In this document: one piece after another, positions 1-41,059 of the stretch
How positions within the stretch are numbered: position 1 is the first letter of the stretch
Layout: every line of letters begins with the position of its first letter
UHGV virus genome: UHGV-1274323
Reading direction: 5' to 3' (one strand)
Length of the DNA: 41,059 nt
DNA from: a virus
The notes under the pieces: model-generated
What the model was told of the DNA's origin: nothing
The model's input: only the letters and a program-made list of their open reading frames with translations
Databases searched by the model: none
Position numbers and translations under genes: made by a program

Positions 1-331
1 ATTGGAGAAGCTGTCCGATGGTAGTGATTTCTGTTATGGGTTCAGATTGCTGACTTATTTCAGCGCACGGAGCTGGTGATGGGGAAGGAGTGAGTACCTC
101 CAAATGAGGCTTCTGACTATAGGAACGATAAGGCTCTACCAGTTCCAACGGCTTTTCACAATCAAAATCTTGTGCCAGGATATGCTTTAGCTCATGCTCC
201 AGCGCCTTTTCCTGCTCTTCAGACGAAAGAAGACTGTTAATATAGATATTATAAAAGCCGGTGGAATCCTGTATAGTTATCCCCTTGACTGTACACGGTA
301 GGTCCACATATCGGATGCAATAGTCATTCAT
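1..331 (-). CDS. ImmA/IrrE-family HExxH metallopeptidase, partial (runs off the left edge)
   Basis: Reverse-strand translation from the ATG at 331 (RBS GAAGGAAA) gives MNDYCIRYVDLPCTVKGITIQDSTGFYNIYINSLLSSEEQEKALEHELKHIL... with no stop before position 1. The motif 'IYINS-L-SxEEQ-x-ALEHELKHIL' matches the ImmA/IrrE (DUF955) zinc-binding region. ATGA overlap with the upstream XRE repressor gives the ImmR-ImmA arrangement. Confidence 0.65.
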   Translation of the reverse strand, partial: MNDYCIRYVDLPCTVKGITIQDSTGFYNIYINSLLSSEEQEKALEHELKHILAQDFDCEKPLELVEPYRSYSQKPHLEVLTPSPSPAPCAEISQQSEPITEITTIGQLLQ

Positions 332-732
332 TTTCCTTCACTTTCATCTCTCAATGCTTCAATAATTTTGACAGCTTTTAGGACGTCTTCCGGAGTGGCC
401 TTCGAGGAGATAGAGAATAGCATCTTCATATCTGGCCTGGTACGCAAAGAATCCAATAGCTGTATCGTTTCATCATCCAGTCGAACAATATTGTCGTGCT
501 CATCGTACACAGTTACGGTGGGTTCTTTTTTTATGTCGGTTTTACCAAGCAGGTAATCGACGGATACCCCGAAGTAGTCGGCAATCTGAGCCAGCTTTTT
601 AGATGAAGGAGTTTGAGACCGCTTTTTCCACTGAGAGATAAGTCCGGTGGAAATTCCTGTAGCACGAGATAAATCGGCTTGGGACATCTCATTTTCCATC
701 ATAAGATTTTCTATTCTATCAAACGTATCCAT
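328..732 (-). CDS. XRE-family HTH transcriptional repressor (ImmR/CI-like)
   Basis: Start chosen at MDTFDRIENLMMENEMSQADLSRATGISTGLISQWKKRSQTPSSKKLAQIADYFGVSVDYLLG, a classic HTH_XRE. A GGAGGG RBS precedes the ATG at 732. The listed ORF 328..786 carries an unsupported N-terminal extension. The gene is divergent from the early operon. Confidence 0.85.
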   Translation of the reverse strand: MDTFDRIENLMMENEMSQADLSRATGISTGLISQWKKRSQTPSSKKLAQIADYFGVSVDYLLGKTDIKKEPTVTVYDEHDNIVRLDDETIQLLDSLRTRPDMKMLFSISSKATPEDVLKAVKIIEALRDESEGK

Positions 733-759
733 TTTTAGCCCTCCAAATTTGTGCACAGC

Positions 760-910
760 AAACAAACTTAGAAAACTTAGCAACAAACACTTGAACAGCT
801 TAGAAAACTATGCTATAGTGAGTTTACAGCAAAGAAAACTAAACGATGTACTTAGAAATGTTGCTCAGTTTACTTAATTATGGTGATTAAATCACTTAGC
901 AAACTAAGAA
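760..910. promoter_or_regulatory. Operator-like repeat field in the divergent repressor/early intergenic region
   Basis: CTTAG-containing motif ACTTAGAAAAC occurs 4 times (767-780, 799-809, 851-860). A palindrome CTTAGCAAACTAAG lies at 895-908. The repeats overlap the rightward promoter. Confidence 0.55.
791..819 (+). promoter_or_regulatory. Sigma70-type early promoter (P_R analogue)
   Basis: TTGAAC (791-796), 17-nt spacer, TATAGT (814-819). It faces the Xis/Cro-like gene at 969. One CTTAG repeat lies in the spacer. Confidence 0.6.
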
Positions 911-968
911 TATCACAAAACATAAGTAAACACAACTATCAAGGTGCACAGAGAAAGGAGGGAGTTAG

Positions 969-1145
969 ATGTCTCAAATGTATACTTGTGCTCAGATTGC
1001 TGAGAGATATGGTGTAAAGCTGTTCACTGTATGGACTTGGATTCGCAAAAAGAAACTTAACGCTATCAAAATTGGAAAAGAGTATCGTATCCGACAGATA
1101 GATGTTGAGGCTTTCGAACAGGCAAGAATGACGACAAAATTGTGA
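969..1145 (+). CDS. Excisionase/MerR-family HTH DNA-binding protein (Cro/Xis-like), 58 aa
   Basis: Not in the ORF track because it is under 60 aa. RBS AAGGAGG 8 nt upstream. Product MSQMYTCAQIAERYGVKLFTVWTWIRKKKLNAIKIGKEYRIRQIDVEAFEQARMTTKL has the excisionase-family helix-turn-helix pattern. Confidence 0.6.
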   Translation: MSQMYTCAQIAERYGVKLFTVWTWIRKKKLNAIKIGKEYRIRQIDVEAFEQARMTTKL

Positions 1146-1154
1146 AATGCAGTC

Positions 1155-2546
1155 CTATTCAAGTTTAAGTTCGCCATAATTTGACCATTCTTTTACCTTT
1201 CCACTTTTATCAAAAGTAATCGTAGACCGACCGTAGTACCATACGGTGAAAGAAGTGTAGTCGTGAATCTCCCGTGGAGTACCCATCGCGTCTACAACTT
1301 GGCTTTGTGACGAACCAACGGATATAGGAATAGCATTATCTTTTGCATCTCCTATCCACACATGCAGATTTCCTTGGTTTGACCACTCTTTTACTTTGCC
1401 GTCTTTATCAAAAGTGATTGTAGAAGTTCCATAGTACCAAACAGTAAAAGAGGTATAGTTGTGAATTTCTTCTGGAGTTCCCATTGCGTCAATAACTTGG
1501 CTTTGCAAAGAACCAATAGTGACGGGAGCTGCGCCGCTTTTTTTGTCACCGATCCATACGCTCAGATTTCCCTGATTTGACCACTCATTAACCTTTCCAT
1601 TTTCATCAAAAGTTACAGTGGAAGATCCGTAATACCACACAGAAAAAAAGGTGTAGTTGTGAATTTCGTCCGGGGTTCCCATGACTTCCCTTACATCTTC
1701 TTGTGTACTTCCGAGCGTTATATATCCAGGGCGGGATAACACGGTGGTAGGTGTAGAAGTCGAAGCTGTTTCGGTTCGTGGTGTGGTTGATGGCAACGAA
1801 ATAGTGGTTTGAGGGAAAGTAGGAACGTTCACAGTCGGTTGTGTCGGCATGGTTAGATAGGGGATTGAATTGGTAGGAGAGAAAACAAATCCATCGTTTT
1901 GGGCAATAGTATATCTTGTTTTTTCGGTTGTCGTCAGGCGAGGCGGATCGCATTTCGAACAGCGCCCGTAACCTCTTTGTACTGCCTTTTCCAATGATAT
2001 AGGAATTTTGCTGTTACTGAGATATTGACACCAGGAGCGGTGATACTTTTCACCTGTTTTTGTTATGTACACAGTGATACCGGAGGTGGTTTGCGTTGTG
2101 CCAATAGATTGGTTATGAGAAGCGCCTGTGGTTGAAGAGGGTGACGCCTCATTTGATTTGGAACAGGAATACAAGGCAAAAATTGTGGCCAAAGCAGCCA
2201 AGAGGAGTAACAGGCCATTTTTAATTCTTTTGGTAGAAGTTGTACGGTCAACAGCATGGGCGGAATCCTTGGGGTGGTTTTGCTGTTCGTCTGAGTGGTT
2301 TTGAGAAGATTCTTTTTTCGTCCCTAGAAAATAAAGTATTAGGCCAATGAGTGCAACGATGCCTGCGGCAACAATTTGTATGAACAAGTCATAAAAAGAA
2401 AAGTTGAAAAATGGAGATACACCAGCTCGTATATTTCCTATCATTTCGCCGATTTTTTGAGCCACTACAATTACCACAGCTGAAACCATCAAGTACTTAC
2501 CAGCGTTTTTCACAGCAATACCCTCCCCATAGAGAGAATAACACAC
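1155..2546 (-). CDS. Membrane-anchored protein with three tandem ~63-aa BLIP/SmpA-OmlA-like repeats and a Cys/His motif (moron)
   Basis: It is on the strand opposite its neighbours. N-terminal hydrophobic segments are IVAAGIVALIGLILYF and LLLLLAALATIFAL. A YHRSWC...GYGRCSKC cluster follows. The C-terminal repeats carry MGTP-EIHNYT-x-WYYG-STxTFDxxGKVxEWSN. The start codon is uncertain. Confidence 0.65.
   Translation of the reverse strand: MCYSLYGEGIAVKNAGKYLMVSAVVIVVAQKIGEMIGNIRAGVSPFFNFSFYDLFIQIVAAGIVALIGLILYFLGTKKESSQNHSDEQQNHPKDSAHAVDRTTSTKRIKNGLLLLLAALATIFALYSCSKSNEASPSSTTGASHNQSIGTTQTTSGITVYITKTGEKYHRSWCQYLSNSKIPISLEKAVQRGYGRCSKCDPPRLTTTEKTRYTIAQNDGFVFSPTNSIPYLTMPTQPTVNVPTFPQTTISLPSTTPRTETASTSTPTTVLSRPGYITLGSTQEDVREVMGTPDEIHNYTFFSVWYYGSSTVTFDENGKVNEWSNQGNLSVWIGDKKSGAAPVTIGSLQSQVIDAMGTPEEIHNYTSFTVWYYGTSTITFDKDGKVKEWSNQGNLHVWIGDAKDNAIPISVGSSQSQVVDAMGTPREIHDYTSFTVWYYGRSTITFDKSGKVKEWSNYGELKLE
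1158..1735 (-). repeat. 3 x ~189-nt tandem coding repeats inside the membrane-protein gene
   Basis: Near-identical protein units (…VxxMGTPxEIHNYTSFTVWYYGxSTITFDKxGKVKEWSN…) are visible three times in the ORF translation. Confidence 0.8.
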
Positions 2547-2600
2547 AATTCGAGAAAAAACAACACAAATTACCGTAATACATGGAAAGGAGGATGAGCC

Positions 2601-2747
2601 ATGAATCTTGAAAACATCCGGGAACTGCGCACGGTGCGTGGAGAGGAGGCGGTCAATTCCCTATTACTTACGGGGAAGTGGCGTGTGCTGAATCTGGAGC
2701 ATGAGGATGAATGCGTCGTGGCAACAATGGCGAGGGTGAGGCCGTAA
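2601..2747 (+). CDS. Small hypothetical protein (48 aa)
   Basis: RBS GGAAAGGAGG before the ATG at 2601. Product MNLENIRELRTVRGEEAVNSLLLTGKWRVLNLEHEDECVVATMARVRP. Not in the ORF track because it is under 60 aa. Confidence 0.4.
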   Translation: MNLENIRELRTVRGEEAVNSLLLTGKWRVLNLEHEDECVVATMARVRP

Positions 2748-2793
2748 GCCTGATTTCATGAGTAAAAAAATTGTAATAGGAGGTGAAAACCGC

Positions 2794-3006
2794 ATGGCAC
2801 ATTCCAATATTGCATTCCCGAATCTGCGGGCAGAAATGGCACGAAAGGGAGTATCTATTCAGGATATAGCCCGGGAACTCAAGAAGGACAGAACCACCAT
2901 CGGTGCAAAGCTGTCCGGAAAGCGTCCAATCCATTTGGAAGAGGCATTTGCAATTATTGACGCATTCTTCCCGGAATTGGATGTGCACTATCTCTTTGCG
3001 AAATAA
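2794..3006 (+). CDS. Cro/C1-type HTH regulator (70 aa)
   Basis: RBS GGAGGTG 7 nt before the ATG at 2794. MAHSNIAFPNLRAEMARKGVSIQDIARELKKDRTTIGAKLSGKRP is an HTH pattern common in Firmicutes phage early regions. Confidence 0.65.
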   Translation: MAHSNIAFPNLRAEMARKGVSIQDIARELKKDRTTIGAKLSGKRPIHLEEAFAIIDAFFPELDVHYLFAK

Positions 3007-3066
3007 AGGGTGAGGGCATAAACCTGCTCAAAATTGAGTGAGTTCAAAACGAGGGAGGTGATCTAT

Positions 3067-3267
3067 ATGGAAAAGCCAGGATATCGTGATGCCCTTGAAC
3101 GCTTGTTGAATGTATTTGGAGGGCGAGATGTTTTAGATATGGGCGAGGTGTGTCAGTATCTACACCGCGACCGGAGGACACTGCTTCAGGACAAATCTTT
3201 TCCAGCTAAAAAGATAGCGGGAAAATATCTCATCTACATAACAGCGCTTGCAAGGTATTTATGTTAA
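3067..3267 (+). CDS. Small putative DNA-binding protein (66 aa)
   Basis: RBS GAGGGAGGTG before the ATG at 3067. It resembles the 969..1145 product (…DMGEVCQYLHRDRRTLLQ…KIAGKYLI). Confidence 0.45.
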   Translation: MEKPGYRDALERLLNVFGGRDVLDMGEVCQYLHRDRRTLLQDKSFPAKKIAGKYLIYITALARYLC

Positions 3268-3286
3268 AGCAAGGGGAAGTGAAACC

Positions 3287-3451
3287 ATGTCAGGAGCACT
3301 AATCGCGATGGGCCTAATCCTAGCGTGGATCTCGACCTGCCTAGTAGATGCGCCGCTGTCGGTGATCGCCCTGGTGGGCGGGACAGGCGTGGCGCTGATG
3401 GTGGGAGGGTACATAACAAAGAAGAAAGGGGAATGGCCAGATGGACAATGA
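3287..3451 (+). CDS. Small membrane protein (54 aa, 2 predicted TM helices)
   Basis: Start MSGALIAMGLILAWISTCLV…ALVGGTGVALMVGGYI, with RBS AAGGGGAAG. Confidence 0.4.
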   Translation: MSGALIAMGLILAWISTCLVDAPLSVIALVGGTGVALMVGGYITKKKGEWPDGQ

Positions 3452-3755
3452 GAAAATGGCAGACAAGCTGCGTGAGCTAAGTATCCCAATCCATAGGTTG
3501 CTTTGGACAGATGGCGATCCGCATTGTACGGTGATAATTACTCAGGATGGCGTTCGGCTCCTTCGCGATGAATTAGAAGTGCCAATGGAGTTCAATCCGC
3601 TTACAGATGAACTAAAAAATATATCAACGAAGGATTTAATTAGGGAACTGGAAGACCGTGACGAAGTAGAAGCTACATATTATACGCCGGACGTGGGAGC
3701 GGCTTTTAGCATATCAGGTCCTGCTATCTTATTAAAGATCAAATGCGAGCAGTGA
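3441..3755 (+). CDS. Hypothetical early protein (104 aa)
   Basis: ORF with RBS GAAAGGGGAA. Its C-terminal half is paralogous to the 3802..3969 product (KDLIRELEDRDEVE…GPAILL). Confidence 0.5.
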   Translation: MDNEKMADKLRELSIPIHRLLWTDGDPHCTVIITQDGVRLLRDELEVPMEFNPLTDELKNISTKDLIRELEDRDEVEATYYTPDVGAAFSISGPAILLKIKCEQ

Positions 3756-3801
3756 AACCAAGGGTACATAGTAAAGATATGCAGAGAGGAGAGAAAGCCA
3801 G

Positions 3802-3969
3802 ATGAAAAAAGAGATCGTTTCCGGTTGCGAACTAAAGGACATTGCTACCAAAGATTTAGTGGACGAGCTCAAAAAACGCGAAGGTGTGGAAACAGCAATC
3901 GCGGAGCCGTACCAAGATAAAGCTATCGAAGTAACCGGCCCCGCGATCATTCTGGTGGTTATGGATTAG
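3802..3969 (+). CDS. Small hypothetical protein (55 aa), paralogue of the C-terminal part of the 3441..3755 product
   Basis: RBS GAGAGGAGAG before the ATG. Product MKKEIVSGCELKDIATKDLVDELKKREGVETAIAEPYQDKAIEVTGPAIILVVMD. Confidence 0.45.
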   Translation: MKKEIVSGCELKDIATKDLVDELKKREGVETAIAEPYQDKAIEVTGPAIILVVMD

Positions 3970-3987
3970 CAAAGGAGAGATGAACAA

Positions 3988-4161
3988 ATGAAATTGGTCA
4001 TTAAAGGCAAACCTAAAGAGATTGCCGCCCTTGTACTGGAGATACAAGAGCGGCAGGAAGAATTCGTGCCATCACATGGCTATGGGTTGGAGCATAAGGA
4101 AACAGTTAGAACAGATTCTCCCGTATCCACTTCCACTGATCCCCAGTTAGCCACCCATTAA
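3988..4161 (+). CDS. Small hypothetical protein (57 aa)
   Basis: RBS AAAGGAGAGA before the ATG. Product MKLVIKGKPKEIAALVLEIQERQEEFVPSHGYGLEHKETV…. Its 3' end overlaps the convergent gene 4106..4372. Confidence 0.3.
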   Translation: MKLVIKGKPKEIAALVLEIQERQEEFVPSHGYGLEHKETVRTDSPVSTSTDPQLATH

Positions 4162-4372
4162 CCATTTCCGAGACAGGAGCAATGATCATCTTGTCATTTG
4201 GATCAAGGTCCCGGGTACAAATTGATATTACTGAAGTTGTTGAATAATCAGTTTTTACAAGGTAGGTGGTGGTCAAGTACTTACACCAAACACCCAGAGA
4301 TTCAATGTTCTCCATAACTTTGTCACGGTTGTTGGTTGGCGCGTGAAGATCATAGCTAATCATGTATATCAT
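4106..4372 (-). CDS. Hypothetical 88-aa protein on the strand opposite the early operon
   Basis: Strong RBS AAAGGAGGTG 7 nt upstream. Product MIYMISYDLHAPTNNRDKVMENIESLGVWCKYLTTTYLVK…. Any resemblance to a Cas2/VapD-type alpha/beta fold is weak and unverified. Confidence 0.5.
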   Translation of the reverse strand: MIYMISYDLHAPTNNRDKVMENIESLGVWCKYLTTTYLVKTDYSTTSVISICTRDLDPNDKMIIAPVSEMVNGWLTGDQWKWIRENLF

Positions 4373-4548
4373 CTAATATCACCTCCTTTCGACTAAATCT
4401 TATCCAAGGAGGTGCGTGAAGTCAACACACAAAGGAGGCGTACGGGATATATACGCAAAAAAGAACGCCCCGACTGCGGCAACAGTCGAGACGAACCAAT
4501 GAGAAATACATCTGACCATATTGTAGCGGAAGAAAGGAGAGTTGTCAA

Positions 4549-4770
4549 ATGATCTCAGATGAAATTATTGAATGTCTTCAGCCGCTTCTGGGAAAGCGAG
4601 TGCTCATGGAAGTGCGGCAAGATATCCATCTGGATTGCGACGATTGGAGCCACCGGGTGACAGCCAGCATCGACGAGTGCTTTGAGATCGCGGGGATAAC
4701 AACGGTATCCGGCTATGACGGGGATACTCCGCGGGATTTTGTGGTCCTTGTTGCCGGAAAGGCAGTGTAA
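4549..4770 (+). CDS. Hypothetical protein (73 aa)
   Basis: RBS GAAAGGAGAG before the ATG at 4549. Confidence 0.5.
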   Translation: MISDEIIECLQPLLGKRVLMEVRQDIHLDCDDWSHRVTASIDECFEIAGITTVSGYDGDTPRDFVVLVAGKAV

Positions 4771-4786
4771 AAAAGGAGGAAACAAT

Positions 4787-5728
4787 ATGTCGGTAGTTAG
4801 TCCGGAACAAATGGATTTTGGGGAAAAGAAATTTTCAATGATCATCAGCGGCCCTCCTGGAGTGGGGAAAACCACACTGGCTATGTCGGCGCCGGATCCG
4901 ATACTGGTAGATCTGGATAAAGGAGTGAGCCGGATCAAAGCACAGCACCGCCGGACCACCATCATTTGCGATACATACGAGGAGCTGCTTCAGGATATCC
5001 AGTGCAGCGCGGTGAAAGCAGCGCAGACCATTGTTATTGATACCGGGGGCAGCCTGGTGACCTATTTGCAGGATTGGGCCATGCGGGATAACCCCACGCT
5101 GAACCGGCAGAAGAACGGAGCGATCTCCCTCAAGGGGTTCGGCGCGGTAAAAAATGAATTTACCCGGTTTACCAATATGCTGCAGTACACGATGAACAAA
5201 AACATCATTTATATCTTTCATACCGTGGAAGAGAAAGACGGGGATCTTGTCAAGCAGAGGATCATGTGTGAGGGGGCCGCCCGAAACATTGTCTGGCAGC
5301 CGTGCGACCTAGGATGTTTTCTACAGGTTATGGGGGAAAAACGGTATATGGCCTTCGGCCCGGATGAGCACTATTATGCCAAGCGCTGCTACGGTATCCG
5401 GGGGTTGATCGAGCTGCCGGATCTGGATGGAGGAGCCCCTAACGATGCGCTGTCCCGGCTGTTTGCCCAGGCGCGGGAAAATATAGCGCGGGAGACGGAG
5501 CAATACAAGGCAGCGGAGCCGGCCTATCTGGCGGCTATGGAGGCCGGCCGCAACATCATCGGCGGAGTAGTGGATGGAGAAACTGCTCAAAAGGCGGTGA
5601 TCCAGATCAAACGCCTTGACCATGCTTTGACCAGCGAGCGGGAAATTCGTGCGCTCCTGACGGCGCGAATCAAGGAGCTGGGGCTGAAATGGGATAAGGA
5701 AGCGGGGGCTTACATTGCCGCAGAATAA
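4787..5728 (+). CDS. RecA-like AAA ATPase (AAA_24/Sak4-like recombination protein)
   Basis: RBS AAAAGGAGGA. Walker A SGPPGVGKTT, Walker B TIVIDTGG. It is followed by a PD-(D/E)XK nuclease and an SSB-like gene, as in Sak4-type phage recombination modules. Confidence 0.75.
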   Translation: MSVVSPEQMDFGEKKFSMIISGPPGVGKTTLAMSAPDPILVDLDKGVSRIKAQHRRTTIICDTYEELLQDIQCSAVKAAQTIVIDTGGSLVTYLQDWAMRDNPTLNRQKNGAISLKGFGAVKNEFTRFTNMLQYTMNKNIIYIFHTVEEKDGDLVKQRIMCEGAARNIVWQPCDLGCFLQVMGEKRYMAFGPDEHYYAKRCYGIRGLIELPDLDGGAPNDALSRLFAQARENIARETEQYKAAEPAYLAAMEAGRNIIGGVVDGETAQKAVIQIKRLDHALTSEREIRALLTARIKELGLKWDKEAGAYIAAE

Positions 5729-6317
5729 ACTGCTGTTGACCCAATCCCTTTTGTCGGCGTGGCTGTATCAATATACGGCATACGATACGAAAAAGGCCCA
5801 TGAAGACTTTGTGCGGGTATTGCAGAAAAAACCCACGCCGTCCAGCAAGGCGATACGGGACGGCATCCAGTTTGAGAACATGGTAACTGCTTACTGTGAG
5901 GGGGTGGAGCCGGAGCAGGGGCATGAATGGGCTGATGCCGTTAAAGAGGCCGGGCGGATACTTTGCGGGGCACAGTTTCAGGTGGCTGCCTATCGGGATA
6001 AGCGGATAGGCGGTGTGCCGTTCCTACTCTATGGTCGGCTGGACGCCCTAAAAGCCGGCGTCATTTACGATCTGAAATTCAGCAAAAGCTATGAAGCGGG
6101 CAAATACCTTGATAGCCCGCAGCATCCCATATACCTGGACTGCGTACCGGAAGCGGTGCGGTTCGTGTATGTGATTTCAGACGGCAAAGCTGTGTACACG
6201 GAAGAATACCGACGGGAAGAAGTAACTTCGCCCGACAGGATTATCTGTGAGTTTATGGCGTATTTGGAACAATCTGATTTAGCACAAACCTATATTGATT
6301 ATTGGAAAACCAATTAA
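5715..6317 (+). CDS. PD-(D/E)XK-family nuclease (Cas4/RecB-like phage exonuclease)
   Basis: The core GRLDAL…VIYDLKFSKSY fits the D…(D/E)xK catalytic signature. Probable TTG start overlapping the ATPase gene end. Confidence 0.55.
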   Translation: MPQNKLLLTQSLLSAWLYQYTAYDTKKAHEDFVRVLQKKPTPSSKAIRDGIQFENMVTAYCEGVEPEQGHEWADAVKEAGRILCGAQFQVAAYRDKRIGGVPFLLYGRLDALKAGVIYDLKFSKSYEAGKYLDSPQHPIYLDCVPEAVRFVYVISDGKAVYTEEYRREEVTSPDRIICEFMAYLEQSDLAQTYIDYWKTN

Positions 6318-6335
6318 AAAGGAGAAGAAAAAGCT

Positions 6336-6761
6336 ATGGGAATTTTTGATGATTTTGTTCGTGAAGAAGCGCCGCGTCTGGAGCCGGGAGATTATCGGGT
6401 GGAAATCACCGATGTGGAAGAGACCGTAAGCAAGTCCAGTGGAAACCCTATGCTGGTTATCACGGTGAAGCCCAACAATGTCAATATACGGATCAAACAC
6501 TATATCGTTAAAAACGAATACTTTAACCGTAACCTGACGGAGTTTTACAACAGTTTCAACATTGATTTTGGCGATCAAAATTTTTTAGGCTGGGTCGGAG
6601 CAGTGGGCGCTGCAAAGCTGGTGGAAGATGAGAATGGCTATATGAAAATCAAGCGCCTCATCCCGCTGGAGCGGCAGGACAACCTCCCGGCCTGGGTCGG
6701 GTCCGTTCCGGTCAGGCAAACTGTAGAAGGCTTTGTCTCAGACGACGAACTGCCGTTTTAA
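6336..6761 (+). CDS. SSB-like ssDNA-binding protein (DUF669-type) with acidic C-terminal tail
   Basis: 141 aa ending …VSDDELPF, resembling the SSB C-terminal D-D-D-I-P-F protein-interaction tail. The gene sits within the recombination module. Confidence 0.6.
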   Translation: MGIFDDFVREEAPRLEPGDYRVEITDVEETVSKSSGNPMLVITVKPNNVNIRIKHYIVKNEYFNRNLTEFYNSFNIDFGDQNFLGWVGAVGAAKLVEDENGYMKIKRLIPLERQDNLPAWVGSVPVRQTVEGFVSDDELPF

Positions 6762-6773
6762 GGCGGTGGCGGC

Positions 6774-7307
6774 ATGAAACGGCAGTATTCACAAAAAGAG
6801 ACGGAAACGCTGCTGAAATCCATGGCCGTGGTAGTAGATACCCGGGAGCAGGTGTGGTCGCACATTGAATCCGGCCTGAAATTGCTGAAATACCCTTGCG
6901 AAAGGGGAAAACTGGATTTTGGCGACTACACCTGTAAGCTTCCGGACTTGGGTGGTGGGCCGGTGATCTTTTCCGATGAGATTGTCATAGAACGCAAGGC
7001 GAATCTGGACGAGATCGCTACCAATTTCACGGTGGACCGGCGGCGTTTTGAGGCGGAATTCATTCGGGCAAAGGCGTCCGGGGTCAAGGTATTTCTCATG
7101 ATCGAAAATGCCTCCTGGGCGGATGTACTGACCGGCAACTACCACAGCCAACTCAAGCCTAACGCCTTTTCAGCGGCCTTGATGAGTTGGCAGGCTAAGT
7201 ACAACCTGACGATTATGTTTGTCCGACCGGAGGACAGCGCGCGTATCATTGCGGGGACCTTTTATTATTGGCTTCGGGCGCGTCTGGAAGGGGGCGGAGG
7301 CGTATGA
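6774..7307 (+). CDS. ERCC4/XPF-type nuclease domain protein (structure-specific endonuclease or resolvase)
   Basis: VVVDTREQ…FGDYTC…IVIERKANLDE matches the ERCC4 signature GDx(n)ERKx3D with the upstream VxVDxRE motif. Confidence 0.65.
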   Translation: MKRQYSQKETETLLKSMAVVVDTREQVWSHIESGLKLLKYPCERGKLDFGDYTCKLPDLGGGPVIFSDEIVIERKANLDEIATNFTVDRRRFEAEFIRAKASGVKVFLMIENASWADVLTGNYHSQLKPNAFSAALMSWQAKYNLTIMFVRPEDSARIIAGTFYYWLRARLEGGGGV

Positions 7308-9199
7308 ATCTGGGTGAACTGGAAGGCAGCGAAGAAAAAAACAGGCAATATACTCAGGACGATTTTCTATATACAACAGCCCCCTATGAAGAGGTATATC
7401 AGTACAAGGATGAGCCCTTTCAGCATGACCGGCATTTGTCCATCATGTGTGGCAAGGCGGCGGCGGTAGGAATCCGCAATTTCAAGACCCTATACAGCAA
7501 ATATACCCTGTCTCTTAAACGGGCGTCGGCGGATGTTTATATCTGCAATATGACACAGTTTGAGGGGCAGCCGATGGAACTGGATGCCGGAAGCTGGCAA
7601 TGCGATGAACGCGGAATCAGCCGCTGGAACGGGCAAAAAGAAGAGATCGCCTGTTGTCATCCCCTGATGCCGGTGGAACGGCTGGTCAATATTGATACAG
7701 GGGTGGAGAAGCTGAAGATCGCCTATTCCAAAGGGAAACGATGGCGGGAAATCATTGTGGACAAGCGGATATTGGCATCCGCTAACAGCATTGTCCAGTT
7801 GGCGGACAACGGCATTGCGGTCAACAGTGAAAATGCCCGATCACTGGTACAGTATCTAAGTGATATAGAAAATATCAACTATGACCGGCTTCCTGAACGA
7901 AAAAGCGTGGGGCGGTTGGGTTATATCGAAGGAGAGGGATTCTCTCCTTACGTGGATGGTCTGATCTTCGATGGGGATGCCAACTTTCGCACGCTGTTTT
8001 CCAGCATCACCCATCACGGGGAATACGACGAATGGCTGAAAACGGCCAGGGAGTGCCGACAGATGAGCCTTACAGCGAGGATCATACTGGCGGCCTCCTT
8101 TGCCAGCGCTCTAGTGGAGCCGCTGGGCAGCCTGCCATTTTTCGTACACCTGTGGGGGGTGGACAGCGGCACGGGCAAAACCGTCGCCCTGATGCTGGCT
8201 GCCAGTGTTTGGGGAGATCCTCAGATTGGGCGGTACATACAGACCTTTAACAGTACCGTGGTTGGACAGGAAAAGACGGCGGCATTTCTCAATTCATTGC
8301 CCATGCTGGTGGACGAGCTGCAGTTAGCGCGGGATGCCCGTGGAAAGACGCAGTTCAACATCTATTCCCTGGCTCAGGGAGTGGGACGTACACGCGGGAA
8401 TAAGTCGGGAGGCGTGGACCGTACTCCTACCTGGTCAAACTGTATTCTGACCACGGGGGAATCGCCGCTGACCAATACCAGCGACGGTGCAGGGGCCATG
8501 AATCGCGTGATCGACATTGAATGCAAGGCGTCCGAAGTGGTGATCACTGACGGTATGCGGATTTCCGCGAACCTGAAGAAGCATTACGGCTATGCAGGAC
8601 GTGCATTTGTCAGCGGATTGTCCGGCGAAGGGGTATTGGATCAGGCAAGGTATTTGTATCAGGAGGTATTCCGCGCACTTTCGGAGAACGACACCACTGA
8701 AAAACAGGCGATGGCGGCGGCGGTGATCTTGACCGCGGATGCGCTGGCAACCCAGTGGATATTCAAGGATGAGACGCCCCTGACGGTATCGGAAATCTCA
8801 GAATTTTTGCAGTCGAAGGCAGCGGTATCCGCCGGAGAAAGGGGCTACCGGTATATGTGCGACTGGGTGGCACAGAACGTCAACCGTTTTCTTCCTTATG
8901 CGGAGACGGGAGATGTATACGGAGTTATAGAGCCGGAGGTTATAGGGACGCTGAAAACAGGATACGATTCCGCTTTCATCATCAATTCCCGATTCCGGCA
9001 GACAGCGGAGGAAGCAGGCTTTTCTAGCGCTGCGCTATTGAGTTACCTAAAGCAGTCGAACCTTATACAGGTACGGGGGCGGAACAATACCCGGGGAAAA
9101 CGGATCAACGGGTTACTCACTGAGTGTGTAGTTATGCGCATAGGGACAGGGTGCGAAGAGGACGACCCGGAGGAAGATCCGGACATTATCGAAATATAA
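7304..9199 (+). CDS. Replication protein: DUF927/D5-like SF3 helicase-primase family
   Basis: ATGA overlap with the previous gene. P-loop HLWGVDSGTGKTVALMLAASVWG. Its size (631 aa) and position upstream of the iteron field fit this role. Confidence 0.65.
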   Translation: MNLGELEGSEEKNRQYTQDDFLYTTAPYEEVYQYKDEPFQHDRHLSIMCGKAAAVGIRNFKTLYSKYTLSLKRASADVYICNMTQFEGQPMELDAGSWQCDERGISRWNGQKEEIACCHPLMPVERLVNIDTGVEKLKIAYSKGKRWREIIVDKRILASANSIVQLADNGIAVNSENARSLVQYLSDIENINYDRLPERKSVGRLGYIEGEGFSPYVDGLIFDGDANFRTLFSSITHHGEYDEWLKTARECRQMSLTARIILAASFASALVEPLGSLPFFVHLWGVDSGTGKTVALMLAASVWGDPQIGRYIQTFNSTVVGQEKTAAFLNSLPMLVDELQLARDARGKTQFNIYSLAQGVGRTRGNKSGGVDRTPTWSNCILTTGESPLTNTSDGAGAMNRVIDIECKASEVVITDGMRISANLKKHYGYAGRAFVSGLSGEGVLDQARYLYQEVFRALSENDTTEKQAMAAAVILTADALATQWIFKDETPLTVSEISEFLQSKAAVSAGERGYRYMCDWVAQNVNRFLPYAETGDVYGVIEPEVIGTLKTGYDSAFIINSRFRQTAEEAGFSSAALLSYLKQSNLIQVRGRNNTRGKRINGLLTECVVMRIGTGCEEDDPEEDPDIIEI

Positions 9200-9200
9200 C

Positions 9201-9480
9201 TGTGGGACAGCGTGGGACGATTGTGGGACAGACAGATTCCCGCAAACCCGCATGAACACTGGATTGTGGGACTGTGGGACATGTGGGGCCATATATACAC
9301 CCTATATATATGTGCGTGTATACATACGGCTTTTGAATAGAAGCATACACACTCTTCTATAGGGAATGAAAAATGTGTCCCACAGTCCCACACTACAAAA
9401 AAACACCCCGTGAACCCGCATGAACACTAGCTTTTTTGTGTGGGACAGCTTGTCCCACGGTGTCCCACAGTGTCCCACAA
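9201..9480. repeat. Iteron field: about 6 GTGGGAC and 6 GTCCCAC (inverted) copies flanking an AT-rich core, plus 2 copies of CCCGCATGAACACT. Candidate origin of replication
   Basis: GTGGGAC at 9202, 9212, 9223, 9266, 9274 and 9440. GTCCCAC at 9376, 9384, 9452, 9462 and 9472. AT-rich stretch 9291-9375 with imperfect palindromes. CCCGCATGAACACT at 9248-9261 and 9414-9427. Non-coding, and immediately downstream of the primase/helicase gene. Confidence 0.6.
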
Positions 9481-9497
9481 AAGAAAGGGGAAAGGAT

Positions 9498-9731
9498 ATG
9501 ACGGAAAAAGAAGCAGGCACTATACTGGAACGATCCGGTTACCGCATCCCGCCTTATCGCTTAGCGTGTATGGCGAAAACCGCGGCAAAGATCCTGCAGG
9601 CTGTCAGTGAAGGGGGTCCGGTAGCTTATACGCTCAGTGAAGCGCGGCTAGTATTGGAAATGGCAGGGATTTTGCTGGAAAAGGGTGCGGCAGAACAAGA
9701 ACAACCGGGAAAGGGCGATGGCCATGAATGA
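9498..9731 (+). CDS. Hypothetical protein (77 aa)
   Basis: RBS GAAAGGGGAAAGGA before the ATG at 9498. Confidence 0.5.
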   Translation: MTEKEAGTILERSGYRIPPYRLACMAKTAAKILQAVSEGGPVAYTLSEARLVLEMAGILLEKGAAEQEQPGKGDGHE

Positions 9732-10074
9732 TCAAATTCTGATGCAGAGGATTCGGGAGATTGAAAAAAGTGTGCTTCGCTGCGCTAAAGAGGGCGCCGG
9801 AGCTATGCCTCAAATGACCCTAAATGACACGGTGTTGTTTATTGGCCTGAAATATCTGTATATCGCATCCCAGCACCATTTGGTTTGCCGCGAGGAGCTA
9901 ACGGCGGAGAAAAAACGCTTGATTGCCAGCTATAAGATTGCGGCGCTGGATGATGAGGCTTATATGGAGATGGCTATACGCCGCAATGCCATTTCCTCTC
10001 AGATGGTCCGGCTAGAAAAATGCGGATGCGCTGCTTGCAGGGATATGATTAAGTTGATAGACGGGAGAAAGTAA
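9724..10074 (+). CDS. Hypothetical protein (~116 aa)
   Basis: ORF overlapping the previous stop. Start at ATG 9724 or 9718. Confidence 0.5.
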   Translation: MNDQILMQRIREIEKSVLRCAKEGAGAMPQMTLNDTVLFIGLKYLYIASQHHLVCREELTAEKKRLIASYKIAALDDEAYMEMAIRRNAISSQMVRLEKCGCAACRDMIKLIDGRK

Positions 10075-10125
10075 ACACCCGAGGTACGCGTTTAAAGGTG
10101 CATTGTGAAAAAAGGAGGCGAACCC

Positions 10126-10302
10126 ATGAACGAGACCGAAGCCCTGTCCTATCTGGCTGAAATTATCGATGCAGCGAGAGCAGGCGGGGCACCGCGAGAG
10201 CATATCCAGGCGTTGCAGCTGGCGCGAGAGGCGCTGGACACCGTATCATCAAACAATAAATCATTTAGGGAATCTATTATGAAAATACACGAAAACCGAT
10301 GA
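10126..10302 (+). CDS. Hypothetical protein (58 aa)
   Basis: RBS AAAAGGAGGCG before the ATG at 10126. Confidence 0.45.
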   Translation: MNETEALSYLAEIIDAARAGGAPREHIQALQLAREALDTVSSNNKSFRESIMKIHENR

Positions 10303-10336
10303 ATTGATACAGATGGAAAAGGGAGAGAAAAGCTGA

Positions 10337-10954
10337 ATGAAACCGATACTGTTTAACACCGAGATGGTCCGGGCGATTTTGGACGGGCGAAAGACTGTTA
10401 CCAGAAGAGTAATCCGGTGGGACAAAGCGGATAATGCGCTCTCTTGCCCGGACAGGAGAAAAAATATAGAAATCCCCGACGATAAAATCATTGAACGTCT
10501 TTGCGGAGCTCCGTACCGCATGGCTGACATCCTGTATGTGCGGGAGACATGGACGATACTGCCCGTCACTCCTGGCGACAATTTCCGCCCGAGCGGGGTG
10601 TATTACTACAAAGCAGATGGTGACATGAGGCCTGATCGTTTTCGAGACAACGGCTGGCATCCATCCATACATATGCCCAAGGAGGCGGCGCGGATATTTC
10701 TGAGGGTGCAGGACGTACATGTGGAGCGAGTGCAAGAGATAACCGGCGCGGAATGCGTCCGGGAGGGCATACCGCAAGAATCGCTAAAGGAGGTAGGCGA
10801 GGCGTTTACAGTAGGGCAATTCGCCGATCTATGGGATAGTACCGTCAAGCCTTCCGATCGCGCCCTCTATGGCTGGGATGCTAATCCCTGGGTATGGGTT
10901 ATCGATTTTGAGAGGATGAGCCGAGACGAGGCGCTAAAGGAGGAATCAAAATGA
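10337..10954 (+). CDS. ASCH-domain-like protein
   Basis: RBS GGGAGAG. The N-terminus MKPILFNTEMVRAILDGRKTVTRRV resembles the characteristic ASCH/PUA-like N-terminal strand motif of phage ASCH proteins. Confidence 0.5.
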   Translation: MKPILFNTEMVRAILDGRKTVTRRVIRWDKADNALSCPDRRKNIEIPDDKIIERLCGAPYRMADILYVRETWTILPVTPGDNFRPSGVYYYKADGDMRPDRFRDNGWHPSIHMPKEAARIFLRVQDVHVERVQEITGAECVREGIPQESLKEVGEAFTVGQFADLWDSTVKPSDRALYGWDANPWVWVIDFERMSRDEALKEESK

Positions 10955-11169
10955 ACATCACTGGATACGACGTGGTCTATAACGAGCGGGTATACCATTG
11001 CATTGATCTTCAGCCCGAGTGGGGACCTGACTTTGTCGACGACGGATCGGTTGGAGCTAGAGAGCCCAAGATGTTATATGTAATGTGCATTGACAGTGAC
11101 ACCAATGTTACAGCATTATACGACGAGGCGTGGCGCTTCCGGTTCGTGAGGAGGGCTAATCATGAATGA
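10951..11169 (+). CDS. Hypothetical protein (72 aa)
   Basis: ATGA overlap with the previous gene. RBS AAAGGAGGAA. Confidence 0.5.
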   Translation: MNITGYDVVYNERVYHCIDLQPEWGPDFVDDGSVGAREPKMLYVMCIDSDTNVTALYDEAWRFRFVRRANHE

Positions 11170-11350
11170 ACTGAAACCGTGCCCGTTTTGCGGGAGTGAG
11201 AATGTTGAATTTACCCTAGACGATGAGCAACAAATGGAAAATACAGAAACTGGTTTTATTTGGTGCCATGGATGCGGATTCTCAAGTGACAGCTATTATA
11301 ACCTGGCGAAAGCAATTGACGCCTGGAACAGGAGGGCGGACGATGAATAA
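11162..11350 (+). CDS. lar: Lar-family restriction-alleviation protein (zinc ribbon)
   Basis: MNELKPCPFCGSENVEF…WCHGCGFSS: a C-x2-C…C-x2-C ribbon with the Lar-type N-terminus 'ELKPCPFCG'. RBS GAGGAGGG. Confidence 0.65.
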   Translation: MNELKPCPFCGSENVEFTLDDEQQMENTETGFIWCHGCGFSSDSYYNLAKAIDAWNRRADDE

Positions 11351-11627
11351 CGATGATCTGATTAAGCGACTTAGGAAGGCCCGCGGATTCTCGAAACACA
11401 GGAAGATGTGCCAAGAGGCCGCTAACGTTATCGAGTATCTAGAAATCGAGGCAAAAGATCTGGAATTTACTTGCTTTGTTGGCGACCCACATAAAGTTAC
11501 AGAATGTCCGTATGTTGATAGGCTGGCGGATCTGGAAGCTGAAAATGATGAGCTGAAAGAAAAGCTAAAGGATAGTTTTCAAGGGAGGCTGCTTAATAAA
11601 TTGAAGAAAAAGGAGGTGGAAGAGTAG
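11343..11627 (+). CDS. Hypothetical coiled-coil protein (94 aa)
   Basis: Start at MNNDDLIKRL with RBS GGAGGG, overlapping the lar stop. The listed ORF 11223..11627 has an unsupported 5' extension. Confidence 0.5.
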   Translation: MNNDDLIKRLRKARGFSKHRKMCQEAANVIEYLEIEAKDLEFTCFVGDPHKVTECPYVDRLADLEAENDELKEKLKDSFQGRLLNKLKKKEVEE

Positions 11628-11630
11628 CCA

Positions 11631-11825
11631 ATGAAAACAATATGTGAAATAGTGATATGCGCCATGTCAACGGCTGGCATATCCGTTATGTTATTGTTTG
11701 TATGTTTTTTCCTTGGCCATACCTCAGCACCGTCTTGGTACGAAATTGTGTTGACAGGTGTCGTAAGCGCACTTGCCGCAAACAAGTTGTACAAGCTGTC
11801 CACTAAAGGGGGGAGCGACACATGA
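11631..11825 (+). CDS. Small membrane protein (64 aa)
   Basis: RBS AAAAGGAGGTGG. Two hydrophobic helices. Confidence 0.5.
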   Translation: MKTICEIVICAMSTAGISVMLLFVCFFLGHTSAPSWYEIVLTGVVSALAANKLYKLSTKGGSDT

Positions 11826-11983
11826 TTACTATCACCTTTGGAGCTGTTGCACTGATGCTGGCCGCCACAGCGTCCCTGTCGGCCTGCTTGGGGCTGATGA
11901 TCGGGTGCCTGATACAAGTCGCCTCGGACAAGCGCAAGGGCAATCAGGGCCTTGCAAGGGACGATAAGAGGAGGCCAAAGTGA
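11822..11983 (+). CDS. Small membrane protein (53 aa)
   Basis: ATG at 11822 overlaps the previous stop. Product MITITFGAVALMLAATASLSACLGLMIGCLIQ…. Not in the ORF track because it is under 60 aa. Confidence 0.3.
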   Translation: MITITFGAVALMLAATASLSACLGLMIGCLIQVASDKRKGNQGLARDDKRRPK

Positions 11984-12234
11984 CTACATATTGCTTGGGG
12001 GAAAATTGCAAGTTCCGCAACAAAAGCAATGGGATGTGTTTGTGGGCGACAGGGTGCCCTTTGGGGCTGGATGTGGATTCCGGCCTTGCAGGATACCTTG
12101 GTTCGGACAAGCAGAAGCTGTTGACAAAAGCAGAGCAATGGCGGAAGGGGGAGGAGGATGGCAAACACAACGGGAGGAGCAAGGGCCGTATGTCCCTTTT
12201 TTCAGCACGACTCCCGTTTCGAAATCACCTGTGA
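11980..12234 (+). CDS. Cys-rich small protein (84 aa)
   Basis: GTG start with RBS AAGAGGAGG. Product has CLGENCKF…CLWATGCP. It overlaps the next gene by 77 nt, so one of the two may be mis-called. Confidence 0.4.
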   Translation: MTTYCLGENCKFRNKSNGMCLWATGCPLGLDVDSGLAGYLGSDKQKLLTKAEQWRKGEEDGKHNGRSKGRMSLFSARLPFRNHL

Positions 12235-12382
12235 GGGGTTGACGGCGGAGGATCAGCTCCAGATCAAATTCCGGACAGAAATGAAAAAGGAAAACTACCT
12301 GCGGGAAGTGTGCTGCACCTTCTGCTATGAAAAGCGGTGCCCGGTGGCCCATATGCTGGAACAGAAATACCGAAGTGAATAA
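12158..12382 (+). CDS. Cysteine-rich phage protein (Cys_rich_VLP-like) immediately upstream of the terminase genes
   Basis: Strong RBS GGGGGAGGAGG. Product has CPFF…C…CCTFCYEKRCP, eight Cys in 74 aa. Confidence 0.55.
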   Translation: MANTTGGARAVCPFFQHDSRFEITCEGLTAEDQLQIKFRTEMKKENYLREVCCTFCYEKRCPVAHMLEQKYRSE

Positions 12383-12471
12383 CCGCCTTTTTGCCTGGGG
12401 AGAAAAAAGGACGGAAGAGCGGTATGCTGGAAGGAGAAAGGACGGGAAACCGGAATGAGCAGGTGGTGAGG

Positions 12472-12972
12472 ATGGCGCGGCTGACCGAAAAGCAAAAGCG
12501 TTTTGTATCGGAATATCTGGTTGATCTGAATGCCACGCGCGCTGCCCAGCGGGCGGGATACAAAGATCCCAATATCGGACGGCAGCTCAAAACGAAAAAT
12601 AACGTTTCGGCAGCCATTCAGAAGGCTATGGAGAAACGCGAGAAAAGAACGGAAATAACTCAGGACCGGGTATTGGAGGAGCTGGCCGCCATCGGTTTTG
12701 CCAAGGGGACGGATTACGCGCAGATACAGTCAAACGGCCATGTGAGCCTTACCCCCACGGAGGTGCTGACAGAGGGACAAAAGGCGGCGGTTCTGGGGGT
12801 CAGGGAAACACAGTACGGTGTGGAGATCAAGCTGGCGGACAAGGTGCGGGCCCTGGAACTGCTGGGCAAGCATCTGGGGTTGTTTGCCGGGCGCGTTCCG
12901 GAGGAAGAGGGGACCGGCGGTGTCATTGAGATCGGTGCGGTGCTGCCGGACGAAACGGAGGGGACGCCATGA
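12472..12972 (+). CDS. terS: Terminase small subunit
   Basis: MARLTEKQKRFVSEYLVDLNATRAAQRAGY… is the hallmark N-terminus of P27-type small terminase. It overlaps the large-subunit start. Alternative upstream starts are at 12391 and 12424. Confidence 0.8.
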   Translation: MARLTEKQKRFVSEYLVDLNATRAAQRAGYKDPNIGRQLKTKNNVSAAIQKAMEKREKRTEITQDRVLEELAAIGFAKGTDYAQIQSNGHVSLTPTEVLTEGQKAAVLGVRETQYGVEIKLADKVRALELLGKHLGLFAGRVPEEEGTGGVIEIGAVLPDETEGTP

Positions 12973-14405
12973 GCGCAATCTGGTCGCCTCAACCCAAACA
13001 ACTGGCGTTTATGGCGCGGCCGGAATATGAATGCCTGTACGGTGGAGCGGCGGGGGGCGGAAAAAGCGACGCCCTGTTATGCGAGGCCCTGCGGCAGGTA
13101 TCGATCCCTCATTACAGGGGGCTGATTCTGCGCAAGACCTATCCGCAGCTCACCGAGCTCATCGACCGCAGCCGGGAGCTGTACGGCAGGGCGTTTCCAG
13201 CGGCGAAATACAACGGGACGGAACACTGCTGGACCTTTCCCTCCGGGGCAAAAATCTATTTCGGTTCCATGCAGTACACCAAGGACCGGGTGAACTACCA
13301 GGGCAAGCGGTACGACTACATCGCTTTCGACGAGCTGACCCATTTCAGCTGGGAGGAATACAGCTACATGTTTTCCCGCAACCGGCCCAGTGGACCGGGG
13401 ACCCGGTGCTATATCCGCGCCGCCACCAACCCGGGAGGCATTGGTCACGGCTGGGTCAAAGAGCGGTTCATCACGGCGGCGCCGCCCCTGACACCCATCG
13501 AGAGCCGAATGACAGTGACCGGGCCGGACGGCCGCGGCATAGAAGTGACCCGCCGGCGCATTTTCGTGCCGTCCACGGTCTTTGACAATCAGGCATTGCT
13601 GCAGAACGATCCGCAATACATAGCCAGTCTATCCATGCTTCCGGAGGCGGAGCGCCATGCGCTGCTGTATGGCTCCTGGGACAGCTTTGACGGCCAGGTG
13701 TTCCGGGAGTGGCGCAACGATCCCGCCCATTACGACGATCAGCGATGGACCCATGTGGTCCGGCCGTTCCGTATCCCGGGCCACTGGCGGGTATTCCGGG
13801 GCTTTGACTTCGGTTATGCCAAGCCCTTTTCCGTGGGCTGGTATGCGGCGGACGAGGACGGGAGGCTGTACCGCATCGCAGAGTATTACGGCTGCACCGG
13901 CACCCCCAACACCGGTGTGAAAATGAACCCGGTGGAGATCGCGGCCCAAATCAAACGGATCGAAGGCGAGGAGGAAAATCTCAAGGGGAGGATGATCCAG
14001 GGGATTGCCGACCCCTCCATCTTTGACGAAAGCCGGGGAGAGAGCGTGGCCGCCATGATGGGGCGGGCCCCAAACTTCGTGTACTGGACAGGTGGGGACA
14101 ACACCCGGCTGGCGGGAAAGATGCAGTTCCATTACCGGCTGGCCTTCGACGAGGAGGGCAGACCCATGTTGCAGGTATTTGACACCTGCCGTCATTTTAT
14201 CCGCACGCTGCCCTCCTTGGTGTATGACGAGAAACGGGTGGAGGACATCGACACCGATCAGGAGGATCACATCTACGACGAATGCCGGTATGTGCTGATG
14301 GAAAACCCCATTTCCCCGAGGAAAAACGAGGCGGCGAAGCCACCGGCGGAGGATCCGCTGGATCTGGCGCCAAAACGGGACCCCTATCAATTTTACCGGA
14401 TGTAA
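12969..14405 (+). CDS. terL: Terminase large subunit
   Basis: 478 aa. Walker A YGGAAGGGKSDA. Position and size are typical, with ATGA coupling to terS. Confidence 0.9.
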   Translation: MSAIWSPQPKQLAFMARPEYECLYGGAAGGGKSDALLCEALRQVSIPHYRGLILRKTYPQLTELIDRSRELYGRAFPAAKYNGTEHCWTFPSGAKIYFGSMQYTKDRVNYQGKRYDYIAFDELTHFSWEEYSYMFSRNRPSGPGTRCYIRAATNPGGIGHGWVKERFITAAPPLTPIESRMTVTGPDGRGIEVTRRRIFVPSTVFDNQALLQNDPQYIASLSMLPEAERHALLYGSWDSFDGQVFREWRNDPAHYDDQRWTHVVRPFRIPGHWRVFRGFDFGYAKPFSVGWYAADEDGRLYRIAEYYGCTGTPNTGVKMNPVEIAAQIKRIEGEEENLKGRMIQGIADPSIFDESRGESVAAMMGRAPNFVYWTGGDNTRLAGKMQFHYRLAFDEEGRPMLQVFDTCRHFIRTLPSLVYDEKRVEDIDTDQEDHIYDECRYVLMENPISPRKNEAAKPPAEDPLDLAPKRDPYQFYRM

Positions 14406-14423
14406 CACAGGAGGCGAAAGCGT

Positions 14424-16358
14424 ATGCAGGAACAAATCGGAAAGGCGCCGGAGGCGAACGGTGTCCGGTTGGTGAGTATTTCGCCGGAGACGGCGGGGCA
14501 GGCGGCGGAGTCCGCTGTTCCGGCCGGGCGGATCGGAGAAGAAGAGATTCGGGAAGCCGCCCGGGTTCTACAGGAATACAAGCGGGGCAAGGCCAATCTG
14601 GAGGCCCGCATCATCGACAACGAGCAGTGGTGGAAGCTGAGGCATTGGGAACAGATCCGAAAGAAGAACGAGCACGACCCGGAACCGGTATCGGCCTGGC
14701 TGTTCAACTCCATTGCCAACAAGCACGCGGACGCCATGGACAACTTCCCCGAGCCCAGCGTACTGCCCCGGGAGGAGGGGGACAAAGAGGACGCCCGGGC
14801 CCTGTCCTCCATCCTGCCGGTGGTATTGGAGGAAAACGGGTACGAACAGACCTATTCGGACAAATGGTGGTATAAGCTCAAAACCGGTACAGGGGTGGAG
14901 GGCGTTTTCTGGAACCCCGGAAAGCTGGGAGGGCTGGGAGACATCGAGATCCGTAGGTTGGATCTGCTGTCCCTGTTCTGGGAGCCGGGTATCCGGGACA
15001 TCCAGAAGTCCCGAAACGTCTTTCATGTGGAGCTGGCCGACAACGATCTGCTGGAGCAGCGGTATCCTCAGCTCAAGGGGACGCTGGGCACTTCCACGGT
15101 GGATGTGGCGCAGTACGTCTATGACGATGCCGTGGACACCTCCCATAAATCCGCCGTGGTGGATTGGTACTACAAGCTGGAGGAAGGGGGCCGGACCCGG
15201 CTGCATTACTGCAAGTTTGTGAACAGCTGTCTGCTGTATGCGTCGGAGAACGATCCCCTGTATCAGCAGAGGGGGTTTTACGATCATGGGGAATACCCCT
15301 TCGTGTTCGACCCCCTGTTTATGGAAGAGGGCACGCCGGCGGGGTTCGGTTATATCGACATTATGAAAAGTCCCCAGCTGTCCATTGACAAACTGAACCA
15401 GGTGATTCTGAAAAACGCTCTTATGTCGGGGAAAAAGCGGTTCTTTATCCGTGCGGACGGGGCGGTCAACGAAGAGGAGTTTGCCGACTGGAGCCGCGAT
15501 TTTGTCCATGTGCAGGGCAACCTGGGGGAGGACAGCATACGGGAAATCGAGACGCGGCCGCTGGATTCTATCGTAGCCACCGTTATGCAGTTAAAGATCG
15601 ACGAAATCAAGGAGACCTCCGGCAACCGGGATTTTTCTCAGGGAGGGACCACCTCCGGCGTGACGGCGGCCTCCGCCATTGCGGCGCTGCAGGAGGCGGG
15701 AAGCAAGCTGTCCCGGGATATGATCAAAGCCTCTTATCGGGCCTTTACCCAGGTATGCACCCTGTGCGTGGAGCTGATTCGCCAGTTTTACGATGAGCCC
15801 CGGCAATTCCGCATCCTGGGGGAGCGGGGCGCCATGGAATTTATCCAGTACAGCAACGCCGGGATACGTCCTCAGGAGCAGGGGCAGGCCTTTGGAGTAG
15901 AGCTGGGGTACCGGCTGCCGGTATTCGATATCAAGATCCGGTCACAGAAGAGCAGCCCTTTCTCCAAGCTGAGCCAGAATGAGATGGCGAAGGAGTTCTT
16001 CGGCATGGGCTTCTTTCGGCCGGATATGGCGGATCAGGCCCTGTCCTGTATGGAGATGATGGACTTTGAGGGCAAGGATGCGGTGATGAACCGGGTAGCG
16101 CAGAACGGCACGCTGTATCAGATGGTACAGCAACTCCAGCAGCAGGTGATTCAGCTGGCGGCCATTGTGGACGCGCAGAATGGGACGGCCATTGCCCCGG
16201 GAGCAGCCGCTGCGGATTTGGGAAAGGTTGCGGCTCCCAAAGAAGGGAGCGGGACGGCGGTGGAGACCAATCCCCTGGGCGCGGCGGTGCAGTCCTCCCG
16301 GAATACGGATGCGGCGACAGCACGGAGCCGGGCCATGAACGCGGCCAGGCCGCAGTAG
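14424..16358 (+). CDS. Portal protein
   Basis: 644 aa, directly downstream of terL with RBS CAGGAGGCG. Order and size are canonical. Confidence 0.8.
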   Translation: MQEQIGKAPEANGVRLVSISPETAGQAAESAVPAGRIGEEEIREAARVLQEYKRGKANLEARIIDNEQWWKLRHWEQIRKKNEHDPEPVSAWLFNSIANKHADAMDNFPEPSVLPREEGDKEDARALSSILPVVLEENGYEQTYSDKWWYKLKTGTGVEGVFWNPGKLGGLGDIEIRRLDLLSLFWEPGIRDIQKSRNVFHVELADNDLLEQRYPQLKGTLGTSTVDVAQYVYDDAVDTSHKSAVVDWYYKLEEGGRTRLHYCKFVNSCLLYASENDPLYQQRGFYDHGEYPFVFDPLFMEEGTPAGFGYIDIMKSPQLSIDKLNQVILKNALMSGKKRFFIRADGAVNEEEFADWSRDFVHVQGNLGEDSIREIETRPLDSIVATVMQLKIDEIKETSGNRDFSQGGTTSGVTAASAIAALQEAGSKLSRDMIKASYRAFTQVCTLCVELIRQFYDEPRQFRILGERGAMEFIQYSNAGIRPQEQGQAFGVELGYRLPVFDIKIRSQKSSPFSKLSQNEMAKEFFGMGFFRPDMADQALSCMEMMDFEGKDAVMNRVAQNGTLYQMVQQLQQQVIQLAAIVDAQNGTAIAPGAAAADLGKVAAPKEGSGTAVETNPLGAAVQSSRNTDAATARSRAMNAARPQ

Positions 16359-16369
16359 GAGGATAGAAG

Positions 16370-16705
16370 ATGACAACGGTGGAATACAGCAACCGGGGCG
16401 GGATGTTCCGCCTGAAGGCGGACGGTCATGCTGGATGGGAGGGGACGGAGCCCGGTCGTGATTTGGTGTGTGCGGCGGAATCCATGCTGGCCTATACCCT
16501 CCTGCAATCCCTGCAGGATGCCAGGGAGCGAGGATGGATTCAGGAGCTGGATACCGATATCTGGGACGGCGGCGTATTGGCGGAGGCAGTTCCCGCCCCC
16601 GACGGCATGGTCCGGGTCGCCACCATTTACCGCACGGTATTGACCGGCTACCGGATGCTCTCGAGGCGGTATCCGCACAACGTGGAGGTGCTAGTGGACC
16701 GGTGA
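16370..16705 (+). CDS. prp: Prp-family cysteine protease (ribosomal-processing protease homologue)
   Basis: ADGHAGWEGTEPGRDLVCAAESML matches the Prp/YsxB His-Cys dyad region (GHAx…DxVCAAVS). It lies between the portal and scaffold genes. Confidence 0.7.
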   Translation: MTTVEYSNRGGMFRLKADGHAGWEGTEPGRDLVCAAESMLAYTLLQSLQDARERGWIQELDTDIWDGGVLAEAVPAPDGMVRVATIYRTVLTGYRMLSRRYPHNVEVLVDR

Positions 16706-16843
16706 CGGAAATATTTTTTCTCGCCGCATGCAAGCGGGGAGAAATGGGAAACGGGATGCGCTATGCTGATCATGGCAGGGGAATCCGCAGGAGTGCGGAA
16801 ACCGGCTGGCTCTTGGGAAAGACCATGAAAGGAAGGGACAAAA

Positions 16844-17845
16844 ATGAACGAAACAAAGGGATTGCTCCAGCTGAATCTGACGCTGTTTGACGGCGGAGAG
16901 GGAGGCGGAGCTCCCACGGGCGATACAGCGCAGGGCCTTCCCGACGCCGGGGGAGGCAAACGGGCGAATCCGCTTGCTCATGTGGTATACGGCAAGGTGT
17001 CTCCCGATGACGGAGGCCCCGTGACGCATGCTGGGAAGGAGCAGCAGAATCCTCAGGACGCCGCTGAGAAACCCACATCCGATCCGAACGCGGCACCTCC
17101 GCCGGAGGCGGACAAGGCCGGGGATAAGACCGGCGGCAAGCGGGCCGCTTTTGAGGAGCTGATCCGCGGAGAATACAAGGATCAGTTTAACGCCCGCATG
17201 CAGAAGATCATCAACCAGCGCTTTCGGGAGACCAAAAACCTACAGGCGCAAGTGGACGGAGCACGTCCGATTCTGGACATGCTGGCGCAGAAATACGGGG
17301 TATCCGGCGGGGACCTGAAGAAGCTGGCGGCCGCCATCGAGGAGGACGACGCCTACTATGAAAAAGAGGCGCTGGACCGGGGTGTGTCGGTAGAGCAGCT
17401 CAAGCAGATGCGCCGCGTGGAGCGGGAAAACGCGGAGCTGCGCCGCAGCATTCAGGAATCCCGGCGCCGGGAGGAGGCTGACCGGGTATATGCCGGATGG
17501 GTGAAGGAGGGGGAGGCCCTCAAGGAGATTTATCCGGCCTTTAACCTGGAAACGGAGGTTCAGGACCAGCGATTCACCGATCTGCTCCGCAACAACATCG
17601 ATCTGCGAACAGCCTACGAAGTGGTGCATCGGGATGAGATACTGGGCGGCGCCATGCAGTATACGGCCCGGCAGGTGTCGGAAAAGCTGGTGAACGATAT
17701 CAAGGCTAAAGGCAGCCGGCCCACCGAAAACGGGGTATCGGCCCAGAGCGCGGCGGTGGTGAAATCGGATGTGAATGCTTTGACCCGGCAGGACCGGGAC
17801 GAAATTGAAAGACGGGTCATGCGGGGAGAACGGATTGTTTTTTGA
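16844..17845 (+). CDS. Scaffolding protein
   Basis: 333 aa, highly charged, coiled-coil-rich, between portal and capsid. The N-terminus MNETKGLLQLNLTLFDGG carries a Prp-type cleavage motif. Confidence 0.6.
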   Translation: MNETKGLLQLNLTLFDGGEGGGAPTGDTAQGLPDAGGGKRANPLAHVVYGKVSPDDGGPVTHAGKEQQNPQDAAEKPTSDPNAAPPPEADKAGDKTGGKRAAFEELIRGEYKDQFNARMQKIINQRFRETKNLQAQVDGARPILDMLAQKYGVSGGDLKKLAAAIEEDDAYYEKEALDRGVSVEQLKQMRRVERENAELRRSIQESRRREEADRVYAGWVKEGEALKEIYPAFNLETEVQDQRFTDLLRNNIDLRTAYEVVHRDEILGGAMQYTARQVSEKLVNDIKAKGSRPTENGVSAQSAAVVKSDVNALTRQDRDEIERRVMRGERIVF

Positions 17846-17884
17846 CGCCGGTAATCCGCGGAGGCCCAAAGAAAGGATGACGGT

Positions 17885-18907
17885 ATGAAAAACGCACAGT
17901 ATTGGCTGGATCTGCAGCTGTTTGCGACGGTGACGCAGACCACCACCCTGAACGGTTCCGGGAACGATCTGTCCCCGGAAATGAAAACCTACTATGAAAA
18001 GCGGCTGCTGGACAATGCGGAGCCCAATCTGGTTCATGACCAGTTTGCCGACAAGTATCCCATTCCGAAAAATGGGGGCAAAACTATCGAATTCCGCAAA
18101 TACAGTCCCCTGGCCAAGGCGACCACAGCCATCACGGAAGGGGTAACCCCCGATGGCAACAAGCTGAATGTGACGGCTATCACCGCCACCATTGCCCAGT
18201 ACGGCGACTGGATTCAGATGTCCGATCTGCTGGACCTGACGGCCATTGACAACAACGTGCTGCAGGCGACCAAGCTGCTGGGCAGCCAGAGCGGCCGCAC
18301 CCTGGACACCATCACCCGGGAGGTGCTGGCGGGCGGTACCAACGTGATCTATGCCCCTAAGGTAGCCGACGGTGTGGAAACGGCTGTTACCTCCCGCGCC
18401 GGACTGGATGCTACGGCCAAGATCAACGTGGATCTGATTTTTAAGGCGGCCCGGGCGCTGAAAGCCATGAACGCCAACAAGATTGACGACAGCTTCGTGG
18501 CCATTGTGCATCCCGATGTGGCGTATGACCTGATGCGCTGCGAGGAGTGGATCGACGCCCACAAGTACGCCACCCCGGACAACATCTATCAGGGGGAAAT
18601 CGGCAAGATGGGCGGCGTGCGGTTCGTGGAATCCACCGAGGCCAAGATCTGGACCGGTTCCGGCTGTCCGTCCGGCCTGGCGGTGTACGGCACAGTGGTG
18701 CTGGGAGCCCACGCCTACGCCACCACTGAGGTCACCGGCGGCGGACTGCAGCATATCATCAAGCAGCTGGGCTACGGCGACGATCCGCTGAACCAGCGCA
18801 GCTCCTGCGGCTGGAAGGCCACCAAGGCGGCCAAGCGCCTAGTGGAGGAATACATGGTGCGGATCGAATCCTGCTCCTCTTTCTCCTCCACGGCCACCGC
18901 CAACTGA
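17885..18907 (+). CDS. Major capsid protein
   Basis: 340 aa following the scaffold gene. N-terminal Prp-type motif WLDLQLFATV. A strong terminator follows downstream. Confidence 0.75.
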   Translation: MKNAQYWLDLQLFATVTQTTTLNGSGNDLSPEMKTYYEKRLLDNAEPNLVHDQFADKYPIPKNGGKTIEFRKYSPLAKATTAITEGVTPDGNKLNVTAITATIAQYGDWIQMSDLLDLTAIDNNVLQATKLLGSQSGRTLDTITREVLAGGTNVIYAPKVADGVETAVTSRAGLDATAKINVDLIFKAARALKAMNANKIDDSFVAIVHPDVAYDLMRCEEWIDAHKYATPDNIYQGEIGKMGGVRFVESTEAKIWTGSGCPSGLAVYGTVVLGAHAYATTEVTGGGLQHIIKQLGYGDDPLNQRSSCGWKATKAAKRLVEEYMVRIESCSSFSSTATAN

Positions 18908-18925
18908 TAAAGGGAGGGAATGACA

Positions 18926-19222
18926 ATGGCCAGGACGGCAAACGCGGCGGAGAACGCTGAAAAAATTCCGGAGCCGGTCGCCGGACAGGCGCCGGAAGCG
19001 GCGGCACCGGGCAAGAAAATGGTCAAGGTGAAGCTGTTCAAGGACAACCACGATTACAAGGATGATGTGTTTGTGGCGGTCAATGGGGAGCGCTATCTGA
19101 TCCAGCGCGGTGTGGAAGTGGAGGTCCCCGACTACATCGCCGAGGTGCTGGAGCATTCCGCCCAGCAGGATGCCCGCACAGCGGAGCTCATCGAAAAGAT
19201 CGAGGCGGACTACGCGGAATAG
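18926..19222 (+). CDS. Small head-associated protein (98 aa)
   Basis: RBS GGAGGG 7 nt upstream. The Ala/Pro-rich N-terminus and acidic C-terminus suggest a decoration or head-completion role. Confidence 0.45.
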   Translation: MARTANAAENAEKIPEPVAGQAPEAAAPGKKMVKVKLFKDNHDYKDDVFVAVNGERYLIQRGVEVEVPDYIAEVLEHSAQQDARTAELIEKIEADYAE

Positions 19223-19250
19223 GAGTTCAAAGCGAAAATATCAAAACAGG

Positions 19251-19279
19251 AAGCAGGGAGAGAACCTCCCTGCTTTTTG
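19251..19279 (+). terminator. Rho-independent terminator after the capsid operon
   Basis: AGCAGGGAG-agaac-CTCCCTGCT followed by TTTTT. Confidence 0.75.
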
Positions 19280-19306
19280 CTATTCTGGAGGCGGGAGGGA
19301 TGGCGG

Positions 19307-19762
19307 ATGACGATTGACGAGGCCATTGAACGGTGCGACCGCATGAAGCCCAACGCCTACAGCCGGGCGGATAAAATCCGGTGGCTTTCCGAGCTGGATG
19401 GGCGGGTGATGCGGGATATTGTGCAGACCCATGAAGGGAAACAACCTGAAACGGGAGAGACAGATACCGTTGTAGGGGAAGCGCCTCAGGACAAGGAAAC
19501 AGAGGGCGGACACAAGCCGGGCGAGGCGGGGACCTGGTTCATCGGTTACGACGAAAACACTCCCGGCGGGACGGCCCTGCTGGCTCCCTCTCCCTATGAG
19601 GACATTTACATCAAATACCTGTTCATGCAGATCGACTTCAACAACGCGGAATTCACCCGATACAACAACAGCGCGGCCATGTTTCAGGCAGTGTACAGCG
19701 ACTTTGCCGATGCCTACAACCGTGTCCATGCTCCGCTGCAGAACCACCGTATAGAAGTATAG
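19307..19762 (+). CDS. Head-tail joining / connector-like structural protein (151 aa)
   Basis: RBS GGGAGGG 7 nt before the ATG at 19307. The functional call rests on its position after the capsid genes. Confidence 0.45.
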   Translation: MTIDEAIERCDRMKPNAYSRADKIRWLSELDGRVMRDIVQTHEGKQPETGETDTVVGEAPQDKETEGGHKPGEAGTWFIGYDENTPGGTALLAPSPYEDIYIKYLFMQIDFNNAEFTRYNNSAAMFQAVYSDFADAYNRVHAPLQNHRIEV

Positions 19763-19767
19763 GAGGG

Positions 19768-21504
19768 ATGATTGTGAGACTGCCGATGCTGGAGGATGTC
19801 CGAGCACAGAGGACCGGCGTTTCCTCCTTTGGTGGGTATAACCATACCCCTGGGGTCAAGGAAAACCAGTTTTTCGATATGGTCAACATGTCCTCCGACG
19901 AATTCCCCCTGCTGTCCCCGCGGAAACCGTATGTGCACGTGCGCAATGTGGGGTATCCGGAGGCGCTGTATGCCCACAACAAGCTGTGCTGGATTGCGGA
20001 TAACGGCTTCTACTATGACGGGGTCCGGTACGGCAATGCGCCTGACAGCAGTCAGCTGGTGGGGATGGGGGCCTATGTGACCGTCTGGCGGGATAAGGCC
20101 ATATTTAATTCCAGCAGCAATACCTACCGGCAGCTGGAAAGTCAGAGGAGTGTCACCGATGTTGTCAAGAAGGTATCGGACAACTTGAGTTTCGCTTTGT
20201 CGAATCTCACACAGGATCCCTGGTACCCGGATGAGGAGCAGCGAAACCATTACCAGCCGTTCCAGGCGGGAGAAGTGGTGGAGATAAGCTACTTTGATCT
20301 GGTAGAAGTGGACGATCCGGGCGGAACCCCGTGGATGACCGTGATTCGTCAATATGAATGGGTGAAAATTCTCAATGTTCAAACGGAGGAAGACAGCGGT
20401 TTGTCCGAGTATGTGGAAACGGAGATGAACCAGTCTTTTTGGGAACGCTATCAGGAGCTGCAGGATATCCTGGACACAGGCAAAGGCGAGGCTTATGGAT
20501 TTACCGATATAGACGTTCGCCTGTCCCGGAAGGTGCCGGATATGGATTTTGTATGCGAATGGAACAACCGGCTGTGGGGATGCTCCTCCGAAAAGCACGA
20601 ACTGTATGCCAGTGCCCTGGGCGATCCGTACAACTGGAACGTCTTTGAAGGCACCTCGCAGGACAGCTACATATTGACGATTGGCTCCACCGGGGAATTT
20701 ACCGGTATCTATGCTTACGGAGGCGGGTTGCTGCTGTTCAAAGAGAACTGCATACATCGTCTTTACGGCACTTCACCTTCCAATTATCAGCTGACAACGC
20801 TGGTGTGCGACGGGGTACAGAAGGGCTGTGAGCGTTCCATTTGTGAGAGGAACGGAATCCTATACTATGTGAGCCAATACGGGGTGTGCGCGTATTCCGG
20901 CAGTTACCCGACGGTGATATCCGGGGATTTGGGGAATGTGGAATACACGGAGGCATCGGCGGGGGTCTGGCAGAACAAGGTCTATTTTTGCATGAAAGCG
21001 GCCGCCCATTCCTGCTACCCAGACGAGATCAAGGGGGAGCACTGGGAGATACTGGTTTTTGATGCGGAACGGGGCTGCTGGCACAAGGAGGATGAGCTGC
21101 ACGCGGTATGCTTTGCCGCCTTTGAAAACCGCCTATATTTCCTGAATGCGGAAAACAGAAGCCTGTATGTGGCGGCAGCGGACGATACGTTCCCCACATC
21201 CGACAAGGTGCATTGGTTTGTGCGCACAGGCAAGCAATGCTCCCAGCTGCCGGACAACAAAACGGTATCCAAAATTCAGGTCAAGGCCACGGTATTCAGC
21301 GGCGCCCGGCTGTGCATCGAGCTGCGCTACGATTCCGGAGAGCGGTGGGAGAAGTATTACGAGCAGATTTCCCACAGGAAGATGTGCTACACCATCCCCA
21401 TTATCCCCCGGCGCTGCGACCATTTTGAAATACGCATTTCCGGCACGGGCGAAGTGCTGGTTCACAGCCTGGCCCGGGAGCTGGAACAAGGGAGTGAATT
21501 GTAA
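19768..21504 (+). CDS. Structural protein (578 aa), function unknown (tail or neck component)
   Basis: Long ORF in the structural block. The start may be the GTG at 19774, which is better spaced from the AGGAGGG. Confidence 0.55.
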   Translation: MIVRLPMLEDVRAQRTGVSSFGGYNHTPGVKENQFFDMVNMSSDEFPLLSPRKPYVHVRNVGYPEALYAHNKLCWIADNGFYYDGVRYGNAPDSSQLVGMGAYVTVWRDKAIFNSSSNTYRQLESQRSVTDVVKKVSDNLSFALSNLTQDPWYPDEEQRNHYQPFQAGEVVEISYFDLVEVDDPGGTPWMTVIRQYEWVKILNVQTEEDSGLSEYVETEMNQSFWERYQELQDILDTGKGEAYGFTDIDVRLSRKVPDMDFVCEWNNRLWGCSSEKHELYASALGDPYNWNVFEGTSQDSYILTIGSTGEFTGIYAYGGGLLLFKENCIHRLYGTSPSNYQLTTLVCDGVQKGCERSICERNGILYYVSQYGVCAYSGSYPTVISGDLGNVEYTEASAGVWQNKVYFCMKAAAHSCYPDEIKGEHWEILVFDAERGCWHKEDELHAVCFAAFENRLYFLNAENRSLYVAAADDTFPTSDKVHWFVRTGKQCSQLPDNKTVSKIQVKATVFSGARLCIELRYDSGERWEKYYEQISHRKMCYTIPIIPRRCDHFEIRISGTGEVLVHSLARELEQGSEL

Positions 21505-22019
21505 TGCCGGCGTTTGACTTCCCGTCTCCCTCAGCCCTTTCCCGTTCTGCTGACGGTTTGTGGAATTACACCTTCCAGCTGGTGGATTACCTTCGTTTTC
21601 TGTTTTCCTGTCTGGATGAAGAAAACCTGTCGGAATCCCTGCAGCGGATGGTGGCGGACACCGGATGGGAAACGCCGGTGCTGAACTCAGAAACGGGGCT
21701 GACAGCGGCGGCAGGTAGTCCGCTCCGTATCCGCAGGGTGGGGGTGTGTGTATTCCTGAGCGGTGCGGTTACGGCGCCGGCAGGGGGGCTCCAGGATGGT
21801 TCCGTGCCCCTGTTTGTTCTGTCCAAGCTATACCGTCCGGCGTATCCGGTCAGGACGGTGTGCGCCGATGAGACAGGGGGGATCTATTTGCTCACGGTAG
21901 GGACAGACGGAACCGTGGAAATGGCACAGACGGCGGGAGCGGCAGAAGAACGGGAGATAAGCGTTTCCCTGGTTTACTGCTTAGAGAACCAACCGAATGG
22001 TTCCAGGCACACCGATTAA
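21504..22019 (+). CDS. Structural protein (171 aa)
   Basis: Start overlaps the upstream stop (TAATG). Confidence 0.5.
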   Translation: MPAFDFPSPSALSRSADGLWNYTFQLVDYLRFLFSCLDEENLSESLQRMVADTGWETPVLNSETGLTAAAGSPLRIRRVGVCVFLSGAVTAPAGGLQDGSVPLFVLSKLYRPAYPVRTVCADETGGIYLLTVGTDGTVEMAQTAGAAEEREISVSLVYCLENQPNGSRHTD

Positions 22020-22031
22020 GGAGGAGCGAAA

Positions 22032-23171
22032 ATGGCAGACAGCATAAAGAAAAAGGCATATGAAAGCCCGTACAGCCAGCAGATACAGCAGTTGCTGAAC
22101 GAAGTGACCAACCGTCCCGATTTTTCCTATGACATGAATGCGGATCCTTTGTATCAGCAGTACAAGGATCAGTATACCCGTCAGGGAAAGCAGGCGATGA
22201 AGGACACTGTGGGCAATGCCGCCAGCCTCACCGGAGGGTATGCCTCCAGCGCGGCGACCACGGCGGGAAGCCAGGCGTATCAAGGGTATCTGGATCAGCT
22301 CAATGACCGGATACCGGAGCTGTATGCCGCGGCCTATCAGCAATATCAGGATAAAGGAAATCAGCTTTACAATCAATTGGGGCTGCTGCAGGGGTTGGAT
22401 GAGTCCCTGTACGGACGTTACCGCGACGATGTGGCGGACAATCAATGGCAAGCCTCCTTTGATTACCAGAAGGATCGGGACAAGGTGGCGGATTCTCAGT
22501 GGCAGACCTCCTTTGATTATCAAAAGGATCGGGATGCCATTTCGGACAGCCAATGGCAGCAGAGCTTTGATTATCAACAGGGAAGAGACAAAATCGCGGA
22601 TGAGCAATGGCAGAAGAATTATGATTATCAGGTAGGAAGAGATGCAGTGGCCGACGAACAGTGGAACAAGACATTCGATTATCAGAAAACACGGGATTAT
22701 GTGACAGATACGCAGTGGCAGAAGGAATTTGATGCGGCCTTGGAAAAGGTAGGCACCGACTCGTCGGGGCTCAGCGAATCCCAGGTCACCAAAATCAGTG
22801 ACGCCGCTGTGTCTGCGCTGAAAAAGAATGGCGAAGACGGGTTGCTGGACTATCTGGAATATCAGGTCAATCTCGGTATGCTCACCAATTCGGAGGCTTA
22901 CGAGATCGGCAACGCTGTGCTGAAATACACGGGGTATTCCACCACCCTGGACGAGCTGGCTGGGGGAGATGACAGCGGTACCTCCAAGAGTGCGTCCCAT
23001 AGTACGGGGGCATCCAGCGCTTCGGCTTCTTCTTCCGGAAAGGGGGAATATTCCAGCTGGCCCAACGGAATTACATCAGAAAGCGATTTCTGGAAAGCGC
23101 AGCGGGCGGGCTGGCCGTCGGTACGGCCCTATGCGACCTATTCGGAATACGTAAAAGCCACGAAAAAATAA
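22032..23171 (+). CDS. Structural protein with about 6 tandem 19-aa repeats (D-x-QWQ-x-SFDYQKDRD)
   Basis: RBS AAGGAGGAG. The repeats are conspicuous in the translation. Confidence 0.6.
   Translation: MADSIKKKAYESPYSQQIQQLLNEVTNRPDFSYDMNADPLYQQYKDQYTRQGKQAMKDTVGNAASLTGGYASSAATTAGSQAYQGYLDQLNDRIPELYAAAYQQYQDKGNQLYNQLGLLQGLDESLYGRYRDDVADNQWQASFDYQKDRDKVADSQWQTSFDYQKDRDAISDSQWQQSFDYQQGRDKIADEQWQKNYDYQVGRDAVADEQWNKTFDYQKTRDYVTDTQWQKEFDAALEKVGTDSSGLSESQVTKISDAAVSALKKNGEDGLLDYLEYQVNLGMLTNSEAYEIGNAVLKYTGYSTTLDELAGGDDSGTSKSASHSTGASSASASSSGKGEYSSWPNGITSESDFWKAQRAGWPSVRPYATYSEYVKATKK
22432..22735 (+). repeat. About 5.5 x 57-nt in-frame tandem repeat
   Basis: Repeated peptide units: DNQWQASFDYQKDRDKVA, DSQWQTSFDYQKDRDAIS, DSQWQQSFDYQQGRDKIA, DEQWQKNYDYQVGRDAVA, DEQWNKTFDYQKTRDYVT, DTQWQKEFD. 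Confidence 0.8.
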
Positions 23172-23189
23172 AGGGGGGTGTGAGGGAAA

Positions 23190-26100
23190 ATGACATTCCG
23201 GGACTATCTGAAAAACAGGGGCAGGGAGGAAAAGGAGGATTCCGCACTGACTCGGCTGGCGGAGAAAAAGGTCTCCAGCACTGAAAGCGAAAGGATGAGC
23301 TTCCGTGATTTCCTGCGGGGCGCCGGACAGGACAGCACGTCCGGCGGCGCTCAGGACAACCTATTCACACAGATCAAGGAGGAGCGCCGGGCCAGAAGCT
23401 GGGCAAATTCGGCGGATTCTTTCCTTCAAAAGATTCAAAACGACTATTCCGCCCGGCATGAGGGCGGATATCAGTCACCGGAATCCATACAGGAATATAA
23501 GAAAAGCGTATCCAGCGAGCTACAAGAGCTACTGGACGGGGTGAAGGATGCTAAGCAATTCGCTTCTCAGATCACGGACGAGGAGAAACGGAAAAAATAC
23601 GAAAAGATGGTTAGCGATACCCAGCATTACCTGCAATCTGTGGACTGGCGTCTGGATCTGGAGGAGAGATACTGGGACAAGTGGGATTCGGAGGACAGCT
23701 ATAACCAGTGGAAAAAGGAATATGACCGGCAAAAGGAGCTGGACAGTTATCAGCAATCCATTTTAAGCCGGCCGGACTTTGAGGAATATGCCCGAAAGGG
23801 GGCAGCTACAGAAAATATATCGCTCCGCGACGCCACGGATGCACGCGGGCAATTCCGTTCGGGGAGCGACGAATTGATCGGAAACAAGGTTACCTTTACC
23901 CGGGATAATGCGCAGTCTCGTCCGTGGGAGACCGCGGCGCACAGCTCAATAAAACCCGATATCGAGGAACGCTATACCTATATGACGGATGACGAAGTAT
24001 CGATATACAATTACCTGCTGGCCAAAGAGGGAGAAGAAAAAGCCGATGAATATCTGGCCACGCTTACTCCCTATTTGAATTACCGGCAGGGCGAGGATAT
24101 GGCGGAGAAACGGAAAGGGTCGTTTCTGGATACTGTCGGGCTTTCTTTGACTTCCGGGCTCGATCAGTTTATAAGCGGCGTGCGCGGCTGGTTTACAGAG
24201 GAGGCAGAGCCGGTTTCCGCCACGCAAATAGCGGCGGAGCTGGCACGGGAAAATATCGGCTCCGATATCGGAAAATTCGCTTTTGATGCGGGGCGGGTGC
24301 TGGGCAACATGGCTCCGTCCATAGCTCTCGGAATGGTGACCGGTGGGGTTGGATCGGCGGCAGGATTGGGGACCGCCGGGGTACAGATGGCCAATGCTGT
24401 CGGCACAGGTCTATCCGTCGGCGCCAGTGCCGGCGGCAACAATTATCAGCAGGCGCTGCGGGAGGGGTATTCCGTACCGCAGGCGCGAACCTATGGCCTG
24501 ACCACCGGGGCATTGGAAGCGGGGCTGCAGACCGTCCTCGGCGCGACGGCTAAAGGCGCTGGCCTTGTCACCTCCAAGGTTTCCTCCTCACTGAGCAATC
24601 TGGTAAAAAGCGCCTCTCAGAAAGTAGCGGTAAAGGTGGGCATGTCCGCTTTGGGCGAGGGGTTCGAGGAATATCTGCAGGAAATCCTGAACCCGGTGGT
24701 GCGCAACCTGACGCTGGGAGAAGACAATGAGTTCCAGCTGTTCACGGAGGAAGCCCTATACAATGGGATGCTGGGAGCTATCACCGGCGGGCTGTTCTCC
24801 GCGGCGGATGCGGGAGCAAGCCGGGTGTCCAATCCGTTCTTCAGCGTGTATGGTACAGAGGGAAGCGTATCCACCCAAACGGATGAAAGCGGCAATGTGC
24901 TGGGGTACATGCACTTTAACCGCCAGGGGGATATTGACGGGTATGTCCGGGTAGCCAAGGATGGAGAAGCGGCCATCCATAAGCCGTTTACCTCCTATGA
25001 GAATATCCAGGCTTATGCCTATGTGGACAAGGAAGGTGTGACCCAGTATGGGCGGGTCAACGCGGACGGAGAGGTGGTGACCGGGTCCTTTCGCCCGAAT
25101 GACACCGCGGATGCCGGTGCAGCGTCTTCCGTAGAAGCCGATGCGGTATCTTCTACGGAGACGGCGACGGGAAGTGTGGATACTCATGCGGCGGACGGAC
25201 CGGCGAACATTCCGGCGCTGTACCAGCTGGCGCAGGACGCGGCGGCCAACCGGCAGGCAACGCCGGCCGGGACGGCAAAGGGAGCGGTTCGGACAAATGG
25301 AACGCCGGCCGCAGATGGGGAAAACATACGGGCGGCTTCGGCACGCCCGGAAGACACAAGCCGTGCCGCCACAAGCGGCCAGCAGGGCGGCACAATAGCC
25401 AATACGGGCATTCGGACAGACCACACAGCGGAAGCCAATGCGCTTCTCGCCATTTCGGGACAGGAGGCCGCTCCGGTGACCGTTTCGGGAATCGGCTCCG
25501 TGGAGGACGGCAACGTCCGGGTAACCCTTTCCGGCGGGGAAACGGTATCGCTGGAGGATGTGTCCTTCGACAGCCAGGAGACGGAGAGCCTGTATTATGC
25601 GGCGTCTGATTATACCACCCCAACGGCCCGGGCCTTTGTGTCCGGATATACAGGAGAATTGCCGCTGAAAACGTACAAGGTGGCATTTGACTTCATCCGC
25701 AGTCAGGCCAGGGAGGGAGTATCCTTTGACACGGCGGTAAAGCAAGCGGGCCTTGCGGGACAGATGATGGGCCTGGAAGCGCAGCAGCTGGCCTGGTATT
25801 CCGGCGTGAATGAAACGGCGGCGTTGCACAAAGCCGGTGAAAATGGTACGATATCTACAACGAAAGAAGGGAGTAGGGACAATGGAGAAGAAGAAATCCA
25901 TATTCGACAATATCAGGGTTCCGCTGGAGGACCTGACGGAGGAACAAGAAAAGAAAATAAAAAGCGATCCGAATTATCAAAAAGATCTGGAGGAGTCCAG
26001 GAAACGCCACAAAGAGTGGAAAAAAGCTTATCGGGAGCAACAAAAAAGAGAAAACGAGTAGTCATTTCTTCCAACGAGGGAAATTTCTCATTTGATTCCA

Positions 26101-29100
26101 TTCATCAGGACTCGTTGACTTCAAGGCAGAGAGCTCTTGTTCAAAAAAGCGCTGAATACGGATATGAGCTGCACTATTTTACTAAGGGGACCGTATTCAA
26201 TGATGGGGAAGAGGATAAGATTATTGATAAGCAGGCGTTTATGATCCCCGGTCTAAACGCCATCTTTGCCATGGATGGTCAGGACATAGATTTCCTTCAC
26301 CATGAGCTGTTTCATCAGTTTTTTGATGAGAACAAGCATGGAGAACGGGCGTTGTTTAATGGTGTTAATAACAATGCCAACGAAGACAGTGCGCAATGGG
26401 AGTATTATCGAAATCGGGCGAAAGAAGCATACCGACGCGAAATCCCCGACGAACTGCTCATAGAAGAAATCACCGCTGACCTTTGTGAATACGCCATGTC
26501 GGGATCGGAACAGATGCACCGGCGCCTGGATGGACTGTTTCCGGATGGGATGCTGGAGAAGCTGGCGGGGCAGGCGCGGGATGTGTTTGCGGCGAACAGG
26601 AAAGGAGAAAAAGGAAAAGCCGCCGAAGAAGCCGGCGGCGTGAGGTATTCGCTGGAAGGCTACACGGAGCATCAAAAGGAAAACTGGGCCAACAGCAAAA
26701 GTATTGTCCTGTATGAAAGCCAGGAGCAGTTGGAGAGGTTCATTGATGATGCGCTGGACAAAAGAAATCTCAGCAAAAAATTGTATTTTGGCCGGATACC
26801 TAATGAATTGGCTGAACGGGTAATGCGTGAAACTGGAATAAACATAAAAGGATATAATTGTACCATTCAGGCTCAGGAAATACGTAAAATCCTTTTGCAC
26901 TCACATGGAGACAGTGAGAGTGAACAGATGCGGGGACAGAGAGCAGTTACACGAGAAGATATCCTTCAAATTCCAGAAGTGATCGAATCCCCCGATATCA
27001 TTCGGCTTTCGTCCAAGCTATATGAAGGCAAGCCAGTTCTTCAATTTGTAAAAACCGTCGAAGGGAAAACCACGGTAGTATCATATGTTTCAAAAAAGCA
27101 TCGGGATTTAGCGGTTCAGACGATGTATGCAGGCATAAAGAAAGGAAGCCTTGCCACCGCGACAGATGCTCCGACGAGCGGCCCCCTGTCTCTCACGTCC
27201 GAAACGACCGTTGGTACAGCTTCCAATAACAGTATAGCAAAAAGCGTGAATACTGTCAACGATAGTCTTTCCCAAAGCGGCGCCGGTGTGATCTGGGAAA
27301 CGCCGGAAAATGAAGTTTCGGAATGGATTCGGGATCAGGCGGCGGTGCTGGACGCCATCGGGAAAGAATTCGGCTATCGTTTCCTTATCCGTTCCTCCCT
27401 GCTGGGAGGCAAGGCAAACGGACAGACAGTCCCCGGCAGCCGGGAGATCGTTCTTTCGGCGGACAGCATGGAGGAAGCGCTGCTGTACTGGGCGGGGCAT
27501 GAGGTGATCCATGATCTGCAGGTCAGCTATCCGGAGGGCTATGAGGAGATTTCCCGTCAGGTGCTGGAGTATCTGGGACAGCAGGAGCGCTTTGATCTTA
27601 ACCGGAGGAAGCAGCAGCTGATCAGGGAATACCGGCGCGGCGGACTGGAGCTGACGGAAGAAGAGGCGGAGGAGGAAATCGTCTGCAACGGCGCGGCCGT
27701 CGCTTTTGCCGACGAGGATTTCATCCGGGGATGTGCGGAAAGAAACCGGAGTCTGTTGGAATGGCTGAAGGAAAAGCTGAACAGCCTGCTAGCGCGCATC
27801 CGGGAGGTGCTGGCCCGGCTGACGCGGACCAACCCGGAGGTGCGTGCTTATGCGAAAGCCCCCCTGGAGACTCTTACCCGGTTGCAGCAGTCGGTGGAGA
27901 CGGCGCTGCGGGAAAGTGCCGGGAGGGCAGGCGGCAGGCAGTCCTTCCGGCGGTCCATGACCACGCGCACGAGTACGGACAGCCAGGGGAGGACACTGTC
28001 ACCGGAACAGGAGGAATTCTTCCGCAACAGTGCGATCCGGGACAAGGACGGTCATCTTCAGGTGATGTATCATGCCACGGATGCTCAGTTCACGGTGTTT
28101 GATAAGAAAAAGCAGGGAACTGTCACCGATGGCGGGATTTGGGGCCGTGGTTTTTACTTTGATGTAGAGGAATCCTTTGCCCTGGAGTTTGGGAGCAAGG
28201 CCACCGCGTATTATCTCAACGTAGCCCGGCCTTACCGCACTACCTATGAGGCTACCTGCGGGGAAATCATGGAGCTGTTCCGGGAAAACGGCATTCGAAT
28301 CCGTTTCCGCATGGACCCCGAAGAAGGATTGAATCGATTCATCCGCCGGTTTGGATATAAAAAGTTCAGCGAGGCGCTGCGCTTCCTGGGGTATGACGGG
28401 GTATTTGTCTCCGGGAATGAATGCGCTGTATACGAGCCCAATCAGATCAAGCGGATTGACAACCTGTCTCCGACGGAACAGGAGGATGTGCGCTATGCGG
28501 CCAAAGAAAAGCGGGGGCTGCGGTATTCCCTGCAGAATGTGGATGGAGCGGACATCGACAGTCTGACAGAGGAGAATGAGGCGCTGCGGCGCCAGGTGGA
28601 GCTGCTGAAGCAGGAGTTCCGGTTGACGGAGGGACACCAGGTAAGCAAGGCGGCAGTGGAAGGACTGGCGGCCAAGGTTCTGCGGCAGACCAAGAGTGTG
28701 TATGACAAGGACACGCTGGCGGGAAATCTGCAAACGGTGTTTCGCTACATAGCCAACGACCCGGAGGCCAATTTTCAGGAGACGATGGAGGTGCTCACCG
28801 ACATTGCCGGGAGCGTCCTTCAGGAATCCACGTCGATGAATCGTGACCTGTACAACGAGTACGCCGACATGCGGGAATATTTCCGAAAGACCCCGTTGTC
28901 CCTGTCGGAGGCGGCGAAAGCCGAGCTGACAGACGGCTATGCGGATTTTCGTTCCCGCAATTTCGGTATGCTCAATTTGAGATCGGGCGGAACTCTTCTG
29001 AATGAACTGTGGGGTGAAATCTGCGAAAAATGGCCGCAGTTCTTTGATGCGGATCTTGCCGAGACGGAACAGCCGTATGCGGTAGTAGACGCGCTGAATG

Positions 29101-32100
29101 CTGTAAAACCGGCCTATATCAATCCATATGGGATGAACAACGCCGATGCCGCCCGTGATCTGGCGATGCAGCTGTATTATGAATACTTCGAGCTGCCGGA
29201 GGTGCATACCTTTGCGGACAAGCATAAAGCGGAGCTGGAGAAGCTCCGTGCAGAGTACCGCCGGAAGCTGCTGGATGCCCGTTCCGCCGCCCGCGACCAG
29301 TACAACAAACGGCTGGAAGAGGTACAGGAATGGAATGCCGGGAAGCGGCGGGAGCTGTCCAAGAAAATCCGTGAGACGGAGAACGCCAAACGTAAGCAGC
29401 AGCTGGCGGCCCAATACCGGCGGCTGATGGACCGGAAGGCGGAGCAGCTGGAAAGGCAGAAAGCCAAATTCCGGACCCAATGGGAAAATCGTGAGGCAAA
29501 CCGCCGGGAGCGGGAGGAGATTCGGAAACTGCGGACCCGGATTCGTTCCATTGCCGACGAACTGAGTAAGCGGTTGGTAAAGGAAACGGATCAGAAAAAC
29601 ATTCCGGAGGATTTCAAAAAGCCGGTGGCCGAGCTGCTGTCGATGCTGGATTTCACCACCGACCGGACGGAATCGGACAGCCAGGCAAGCCGGCGTCTGC
29701 GGGATTTACAGGCGGCCTATGCCAAGCTGGAAAGCGCTACCCAAGGAGAGGAAACGCCCCTTACTGACTACTTTGACCCGGATATTCTGAATATGATCGA
29801 GGAAGTGGCGGGACTGGTAGAGGGCAAGCGGGTGATTGATCTGGGGGTCCAAGAGCTTTCCCGGCTCAAGGATTTATTGAAGTCCATCTCCACCATTGTT
29901 CATAACGCCGGAAGGCTGTTCCGCGAGGATAAAGCGGTGACGGTAGCGGAGGCTGGAAAGGAAGCTATCCGCGTCCTCAACGCCAAAAAGCAGTTCCGGC
30001 GGGCCAAAATTGCGGAAGGGGAGAACAATCCCTTTGGATTTATGAGTGATTTGCTGGGCAAGGGGATGCTGACACCGTATTATTTCTTCAAGCAGTTGGA
30101 CGGACCGATGTGGGAACTGTTCCAGAAGGTGTATGACGGTGAGGATGTCCATACGGTGCTGCTGGCCCAGGCGGAGCAATACGCCAAGGAGACCATGGAG
30201 CGATATCACTTCCACGACTGGGACCGGTACGAGCTGAAAAAGGTCGGCCCGGTAGTGGTAAAGGATGAATCCGTCCCGTTCCAAACAGCCGGCGGGGATA
30301 CAGTCAGGCTGACTTTAGGCGAAATGCTGTCCCTGCATTCCCTTTACCGCCGGGATACGTATAAGAAAACCCATCACCTGGACAAAGGCGGTTTTGCCCT
30401 AGAGCGGGACGAAAAGGGGACAAGGCGGTTCGTCCTCTTCACAGACGAAGATTTTCTAAAGCTGGATGGGATGATTACCGAAGAGCAGAAGAAATTCTGG
30501 GATACGATGCTAAAATACCTGAGCAATGATGTTGCGGGGTGGATCAACGACACCTCCATGAAGCTGCTCGGCATCCGGAAAGCGACGGACACGTTCTATT
30601 TTCCCACGGAGGTAAGCGATACCGCCCTGCGGACGGAGCCAAGGCACGGTGCGGCCTCACCAGTGCTGAATCCGCCATTCCTGCGCCGGACCAGGGAAAA
30701 CGCCAACGCACCTGTGGTGGTGCGCGACGCCCTGACCGTGTGGACGGAACACGTGCAGCAGGCGGCGCTGTTCCGGGCATTCGGGATGCCGGTCCGGGAT
30801 CTGCTGCGGGTATGGAATTACAAATACCCCGGGGAACCGGGGCTGACCGTGAAGGCGGCCGTGCAGGGAGCTTTCGGCATACGGGCCAACGAATATATCG
30901 CCGATTTCCTGAGCGATCTGGACGGCGGTGTACAGCCCCAGCGGGAGACGGGATTGTTAAACTGGGGTATCACGCGGTTCAAGAAGCTGTCCGTGCTGGG
31001 GAACCTCCGCGTGGCCATCCAGCAGGCAATCTCCCTGGTCCGGGCGCTGCCGGATGTGAAGCTGAAATATCTGTTGATTCCGATCACCCCCGCCCAGATA
31101 AAACGGGAATATGAAGAGGCTATGCACTACGCGCCGGTGTATCGGCTCAAGAAATGGGGCAGTTTTGATGTTGGAATGGGTCAGGGCTTTCTGGAACGCC
31201 TTCTGGAGCAGGAGTATAAGGGCCTGTCCAAGGTCAAGGGCCTGGTGGCCGATTCCCGGTACCGCGATCAGGCAATGGGATTCCTGGCGGAAAAAGGAGA
31301 TGAGGTTGCCTGGGCGATTCTGTGGCGCGCGTACAAGCTCACCACGCGGGACGAGCATCCCGAGCTAGTAAAGGGGAGTGAGGCATTTTTCCGGGAGGCC
31401 GCCCGGTTGGCTACGGATTCTATCCGGAAAAGCCAGTGGTATGATTCCGTTTTCAAACGCAGCGCGATGATGCGTTCCAAGGATACCGGTGCGAAAATGG
31501 CCACCGCCTTTGTGGGAGAACCCACCACGATTTATAACATGCTGCTGGACGCCGCCAACGAGGCGAAAAGCGGAAAGGCGGGGTCAAAGAAGAAAGCGGG
31601 AAAGATATTTAAAGCTGTCCTCGCCAGCGGAATTCTTGGCGCTTTGGTGGTCAGTATCGCGGACGCTATGCGGGATGACGAAGACGAAAAGAAGGACGAG
31701 AACGGCAATATCATCGGGACCCGTTCCTTCTGGGACAAGTACTTGGAGGCTGTGCCGGAGAATTTCGTTGACAGTTACCTTGGGCTGATCCCGTATATTA
31801 AGGATGTCGTGTCCATCTTCCAGGGCTATGAAGTAAAACGCACGGATATGGAGCATTTCCAGAAGCTATATTATGCTCTGACGAAGCTGGGCAGTGACGA
31901 ATATACCACGGCAGAAAAAATAGATATTCTGGCAGGAGCGGCTACCGCCCTATTCGGCATCCCTTACGCCAATGTTTCTCGCGATCTGAAGGCGATTTAC
32001 CGGACCTTTTTCGGAGACGGCACAGATGGAACCGCCAGCTACCGGGGATATCTGCTGTACCGGTCGGTGCTGGAGGGAGACAAAGAGACCTATCAGGAGC

Positions 32101-32768
32101 TTTACAACGGATACCGGGAAGACGGTAAGACGGACAAGGAAATTCAAGGGGTGCTCCGTTCCGAGCTGGCTACCTATAGCCCCCTGATTTCGGAATCGGT
32201 GGCGGCGAAGCTGAACGGGGATCTGAATGCTTATGAAGCCGATATTCAGAAGATGATCCAGTCCGGATTCCAGCGTGAGATGGTTATTGATGCGGTGAAG
32301 AACTTTGAGCAGAAGCTGAAAACCATTGCCGGATACCGGGTGGACGGGAAGACAGAAGAAGCAGAAAAAGCACTGGCCAAGCTGTTTCCGCCGGAAGTGG
32401 ACGAGGAAACCCGAAAAACGATTGAAGCAAGAATTGATACGCTCACGGAAAAGAAGGCTGCCGAGCCGGAAGAGGAGGAAGAAGAACCCTCCTCCAGCCT
32501 GTACACTTATACCGATCTGTGCGAGGCAATCGAAAGGGGAGAGTCAAACAATGTCTCCAGGATTCTCCAGGATATGCGGAAAAACGGGAAGGAGGATAAA
32601 ACCATTCGGACTCAGGTAACCAGATACTTTAAGCCCTTGTATATCGTCTGTTATCAAAATAGGGATAAAGAGGGAATGAAGAAAATCGAGAAGGCTTTGT
32701 ACGCTTTGGACCTGGGGTACGATTACAAGGATTTTGAAGCGTGGACCGATCCTAAGGAGGACGAATAA
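23190..32768 (+). CDS. Giant 3192-aa virion protein: tape-measure/ejection-protein-like scaffold carrying embedded effector domains (polyvalent-protein-like)
   Basis: Single 9579-nt ORF with RBS GGGGGGTGTGAGGGAAAA-ATG and a strong terminator downstream. Gly/Ala-rich hydrophobic stretches at aa ~330-560. Long coiled coil at aa ~1790-2000. PARP-like ART motif set at aa ~1620-1760. HExxH at nt 26301-26315 and 27498-27512. A low-GC cassette lies at 25870-27300. Confidence 0.8.
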   Translation: MTFRDYLKNRGREEKEDSALTRLAEKKVSSTESERMSFRDFLRGAGQDSTSGGAQDNLFTQIKEERRARSWANSADSFLQKIQNDYSARHEGGYQSPESIQEYKKSVSSELQELLDGVKDAKQFASQITDEEKRKKYEKMVSDTQHYLQSVDWRLDLEERYWDKWDSEDSYNQWKKEYDRQKELDSYQQSILSRPDFEEYARKGAATENISLRDATDARGQFRSGSDELIGNKVTFTRDNAQSRPWETAAHSSIKPDIEERYTYMTDDEVSIYNYLLAKEGEEKADEYLATLTPYLNYRQGEDMAEKRKGSFLDTVGLSLTSGLDQFISGVRGWFTEEAEPVSATQIAAELARENIGSDIGKFAFDAGRVLGNMAPSIALGMVTGGVGSAAGLGTAGVQMANAVGTGLSVGASAGGNNYQQALREGYSVPQARTYGLTTGALEAGLQTVLGATAKGAGLVTSKVSSSLSNLVKSASQKVAVKVGMSALGEGFEEYLQEILNPVVRNLTLGEDNEFQLFTEEALYNGMLGAITGGLFSAADAGASRVSNPFFSVYGTEGSVSTQTDESGNVLGYMHFNRQGDIDGYVRVAKDGEAAIHKPFTSYENIQAYAYVDKEGVTQYGRVNADGEVVTGSFRPNDTADAGAASSVEADAVSSTETATGSVDTHAADGPANIPALYQLAQDAAANRQATPAGTAKGAVRTNGTPAADGENIRAASARPEDTSRAATSGQQGGTIANTGIRTDHTAEANALLAISGQEAAPVTVSGIGSVEDGNVRVTLSGGETVSLEDVSFDSQETESLYYAASDYTTPTARAFVSGYTGELPLKTYKVAFDFIRSQAREGVSFDTAVKQAGLAGQMMGLEAQQLAWYSGVNETAALHKAGENGTISTTKEGSRDNGEEEIHIRQYQGSAGGPDGGTRKENKKRSELSKRSGGVQETPQRVEKSLSGATKKRKRVVISSNEGNFSFDSIHQDSLTSRQRALVQKSAEYGYELHYFTKGTVFNDGEEDKIIDKQAFMIPGLNAIFAMDGQDIDFLHHELFHQFFDENKHGERALFNGVNNNANEDSAQWEYYRNRAKEAYRREIPDELLIEEITADLCEYAMSGSEQMHRRLDGLFPDGMLEKLAGQARDVFAANRKGEKGKAAEEAGGVRYSLEGYTEHQKENWANSKSIVLYESQEQLERFIDDALDKRNLSKKLYFGRIPNELAERVMRETGINIKGYNCTIQAQEIRKILLHSHGDSESEQMRGQRAVTREDILQIPEVIESPDIIRLSSKLYEGKPVLQFVKTVEGKTTVVSYVSKKHRDLAVQTMYAGIKKGSLATATDAPTSGPLSLTSETTVGTASNNSIAKSVNTVNDSLSQSGAGVIWETPENEVSEWIRDQAAVLDAIGKEFGYRFLIRSSLLGGKANGQTVPGSREIVLSADSMEEALLYWAGHEVIHDLQVSYPEGYEEISRQVLEYLGQQERFDLNRRKQQLIREYRRGGLELTEEEAEEEIVCNGAAVAFADEDFIRGCAERNRSLLEWLKEKLNSLLARIREVLARLTRTNPEVRAYAKAPLETLTRLQQSVETALRESAGRAGGRQSFRRSMTTRTSTDSQGRTLSPEQEEFFRNSAIRDKDGHLQVMYHATDAQFTVFDKKKQGTVTDGGIWGRGFYFDVEESFALEFGSKATAYYLNVARPYRTTYEATCGEIMELFRENGIRIRFRMDPEEGLNRFIRRFGYKKFSEALRFLGYDGVFVSGNECAVYEPNQIKRIDNLSPTEQEDVRYAAKEKRGLRYSLQNVDGADIDSLTEENEALRRQVELLKQEFRLTEGHQVSKAAVEGLAAKVLRQTKSVYDKDTLAGNLQTVFRYIANDPEANFQETMEVLTDIAGSVLQESTSMNRDLYNEYADMREYFRKTPLSLSEAAKAELTDGYADFRSRNFGMLNLRSGGTLLNELWGEICEKWPQFFDADLAETEQPYAVVDALNAVKPAYINPYGMNNADAARDLAMQLYYEYFELPEVHTFADKHKAELEKLRAEYRRKLLDARSAARDQYNKRLEEVQEWNAGKRRELSKKIRETENAKRKQQLAAQYRRLMDRKAEQLERQKAKFRTQWENREANRREREEIRKLRTRIRSIADELSKRLVKETDQKNIPEDFKKPVAELLSMLDFTTDRTESDSQASRRLRDLQAAYAKLESATQGEETPLTDYFDPDILNMIEEVAGLVEGKRVIDLGVQELSRLKDLLKSISTIVHNAGRLFREDKAVTVAEAGKEAIRVLNAKKQFRRAKIAEGENNPFGFMSDLLGKGMLTPYYFFKQLDGPMWELFQKVYDGEDVHTVLLAQAEQYAKETMERYHFHDWDRYELKKVGPVVVKDESVPFQTAGGDTVRLTLGEMLSLHSLYRRDTYKKTHHLDKGGFALERDEKGTRRFVLFTDEDFLKLDGMITEEQKKFWDTMLKYLSNDVAGWINDTSMKLLGIRKATDTFYFPTEVSDTALRTEPRHGAASPVLNPPFLRRTRENANAPVVVRDALTVWTEHVQQAALFRAFGMPVRDLLRVWNYKYPGEPGLTVKAAVQGAFGIRANEYIADFLSDLDGGVQPQRETGLLNWGITRFKKLSVLGNLRVAIQQAISLVRALPDVKLKYLLIPITPAQIKREYEEAMHYAPVYRLKKWGSFDVGMGQGFLERLLEQEYKGLSKVKGLVADSRYRDQAMGFLAEKGDEVAWAILWRAYKLTTRDEHPELVKGSEAFFREAARLATDSIRKSQWYDSVFKRSAMMRSKDTGAKMATAFVGEPTTIYNMLLDAANEAKSGKAGSKKKAGKIFKAVLASGILGALVVSIADAMRDDEDEKKDENGNIIGTRSFWDKYLEAVPENFVDSYLGLIPYIKDVVSIFQGYEVKRTDMEHFQKLYYALTKLGSDEYTTAEKIDILAGAATALFGIPYANVSRDLKAIYRTFFGDGTDGTASYRGYLLYRSVLEGDKETYQELYNGYREDGKTDKEIQGVLRSELATYSPLISESVAAKLNGDLNAYEADIQKMIQSGFQREMVIDAVKNFEQKLKTIAGYRVDGKTEEAEKALAKLFPPEVDEETRKTIEARIDTLTEKKAAEPEEEEEEPSSSLYTYTDLCEAIERGESNNVSRILQDMRKNGKEDKTIRTQVTRYFKPLYIVCYQNRDKEGMKKIEKALYALDLGYDYKDFEAWTDPKEDE
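28040..28470 (+). other. PARP-like (H-Y-E class) ADP-ribosyltransferase-type catalytic signature inside the giant ORF
   Basis: VMYHATDAQF (His) … GIWGRGFYFD (Gly-x-Gly-x-Tyr-Phe) … NECAVYEPNQIKRIDNL (Glu-x-x-x-Tyr-x-x-x-Gln). These parallel PARP's WHGS / GKGIYFAD / NEYIVYDIAQVNLKYLL. Confidence 0.55.
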
Positions 32769-32770
32769 GC

Positions 32771-32801
32771 GAGGTGGGGAGAGATTCTCCCCACCTTTTG
32801 T
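32771..32801 (+). terminator. Rho-independent terminator after the giant gene
   Basis: GGTGGGGAGAG-att-CTCCCCACC followed by TTTTG. Confidence 0.75.
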
Positions 32802-32826
32802 TATGCTGGGGACAGGAGGGATGACT

Positions 32827-35667
32827 ATGCCGCCGGTAAGAACCATTGAATTTAAAGTAACTCATGCGGGCCTGGTCCCTGGTTCTCCTCAATTTGCCGG
32901 AGTGCAGGGGGAACACAATGCTACCCGTGTCAGCTTTTTGCTGGATACCGTCTTACAGACGGGATATGTGTACCGTATTGAATATGTGGATGGACGGGGA
33001 AACTGGGATACGACGGATCTGCTGACCATTTCCGATGGCGCCATCGCCTATGACTTGCCGTCTGCCTGGACGCGCAATGGAGGGGAAGCGGAAATCCATC
33101 TGGTGGCGTCTGCGCTCGATTCGGAGGGTAAAGAAACACAGACCTATTTTTCCCTGGCGGGAAAGCTGTACTATGAAGACAAGTCCGCCGATGAAACCGG
33201 TGAAACCAAAGCGGGCCTGACCGAACTGATACAGGATACCCATGAGGCAATCGACGAAGCGAACCAGGCCACGGATAATGCAAATGAAGCAGCGGAACGG
33301 GCAAACAATGCCACCGGGGCGTTGAATCAGGCGCTGTCCGATGTGGAAGAAGCCATCGACGGGGCCAATGCAGCGCGGGATGCGGCGAATCTGGCGGCTC
33401 AGGAGGCGAAAGAAGCGGCGGCAACGGCAGAAGAGGAAGCGGAGGCGGCCCATCAGATTACTTTGGCAGCCCAGGCAGCGGCAGGGAAAGCAGATACCGC
33501 GGCGACCGCTGCCCAAAATGCAGCTTCGGCGGCGCAGTCCGCTGCATCCGCGGCCAATACAGCGGCGGGAACGGCCAATACCGCTGCCGGGACTGCAAAC
33601 GCGGCCGCATCCGCAGCCAACGCAGCCGCCGAGGCGGCAAATGAAGCGGCAGACGCGGCCAACGAAGCAGCGGGGAGCATCGCCGATAAAGTAGACACAG
33701 TGGACGCACTGCCAGTGTACGCGATGACGCGGAGCAGCGATCCCACCGATTGCTGGCAGCCGACGCCAGGGATCGCCGTGCCGGATACCGGGCCATATAC
33801 CGGAATGGCAATCCGCGCGGTGTGGGAAGAAGAATGGGATGCGTCTGTGCCAATATGGGCTTTTGGCGATATATACAGTATGCGGGCAAGTGGACATCAT
33901 CCTGCCGGAACCTATATCCTGACGTTTACATCATCTTATGACTGGACTGTGCAGCCACTGGACATGGCATACACAGACGAACGGGCGGAGCAGGCAGCTG
34001 ACGAAGCGGCGGAGGCTCACGCAGCGCAGGTGCGGCGGACGTATCAGCCCGCGTGGAAGCGCACTGCAGGAGGCTGTCCGGTGTCTGTTGCGGATGCGGC
34101 GGAAGGGGCCGACCTGTCCAGCTTGGTACTCAAGGGCCGGACGGTGGTGTCTGGTACGCCTTCTCCCGATGCACCCGTCACCATTACCGGGGTGAAGCCT
34201 CAGACAGTGGCTGTGACGGGGAAGAATTTGATTCCACCCAAGGCGGCTTCGGAAACCATCAACGGAGTGACGTGCACCGTCAATGCTGATGGGAGCTTAA
34301 CTCTCAACGGCACGGCGACAGCGACGGCAACTTTCAGGGTATCCGATTTTGCTTTGTGTCCCGGAGTGTACACCATATCCTCCGGGAAAATCCTTAATCA
34401 GGGGGATAACCTCATCCTACGCAAGCAATCTCAAGAGGTATGGCTGAATTATGCAGGACATGCCTCTCCCTCCCAAACAAAATTGATCGGATACAAGGGT
34501 ATGGTGAGAGTGTACCTAAACCTAAAAGAGGGGTCAACGTATACAAACCTAACCATCTATCCTCAGCTGGAGGCGGGCAGCGAGGCCACAAGCTACAAGC
34601 CATACCGAGGGGAAACGATTACACCGGACGAGGTGGAGCTGTACGGGGATGCTCATGCCGTAGGGAAGAACCTGATTCCCACTTTTGAAGGATCAGCATC
34701 TATAAATGGAATATCTGTATCCATCAACACGGACGGCAGCATCACGCTGAACGGCACGGCAACGGAAACGGCATTTATCAATTTCCCGCACATGATGATT
34801 AAGGCAGGAACCTACACACTGTCAACGGGAATTGTATTGCCCTCAGGAACCTTTATTACCCTGCGTGAGGGAGGGGCCAGTGCGAAAATGCTTTTATCCG
34901 TATATGATACTGCCTCATCCAAGTCGGGGGCCATCTCCTATAGCGGAGATGCTTTTGTGTATTTTGCGGTACAAGCCGGCACAACGGTATCCAATCTGAC
35001 CATCTATCCTCAGCTGGAAGCGGGCAGCGAAGCGACGGCGTACGAACCCTACCAGGGAATGACCACAGCACTGGAGGATGGGGACAGCCTGGACCTAGCG
35101 ACAGGAGAGGTAGTCCGCCGGTGGAAGCGGCTGGAACTGGACGGGACGGAGAAATGGACGATACGGTCGGCCAATGAGCACGGCCTTACCAACTTTAGCT
35201 TGATAATGATTGATCCTTATCTTACCAAGTTCCCGAACGTATATTGTACACACTATCCCACCCAGAACACATTATTTGCGGATACGACAGACCGAGGCAT
35301 ATTACTATCGGCAAATTACACTATCTACATCCGCGAAACATACACAACAGTAGAGGATTTCAAAGCCTACCTAGCAGCGCAGAAAGAAGCCGGAACACCG
35401 GTGACCGTGTTGTACAGGATGAAAAAACCGGAGGTAGTGTCCGGATGGGCTCACTCCCTTGCGCAGCCGGAAGGGGAGATGGTGATCTCAGCCCTGGGGA
35501 CAAGGGGAGAGACGGCGGAAGCCGTGGACACGGAGGCTCTTTATACCTACCGGCCGGATTGGGACGATGTTTTGAGCCGTCTGGCGGCGCTGGAGGAGAT
35601 TGTGTCCGGTGGAATTATCAGCGGTTCGGTTCGGGTAAGTCCCAACATGGGAATTAAAATAGTGTAA
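32827..35667 (+). CDS. Tail fibre / receptor-binding protein with Ala-rich coiled coil and duplicated distal domain
   Basis: RBS GGACAGGAGGG. About 180 aa of Ala-rich heptad-like sequence (nt ~33180-33720). Two ~130-aa paralogous modules each end [21 protein letters not shown] (nt ~34210-35060). Confidence 0.6.
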
Positions 35668-35681
35668 AAGGAGGAAAAAAG

Positions 35682-36161
35682 ATGGCGGACGTGAAAGTGC
35701 AAATCCAGCTTTTGGACGAAGAAACAGGTGAGGTGGTTACAATAGTTGATCCCATTACCTCACCGGATGCGGTAATGTTTTCTGACGGAAAGACTTTATC
35801 GCAAAAACTTGAGGAAATTGAGTTGACACCAGGCCCAAAGGGGGACAAGGGAGATAAAGGCGATCCGGGCACGGCCGGAACATCCGCGACCATTACGGGG
35901 GCTACGGCTACGGTGGACGCCAATACGGGAACCCCTTCTGTAACGGTTACACCTGGGGGAACCGCTTCCGCGCGTACCTTCGCCTTTGCTTTCAAAAATC
36001 TAAAAGGCGCCACCGGGGCTCAAGGGCCAAAGGGAGCGACCGGAGCCGCTGGAGCTACTGGGCCTAAAGGAGACAAAGGTGATCCAGGTGACAATGTGAA
36101 AGTGGGTACCTCCTTGAGTTCGGCTACGGAACGGAAGCTGTTTTTCAAGGTGGTGATTTGA
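35682..36161 (+). CDS. Collagen-like (Gly-X-Y) repeat protein
   Basis: [20 protein letters not shown]… and [29 protein letters not shown] triplet repeats. RBS AAAGGAGGAAAAAAG. Confidence 0.75.
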
Positions 36162-36162
36162 T

Positions 36163-36657
36163 TTGAGTGCCATCCCGATACAAATCCAGGATACCGAAGG
36201 AAATATCTATCTGCCACAAACCAGCGTGGAGAATGTGGACGGGGCGGCGGCAGCAAGCGCCGGAACCTTGGAAGTAGACATTCCGGTGGACTGTGCAGAT
36301 GGGATATCCAAGTCGGTGAGCGGGAGTTATGTCCGTTGCGGAGACATGGTGACGGTTGGCGTTACATTCAGCGTGGAAACGGCTACCTCGAATTTGACGG
36401 GGACACTCGCCATCACAGGGCTGCCTTTTACGGCCAAATATGATGCTTATGCTGCATTAGCGGCCGATGGGACAAGCCACGATACGTCTCCTGTGCTTGC
36501 CTGTATAAAGGCGGGAAGCAATCAGATCGTTTTTGTTGGTGCGCAGGAGATAAGCGGCGCTCCGATATATTCATGGAAAACACTCGCTGCCGGAGATGTG
36601 TACTCAACGGTAGGATTTAAAGGCAATTTTACACTGACCTATATGGCGGCAGAATAA
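36163..36657 (+). CDS. Fibre-associated hypothetical protein (164 aa)
   Basis: TTG start coupled to the upstream stop, RBS GGTGGTG. It lies between the collagen-like gene and the endolysin. Confidence 0.45.
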   Translation: MSAIPIQIQDTEGNIYLPQTSVENVDGAAAASAGTLEVDIPVDCADGISKSVSGSYVRCGDMVTVGVTFSVETATSNLTGTLAITGLPFTAKYDAYAALAADGTSHDTSPVLACIKAGSNQIVFVGAQEISGAPIYSWKTLAAGDVYSTVGFKGNFTLTYMAAE

Positions 36658-36672
36658 AAGGAGGAAAAGAAA

Positions 36673-37749
36673 ATGAGTAAAGCAAAAATCATGATCGATC
36701 CGGGACACGGGCCGGGATGTGTCAACGGGGGACCTACGGGGTACCTTGAACATGAAGGCATGTGGAAGCTGTCTGGATATCTGAAAACGGCGCTGGAACG
36801 GTGTGGATGTGAGGTGGCACTGACACGCGCGGAGAGCGAACGTCCTGAATTGACGGAACGCGGGAACAAGGCGGCAGGGTATGACCTGATGATCAGTGAG
36901 CACAGCAACGCCGGAGGCGGGCGCGGTGCAGAGGCGTACTACTCCGTGCGGCAGCCGGAAAACCAGGGGATGGCTGCGGAGCTGGCAGAAGCGGCATCAA
37001 CGGTACTGGGGTCTCCCAGCCGGGGCGCGAAGACAAAGCGATCCACCAACGATCCCAGCTACGATTACTATACCGTCATCGGTTACGCCGTGGCTGCCGG
37101 GTGTCCAAAGGTGTTTATCTGCGAGAACGGGTTCCACGACAATACCCATGATGAGGCGGTGCTCAAGCAGGATGGTAAGCTCCGGGAGATGGCGGAGGCT
37201 CAGGCGAAAGTGATCTGCGCACATCTGGGAGTGACGTATACCGAAAATACTGAACCGGAGGACGAGCCTGAACCAGCTCCTTCTCCTTCCGAGTTCGCCG
37301 TAGGGGACGCCGTCCGGGTACGGGCTGGCGTGGAGTACTTCGCCACGGGGCAGCACATGGCTTCCTGGGTGTGCGAAAGTGTGCTGTACGTTATCCAGGT
37401 GGGGAATGGTAAGGTTCTGGTTTCCACCGCTCCCGGCGGCGCAGCAACGGGCTGGATCAAGACGGGTGATCTGGTAGCGGAAGGGGGAGGTCCTGTTGCG
37501 CCTTCCGAGCCTGAACCGTCCCAGCCGGAGCCCACGCCTCAGCCTGATCCCTCCGGCTTCGCTGTAGGGGATGCGGTAAAGGTACGAGATGGCGCGGAAT
37601 ATTTCGCCACGGGGCAGCACATGGCTTCCTTCGTCCGGCAGGGCGTGCTGTATGTCCTCCAGGTGGGCAGCGGCAAAGTGCTGGTGAGTACGGCTCCGGG
37701 AGGAGCGGCCACCGGGTGGATCCGGACCGAGGATCTGGTGAAAGCGTAA
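36673..37749 (+). CDS. Endolysin: N-acetylmuramoyl-L-alanine amidase (Amidase_3) with two C-terminal cell-wall-binding repeats
   Basis: IDPGHGPG…LTRAE…YDLMISEHSNAG…EAYY are the Amidase_3 zinc-site motifs. The C-terminal ~60-aa unit FAVGDAVxVRxGxEYFATGQHMAS…VLYVxQVGxGKVLVSTAPGGAATGWIxTxDLV occurs twice (nt ~37297-37480 and 37555-37740). Confidence 0.85.
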   Translation: MSKAKIMIDPGHGPGCVNGGPTGYLEHEGMWKLSGYLKTALERCGCEVALTRAESERPELTERGNKAAGYDLMISEHSNAGGGRGAEAYYSVRQPENQGMAAELAEAASTVLGSPSRGAKTKRSTNDPSYDYYTVIGYAVAAGCPKVFICENGFHDNTHDEAVLKQDGKLREMAEAQAKVICAHLGVTYTENTEPEDEPEPAPSPSEFAVGDAVRVRAGVEYFATGQHMASWVCESVLYVIQVGNGKVLVSTAPGGAATGWIKTGDLVAEGGGPVAPSEPEPSQPEPTPQPDPSGFAVGDAVKVRDGAEYFATGQHMASFVRQGVLYVLQVGSGKVLVSTAPGGAATGWIRTEDLVKA

Positions 37750-37760
37750 GGAGGAACAAC

Positions 37761-38051
37761 ATGGACGAATTGGCGGTAAAAGTGGCAACCCTTGAACAGC
37801 GGCAAACCGTATCGGAGCACCGGATCAAAGACCTGGAGGGAGAAGTAAGGGATATCCGCACTTTAACCGCCGCTATGGCCAGGGTCAATGAAAAGGTGGA
37901 CGGGCTGTGCGGAGACGTGGAAGAGATCAAAAAGGATGTTAAAGACATCACGGCGCGTCCGGGACGGAAATGGGACAAGCTGGTGGCAGCAGCGATCGGG
38001 GCGATAGGCTCCGCCCTGGTCGCTAGCCTCCTTGCTCTTATTCTGAAATAA
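37761..38051 (+). CDS. XhlA-like lysis-associated membrane protein
   Basis: RBS AAGGAGGAACAAC. N-terminal coiled coil, then a C-terminal TM segment LVAAAIGAIGSALVASLLALIL. Adjacent to the holin and endolysin. Confidence 0.55.
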   Translation: MDELAVKVATLEQRQTVSEHRIKDLEGEVRDIRTLTAAMARVNEKVDGLCGDVEEIKKDVKDITARPGRKWDKLVAAAIGAIGSALVASLLALILK

Positions 38052-38067
38052 GGAAGGATGAATCAAA

Positions 38068-38280
38068 ATGAAAAACATGAAAAGCTGGATCAAGGCTGCG
38101 GGCGTCCGTGCAATCAAGACAGTGGCGCAGACGGCGGTAGCCACCATCGGAACTTCCGCCGTGATCGGAGATGTAAACTGGGTTATGGTCGCCAGCGCGT
38201 CCGCCCTTGCCGGTATCCTGTCCCTGCTTACGTCTATTGCGGGTCTGCCCGAGGTGAGCGTAGGAGAAACAACCGAATAG
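38068..38280 (+). CDS. Holin (LL-H family)
   Basis: [28 protein letters not shown]…[26 protein letters not shown] matches the LL-H holin pattern (…AGIRAIKTFAQT…LTSxAGLPEV). Confidence 0.8.
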
Positions 38281-38290
38281 GCAAAGAGAA

Positions 38291-38330
38291 AGCCGGGGCA
38301 TCCTAACGGGTGCTCCGGCTATTTGTTTTG
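38291..38330 (+). terminator. Rho-independent terminator after the lysis cassette
   Basis: AGCCGGGGCA-tcctaacggg-TGCTCCGGCT (10-bp stem with one G·U) followed by ATTTGTTTTGGGGTTTT. Confidence 0.65.
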
Positions 38331-38442
38331 GGGTTTTACGATAATAGCAATGGAGCACAACATAAATTTACCGACTTATTACCGACTTAGTAAAGGCAAA
38401 ATAGCATATTTCGTGCTAGAAATTGTTATCTCAAAACATAGC

Positions 38443-38488
38443 AAAAACCCTGTATTCAAGCCGTTTTTGGCATAAATACAGGGTTTTT
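38443..38488. terminator. Long perfect hairpin (candidate bidirectional terminator) inside the att region
   Basis: AAAAACCCTGTATT … AATACAGGGTTTTT: 14-bp inverted repeat with an 18-nt loop, A-run on one side and T-run on the other. Confidence 0.5.
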
Positions 38489-38492
38489 ACTA

Positions 38493-38522
38493 TGGCGGAG
38501 AAGGAGGGACTCGAACCCTCAT
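38493..38522 (-). other. tRNA 3'-end fragment (T-arm plus acceptor 3' strand plus CCA): integration core, not a complete tRNA
   Basis: The reverse complement reads GAGGGTTCGAGTCCCTCCTTCTCCGCCA, a GGTTCGAGTCC T-loop stem plus acceptor strand and CCA. No matching 5' acceptor strand, D-arm or anticodon arm is found upstream. Confidence 0.6.
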
Positions 38523-38577
38523 AAAACTGTGTAATATCAATAGCTCGGCTTGTCTTTACCGATTTACTACCGACTTA

Positions 38578-39591
38578 TTATGTTATTGCTAAATTAAGTT
38601 TTTTGGCGGTTTCTTTTCGGCGTTTATTGGTTATGTGGGTGTAGATGTCCCGTGTGGTTGATATATTTGCGTGCCCTAAAAGTTCCTGCGCATCTTTATC
38701 CTCTATTCCTGCCTCAAATAAAATCGTCGCATACGCATGACGTAACTGATGGGGGGTAACAGTTACGCCGGATTCTTTCTGATACAATTCCCACTGCCGT
38801 TGAAACTGTGTCTCAGTGAGCAGCTCACCATCAGCGTTAGGGAAGAGAAGGGCATCCTTATCTTTCTGCGTAGGTAGTTTTTTGGCCAATATGTTCAGCA
38901 ATATAACCTCCCGGCATCCTGCGGCAGTTTTAGGTTGCTTTATATGTGGTCGATTATTATCATGATACACCGACTTTGATATATAAATCAATCCGTTTTT
39001 TCGATCAATATCACCGTATGTGAGAGCAAGGGCCTCCCCGCGCCGACAGCCAGTATATAGCAGGAAATATGCAAACAGTCCGAAAGTGCAATTTAAGCCC
39101 TTTTTTACCTTTTCTATCTCTTTTTCATCCGGAATATCGCGCCGTTTCTTGGGAAGGCCCTTCGGGATTTTTACAGATGCGGCGGGATTGTATTCCAGCC
39201 GTCCATCCAGCACACTTTTTTCAAATATAAGGTGGATAACTAAGAGCTGGGTGCGCACGGTTTTTTGAGCAAAACCTTGTTTGGCCATTTTCTCTAACAT
39301 ACGGCTGATTGCTTTCGGGGTTATCGTTTGCTCGTCCTGGTCGCCAAATTCTTCTATTGCGCGGCGAAGAGCGGGCTTATATCCTTTAAGAGTGTTGTAT
39401 TCCAAAGTAGGAAAATGTTCCTTTTCCCATTCTTCCGCTGATACTTTGAATTTAATGCCGTGTTTAGTTTCTTCTTTATATTCAGCAATTTTTCGGTTCA
39501 GTTCACGCTCATTATGGCCGTAAAACGACTTTCTTTTTCCGTTTATGGTAACTTGCCGCTGTATCAATCCATCGGGTCGTCGTGTAGCCAT
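38578..39591 (-). CDS. int: Tyrosine site-specific integrase
   Basis: C-terminal HQLRHAYATILFEAGIEDKDAQELLGHANISTTRDIYTHI (R…HxxR…Y catalytic signature). N-terminal SAM-like/arm-binding region. The ATG at 39591 is preceded by RBS AAGAGGAGA. The listed ORF extends 10 codons upstream to a TTG. Confidence 0.9.
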   Translation of the reverse strand: MATRRPDGLIQRQVTINGKRKSFYGHNERELNRKIAEYKEETKHGIKFKVSAEEWEKEHFPTLEYNTLKGYKPALRRAIEEFGDQDEQTITPKAISRMLEKMAKQGFAQKTVRTQLLVIHLIFEKSVLDGRLEYNPAASVKIPKGLPKKRRDIPDEKEIEKVKKGLNCTFGLFAYFLLYTGCRRGEALALTYGDIDRKNGLIYISKSVYHDNNRPHIKQPKTAAGCREVILLNILAKKLPTQKDKDALLFPNADGELLTETQFQRQWELYQKESGVTVTPHQLRHAYATILFEAGIEDKDAQELLGHANISTTRDIYTHITNKRRKETAKKLNLAIT

Positions 39592-39756
39592 TCTAAAGGA
39601 TCTCCTCTTAGTTTTTTTCAATCCATGTGCCCCGCATTAAGATCAGCAAAGGGGCCGGTTCCGCAGCCCTATTTTTAAATCCCCCTGCTTTGTATTTTGC
39701 GGACGGCTTCTATTCTGTCCGGATCAATAAAGATAATGTCGTTATCTTCGTTCATA

Positions 39757-40392
39757 TTATATAACCTTACTGGTAAATGCTACGGCTTTACCTAATATAC
39801 GGATTTTGTTGGTGGCATCACCTATAAATACAAGTGGCTGATATTTTGGGTTCGCTGGTATCAGCGTTATTTGGTTGTCATCCTTATACACCCTTTTCAG
39901 CGTTGAGCGGGATTCTGACTGATTGTCTATCAACACAACGGCAATTTCCCCATTTTCGACATCGGGCTGTTCCTTAACATAAATAATGTCACCGTCATAT
40001 ATACGGGCATCAATCATACTGTCGCCCTCGCATCGTACCGCAAAATCGCATTTTACGTCCGTAGGAACTACCACGTATTCTTCTATGTTCTGTACCGCGG
40101 TTAGTGGTTCTCCACACGCAATTGTGCCGAGCAACGGCTTCTTTCCCCTTTTGGGGAGCGGAAGCATATTGGTAGCGTGTACTTCTGCTGGTTCTTCCCA
40201 GCCCATAAGATAAGCGGGGGTTGTGCTGAGTGCGATGGCAAATTCCGATATTTTGCTTTGATTTATATCGCGCAATCCTAATTCTATTTTATTGATCGTA
40301 GAACGTGATTTGTATCCTAGCTTATAGGCGAGTTCCTGTTGTGACATTCCAAGTTCTTCTCTCCGGAGTTTAATCCTATCGTATATAGTCAT
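39757..40392 (-). CDS. CI/LexA-like repressor (HTH_XRE plus S24 peptidase domain)
   Basis: N-terminal HTH (ELGMSQQELAYKLGYKSRSTINKIELG). C-terminal S24 signature GDSM with a downstream Lys (…VRCEGDSMIDARIYDGDIIYVKEQ…). Confidence 0.85.
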   Translation of the reverse strand: MTIYDRIKLRREELGMSQQELAYKLGYKSRSTINKIELGLRDINQSKISEFAIALSTTPAYLMGWEEPAEVHATNMLPLPKRGKKPLLGTIACGEPLTAVQNIEEYVVVPTDVKCDFAVRCEGDSMIDARIYDGDIIYVKEQPDVENGEIAVVLIDNQSESRSTLKRVYKDDNQITLIPANPKYQPLVFIGDATNKIRILGKAVAFTSKVI

Positions 40393-40492
40393 TATCTTTG
40401 CCCCTTTGTTATTTTATTTGATCTATTGCAAGGTGGTTTATATCGCATAATGAAAGGTGGTTGCGCAAGTTTTACAATAGTATCAATATATC

Positions 40493-40849
40493 TCATCCAA
40501 CACATTTCTTACACGGCGTGTATCCTTGGGCGATAGCCTGATCCAGTTCCACAGCAAATGAATTCTTACCGCCGCAGGTGCTCCTGTAATGGTATCGCTT
40601 CCCTGTAGGAGTTATGTACACGGTACGGGAGATTTTTTGCTGTGTTGTTGGTTCTGCAATAATGGGTGGAACTGTAGTCGAGGTTTGATTCCGCGTGGTT
40701 GTAGTAGTGATTTGAGCTGTGCTTTGCGAAGACACAGAAGGCAGATGATTTTCAAGTATTTCGCCTTCTGTCTGGCTTGTGTTCAGATTCCCGCAGGCAG
40801 CAAGGAAAAGAAGGGTACACGAAAAAATGGCCGCAAAAAGTTTTTTCAT
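40493..40849 (-). CDS. Lipoprotein moron with Cys/His cluster (YHYRSTC…GYTPCKKC)
   Basis: Signal peptide MKKLFAAIFSCTLLFLAAC with a lipobox. RBS GGAGGAG. It shares the YH-x3-C…GY-x-C-x-KC motif with the 1155..2546 protein. Confidence 0.75.
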   Translation of the reverse strand: MKKLFAAIFSCTLLFLAACGNLNTSQTEGEILENHLPSVSSQSTAQITTTTTRNQTSTTVPPIIAEPTTQQKISRTVYITPTGKRYHYRSTCGGKNSFAVELDQAIAQGYTPCKKCVG

Positions 40850-40872
40850 TTGAACTCCTCCACATCAAAGAT

Positions 40873-40899
40873 TGACATTATTTGTCGTAAAGGTATAAT
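40873..40899 (+). promoter_or_regulatory. Near-consensus sigma70 promoter (TTGACA-15 nt-TATAAT) with no ORF downstream
   Basis: TTGACA at 40873-40878 and TATAAT at 40894-40899. Transcription would run into the hairpin at 40946-40972. Confidence 0.5.
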
Positions 40900-40945
40900 G
40901 AGAATGTGAAGGATGATCTCTCAAAAAGATAATTCTTTACTTAAA

Positions 40946-40985
40946 CTCTCCAAGGGGTCCAGCCTTGGAGAGTTCTCTATTCTGC
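40946..40985. terminator. Perfect 10-bp stem-loop with flanking U-rich tracts (bidirectional terminator, or 3' end of a short RNA)
   Basis: CTCTCCAAGG-ggtccag-CCTTGGAGAG followed by TTCTCTATTCTG. On the reverse strand it is followed by TTTAAGTAAAGAATTATCTTTTT. Confidence 0.55.
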
Positions 40986-41059
40986 ATATATATCGATATG
41001 TCGTTTATTAAGCGGTTTAGGGTGTGACTTTGCTTTTTTGATTTCAAGCTCCACCATAA

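What the first reader, a model, noticed from the sequence alone, without database searches (positions are those of the whole stretch)
16370..17940. Phage-encoded Prp-family protease with matching cleavage motifs on its neighbouring scaffold and capsid proteins
The 111-aa protein between portal and scaffold has the Prp/YsxB His-Cys signature (…DGHAGWEGTEPGRDLVCAAESML…). Bacterial Prp removes the N-terminal extension of ribosomal protein L27 by cutting after the Phe-Phe of a conserved LNLQFF|A motif. In some staphylococcal phages the host Prp also trims scaffold and capsid proteins carrying the same motif. Here the phage carries its own Prp. The two downstream proteins begin MNETKGLLQLNLTLF|DGG… (scaffold) and MKNAQYWLDLQLF|ATV… (major capsid). 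Both contain L-x-L-Q/T-L-F-(A/D) close to the N-terminus. This predicts an autonomous head-maturation cleavage system that replaces the usual prohead protease.
Basis: partly seen in the sequence, partly recalled or inferred. Interest (0 to 1): 0.75.

Follow-up and report, generated by a model that had tools for sequence, protein, structure and literature searches.

The report
Phage-encoded Prp protease with matching head-protein motifs
A temperate gut-Clostridia phage carries its own copy of the small cysteine protease (Prp) that bacteria use to trim ribosomal protein L27, and its scaffold and capsid proteins start with the sequence that Prp cuts.

Summary

- **Protease.** ORF 16370-16705 (111 aa) is a full-length Pfam Peptidase_Prp member (42.6 bits, cut-off 27). 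It keeps every residue shown to be essential in S. aureus Prp. Its model matches only Prp crystal structures.
- **Position.** It lies between a P22-type portal and a scaffold-like protein followed by an N4-gp56-type capsid protein.
- **Motifs.** The published L27 cleavage motif [DN]LQ[FL]F|A occurs once in the six-frame translation of the window, at capsid residues 9-14. A relaxed form occurs twice, at the scaffold and capsid N-termini. Shuffles give about 0.
- **Other proteases.** No other head protease family was found.
- **Relatives.** In about 160 related loci from Oscillospiraceae and Faecalibacterium, the order portal-Prp-scaffold-capsid recurs 129 times and the motif is conserved. In 55 loci Prp and scaffold form one reading frame with the motif at the junction.
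- **Most likely mechanism (inferred).** The phage Prp cuts after Phe15 of the scaffold and Phe13 of the capsid protein.

It is not new in kind. Host Prp processes phage 80alpha head proteins. Phage Cp-1 encodes a family C108 protease. Cultured phages phiFL3A, BL3 and Fontainebleau show the same gene-plus-motif set, annotated only as 'peptidase'. Cleavage itself is untested, and the host Prp cannot be excluded.

The parts
14424..16358 (+). Portal protein (P22-type). It marks the upstream border of the head-assembly module.
   Evidence: PF16510 at E=4.4e-33; phrog_156 at 4e-92.
16370..16705 (+). Phage-encoded Prp-family (MEROPS C108, clan CR) cysteine protease, 111 aa. Predicted catalytic residues are His20 and Cys34. 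The supporting residues are Gly19, Ala21, Gly29, Asp31 and Ser38.
   Evidence: PF04327 at 42.6 bits (cut-off 27), covering profile positions 1-89 of 90. phrog_4478 'peptidase'. G19, H20, G29 and C34 are invariant, and A21, D31, S38 are at least 90% conserved, in 39 diverse phage homologues. The AF2 model has pLDDT 91.4. The top 14 Foldseek PDB hits are Prp structures with probability 1.0. It scores only 30 bits against NCBIfam ribosomal-Prp equivalogs, whose cut-offs are 136-201.
16812..16827 (+). Conserved 16-nt element CTTGGGAAAGACCATG just upstream of the scaffold ribosome-binding site. It may form a small hairpin (stem TGG/CCA, loop GAAAGA). Its role is unknown. A translational operator is one idea, but that is only inference.
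   Evidence: It is the only copy in the window, with 0.11 expected. It is exact and at the same place in 36 related loci. The stem varies as TCG/CGA, TGG/CCA and GCG/CGC. There is no Rfam match.
16844..17845 (+). Scaffold-like protein, 333 aa. The assignment rests on position and homology.
   Evidence: phrog_13908 at 5.5e-94, function unknown. Its C-terminus aligns with the scaffold part of Prp-scaffold fusions. It lies between the protease and the capsid gene, as in relatives.
16871..16891 (+). L27-like motif of the scaffold, L10-N-L-T-L-F15|D16. The predicted cut is after Phe15.
   Evidence: It is conserved as L(N/D)L(T/A/R/Q)LF|(D/G) in relatives with a separate Prp gene, and as xLQ(L/M)F|A(E/D)GG at the Prp-scaffold junction of fusions.
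17885..18907 (+). Major capsid protein (HK97 fold, N4-gp56 family), 340 aa.
   Evidence: PF25209, phrog_1357 and TIGR04387 at 323 bits.
17906..17926 (+). L27-like motif of the capsid protein, L8-D-L-Q-L-F13|A14. The predicted cut is after Phe13.
   Evidence: It is the only match in the window to the published L27 motif [DN]LQ[FL]FA (motif from PMC9405229). The motif is near-universal at this position in the Clostridial clade of this capsid family. It is absent from Bacillus phage Page and Paenibacillus phage API480.

Best explanation
The 111-aa ORF is an active phage-encoded member of the Prp cysteine protease family. It sits in the gene slot that prohead proteases usually occupy: portal, protease, scaffold, capsid.

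Its predicted substrates are the next two gene products. [quoted passage not shown] The enzyme would bind the hydrophobic L-x-L-x-L-F stretch and cut after the Phe. That removes 15 residues from the scaffold (MNETKGLLQLNLTLF|DGG) and 13 from the capsid protein (MKNAQYWLDLQLF|ATV), during or just before procapsid assembly. This is what host Prp does for phage 80alpha.

Shown here:
- family membership, catalytic residues and fold;
- synteny;
- non-random occurrence and conservation of the motifs;
- absence of another head protease;
- existence of Prp-scaffold fusions in relatives, with the motif at the junction.

Inferred:
- that cleavage occurs;
- that the phage enzyme rather than the host one performs it;
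- the timing of cleavage and its importance for assembly.
For: - **Family.** Pfam Prp scores above the gathering threshold over the full length.
- **Residues.** The essential SaPrp residues G21, H22, D31, C34 and S38 (PMC9261936) correspond to G19, H20, D31, C34 and S38. These are invariant or at least 90% conserved in 39 and 64 homologues.
- **Fold.** The model has pLDDT 91. Its disordered His-to-Cys loop resembles unliganded SaPrp, and only Prp structures are top PDB hits.
- **Motif statistics.**
- **Synteny.** In 129 related loci the order portal-Prp-scaffold-capsid is kept.
- **Capsid motif.** It is kept while the surrounding N-terminal residues vary.
- **Scaffold motif.** It is kept in at least 36 of 42 dereplicated Prp-carrying modules. 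It is missing in 3 of the 4 that lack Prp.
- **Fusions.** In 55 loci Prp and scaffold share one reading frame, with xLQ(L/M)F|A(E/D)GG between the domains. These are called as single 317-477 aa genes in thousands of metagenome clusters.
- **Unrelated capsid types.** Cultured phages Fontainebleau, phiFL3A and BL3 also pair a Prp gene with motifs on both scaffold and capsid.
- **Published precedent.** Host Prp cleaves 80alpha scaffold and capsid at the same motif (PMC5744158). The Cp-1 protease is placed in family C108 and removes 48 residues of the head protein (PMC12445089).
Against: - There are no experimental data for this phage.
- The scaffold site has Thr at P3 and Asp at P1'. In SaPrp, substrates with P3 Gln changed to Ala or Glu were reported as uncut (PMC9261936, citing unpublished data).
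- Relatives without a phage Prp (L003, L105, L143, L167) still have the capsid motif, so a host Prp can presumably serve.
- In 80alpha, cleavage of either protein is dispensable for viability (PMC5744158).
- The window protein has no scaffold-like extension that would carry it into the procapsid.
- An AF2 monomer model of a natural fusion did not place the junction motif in the active site. Its pLDDT there was below 50.
Confidence: 0.65

Rival explanations
1. The host's ribosomal Prp cuts the capsid protein, and perhaps the scaffold, as in 80alpha. The phage copy is redundant, a dosage booster, or needed only for the non-canonical scaffold site.
For: Hosts of relatives are Oscillospiraceae, Ruminococcaceae and Faecalibacterium. 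These are Firmicutes, which encode Prp and a long L27 (PMC12324487). Prp-less relatives keep the capsid motif. The capsid site DLQLF|AT resembles the clostridial L27 N-termini listed in PMC9405229 (C. tetani NLQLF|ATKK).
Against: The phage Prp gene is retained in 42 of 46 dereplicated modules with all catalytic residues intact. It is physically fused to the scaffold in 55 loci. A redundant gene would not be conserved this way.
Confidence: 0.17
2. The L27-like peptides act mainly as assembly or folding signals, and Prp acts mainly by binding them in a chaperone-like way. Cleavage would then be incidental or absent.
For: In 80alpha the intact scaffold N-terminus is essential for assembly, whereas cleavage is dispensable (PMC5744158).
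Against: The nucleophile Cys, the His and the oxyanion or loop residues are invariant in the phage clade. A pure binding role would not require that.
Confidence: 0.1
3. The phage Prp targets host proteins during infection rather than head proteins. Candidates are pre-L27 or FlhB-like proteins with the same motif.
For: The family's ancestral substrate is L27. FlhB has been proposed as another substrate (PMC9405229).
Against: The gene is embedded in the late head module next to two motif-bearing proteins, and it is fused to the scaffold in relatives. It scores far below the ribosomal-Prp equivalog cut-offs.
Confidence: 0.05
4. The resemblance is coincidental. The ORF would be a degenerate or inactive Prp-like domain and the motifs chance strings.
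For: None beyond the low pairwise identity (20-26%) to solved Prps.
Against: See the motif statistics, the conservation in relatives and the fold match.
Confidence: 0.01

Closest known systems
S. aureus Prp acting on phage 80alpha scaffold gp46 and capsid gp47 (Wall et al. 2015; PMC5744158, PMC9405229)
   Same: The protease family is the same. The motif type is the same: NLQFF|A and NLQHF|A in 80alpha against NLTLF|D and DLQLF|A here. It lies at the extreme N-terminus of both scaffold and capsid, and the removed peptides are of the same length (13-15 residues).
   Different: In 80alpha the protease is the host's essential ribosomal enzyme and the phage encodes none. Here the phage has its own divergent copy in the head module. 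The capsid family (N4-gp56 type, podovirus-like portal) and the hosts (gut Clostridia) also differ.
Streptococcus phage Cp-1 protease (orf13; Martin et al. 1998; placed in MEROPS C108 according to PMC12445089)
   Same: It is a small (104 aa) phage-encoded protease with the Prp fold or family that processes the major head protein. Its SOCP orthologue matches the window model with probability 1.0 and TM about 0.7.
   Different: Cp-1 orf13 scores only 18.5 bits on Pfam Prp, below the cut-off. It removes 48 residues at ...ARINH|ATV, which is not an L27-like site. The gene lies after the collar genes rather than between portal and scaffold. No scaffold site is known.
Unstudied Prp homologues annotated 'peptidase', 'DUF464', 'YsxB-like' or 'cysteine protease' in Firmicutes phages. 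Examples are Enterococcus phiFL3A gp45, Brochothrix BL3 gp6, Acutalibacter phage Fontainebleau, Lactococcus TP712/PLgT-1, the Oenococcus phiS11 group, and PHROG 4478.
   Same: A Prp gene lies next to the portal, and the scaffold and capsid both begin with xNLQ(L/F/I/K)F|(A/D).
   Different: The capsid and portal families differ (SPP1-type siphoviruses with MuF). I found no paper in the held library that describes the pairing or tests it.
Protease-scaffold nested or fused genes of classical prohead proteases (lambda C/Nu3, herpesvirus UL26/UL26.5). This comparison rests on my own knowledge.
   Same: In 55 relatives, Prp and scaffold form one reading frame with a cleavage motif at the junction. 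This is the architecture that delivers a protease into the procapsid.
   Different: The window itself has two separate genes 138 nt apart. The protease fold is clan CR (Cys), not the serine families. Only short N-terminal peptides appear to be removed.

Membership tests
Prp / Pfam PF04327 / MEROPS C108 | Full-length match to the family profile above the curated threshold | tested here: met
   42.6 bits against a cut-off of 27, E=7e-11, profile positions 1-89 of 90.
Prp / Pfam PF04327 / MEROPS C108 | His-Cys dyad plus Gly before His, the loop Gly, the Asp three residues before Cys, and the Ser four residues after Cys. These correspond to SaPrp G21, H22, G29, D31, C34 and S38. | tested here: met
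   G19, H20, G29, D31, C34 and S38 are present. They are invariant or at least 90% conserved in alignments A1 and A2. They align with GHA...D(I/V)VCA..S of 2IDL and 2G0I. Roles are taken from PMC9261936.
Prp / Pfam PF04327 / MEROPS C108 | Prp fold | tested here: met
   The AF2 model has pLDDT 91.4 and pTM 0.84. Foldseek PDB ranks 1-14 are all Prp entries (2g0j, 2g0i, 2idl, 7kld, 7jvs, 1s12, 4peo) with probability 1.0 and TM 0.6-0.86.
Prp / Pfam PF04327 / MEROPS C108 | Endopeptidase activity after Phe of the (D/N)LQ(F/L)F|A motif; homodimer | not testable with these tools
   This needs an enzyme assay. Matching motifs are present on neighbouring proteins.
Ribosomal Prp orthologue (rplU-prp-rpmA operon enzyme) | Score above the NCBIfam equivalog cut-off, and the ribosomal operon context | tested here: not met
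   The best equivalog score is 30.5 bits against cut-offs of 136-201. The gene lies between a phage portal and scaffold. It is therefore a divergent phage lineage of the family, not the housekeeping enzyme.
Prohead (capsid maturation) protease, as a functional class | Gene located between the portal and the scaffold or capsid genes of the late operon | tested here: met
   The same order occurs in 129 related loci.
Prohead (capsid maturation) protease, as a functional class | Recognisable cleavage sites in head proteins | tested here: met
   The capsid site fits the published motif exactly. The scaffold site fits with Thr at P3 and Asp at P1'. Both are conserved in relatives.
Prohead (capsid maturation) protease, as a functional class | A means of delivery into the procapsid, such as a scaffold-like extension or fusion | tested here: inconclusive
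   None exists in the 111-aa window protein. In 55 relatives it is present as a Prp-scaffold fusion.
Prohead (capsid maturation) protease, as a functional class | Homology to the classical families (HK97 gp4/U35-S78, T4 gp21/U9, lambda C/S49, ClpP/S14) | tested here: not met
   No such Pfam or PHROG hit was found for any ORF tested in the window.
80alpha-type Prp substrates | L27-like motif within the first ~15 residues, Phe at P1, a small residue at P1', Gln at P3 | tested here: met
   This row is for the capsid protein: L8-D-L-Q-L-F13|A14.
80alpha-type Prp substrates | The same feature, tested on the scaffold protein | tested here: inconclusive
   The site is L10-N-L-T-L-F15|D16. P1, P2, P4 and P6 fit. 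P3 is Thr and P1' is Asp. Among relatives with a separate Prp gene, P3 is Q 14, T 3, A 3, R 2 and C 2.

The most novel reading that the evidence does not exclude
Clan-CR Prp enzymes are a distinct and widespread class of true capsid-maturation proteases in Firmicutes phages. Under this reading:

- In the very abundant Faecalibacterium-type prophages, the enzyme enters the procapsid as an N-terminal fusion to the scaffold and frees itself at the junction motif.
- In the window's lineage the two genes have split. They are separated by a conserved small RNA hairpin that may set the protease-to-scaffold ratio.
- The phage enzyme has relaxed P3 specificity (Thr, Ala or Arg tolerated). This would make head processing independent of the host's ribosomal Prp.
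Probability: 0.3. Interest if true: 0.6.

Novelty: new member of a known kind. Interest (0 to 1): 0.4.

Why it matters
If it is confirmed, it would have three consequences.

- **A fuller evolutionary series.** It would link phages that borrow the host's L27-processing protease (80alpha) with phages that carry a Prp-family enzyme of their own, either as a separate gene or fused to the scaffold.
- **A tractable system for an open question.** It is still unclear what the short Prp-removed peptides do in capsid assembly. Co-expression in E. coli, which has no Prp, would be a clean test.
- **Better annotation.** A very common gene of human-gut Clostridia prophages is now labelled only 'peptidase', 'YsxB-like' or hypothetical.

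Because Prp is being pursued as an antibiotic target, divergent phage enzymes with altered P3 preference could also inform studies of specificity.

Tried and rejected
- **tblastn of the window Prp against the 50,697 phage records.** It found nothing at E<=1e-3. This was a sensitivity failure, not absence. A more typical clade member as query found 33 records, and profile searches found the gene in the closest faecal contigs.
- **AF2 model of a natural 317-aa Prp-scaffold fusion.** The aim was to see whether the junction motif docks in the active site. The Prp domain was confident, but the motif region had pLDDT below 50 and was drawn as a helix. This is uninformative, because SaPrp binds its substrate at a dimer interface and only a monomer could be modelled.
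- **Association between scaffold motif and phage Prp.** After dereplication only 4 Prp-less complete modules remain. The Fisher p of 0.02 is not phylogenetically corrected. I treat this as suggestive only.
- **Prp-scaffold intergenic region.** There was no Rfam match, no promoter or terminator consensus, and an unremarkable fold energy (z = -1.4).
- **Papers not held.** Wall 2015, Wall 2017 and Martin 1998 could not be read. Statements about them rest on secondary papers.
- **Literature hits for 'Prp' in several phage papers.** These turned out to be 'PRPP' or generic text.
- **Other Prp substrates in the window.** None was found with the relaxed motif. A loose match in TerS (HLGLF|AG, 12874) looks like chance.
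Full report
**1. The observation**

The 41-kb window looks like a complete temperate phage. Its gene content is:

| Coordinates | Strand | Assignment |
|---|---|---|
| 38578-39621 | - | integrase |
| 39757-40392 | - | HTH plus S24 repressor |
| about 4700-9200 | + | replication module |
| 12391-12972 | + | TerS |
| 12969-14405 | + | TerL |
| 14424-16358 | + | P22-type portal |
| 16370-16705 | + | the 111-aa ORF |
| 16844-17845 | + | 333-aa scaffold-like protein |
| 17885-18907 | + | N4-gp56-family major capsid protein |
| downstream of 18907 | + | presumed tail genes, without family matches, and a 3192-aa polyvalent protein |
| 36673-37749 | + | amidase |

None of the ORFs tested matches a classical prohead protease family.

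**2. Is the 111-aa protein a Prp?**

Yes, on five lines of evidence.

- It matches Pfam Peptidase_Prp end to end at 42.6 bits (cut-off 27) and PHROG 4478 'peptidase'.
- phmmer against the PDB finds the S. pneumoniae and S. mutans Prp structures, with the GHA...D(I/V)VCA..S block aligned.
- Mutagenesis and the crystal complex of S. aureus Prp identify G21, H22, D31, C34 and S38 as essential, with G29 as the second hinge of the mobile loop (PMC9261936). The window protein has G19, H20, G29, D31, C34 and S38.
- In an alignment of 39 diverse phage homologues, G19, H20, G29 and C34 are invariant, and A21, D31 and S38 are at least 90% conserved. A second alignment of 64 database homologues gives the same picture.
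- An AlphaFold model (pLDDT 91.4) has low confidence only in the His-to-Cys loop, the segment that is disordered in unliganded SaPrp. Its 14 best PDB matches are all Prp entries.

It is not the housekeeping enzyme. It reaches only 30 bits on NCBIfam 'ribosomal-processing cysteine protease Prp' equivalogs, whose cut-offs are 136-201. It also sits in a phage head module.

**3. Are the motifs more than chance?**

The published L27 consensus is MLxx(D/N)LQ(F/L)F|A(S/H)KK (PMC9405229).

- The core [DN]LQ[FL]FA occurs once in the six-frame translation of the whole window, at capsid residues 9-14.
- The relaxed [DN]L[QT][FL]F[AD] occurs twice, at the scaffold and capsid N-termini.
- Shuffled sequence gives 0.01 and 0.0 occurrences.

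**4. Evidence from relatives**

I fetched 160 loci through the capsid protein. Eighty came from IMG/VR and eighty from genomes, the latter nearly all Oscillospiraceae, Ruminococcaceae, Faecalibacterium and other Clostridia. A further twelve loci came from other look-ups. I searched all of them and the window with iterated profiles.

*Gene order.* The order portal-Prp-scaffold-capsid recurs in 129 loci.

*Capsid motif.* The capsid N-terminus varies in length and sequence, but the block (L/M)x(L/M)Q(L/M/Y/F)F|A(D/E/T/V/Q) is almost universal. Bacillus phage Page and Paenibacillus phage API480 share the capsid family but have neither the motif nor a Prp gene. The motif is therefore not a property of the fold.

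*Scaffold motif.* The scaffold N-terminus carries L(N/D)L(Q/T/A/R)LF|(D/G/A) in most loci with a separate Prp gene.

*Fusions.* In 55 loci the Prp domain and the scaffold lie in one open frame, with xLQ(L/M)F|A(E/D)GG between them.

- These are called as single genes of 317-477 aa.
- They are very abundant: 3786 clusters at E<=1e-10, and one cluster has 4660 members.
- This is the architecture by which classical prohead proteases reach the inside of the procapsid. That comparison is from my own knowledge.

*Prp-less relatives.* After dereplication at 90% capsid identity, 42 of 46 complete modules carry Prp.

- At least 36 of those 42 have the scaffold motif.
- The four without Prp mostly keep the capsid motif but lack the scaffold motif.
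- The sample is small and not phylogenetically corrected, so this is suggestive only.

**5. Most likely mechanism**

The phage Prp probably trims 15 residues from the scaffold and 13 from the capsid protein, by cutting after Phe. This parallels host Prp acting on 80alpha gp46 and gp47, where 13 and 14 residues are removed (PMC5744158).

Four points remain uncertain.

- The scaffold site has Thr at P3. In SaPrp, Gln at P3 organises the catalytic loop, and Q-to-A or Q-to-E substrates were reported as uncut (PMC9261936). Either the phage enzyme is more tolerant or the scaffold is cut poorly.
- The hosts should have their own Prp (PMC12324487), so autonomy is not shown.
- In 80alpha, cleavage is dispensable, whereas the intact scaffold peptide is essential (PMC5744158). 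The biological role may lie in the peptide rather than in its removal.
- A monomer model of a natural fusion gave no information on docking.

**6. Comparison with what is known**

The kind is known in three respects.

- **Host Prp on phage head proteins.** This is established for 80alpha.
- **A phage-encoded enzyme of the same MEROPS family.** The Cp-1 protease is placed in C108 (PMC12445089).
  - Cp-1 orf13 is much more divergent: 18.5 bits on Pfam Prp.
  - It cuts a site that is not L27-like.
  - Its SOCP orthologue nevertheless shares the fold with the window model.
- **The same pairing in cultured phages with unrelated capsids.** Each has a Prp gene next to the portal, and the motif on both scaffold and capsid.

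| Phage | Scaffold N-terminus | Capsid N-terminus |
|---|---|---|
| Acutalibacter phage Fontainebleau | ...NLQLF\|DDGG | ...NLQLF\|DTDA |
| Enterococcus phiFL3A | ...NLQFF\|AEKD | ...NLQIF\|AAKT |
| Brochothrix BL3 | ...NLQLF\|AEPGE | ...NLQKF\|AAGK |

Records and UniProt call these genes 'peptidase', 'DUF464', 'YsxB-like' or 'cysteine protease'. I found no paper in the held library that describes or tests the pairing. The primary Prp papers could not be read, so an earlier mention cannot be excluded.

**7. Verdict**

I classify the window's system as a new member of a known kind.

- **Family assignment:** confidence about 0.97.
- **Proposed cleavage by the phage enzyme:** confidence about 0.65.
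- **Interest:** moderate, 0.4.

The most interesting extension lies in relatives rather than in the window. It is the abundant Prp-scaffold fusion, together with a small conserved element upstream of the scaffold gene in the loci where the two genes are split.

Noticed in passing
window 16812-16827 (+), in the 138-nt gap between Prp and scaffold: The 16-nt element CTTSGGAAAGACSATG lies directly upstream of the scaffold ribosome-binding site. It occurs once in the window and is exact at the same spot in 36 related loci with otherwise diverged sequence. It is compatible with a 3-4 bp hairpin with loop GAAAGA. The stem varies as TCG/CGA, TGG/CCA and GCG/CGC, with changes on both sides. It has no Rfam family. 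It was found only in loci where Prp and scaffold are separate genes; fused loci have no intergenic gap. It may be a translational operator or processing site.
   Followed up: partly
L001 4835-5788; L036-L091 and L108-L115 (55 loci); proteins P0150, P0182, P0238, P0267, P0268: Prp and scaffold are fused in one reading frame, with the cleavage motif at the junction (for example ...GKQEMMDLQLF|ADGGE). The fusions are very abundant in gut metagenomes; one 90% cluster has 4660 members. The AF2 monomer model did not show the junction docked.
   Followed up: partly
window 23190-32768 (+): A single 3192-aa ORF carries PBECR3 nuclease and ART-PolyVal ADP-ribosyltransferase domains. This is a 'polyvalent protein' of the type described by Iyer et al. 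2017 (PMC5512222). The corresponding giant protein in relatives L006 and L007 carries a TNT toxin domain instead.
   Followed up: no
L037 and L038, capsid gene N-terminus (about 5875-6010): The capsid protein carries the cleavage motif twice in tandem (KLDLQLFAKGVAVAQTQLDLQLFATQTT).
   Followed up: no
L089 about 2760-2900; also L071, L114, L001 2868, L050 5857, L080 10464 and others: A dispersed repeat of about 100 nt (core GGGAGGAGYTGTTGGGGCMGCGGCC) occurs in Faecalibacterium-type prophages. In L071, L089 and L114 it is inserted in frame right after the Prp-scaffold junction motif and is followed by a second copy of the motif. In L089 the 19-nt GATTTGCAGCTGTTTGCGG occurs on both sides, so cleavage at the second site would excise the insertion from the scaffold. 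It is absent from the window and has no Rfam family.
   Followed up: partly
L097-L102, L117, L138, L139, L155, L165 (genome contigs): In these loci a scaffold plus a motif-bearing capsid gene has no portal detected within 5-6 kb upstream. In the two loci examined (L100, L139) no terminase or portal ORF appears there either; the large plus-strand ORFs look non-phage instead. These may be remnants or satellite-like elements that depend on host Prp.
   Followed up: no
window 12874 (+), TerS residues about 160-168: There is a loose Prp-like string, GKHLGLF|AGRV, near the C-terminus of the small terminase. It is probably chance: 12 loose matches against 5.5 expected.
   Followed up: no

Follow-up and report, generated by a model that had tools for sequence, protein, structure and literature searches.

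The window, that is, the whole 41,059-nucleotide stretch of virus genome UHGV-1274323 that was analysed, reads in the order terS, terL, P22-like portal, Prp, scaffold, major capsid protein (MCP), five small or medium genes, a giant gene, fibre genes, lysin, integrase and CI (features are located in Table 1). This order recurs in the related prophage loci L001, L038 and L039, with the giant gene lying between neck/tail and fibre genes throughout. No tail-tube, sheath or tape-measure gene was recognised when the giant protein and its neighbours were compared with Pfam, PHROGs and NCBIfam, and ejection protein genes of the P22 gp7/gp20/gp16 type were not recognisable in this phage either. The virus is a temperate phage of gut Oscillospirales (Clostridia), about 41 kb in length and, judged by its gene content, podovirus-like. 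In the late operon of P22, the ejection-protein genes follow those of the adaptor and nozzle and precede the fibre or spike gene. The giant gene holds the matching position, after the adaptor/nozzle position and before the fibre, the short tail being deduced from the genes. The original prediction had set the location and length of the giant protein against those of a tape-measure protein. Because the portal is P22-like and tail-tube, sheath and tape-measure genes were not found, this comparison is moot, and podovirus ejection proteins are the apt counterpart.

Table 1. Features of the giant gene and its neighbourhood; positions are those of the window.
Feature	Position	Strand	Remarks
P22/SU10-like portal, phage Prp protease, scaffold candidate, major capsid protein	14424..18907	+	
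Genes of 161, 578, 171 and 379 aa before the giant gene	19277..23171	+	578-aa product: PHROG 'internal virion protein'
Giant ORF, 3,192 aa	23190..32768	+	ATG start; alternative start 23295 = Met36
Conserved N module (aa ~190-560)	23757..24869	+	motifs MTDDEVxIYNY, NMxPSIL, GNxYxxxxxxGY, EGxEExLQ; N-proximal in homologues
54-residue uncharged Gly/Ala/Ser-rich segment (aa 370-423)	24297..24458	+	candidate membrane-inserting element
Ala/Thr/Ser/Gly-rich linker (aa 561-743)	24870..25418	+	poorly conserved; modelled as disordered
Small alpha/beta domain (aa ~744-880)	25419..25829	+	confident model; directly upstream of zincin-like domain in relatives
Compositionally foreign cassette (aa ~900-1350)	25887..27239	+	low-GC3 core of ~510-aa insertion
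Zincin-like domain 1 (aa ~975-1150)	26112..26639	+	H1038-E1039-xx-H1042 plus E1092/E1093
Junction motif VRYSL (aa 1151-1155)	26640..26654	+	zincin 1 / PBECR3 boundary
PBECR3 BECR-fold RNase domain (aa 1203-1314)	26796..27131	+	Pfam PF18812; conserved H1239, R1248-G-Q1250, T1311
Zincin-like domain 2 (aa ~1385-1560)	27342..27869	+	family-invariant H1437, E1438, H1441, E1496, D1508
ART-PolyVal ADP-ribosyltransferase (aa 1618-1761)	28041..28472	+	Pfam PF18760; H1628-Y1656-D1736 triad
Conserved C module (aa 1764-3060; core ~1990-3060)	28479..32369	+	mostly helical; C-terminal in homologues
Junction motifs VRYA and LRYSL (aa 1767-1781)	28488..28532	+	ART / C-module boundary
Most hydrophobic helix of the protein (aa 2806-2824, Kyte-Doolittle 2.17)	31605..31661	+	conserved acidic RDDEDE motif next
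977-aa fibre candidate and collagen-repeat fibre protein	32734..36161	+	directly 3' of the giant gene

As had been claimed, the giant open reading frame is uninterrupted; its ATG at 23190 is preceded by a strong ribosome-binding site, GGGGGGTGTGAGGG, and the probability of 3,192 stop-free codons arising by chance, computed with the base composition of the ORF itself, is about 10^-63. Apart from the unusual length, nothing suggests that several genes have been fused by an assembly or gene-calling error. Against such a fusion, 17 homologues from independent assemblies are 76-96% identical to the giant protein and nearly equal to it in length, and at least 2,594 clusters retrieved at E <= 1e-30 have the same C-terminal architecture, so that we give this explanation virtually no credence. 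The true start could nonetheless be 23295, since the start motif M[TS]FRD[YF]L recurs at the second methionine, Met36, which is also the called start in most close homologues.

Comparison with homologues separates conserved ends from a changing centre. An N-proximal N module and a C-terminal C module are found in about 115 of 120 homologues, the former starting at a median residue of 208 and the latter ending a median of 90 residues before the C terminus. In keeping with this layout, BLAST coverage by 103 distant homologues forms plateaus at aa ~300-550 and ~2000-3000 that flank a variable middle. On the strength of these alignments, the giant protein is a fixed N/C carrier, with a predicted helical C module of about 1,100-1,300 aa, that holds variable cargo between its two modules. 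The Gly/Ala-rich stretch quoted in the original prediction (aa 372-407) lies within the uncharged, Gly-zipper-like segment of the N module, and 22 small-xxx-small motifs were counted within aa 370-450. The C module contains about 30 invariant residues in a 25-sequence alignment (A2), including QQP, TQVYDS..RS..MRSK and FMAEPT, and the long helices that were modelled fall within it.

Both modules, together half of the protein, are matched by no Pfam or NCBIfam model, and the one PHROG family of this carrier has no functional annotation. Searched by sequence against the PDB, the whole protein returned no match, and no solved structural relative was found for the C module. The AF2 model covered aa 335-1534 with an overall pLDDT of 53; its confident parts were aa 744-880, the helices of zincin-like domain 1 and the PBECR3 region only, the N-module part being of low confidence, and Foldseek found no significant PDB match for this model. 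Proteins that carry the C module but are 'short' (1.0-1.8 kaa) were considered as a cargo-free minimal chassis and discarded, because the N module is missing from all of them and their gene calls may be truncated.

Phage-type polyvalent proteins were defined by Iyer, Burroughs, Anand, de Souza & Aravind (2017, J Bacteriol; PMC5512222), and two domains of the cargo belong to families built from that class, both scoring above the curated Pfam thresholds. This bears out the original prediction, which had read the giant protein as polyvalent, and neither of the outcomes named there as overturning it, an ordinary tape-measure protein or a fused ORF, was observed. PBECR3 (PF18812) scores 63.9 bits, compared with a cut-off of 30, and E 6e-19 in a segment search. 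Its His, RGQ and Thr residues are all kept, with H1239 present in 100% and T1311 in 90% of aligned domains, which points to a PBECR3 RNase with intact predicted catalytic residues. Foldseek comparison of its model against the PDB gave no significant fold match to RelE-like toxins. The PARP-like ART signature noted earlier corresponds to ART-PolyVal (PF18760; 52.7 bits, cut-off 31.2), in which the catalytic triad is conserved across 21 aligned domains (H1628 in 90%, Y1656 in 86% and D1736 in 100%). The H-Y-[EDQ] class of ARTs, with its Tox-ART-HYD2 / ART-PolyVal clade, is described by Iyer et al. as having the His on strand 1, the Tyr on strand 2 and the Asp on strand 5 (PMC5512222). By its residues, the domain in the giant protein fits the H-Y-D class and this clade.

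The two HExxH motifs that had been predicted are present, at aa 1038 and 1437. By hhalign, the domains that contain them are homologues of one another (probability 91.7%, E 7.7e-7), and the H, E, H and downstream E are all invariant in the family. No Pfam zincin family scored above threshold for either domain. Weak matches to DUF6782 were obtained for 4 of 10 family members (best E 1.6e-4), and the profile of domain 2 found only weak IrrE (E 0.9) and DUF6782 matches when compared with PDB and Pfam. Structural confirmation of the fold was not obtained, because the poor model of aa 335-1534 gave no significant Foldseek match, the region of domain 1 included, although the helices of that domain were themselves confidently modelled. 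As described by Iyer et al., the metallopeptidase hub domains of polyvalent proteins have an HExxH helix and a Glu on a later helix (PMC5512222), which is the motif layout of both domains here. From motifs and weak matches, we therefore call both domains zincin-like. In order along the chain, the cargo of this phage is predicted to consist of the alpha/beta domain, zincin-like domain 1, the PBECR3 RNase, zincin-like domain 2 and the H-Y-D ART.

The compositionally foreign cassette of the earlier claim is confirmed. Two stretches have a low GC3, aa 901-1050 (0.29-0.48) and aa 1201-1350 (0.36-0.44), whereas it is 0.55-0.81 across the rest of the ORF, and mostly 0.6-0.8. Alignment with homologous giant proteins revealed an insertion of about 510 aa (aa 875-1385) that contains zincin-like domain 1 and PBECR3 and is missing at that point in homologues P0022 and P0054. 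Residues 723-1363 are common to homologues P0018-P0020 at 43-50% identity, whereas the C module is only 33% identical; homologue P0021 shares aa 723-1160, also within the range of 43-50%. The Pfam content of the cargo differs among homologues (PF18760, PF18812, PF18814, PF18798, PF18819, PF18838, PF13151 and PF00145), and MuF_C occurs alone, without Phage_Mu_F, in some relatives.

We consider it probable that the giant protein is a phage-type polyvalent protein, made of a carrier and exchangeable cargo and delivered with the DNA, and this is our best explanation of the locus, mechanism included. Disparate activities, RNase, ADP-ribosyltransferase and two zincin-like domains, lie on one polypeptide. 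Packaging in the virion and injection are suggested by the position of the gene and by precedent. The giant protein would be made late, built into the capsid via its carrier modules, and would leave through the portal and short tail, either before the DNA or together with it; it would replace ejection proteins of the P22 gp7/gp20/gp16 type and perhaps take over part of their conduit function. Inside the cell, the zincin-like domains may cleave the polypeptide, for which the recurrent [IVL]R[YF]S junctions are possible sites. The freed RNase and ART could then disable RNA- or protein-based host defences, or retune the host machinery, before phage genes are expressed; both this processing and these targets are conjectural.

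Several known systems resemble parts of this arrangement. The polyvalent proteins of Iyer et al. are likewise multi-kiloresidue proteins of late or virion operons that combine disparate enzymes, including ART (H-Y-D) and PBECR families, whereas the portions of that article used here contain no description of the present N and C modules. MuF, portal and LPD domains were not detected in the giant protein by Pfam. It also differs from MuF-anchored phage toxins, as the N-terminal MuF/SPP1 gp7 head domain was not found and Phage_Mu_F gave no match. A link by sequence leads to gp25 of coliphage PTXU04, a 2,198-aa 'putative polyvalent protein' that is essential by CRISPRi-ART (PMC11879866). The N-module core matches aa 171-347 of gp25 with 32-36 bits, whereas 300 shuffles scored no more than 6 bits. 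The matching segment holds the same N-proximal place in gp25, which is likewise giant and encoded in the late operon of a podovirus; this core was also found in the giant protein of Vibrio phage 1.183.O. In contrast, gp25 ends in an LPD38-type region (hhalign probability 0.2% to the C module) and carries neither ART nor PBECR3, and PTXU04 is a lytic phage of a Gram-negative host. The 2,811-aa gp47 of the Stx phage phi24B, a temperate podovirus, is a polyvalent protein with a metallopeptidase; mass spectrometry detected gp47 in virions, and it has been proposed to be a capsid-packaged ejection protein (bioRxiv 10.64898/2026.04.10.717836). However, gp47 has no detectable homology to either carrier module, its domains are LPD5, LPD1, MuF_C and LPD38, and it is encoded at a great distance from the head genes.

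A similar logic is found in the N4 virion RNA polymerase gp50 (3,500 aa), which combines an injection/membrane region at the N terminus, an enzyme in the centre and a C-terminal region of about 1,400 aa required for encapsidation, and whose loosely linked domains must pass a narrow tail, as those of the giant protein would have to. It differs in its RNA polymerase cargo and in the separate ejection proteins, gp51 and gp52, that N4 also has, and it shows no significant sequence match to either module. More generally, no sequence or fold homology was found to podovirus ejection proteins (P22 gp7/20/16, T7 gp14-16, N4 gp50-52), and the carrier modules showed none to the 1,474-aa protein of Bacillus PK1 or to the LPD38-type C-terminal region of cultured podoviruses. 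Head-packaged enzymes that enter with the DNA and modify the host or counter restriction are exemplified by T4 Alt, itself an ART, and P1 Dar (literature quoted in PMC5512222). Those are separate, much smaller proteins with other packaging signals, and T4 Alt belongs to the R-S-E ART clade as described there, not to the H-Y-D clade.

Other readings of the giant protein have to be weighed against delivery of effectors. If it were a purely structural ejectosome, the carrier would form a trans-envelope conduit, the zincin-like domains would digest peptidoglycan peptides outside the cytoplasm to penetrate the wall, instead of processing the chain, and the effectors would be secondary. The authors of the phi24B study propose such a role for the gp47 metallopeptidase, and the essentiality of PTXU04 gp25 suits a structural role; moreover, the Gram-positive host wall is thick, between the MCP and fibre genes no further wall hydrolase associated with the virion was recognised, and both carrier modules contain hydrophobic or uncharged segments. 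ART and BECR RNase domains would nevertheless require cytoplasmic substrates, NAD+ and RNA, and cargo that is freely swapped on a fixed carrier is the pattern of effectors and not of a conduit. Together with the absence of lysozyme, CHAP, NlpC and M23 domains from the giant protein (Pfam), this makes a purely structural role improbable. We find it still less plausible that the protein stays out of the virion as a late intracellular polyprotein, acting in superinfection exclusion, in kin conflict or as a host-domesticated toxin. The genome-located relatives all reside in MAG prophages, and hosts can, according to PMC5512222, capture prophage polyvalent proteins and may turn them on incoming elements; yet the slot between neck/tail and fibre genes is invariant in every examined locus, the relatives are intact, 2.4-4.7 kaa in length and numbered in thousands, and packaging has a precedent in phi24B.

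That the giant protein is an outsized tape measure from a long-tailed phage is highly improbable, and we rejected this reading on the P22-like head module and the absence of tape-measure and tail profiles. The N module is indeed Gly/Ala-rich and partly hydrophobic, the long gene does lie upstream of fibre genes, and some BFVD relatives bear automatic 'Siphoviridae sp.' or 'Myoviridae sp.' labels. However, no tape-measure, tail-tube, sheath or chaperone family of Pfam, PHROGs or NCBIfam is matched, the portal is P22/SU10-like, and none of the only five genes between the MCP and the giant gene matches tail-tube or tail-chaperone families (Pfam, PHROGs). Among relatives, cargo swaps make the protein anything from 2,400 to 4,700 aa long, a variation that is incompatible with a measuring function, and the N-module core is shared with giant proteins of the Vibrio phage and of PTXU04, a podovirus by electron microscopy.

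Returning to the polyvalent protein with carrier and cargo, a bolder proposal is that the N and C modules constitute a previously undescribed and widespread delivery chassis that replaces the separate podovirus ejection proteins and keeps a cassette slot between its ends. We regard this as possible but rather doubtful. If it were true, the N module would be an ancient membrane-insertion or injection element common to the PTXU04 and Vibrio phage giant proteins, the C module a capsid-docking or conduit element, and the middle a cassette slot driven by recombination; in the gut microbiome, such phages would act as 'programmable syringes' that deliver counter-defence enzymes. Since their prediction in 2017, polyvalent proteins have hardly been tested by experiment. 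The present case offers a clean example within a complete temperate phage genome, in which comparison tells the fixed half from the exchangeable half and one cassette insertion is datable. Furthermore, the link of the N module to the essential gp25 of PTXU04, which is culturable, provides a tractable system for the packaging and threading of a 350-kDa protein through a short tail. The finding extends a known concept and overturns nothing.

The giant protein had been presented as undescribed. This is overstated as regards the class, since it was defined in 2017, protein clusters defined by the C module number at least 3,645 (50% identity) and relatives in BFVD already bear names such as 'PolyVal ADP-ribosyltransferase'. 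The carrier family has no functional name in Pfam, NCBIfam or PHROGs: the class is known, and the widespread family with these N/C carrier modules is uncharacterised. Among 50,697 phage records, tblastn with the C module retrieved one unannotated faecal fragment and with the N module nothing, and a single-sequence scan of genome contigs returned no relatives. A word-indexed search with the N-module core found 3 short proteins only, which has little bearing on distribution. The thousands of carrier-family clusters come from Oscillospirales prophages of the human and ruminant gut.

The giant 3,192-aa protein was proposed from its sequence to be polyvalent, an interpretation our results support. 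The predicted ART signature corresponds to a match to ART-PolyVal (52.7 bits against a cut-off of 31.2), and a further match was obtained to PBECR3 (63.9 bits against a cut-off of 30); both Pfam families were defined on polyvalent proteins. The ART domain keeps the H-Y-D triad (H1628, Y1656 and D1736) reported for this clade by Iyer et al. (PMC5512222), and the conserved residues of PBECR3 are also kept (H1239, RGQ1248-1250 and T1311). Both HExxH motifs of the original prediction are present (aa 1038 and 1437), each in a domain of its own, and an hhalign comparison shows the two domains to be homologues (91.7%, E 7.7e-7). The second domain keeps H1437, E1438, H1441, E1496 and D1508 without exception across ten diverse copies, which fits the polyvalent metallopeptidase layout of an HExxH helix and a later Glu, as described in that paper (PMC5512222). 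No zincin family of Pfam passed threshold on these domains, and matches of the second to DUF6782 (4 of 10 copies) and IrrE (E 0.9) were weak. Because support outside the motif is weak and the model of the region is too poor to give a significant fold match, we call them zincin-like and not proven zincins. A small alpha/beta domain ahead of them (aa ~744-880) was confidently modelled and has no assigned family.

The polyvalent class is not new: published descriptions of it date back to 2017, and the enzymatic domains are already catalogued in Pfam under the polyvalent name. What is added here is the delimitation of a fixed carrier, made of an N and a C module, and of a cargo slot with one clear insertion, together with a large family hosted by Oscillospirales and a link of the N module to a culturable coliphage, PTXU04.

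The protein is encoded by a single ATG-started ORF of 3,192 codons, confirmed as uninterrupted, the chance of an open frame this long being about 10^-63 given its own base composition; an assembly or fusion artefact was rejected. Ahead of the first ATG stands a strong Shine-Dalgarno-like sequence, which is a better ribosome-binding site than that of the second Met (aa 36), which is the called start in 15 of 17 close homologues; the motif M[TS]FRD[YF]L is duplicated at these two positions. The Gly/Ala-rich stretch that had been quoted was found within an uncharged segment of 54 residues. The compositionally foreign stretch is real too: GC3 lies at 0.6-0.8 over most of the ORF and drops to 0.29-0.48 in this stretch, against 0.55-0.81 elsewhere.

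Database searching returned 344 homologues of the giant protein. The close ones (n=17) have nearly its length and 76-96% identity to it, and more than 100 distant ones measure 2,400-4,600 aa, on contigs mostly of ~10-45 kb, the longest of them near whole-phage size (~40-45 kb). Coverage by the distant set forms plateaus at aa ~300-550 and ~2000-3000, with a poorly shared middle. HMMs of the plateaus show fixed positions in about 115 of 120 proteins: the N module consistently sits close to the N terminus (median start 208), and the C module at the C-terminal end (median 90 residues from it). The region between holds Pfam PolyVal families that differ between relatives, at times the same domains reordered. 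In two homologues of 2,857-2,916 aa (P0091 and P0105) the N module and a PBECR3 cassette of 60% identity occur with the C module wholly absent, so the N module can pair with other C-terminal regions.

In homologues P0022 and P0054, a zincin-2-type domain follows within ~40 residues of the aa 744-880 domain; in the window the two are separated by ~510 residues, comprising zincin-like domain 1 and PBECR3, and the low-GC3 DNA falls within this piece. The P0018-P0021 lineage has a counterpart to it with 43-50% identity, against only 33% for the C modules of those proteins. On sequence comparison, the piece is a cassette inserted into a fixed carrier. Furthermore, the motif [IVL]R[YF]S (often D-I-R-Y-S-L) occurs about five times as often in the family as in shuffles (0.83 versus 0.16 per protein). 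It marks two domain boundaries in the window and, in homologues P0022-P0114, lies at domain junctions, 3' of ART domains and ahead of PBECR3 cassettes; it could be a site of processing or the joint left by recombination.

The core of the C module was modelled as nearly all helical (pLDDT 73, pTM 0.65). Some 30 of its residues are invariant in a 25-sequence alignment, and a conserved acidic motif, RDDD(E), comes after its one strongly hydrophobic helix. Foldseek searches of BFVD recovered this fold from many giant proteins of uncultured phages, where it occupies the last fragment (best E 4e-37), more distant matches having 12-16% identity and a TM of about 0.4-0.5; relatives bear names there such as 'Nuclease', 'PolyVal ADP-ribosyltransferase' and 'Large polyvalent protein-associated domain-containing protein'. 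An exhaustive phmmer search with the C module against 1.84 billion representatives matched at least 3,645 clusters at E <= 1e-3 and, at the stricter E <= 1e-30, at least 2,594; the best 150 matches have a median length of ~3,000 aa. A pattern scan of species-representative genomes located relatives in Oscillospirales MAGs (Faecousia, Ructibacterium, Acutalibacteraceae, Oscillospiraceae and Ruminococcaceae) of human and ruminant gut origin, in some cases on contigs of 80-170 kb.

Features of the phage genome and of the giant protein (plus-strand genes in their order)
Feature	Strand	Window (nt)	Giant protein (aa)
DUF927 primase-helicase	+		
terS	+		
terL	+		
P22/SU10-like portal	+		
Phage-encoded Prp protease	+	16370-16705	
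Scaffold candidate	+		
Major capsid protein (MCP)	+		
Leaders of scaffold candidate and MCP	+	16844-16900, 17885-17930	
Five genes (100, 161, 578, 171, 379 aa)	+		
Giant gene	+	23190-32768	1-3192
Duplicated start motif	+	23190-23315	1 and 36
N module			~190-560
Gly/Ala-rich stretch			372-407
Zincin-like domain 1			~975-1150
[IVL]R[YF]S, zincin 1/PBECR3 boundary	+	26640-26654	
PBECR3			1203-1314
Zincin-like domain 2			~1385-1560
ART-PolyVal			1618-1761
[IVL]R[YF]S, ART/C-module boundary	+	28488-28532	
C module			1764-3060 (core ~1990-3060)
Hydrophobic helix of C module			2806-2824
977-aa fibre candidate	+		
Collagen-repeat fibre protein	+		
Amidase_3 lysin	+		
Integrase	-	38578-39621	
S24/HTH (CI) repressor	-	39757-40392	
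463-aa ORF, weak matches only	-	1155-2546	

The window is essentially an entire temperate phage genome, and probably a complete, circularly permuted one, because a relative of 96% identity sits on a contig of 41,066 nt; no terminal repeat or tRNA was found in it. The GC fraction is 0.39-0.46 at both ends (1-4700 and 38000-41059), where the lysogeny genes lie on the minus strand, against 0.5-0.6 mid-window. The giant gene belongs to a P22-like head/short-tail module. In the P22 late operon, ejection-protein genes 7, 20 and 16 come after the adaptor and nozzle genes; read against this order, the giant gene is in their slot, between genes of adaptor and nozzle size and the fibre gene. One NCBI MAG contig and two prophages integrated beside host genes (cotJ, prfA and coaE among them) share this gene order.

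We propose that the giant protein travels in the capsid and leaves it with the DNA, taking over from the separate ejection proteins that are missing. It would then be cut into active pieces by its zincin-like domains, and the freed RNase and ART could act on the host ahead of phage transcription. Packaging, expulsion and cutting are suggested because of three precedents. In N4 vRNAP, the N-terminal region serves injection and membrane association, the enzyme is central, and a C-terminal region of ~1,400 aa is required for encapsidation; the proportions of these three parts match those of the giant protein. The gp47 protein of phi24B, a temperate podovirus, is a 2,811-aa polyvalent protein that mass spectrometry showed to be abundant in virions, and an ejection function has been proposed for it (bioRxiv 10.64898/2026.04.10.717836). 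PTXU04 gp25 is essential for infection (PMC11879866). Comparison of the carrier with these three proteins detected no homology save in the N-module core of PTXU04.

A purely structural or wall-penetrating role of the zincin domains is a weakened alternative, since the ART and RNase domains have cytoplasmic substrates and the cargo is freely exchanged among relatives. It is also unlikely that the protein acts inside the cell without being packaged, given that its late-operon position is invariant. A tape-measure reading was rejected: searches of the giant protein and its neighbours against Pfam, PHROGs and NCBIfam gave no match to a tape measure, tail tube, sheath or tail chaperone.

The structure model of the N module was of low confidence. 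Its core HMM matched aa 171-347 of PTXU04 gp25 (23200-23730 of that locus) with 32-36 bits, the best of 300 composition-matched shuffles reaching 6 bits, and also NVP1183O_15 of Vibrio phage 1.183.O (~475-830 of that locus) with 25.8 bits. In both of these giant late proteins of cultured Gram-negative phages the core is N-proximal. Their C-terminal regions, however, are of LPD38 type and belong to another family than the C module of the window; that of PTXU04 gp25, which has no profile similarity to this C module, is common to Vibrio, Aeromonas, Pelagibacter, Bacillus megaterium and Stx phages. A stand-alone 216-aa protein of a cultured Oscillospirales species, Papillibacter cinnamivorans DSM 12816, also matches the N-module core (36% identity over 65% of the query).

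The 977-aa ORF 3' of the giant gene (start region 32734-32830) is listed from a TTG, with a 35-nt overlap with the end of that gene; an in-frame ATG ~28-30 codons on (MTMPPV...) is the likelier start. The phage's Prp cysteine protease gene lies directly 3' of the portal. Because the MCP (MKNAQYWLDLQLFA|TVTQ) and the scaffold candidate (MNETKGLLQLNLTLFD|GG) start with leaders resembling the L27 Prp cleavage site, Prp probably trims both. The portal-Prp-scaffold-MCP order is kept in two related loci (L001 and L038). In a related prophage (L039, 3880-5737), a gene pair consisting of a weakly matching RVT_1 reverse transcriptase and DUF6273 lies between the capsid genes and the giant gene, and may be a diversity-generating retroelement.

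What the first reader, a model, noticed from the sequence alone, without database searches (positions are those of the whole stretch)
38578..41059. Lysogeny module appears to continue across the window end into the window start, so the window is probably a circularly permuted complete genome
Reading the minus strand leftwards gives XRE repressor (732->328), then ImmA-like peptidase (331->1, truncated by the window edge). If the sequence is joined end-to-start, the same frame continues for 26 more codons (…GQLLQ|FMVELEIKKAKSHPKPLNKRHIDIYAE*). It stops at 40978, five nucleotides before the perfect terminator hairpin at 40972-40946. The lipoprotein moron, CI-like repressor and integrase follow, all on the same strand. 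That gives a coherent int-cI-moron-immA-xre leftward unit with attP next to int. The non-round window length (41,059 bp) also suggests a whole contig. An alternative is two related prophages in tandem at the same tRNA. In that case the int/cI/lipoprotein genes at 38578-40849 belong to the neighbour.
Basis: inference. Interest (0 to 1): 0.55.

Follow-up and report, generated by a model that had tools for sequence, protein, structure and literature searches.

The report
Complete circular temperate phage genome
The two ends of this 41-kb sequence are neighbours in the real molecule, so the window is one full copy of a circular temperate gut phage genome that was cut open inside a small regulatory gene, which is an ordinary result of how the sequence was linearised.

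Summary
Joining window end to window start on the minus strand gives a 137-aa ORF (331..1 plus 41059..40980, stop TAG 40979..40977). The 26-codon continuation alone is weak evidence (about 17% by chance). The proof comes from other assemblies. In 20 loci from 17 samples, window base 41059 lies directly next to base 1, with no gap or overlap. Nine loci carry the exact 200-mer across the junction. Homologues at 46-47% identity keep an invariant motif, TEITTIGQLL-x-FMVEL, that straddles the junction. One close relative is a 41,780-bp contig with an exact 55-bp end overlap, which is the mark of a circular assembly. It holds the window junction internally. The window has a single attP, the last 28 nt of a tRNA-Ser, lying between integrase and holin. 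This is the excised form, not an integrated prophage. Integrated relatives end int-att-host, which refutes the idea that int/cI/lipoprotein belong to a neighbouring prophage. Two corrections apply. The lipoprotein plus LexA-like repressor is an optional cassette. The ImmA assignment is weak. The result is ordinary and of low interest.

The parts
328..732 (-). XRE/CI-type HTH repressor, 134 aa. Its TGA stop overlaps the ATG of the next gene (ATGA).
   Evidence: Pfam HTH_3 E 9e-11 and Phage_CI_repr E 5e-7. phrog_8/phrog_4 transcriptional regulator/repressor. The exact protein is indexed in 67 collection blocks, 24 contigs were read.
1..331 (-). N-terminal 110 codons plus 1 nt of the ImmA/IrrE-like (M78-like) 137-aa gene, cut by the window edge. 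HELKH motif at residues 46-50.
   Evidence: Translation. Peptidase_M78 E 1.6e-3, below the cut-off. All 4 family members hit M78, best E 2.8e-5. phrog_87 metallo-protease E 8e-5.
40977..41059 (-). C-terminal 2 nt plus 26 codons plus TAG stop of the same 137-aa gene.
   Evidence: The same 414-nt gene is called in 16 loci checked. The conserved motif TEITTIGQLLxFMVEL straddles the junction in 46-47%-identical homologues.
40944..40974 (.). Perfect hairpin just after the immA-like stop. Probable terminator or transcript-end structure, possibly working in both directions.
   Evidence: called as terminator-like on the + strand. (-21 kcal/mol, z -3.6 on the minus strand). The surrounding intergenic region is 100% identical in 19 loci.
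40872..40899 (+). Consensus sigma-70-type promoter (TTGACA-16-TATAAT, 12/12) pointing towards the hairpin. Its -10 overlaps a weaker minus-strand promoter-like site (40924..40895) upstream of the lipoprotein gene.
   Evidence: Function not tested.
40493..40849 (-). 118-aa predicted lipoprotein (MKKLFAAIFSCTLLFLAAC...). Accessory ('moron') gene.
   Evidence: Sequence. Exact protein indexed in 95 collection blocks. Absent from L008.
39757..40392 (-). LexA/CI-like repressor, 211 aa, HTH plus S24 autoprotease domain. Part of the same optional cassette.
   Evidence: Pfam Peptidase_S24 E 2e-26 and HTH_3 E 6e-12. phrog_4 E 2e-37. Absent from L008.
38578..39591 (-). Tyrosine integrase, 337 aa as called in relatives.
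   Evidence: Pfam Phage_integrase E 3e-26. It is the last phage gene before host DNA in L003/L007/L008/L010/L019.
38493..38520 (-). attP core, identical to the last 28 nt (T-arm, 3' acceptor strand, CCA) of tRNA-Ser genes. Single copy. No full tRNA in the window.
   Evidence: Identity with integrated relatives stops at 38493 (L008, L019) or 38501 (L003 family). The same 3' end occurs in tRNA-Ser(TGA) and tRNA-Ser(GCT) of L084/L085.
38068..38280 (+). Holin (r1t type), the last gene of the late operon. It lies across attP from int, which marks the excised/circular configuration.
   Evidence: PF16945 on identical products. holin-attP-int adjacency in 18 loci.
733..968 (.). Divergent intergenic control region with repeated ACTTAG(A/C)AAACT motifs. 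Candidate operators (inferred).
   Evidence: 3 matches against 0.4 expected.
969..1145 (+). HTH_17 (MerR/excisionase-type) 58-aa protein, divergent from xre. Candidate Cro-like regulator or excisionase.
   Evidence: Pfam HTH_17 E 1.3e-10. phrog_66 excisionase and transcriptional regulator E 6e-8.

Best explanation
The window is exactly one unit (41,059 bp) of a circularly closed assembly of an uncultivated temperate tailed phage from the human or animal gut. The host is probably in the Oscillospirales/Ruminococcaceae. The circle was linearised at an arbitrary point that falls inside a 137-aa ImmA/IrrE-like gene.

Rejoining the ends restores the lysogeny region on the minus strand: xre (repressor), overlapping immA-like gene, hairpin, lipoprotein, LexA-like S24 repressor, tyrosine integrase, attP. 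attP is the 3' 28 nt of a tRNA-Ser and is flanked on its other side by the holin/lysis end of the late operon. The sequence therefore represents the excised form (replicative, virion-derived or concatemer-collapsed), not an integrated prophage.

Likely mechanism, inferred from the families. Int recombines attP with the 3' end of a host tRNA-Ser gene. The XRE repressor holds the divergent early promoter region through the repeated operator-like motifs. The translationally coupled HExxH protein acts as an ImmA-type anti-repressor protease on induction. The lipoprotein plus S24-repressor cassette is an add-on, probably for exclusion or a second immunity, and is not part of the core switch.

Shown here: the adjacency, the circularity of a close relative, and the att site boundaries. 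Inferred: the protease-repressor relationship, the operators, and the packaging mode.
For: - **Adjacency.** All 20 junction-spanning loci, from 17 samples, put window 41059 directly next to window 1. The 6-kb joined junction aligns at 99.91-99.97% without interruption. The exact 200-mer across the junction is present in 9 loci. The 137-aa gene is called in every such contig and is identical in 5 records.
- **Conservation across the junction.** Homologues at 46-47% identity (150 aa) align end to end and keep TEITTIGQLLxFMVEL invariant across the junction.
- **Circularity of a relative.** ERZ28565738 scaffold_1347 (41,780 bp) has an exact 55-bp suffix=prefix overlap. It breaks at window-equivalent position ~10.3 kb and holds the window junction internally.
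- **Contig sizes.** Further relatives assemble as contigs of 40,486-42,272 bp with different end points. None exceeds ~42 kb unless integrated (104,674-bp L007 record).
- **Single attP.** There is one attP and no full tRNA in the window. Integrated relatives diverge from the window exactly at the att core.
- **Complete gene set.** Present are primase/helicase, small and large terminase, portal and major head protein; the giant virion-type protein and fibre genes; and amidase and holin.
Against: - The window itself has no terminal repeat. Its own circularity is therefore inferred from the seamless join, not seen in its assembly graph or reads.
- The source record was not found. The exact 3192-aa protein is not on record. 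There is no near match in INPHARED. The exact junction is absent from IMG/VR.
- A tandem prophage dimer or a concatemer would collapse to the same circular path in an assembler.
- The attL junction (intact tRNA next to the holin arm) was not recovered.
- The ImmA-like call is below Pfam's threshold. The AlphaFold model was unusable, with pLDDT 48.
Confidence: 0.93

Rival explanations
1. The window comes from two tandem copies of the same prophage (or a replicative concatemer) at the tRNA-Ser site, collapsed by the assembler into one unit. The int-attP-holin join would then be the internal junction of a dimer, not an excised circle.
For: Integrated forms of this phage exist (L003, L007, L008, L010, L019). 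An assembler cannot tell a dimer junction from attP. The window carries no terminal overlap of its own.
Against: No contig shows host DNA on one side together with an internal int-attP-holin junction. All attP-form contigs are 42 kb or shorter and free of host genes. One of them is closed by a 55-bp overlap. Even if this rival were true, the unit would still be one complete genome with the same end-to-start join.
Confidence: 0.05
2. One reading: two different, related prophages sit side by side, and int/cI/lipoprotein (38578-40849) belong to the neighbour, not to the phage that carries xre/immA.
For: The lipoprotein plus S24 repressor segment behaves as a separable cassette. The phage therefore carries two repressors.
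Against: The order xre-immA-(cassette)-int recurs in about 20 contigs from 17 samples. In L008 immA is followed directly by the same int. In L008 and L019 int is followed by the att core and host genes. The window holds only one copy of every module and only one att core.
Confidence: 0.01
3. The window is a linear fragment, and the in-frame continuation across its ends is a coincidence.
For: A 26-codon stop-free run is expected in about 17% of shuffles.
Against: Exact base-to-base adjacency in 20 independent loci. Exact 200-mer matches. A conserved protein motif spans the join.
Confidence: 0.01

Closest known systems
Metagenome-assembled circular phage genomes recognised by terminal overlap (the direct-terminal-repeat criterion used by CheckV, PMC8116208)
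   Same: A close relative has the k-mer-sized (55 bp) end overlap. The window's ends join seamlessly. It has a full gene complement and a unit length of about 41 kb that recurs across samples.
   Different: The window itself carries no overlap, presumably because it was trimmed. Its closure is therefore shown indirectly, through other assemblies.
ImmR/ImmA repressor and anti-repressor protease pair of Bacillus subtilis ICEBs1 and phage phi105-type prophages (PMC8960796; also reported in gut Clostridia prophages, PMC11318856)
   Same: An XRE-type HTH repressor is followed by a translationally coupled (ATGA overlap) small HExxH protein, divergent from the early genes.
   Different: The protein is short (137 aa). 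Only residues ~5-67 resemble M78. Its Pfam score of 18.6 bits is below the 22-bit cut-off. There is no NCBIfam or PDB hit. The conserved C-terminal motif TEITTIGQLLxFMVEL has no known counterpart. Cleavage was not tested.
Lambda CI / LexA family repressors (HTH plus Peptidase S24 autoprotease)
   Same: The 211-aa protein has both domains at full length.
   Different: Here it sits in an optional cassette with a lipoprotein, between immA and int. It coexists with a second (XRE/ImmA) switch. Relative L008 lacks it.
Tyrosine-integrase phages and islands that integrate into the 3' end of tRNA genes (own knowledge: P4, P22, phiCTX types; Williams 2002)
   Same: The attP core equals the 3' 28 nt of a tRNA-Ser and lies next to int. 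The integrated junction int-core-tRNA-downstream terminator was observed.
   Different: The intact-tRNA junction (attL) and the exact tRNA-Ser isoacceptor were not recovered. One lineage (L003 family) has a truncated core fused to a Type III methylase gene.
Uncultured human-faecal 'Bacteriophage sp.' contigs MT836159, MT836324 and others, in INPHARED
   Same: The large terminase is 61.8-73.2% identical at the protein level in the six closest records.
   Different: There is no DNA-level match. No cultured phage is close. The next hits are at most 43%.

Membership tests
Complete, circularly closed phage genome (assembly sense) | The last base is contiguous with the first base in independent data | tested here: met
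   20 loci from 17 samples show 41059|1 adjacent without gap or overlap. The exact 200-mer is present in 9 loci.
Complete, circularly closed phage genome (assembly sense) | Terminal overlap or direct terminal repeat on the contig itself | tested here: not met
   The window has no suffix=prefix of 5-500 nt. The close relative ERZ28565738 scaffold_1347 does have a 55-bp overlap. The window looks overlap-trimmed.
Complete, circularly closed phage genome (assembly sense) | Full set of phage modules, with a single attP in place of attL/attR | tested here: met
   Replication, terminase, portal and capsid. Fibres and giant protein. Lysis genes. One att core and no intact tRNA.
Complete, circularly closed phage genome (assembly sense) | Reads or read pairs from the source sample span the junction | not testable with these tools
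   No read data are available and the source record was not identified.
ImmA/IrrE (Peptidase M78) anti-repressor proteases | HExxH zinc-binding motif in an M78 domain that scores above the family threshold | tested here: inconclusive
   HELKH at residues 46-50 is invariant in homologues at H, E and H. Pfam M78 scores 18.6 bits against a cut-off of 22, and all 4 members hit weakly, best E 2.8e-5. phrog_87 E 8e-5. No NCBIfam or PDB hit. The AF2 model has pLDDT 48 and was not usable.
ImmA/IrrE (Peptidase M78) anti-repressor proteases | Encoded immediately downstream of, and co-transcribed with, its XRE-type repressor substrate | tested here: met
   xre stop and immA start overlap as ATGA at 328-331. 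The pair is conserved in all related contigs.
ImmA/IrrE (Peptidase M78) anti-repressor proteases | Site-specific cleavage of the cognate repressor on induction | not testable with these tools
   This needs biochemistry or genetics.
LexA/CI S24 repressors | N-terminal HTH plus a full-length C-terminal S24 domain | tested here: met
   HTH_3 at residues 7-62 and Peptidase_S24 at residues 86-204, covering profile positions 1-116 of 116, E 2e-26.
tRNA-targeting tyrosine integrase module | Tyrosine recombinase catalytic domain | tested here: met
   PF00589 E 3e-26, 92.7 bits against a cut-off of 27.1.
tRNA-targeting tyrosine integrase module | attP core identical to the 3' part of a tRNA gene, with phage/host junctions at that core | tested here: met
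   The 28-nt core equals the tRNA-Ser 3' end. The int-side junction with host DNA lies exactly at the CCA end in L008 and L019. The other junction (intact tRNA) was not found.

The most novel reading that the evidence does not exclude
The 1.36-kb segment between immA and int (39613-40976) carries a lipoprotein and a LexA-like S24 repressor. It is preceded by a consensus promoter/hairpin element that is 100% conserved. This segment may be a self-contained, exchangeable 'second immunity / exclusion' cassette. It would give the phage two independent damage-sensing switches (XRE/ImmA and S24 autocleavage). It may also encode a ~75-nt RNA made from the + strand promoter at 40872-40899 and ended by the hairpin at 40944-40974. 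Relatives carry none, one or an enlarged version of the cassette.
Probability: 0.2. Interest if true: 0.35.

Novelty: new member of a known kind. Interest (0 to 1): 0.12.

Why it matters
The value is mainly practical. The window can be treated as a complete phage genome. The two gene fragments at its edges should be annotated as one 137-aa gene, not as two truncated ones. The lysogeny module should be read as one continuous block next to attP. The work also defines the integration site (tRNA-Ser 3' end) and shows that the phage occurs in both excised and integrated states across many public gut metagenomes. None of this challenges current understanding.

Tried and rejected
- **Source record.** The exact junction 40-mer was not found in IMG/VR. 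Megablast of both window ends against INPHARED gave no match. The 3192-aa protein is not on record, so the source contig was not identified.
- **Joined protein.** I got round this with its neighbours and a homology search.
- **attL and the intact tRNA.**
  - ARAGORN found no tRNA at the att site on the window or on the first 28 metagenome loci (L001-L028).
  - Holin and amidase look-ups returned only attP-form or unrelated contexts.
  - The metagenome-contig scan for core plus P' arm found nothing.
  - The tRNA was identified as Ser only through identical 3' ends in unrelated IMG/VR contigs.
- **ImmA fold.** PDB sequence and profile searches gave nothing. NCBIfam gave nothing. The AlphaFold2 model on a 4-sequence alignment had pLDDT 48, so no fold search was run.
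- **RNA.** Rfam found no family anywhere in the window.
- **L004 inversion.** I looked for inverted repeats that could explain the inversion of 896-2884 and found none.
- **Rejected readings.** A chance ORF continuation, a neighbouring second prophage, and physical genome ends inside immA (implausible, since the terminase genes lie 12 kb away).
Full report
**Observation.**

Reading the minus strand, the window opens inside a gene. The ATG at 331..329 overlaps the TGA of the upstream XRE gene (732..328) as ATGA, and the frame runs off the window at base 1. Placing the window's last bases in front of its first bases continues the frame for 26 codons to a TAG at 40979..40977. The result is a 137-aa product...TEITTIGQLLQ|FMVELEIKKAKSHPKPLNKRHIDIYAE. 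A perfect hairpin follows 2-4 nt later. It spans 40944-40974 and folds at -21 kcal/mol with z = -3.6. Downstream on the same strand lie four features:

- a 118-aa lipoprotein-like gene (40849..40493);
- an HTH plus S24 repressor (40392..39757);
- a tyrosine integrase (39591..38578);
- a 28-nt tRNA 3' fragment (38520..38493).

The hairpin also lacks a U-run on the minus strand. The open frame alone proves nothing, because 17% of shuffles give 26 stop-free codons.

**Is the join real?**

I looked up the exact XRE and lipoprotein proteins in public assemblies. That returned 20 loci from 17 different samples. In every one, a 414-nt gene for a 137-aa protein sits between the XRE gene and the lipoprotein gene. 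In L008 the lipoprotein gene is absent and it sits next to int; in L007 no 118-aa product was called. BLAST of the whole window against these loci shows window base 41059 directly abutting base 1 in all 20, with no missing or duplicated base. A 6-kb artificial join aligns at 99.91-99.97% across the junction. The exact 200-mer centred on the junction is present in nine loci (six records), and five records encode a protein identical to the joined ORF.

A homology search found the same 137-aa family plus two 150-aa homologues at 46-47% identity. These align end to end and keep the motif TEITTIGQLL-x-FMVEL invariant, and that motif is exactly where the window is cut. The join is therefore a property of the biological sequence, not an accident.

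**Is it a circle and a whole genome?**

The window contains one copy of every phage module:

- primase/helicase, small and large terminase, portal and major head protein;
- a giant 3192-aa protein and fibre genes;
- amidase and holin;
- the lysogeny block.

It holds a single att core and no intact tRNA. The integrase and the holin face each other across that core. This is the attP configuration of an excised genome, and 18 loci fetched here, including the relatives L001-L020, carry the same att core in that configuration.

One close relative can be examined at both ends. ENA ERZ28565738 scaffold_1347 is 41,780 bp and 98-99.5% identical in shared modules. Its last 55 bases are identical to its first 55, the usual mark of a circular de Bruijn contig (criterion as in CheckV, PMC8116208). 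Its break lies at window-equivalent ~10.3 kb, so the window's junction lies in its interior. Other relatives assemble as contigs of 40,486, 40,971, 41,066, 41,490, 41,588, 41,732 and 42,272 bp with different end points. The only longer contig, at 104,674 bp, is an integrated copy.

The window has no terminal overlap of its own. I could not find its source record. Its own closure is therefore inferred from the seamless join, not read from its assembly.

**Integration site.**

Integrated relatives stop matching the window exactly at the att core.

- In L008 and L019 the sequence after ...GAGGGTTCGAGTCCCTCCTTCTCCGCCA switches to a host terminator. A DAHP-synthase gene and other host genes follow.
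- In L003, L007, L010, L016 and L018 the match ends 8 nt earlier. The sequence then runs into the 3' end of a Type III methyltransferase gene, followed by host genes and a tRNA-Thr.

The 28-nt core is identical to the 3' end of tRNA-Ser(TGA) and tRNA-Ser(GCT) genes found in unrelated IMG/VR contigs. The target is therefore a tRNA-Ser 3' end. The other prophage junction, with the intact tRNA, was not recovered.

Int, the S24 repressor and the lipoprotein belong to the same element as xre/immA, because int is the last phage gene before host DNA. A tandem dimer of the same phage cannot be excluded by assembly data alone. It would not change the conclusion about the unit.

**How the module probably works (inference from family knowledge).**

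The XRE repressor and the overlapping HExxH protein resemble the ImmR/ImmA pair of ICEBs1 and many Firmicute prophages (PMC8960796, PMC11318856). In that pair, the repressor shuts the divergent early promoter and the protease inactivates it on induction. The 236-bp divergent region carries three copies of ACTTAG(A/C)AAACT, which are candidate operators. The first rightward gene is an HTH_17 excisionase/regulator-type protein.

Membership of the 137-aa protein in M78 remains inconclusive:

- the HExxH motif is conserved;
- the Pfam score is below threshold;
- NCBIfam and PDB give nothing;
- the AlphaFold model was too poor to use.

The LexA-like S24 repressor and the lipoprotein form a 1.36-kb cassette. 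It is missing in L008, where immA runs straight into the int upstream region, and it is enlarged by an extra 211-aa gene in L004, L014 and L019. It is therefore accessory and not the core switch. The strong hairpin and the 100-165-bp gaps argue for several transcription units in place of one leftward operon.

**Comparison and novelty.**

No cultured or deposited phage matches at the DNA level. The nearest large terminases are uncultured human-faecal contigs at about 70% protein identity. ImmA-like relatives in species-representative genomes are Ruminococcaceae, Ruminococcus, Hominimerdicola, Acutalibacteraceae and Oscillospiraceae, at 45-64% identity. The phage is thus an undescribed member of familiar kinds: a tRNA-integrating temperate phage with an XRE/ImmA-type switch. 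The finding itself is a linearisation artefact of a circular assembly. It is useful for annotation but not surprising.

**Verdict.**

Interest is low.

Noticed in passing
window 39613-40976; L008 2356-2491; L004/L014/L019 at window-equivalent 40475/40483: The lipoprotein plus S24-repressor segment is an insertion/deletion cassette. It is absent in L008, where immA is followed directly by the int upstream region. It is enlarged by an extra 211-aa gene with no Pfam hit in L004, L014 and L019. The phage therefore carries two repressor systems, one of them optional.
   Followed up: partly
window 40872-40985 (+ strand): A 12/12 consensus sigma-70 promoter (TTGACA-16-TATAAT) points at the hairpin 40944-40974, which the scan calls as a + strand terminator. 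It could make a ~75-nt RNA convergent with immA. Its -10 overlaps a weaker minus-strand promoter-like site upstream of the lipoprotein gene. The 151-bp intergenic region (40840-40990) is 100% identical in 19 loci, although the flanks differ by 1-3%. There is no Rfam match.
   Followed up: partly
window 896-2884 compared with L004 7850-9837: In one relative (ERZ28614865 scaffold_2630) the segment carrying the HTH_17 gene, the BamE-like gene and a 48-aa gene is inverted. The breakpoints are sharp, with no flanking inverted repeats, and the inversion disrupts the 70-aa HTH gene at ~2884. It is either a real inversion or a misassembly.
   Followed up: partly
L003 9584-9620 (also L007, L010, L016, L018); window-equivalent 38501: In five contigs from at least four samples the att core is truncated (…CCCTCCTT|GGCAATGCC…) and fused to the 3' end of a Type III RM methyltransferase gene in place of tRNA-downstream sequence. 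This suggests either integration at a secondary site or a deletion next to the prophage.
   Followed up: partly
window 23190-32768 (+): A single 3192-aa ORF occupies 23% of the genome. It carries PBECR3 nuclease (residues 1203-1314) and ART-PolyVal ADP-ribosyltransferase (residues 1618-1761) domains, so it is a 'polyvalent protein' sitting among the virion genes. Its length varies among relatives where it is read whole (3147-3174 aa), and in L022 it appears split into several genes.
   Followed up: partly
window 1155-2546 (-): A 463-aa ORF (452 aa as called) with repetitive, faint BamE-like hits lies on the opposite strand inside the early region. It is present in some relatives (L002, L003, L006, L007, L010). 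In others (L001, L005, L009, L014) it is replaced by ~400 bp or by a 122-aa gene. It is a second variable moron slot.
   Followed up: no
window 35682-36657 compared with L001 14757-15913: The tail-fibre module has been swapped. The window (like L021 and L022) has a collagen-repeat 159-aa protein plus a 164-aa protein. Most relatives have two Mtd_N-domain proteins (203 and 176 aa) at that place.
   Followed up: no
window 1-4000 and 38000-41059 compared with 12000-38000: The lysogeny and early region is 42-46% G+C. The packaging and structural genes are 52-61% G+C. This marked compositional mosaic is consistent with module exchange.
   Followed up: no
window 38437-38494: A long imperfect palindrome (AAAAACCCTGTATT...AATACAGGGTTTTT) lies between the holin and the att core. 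It is probably a bidirectional terminator closing the late operon right at the P' arm.
   Followed up: no
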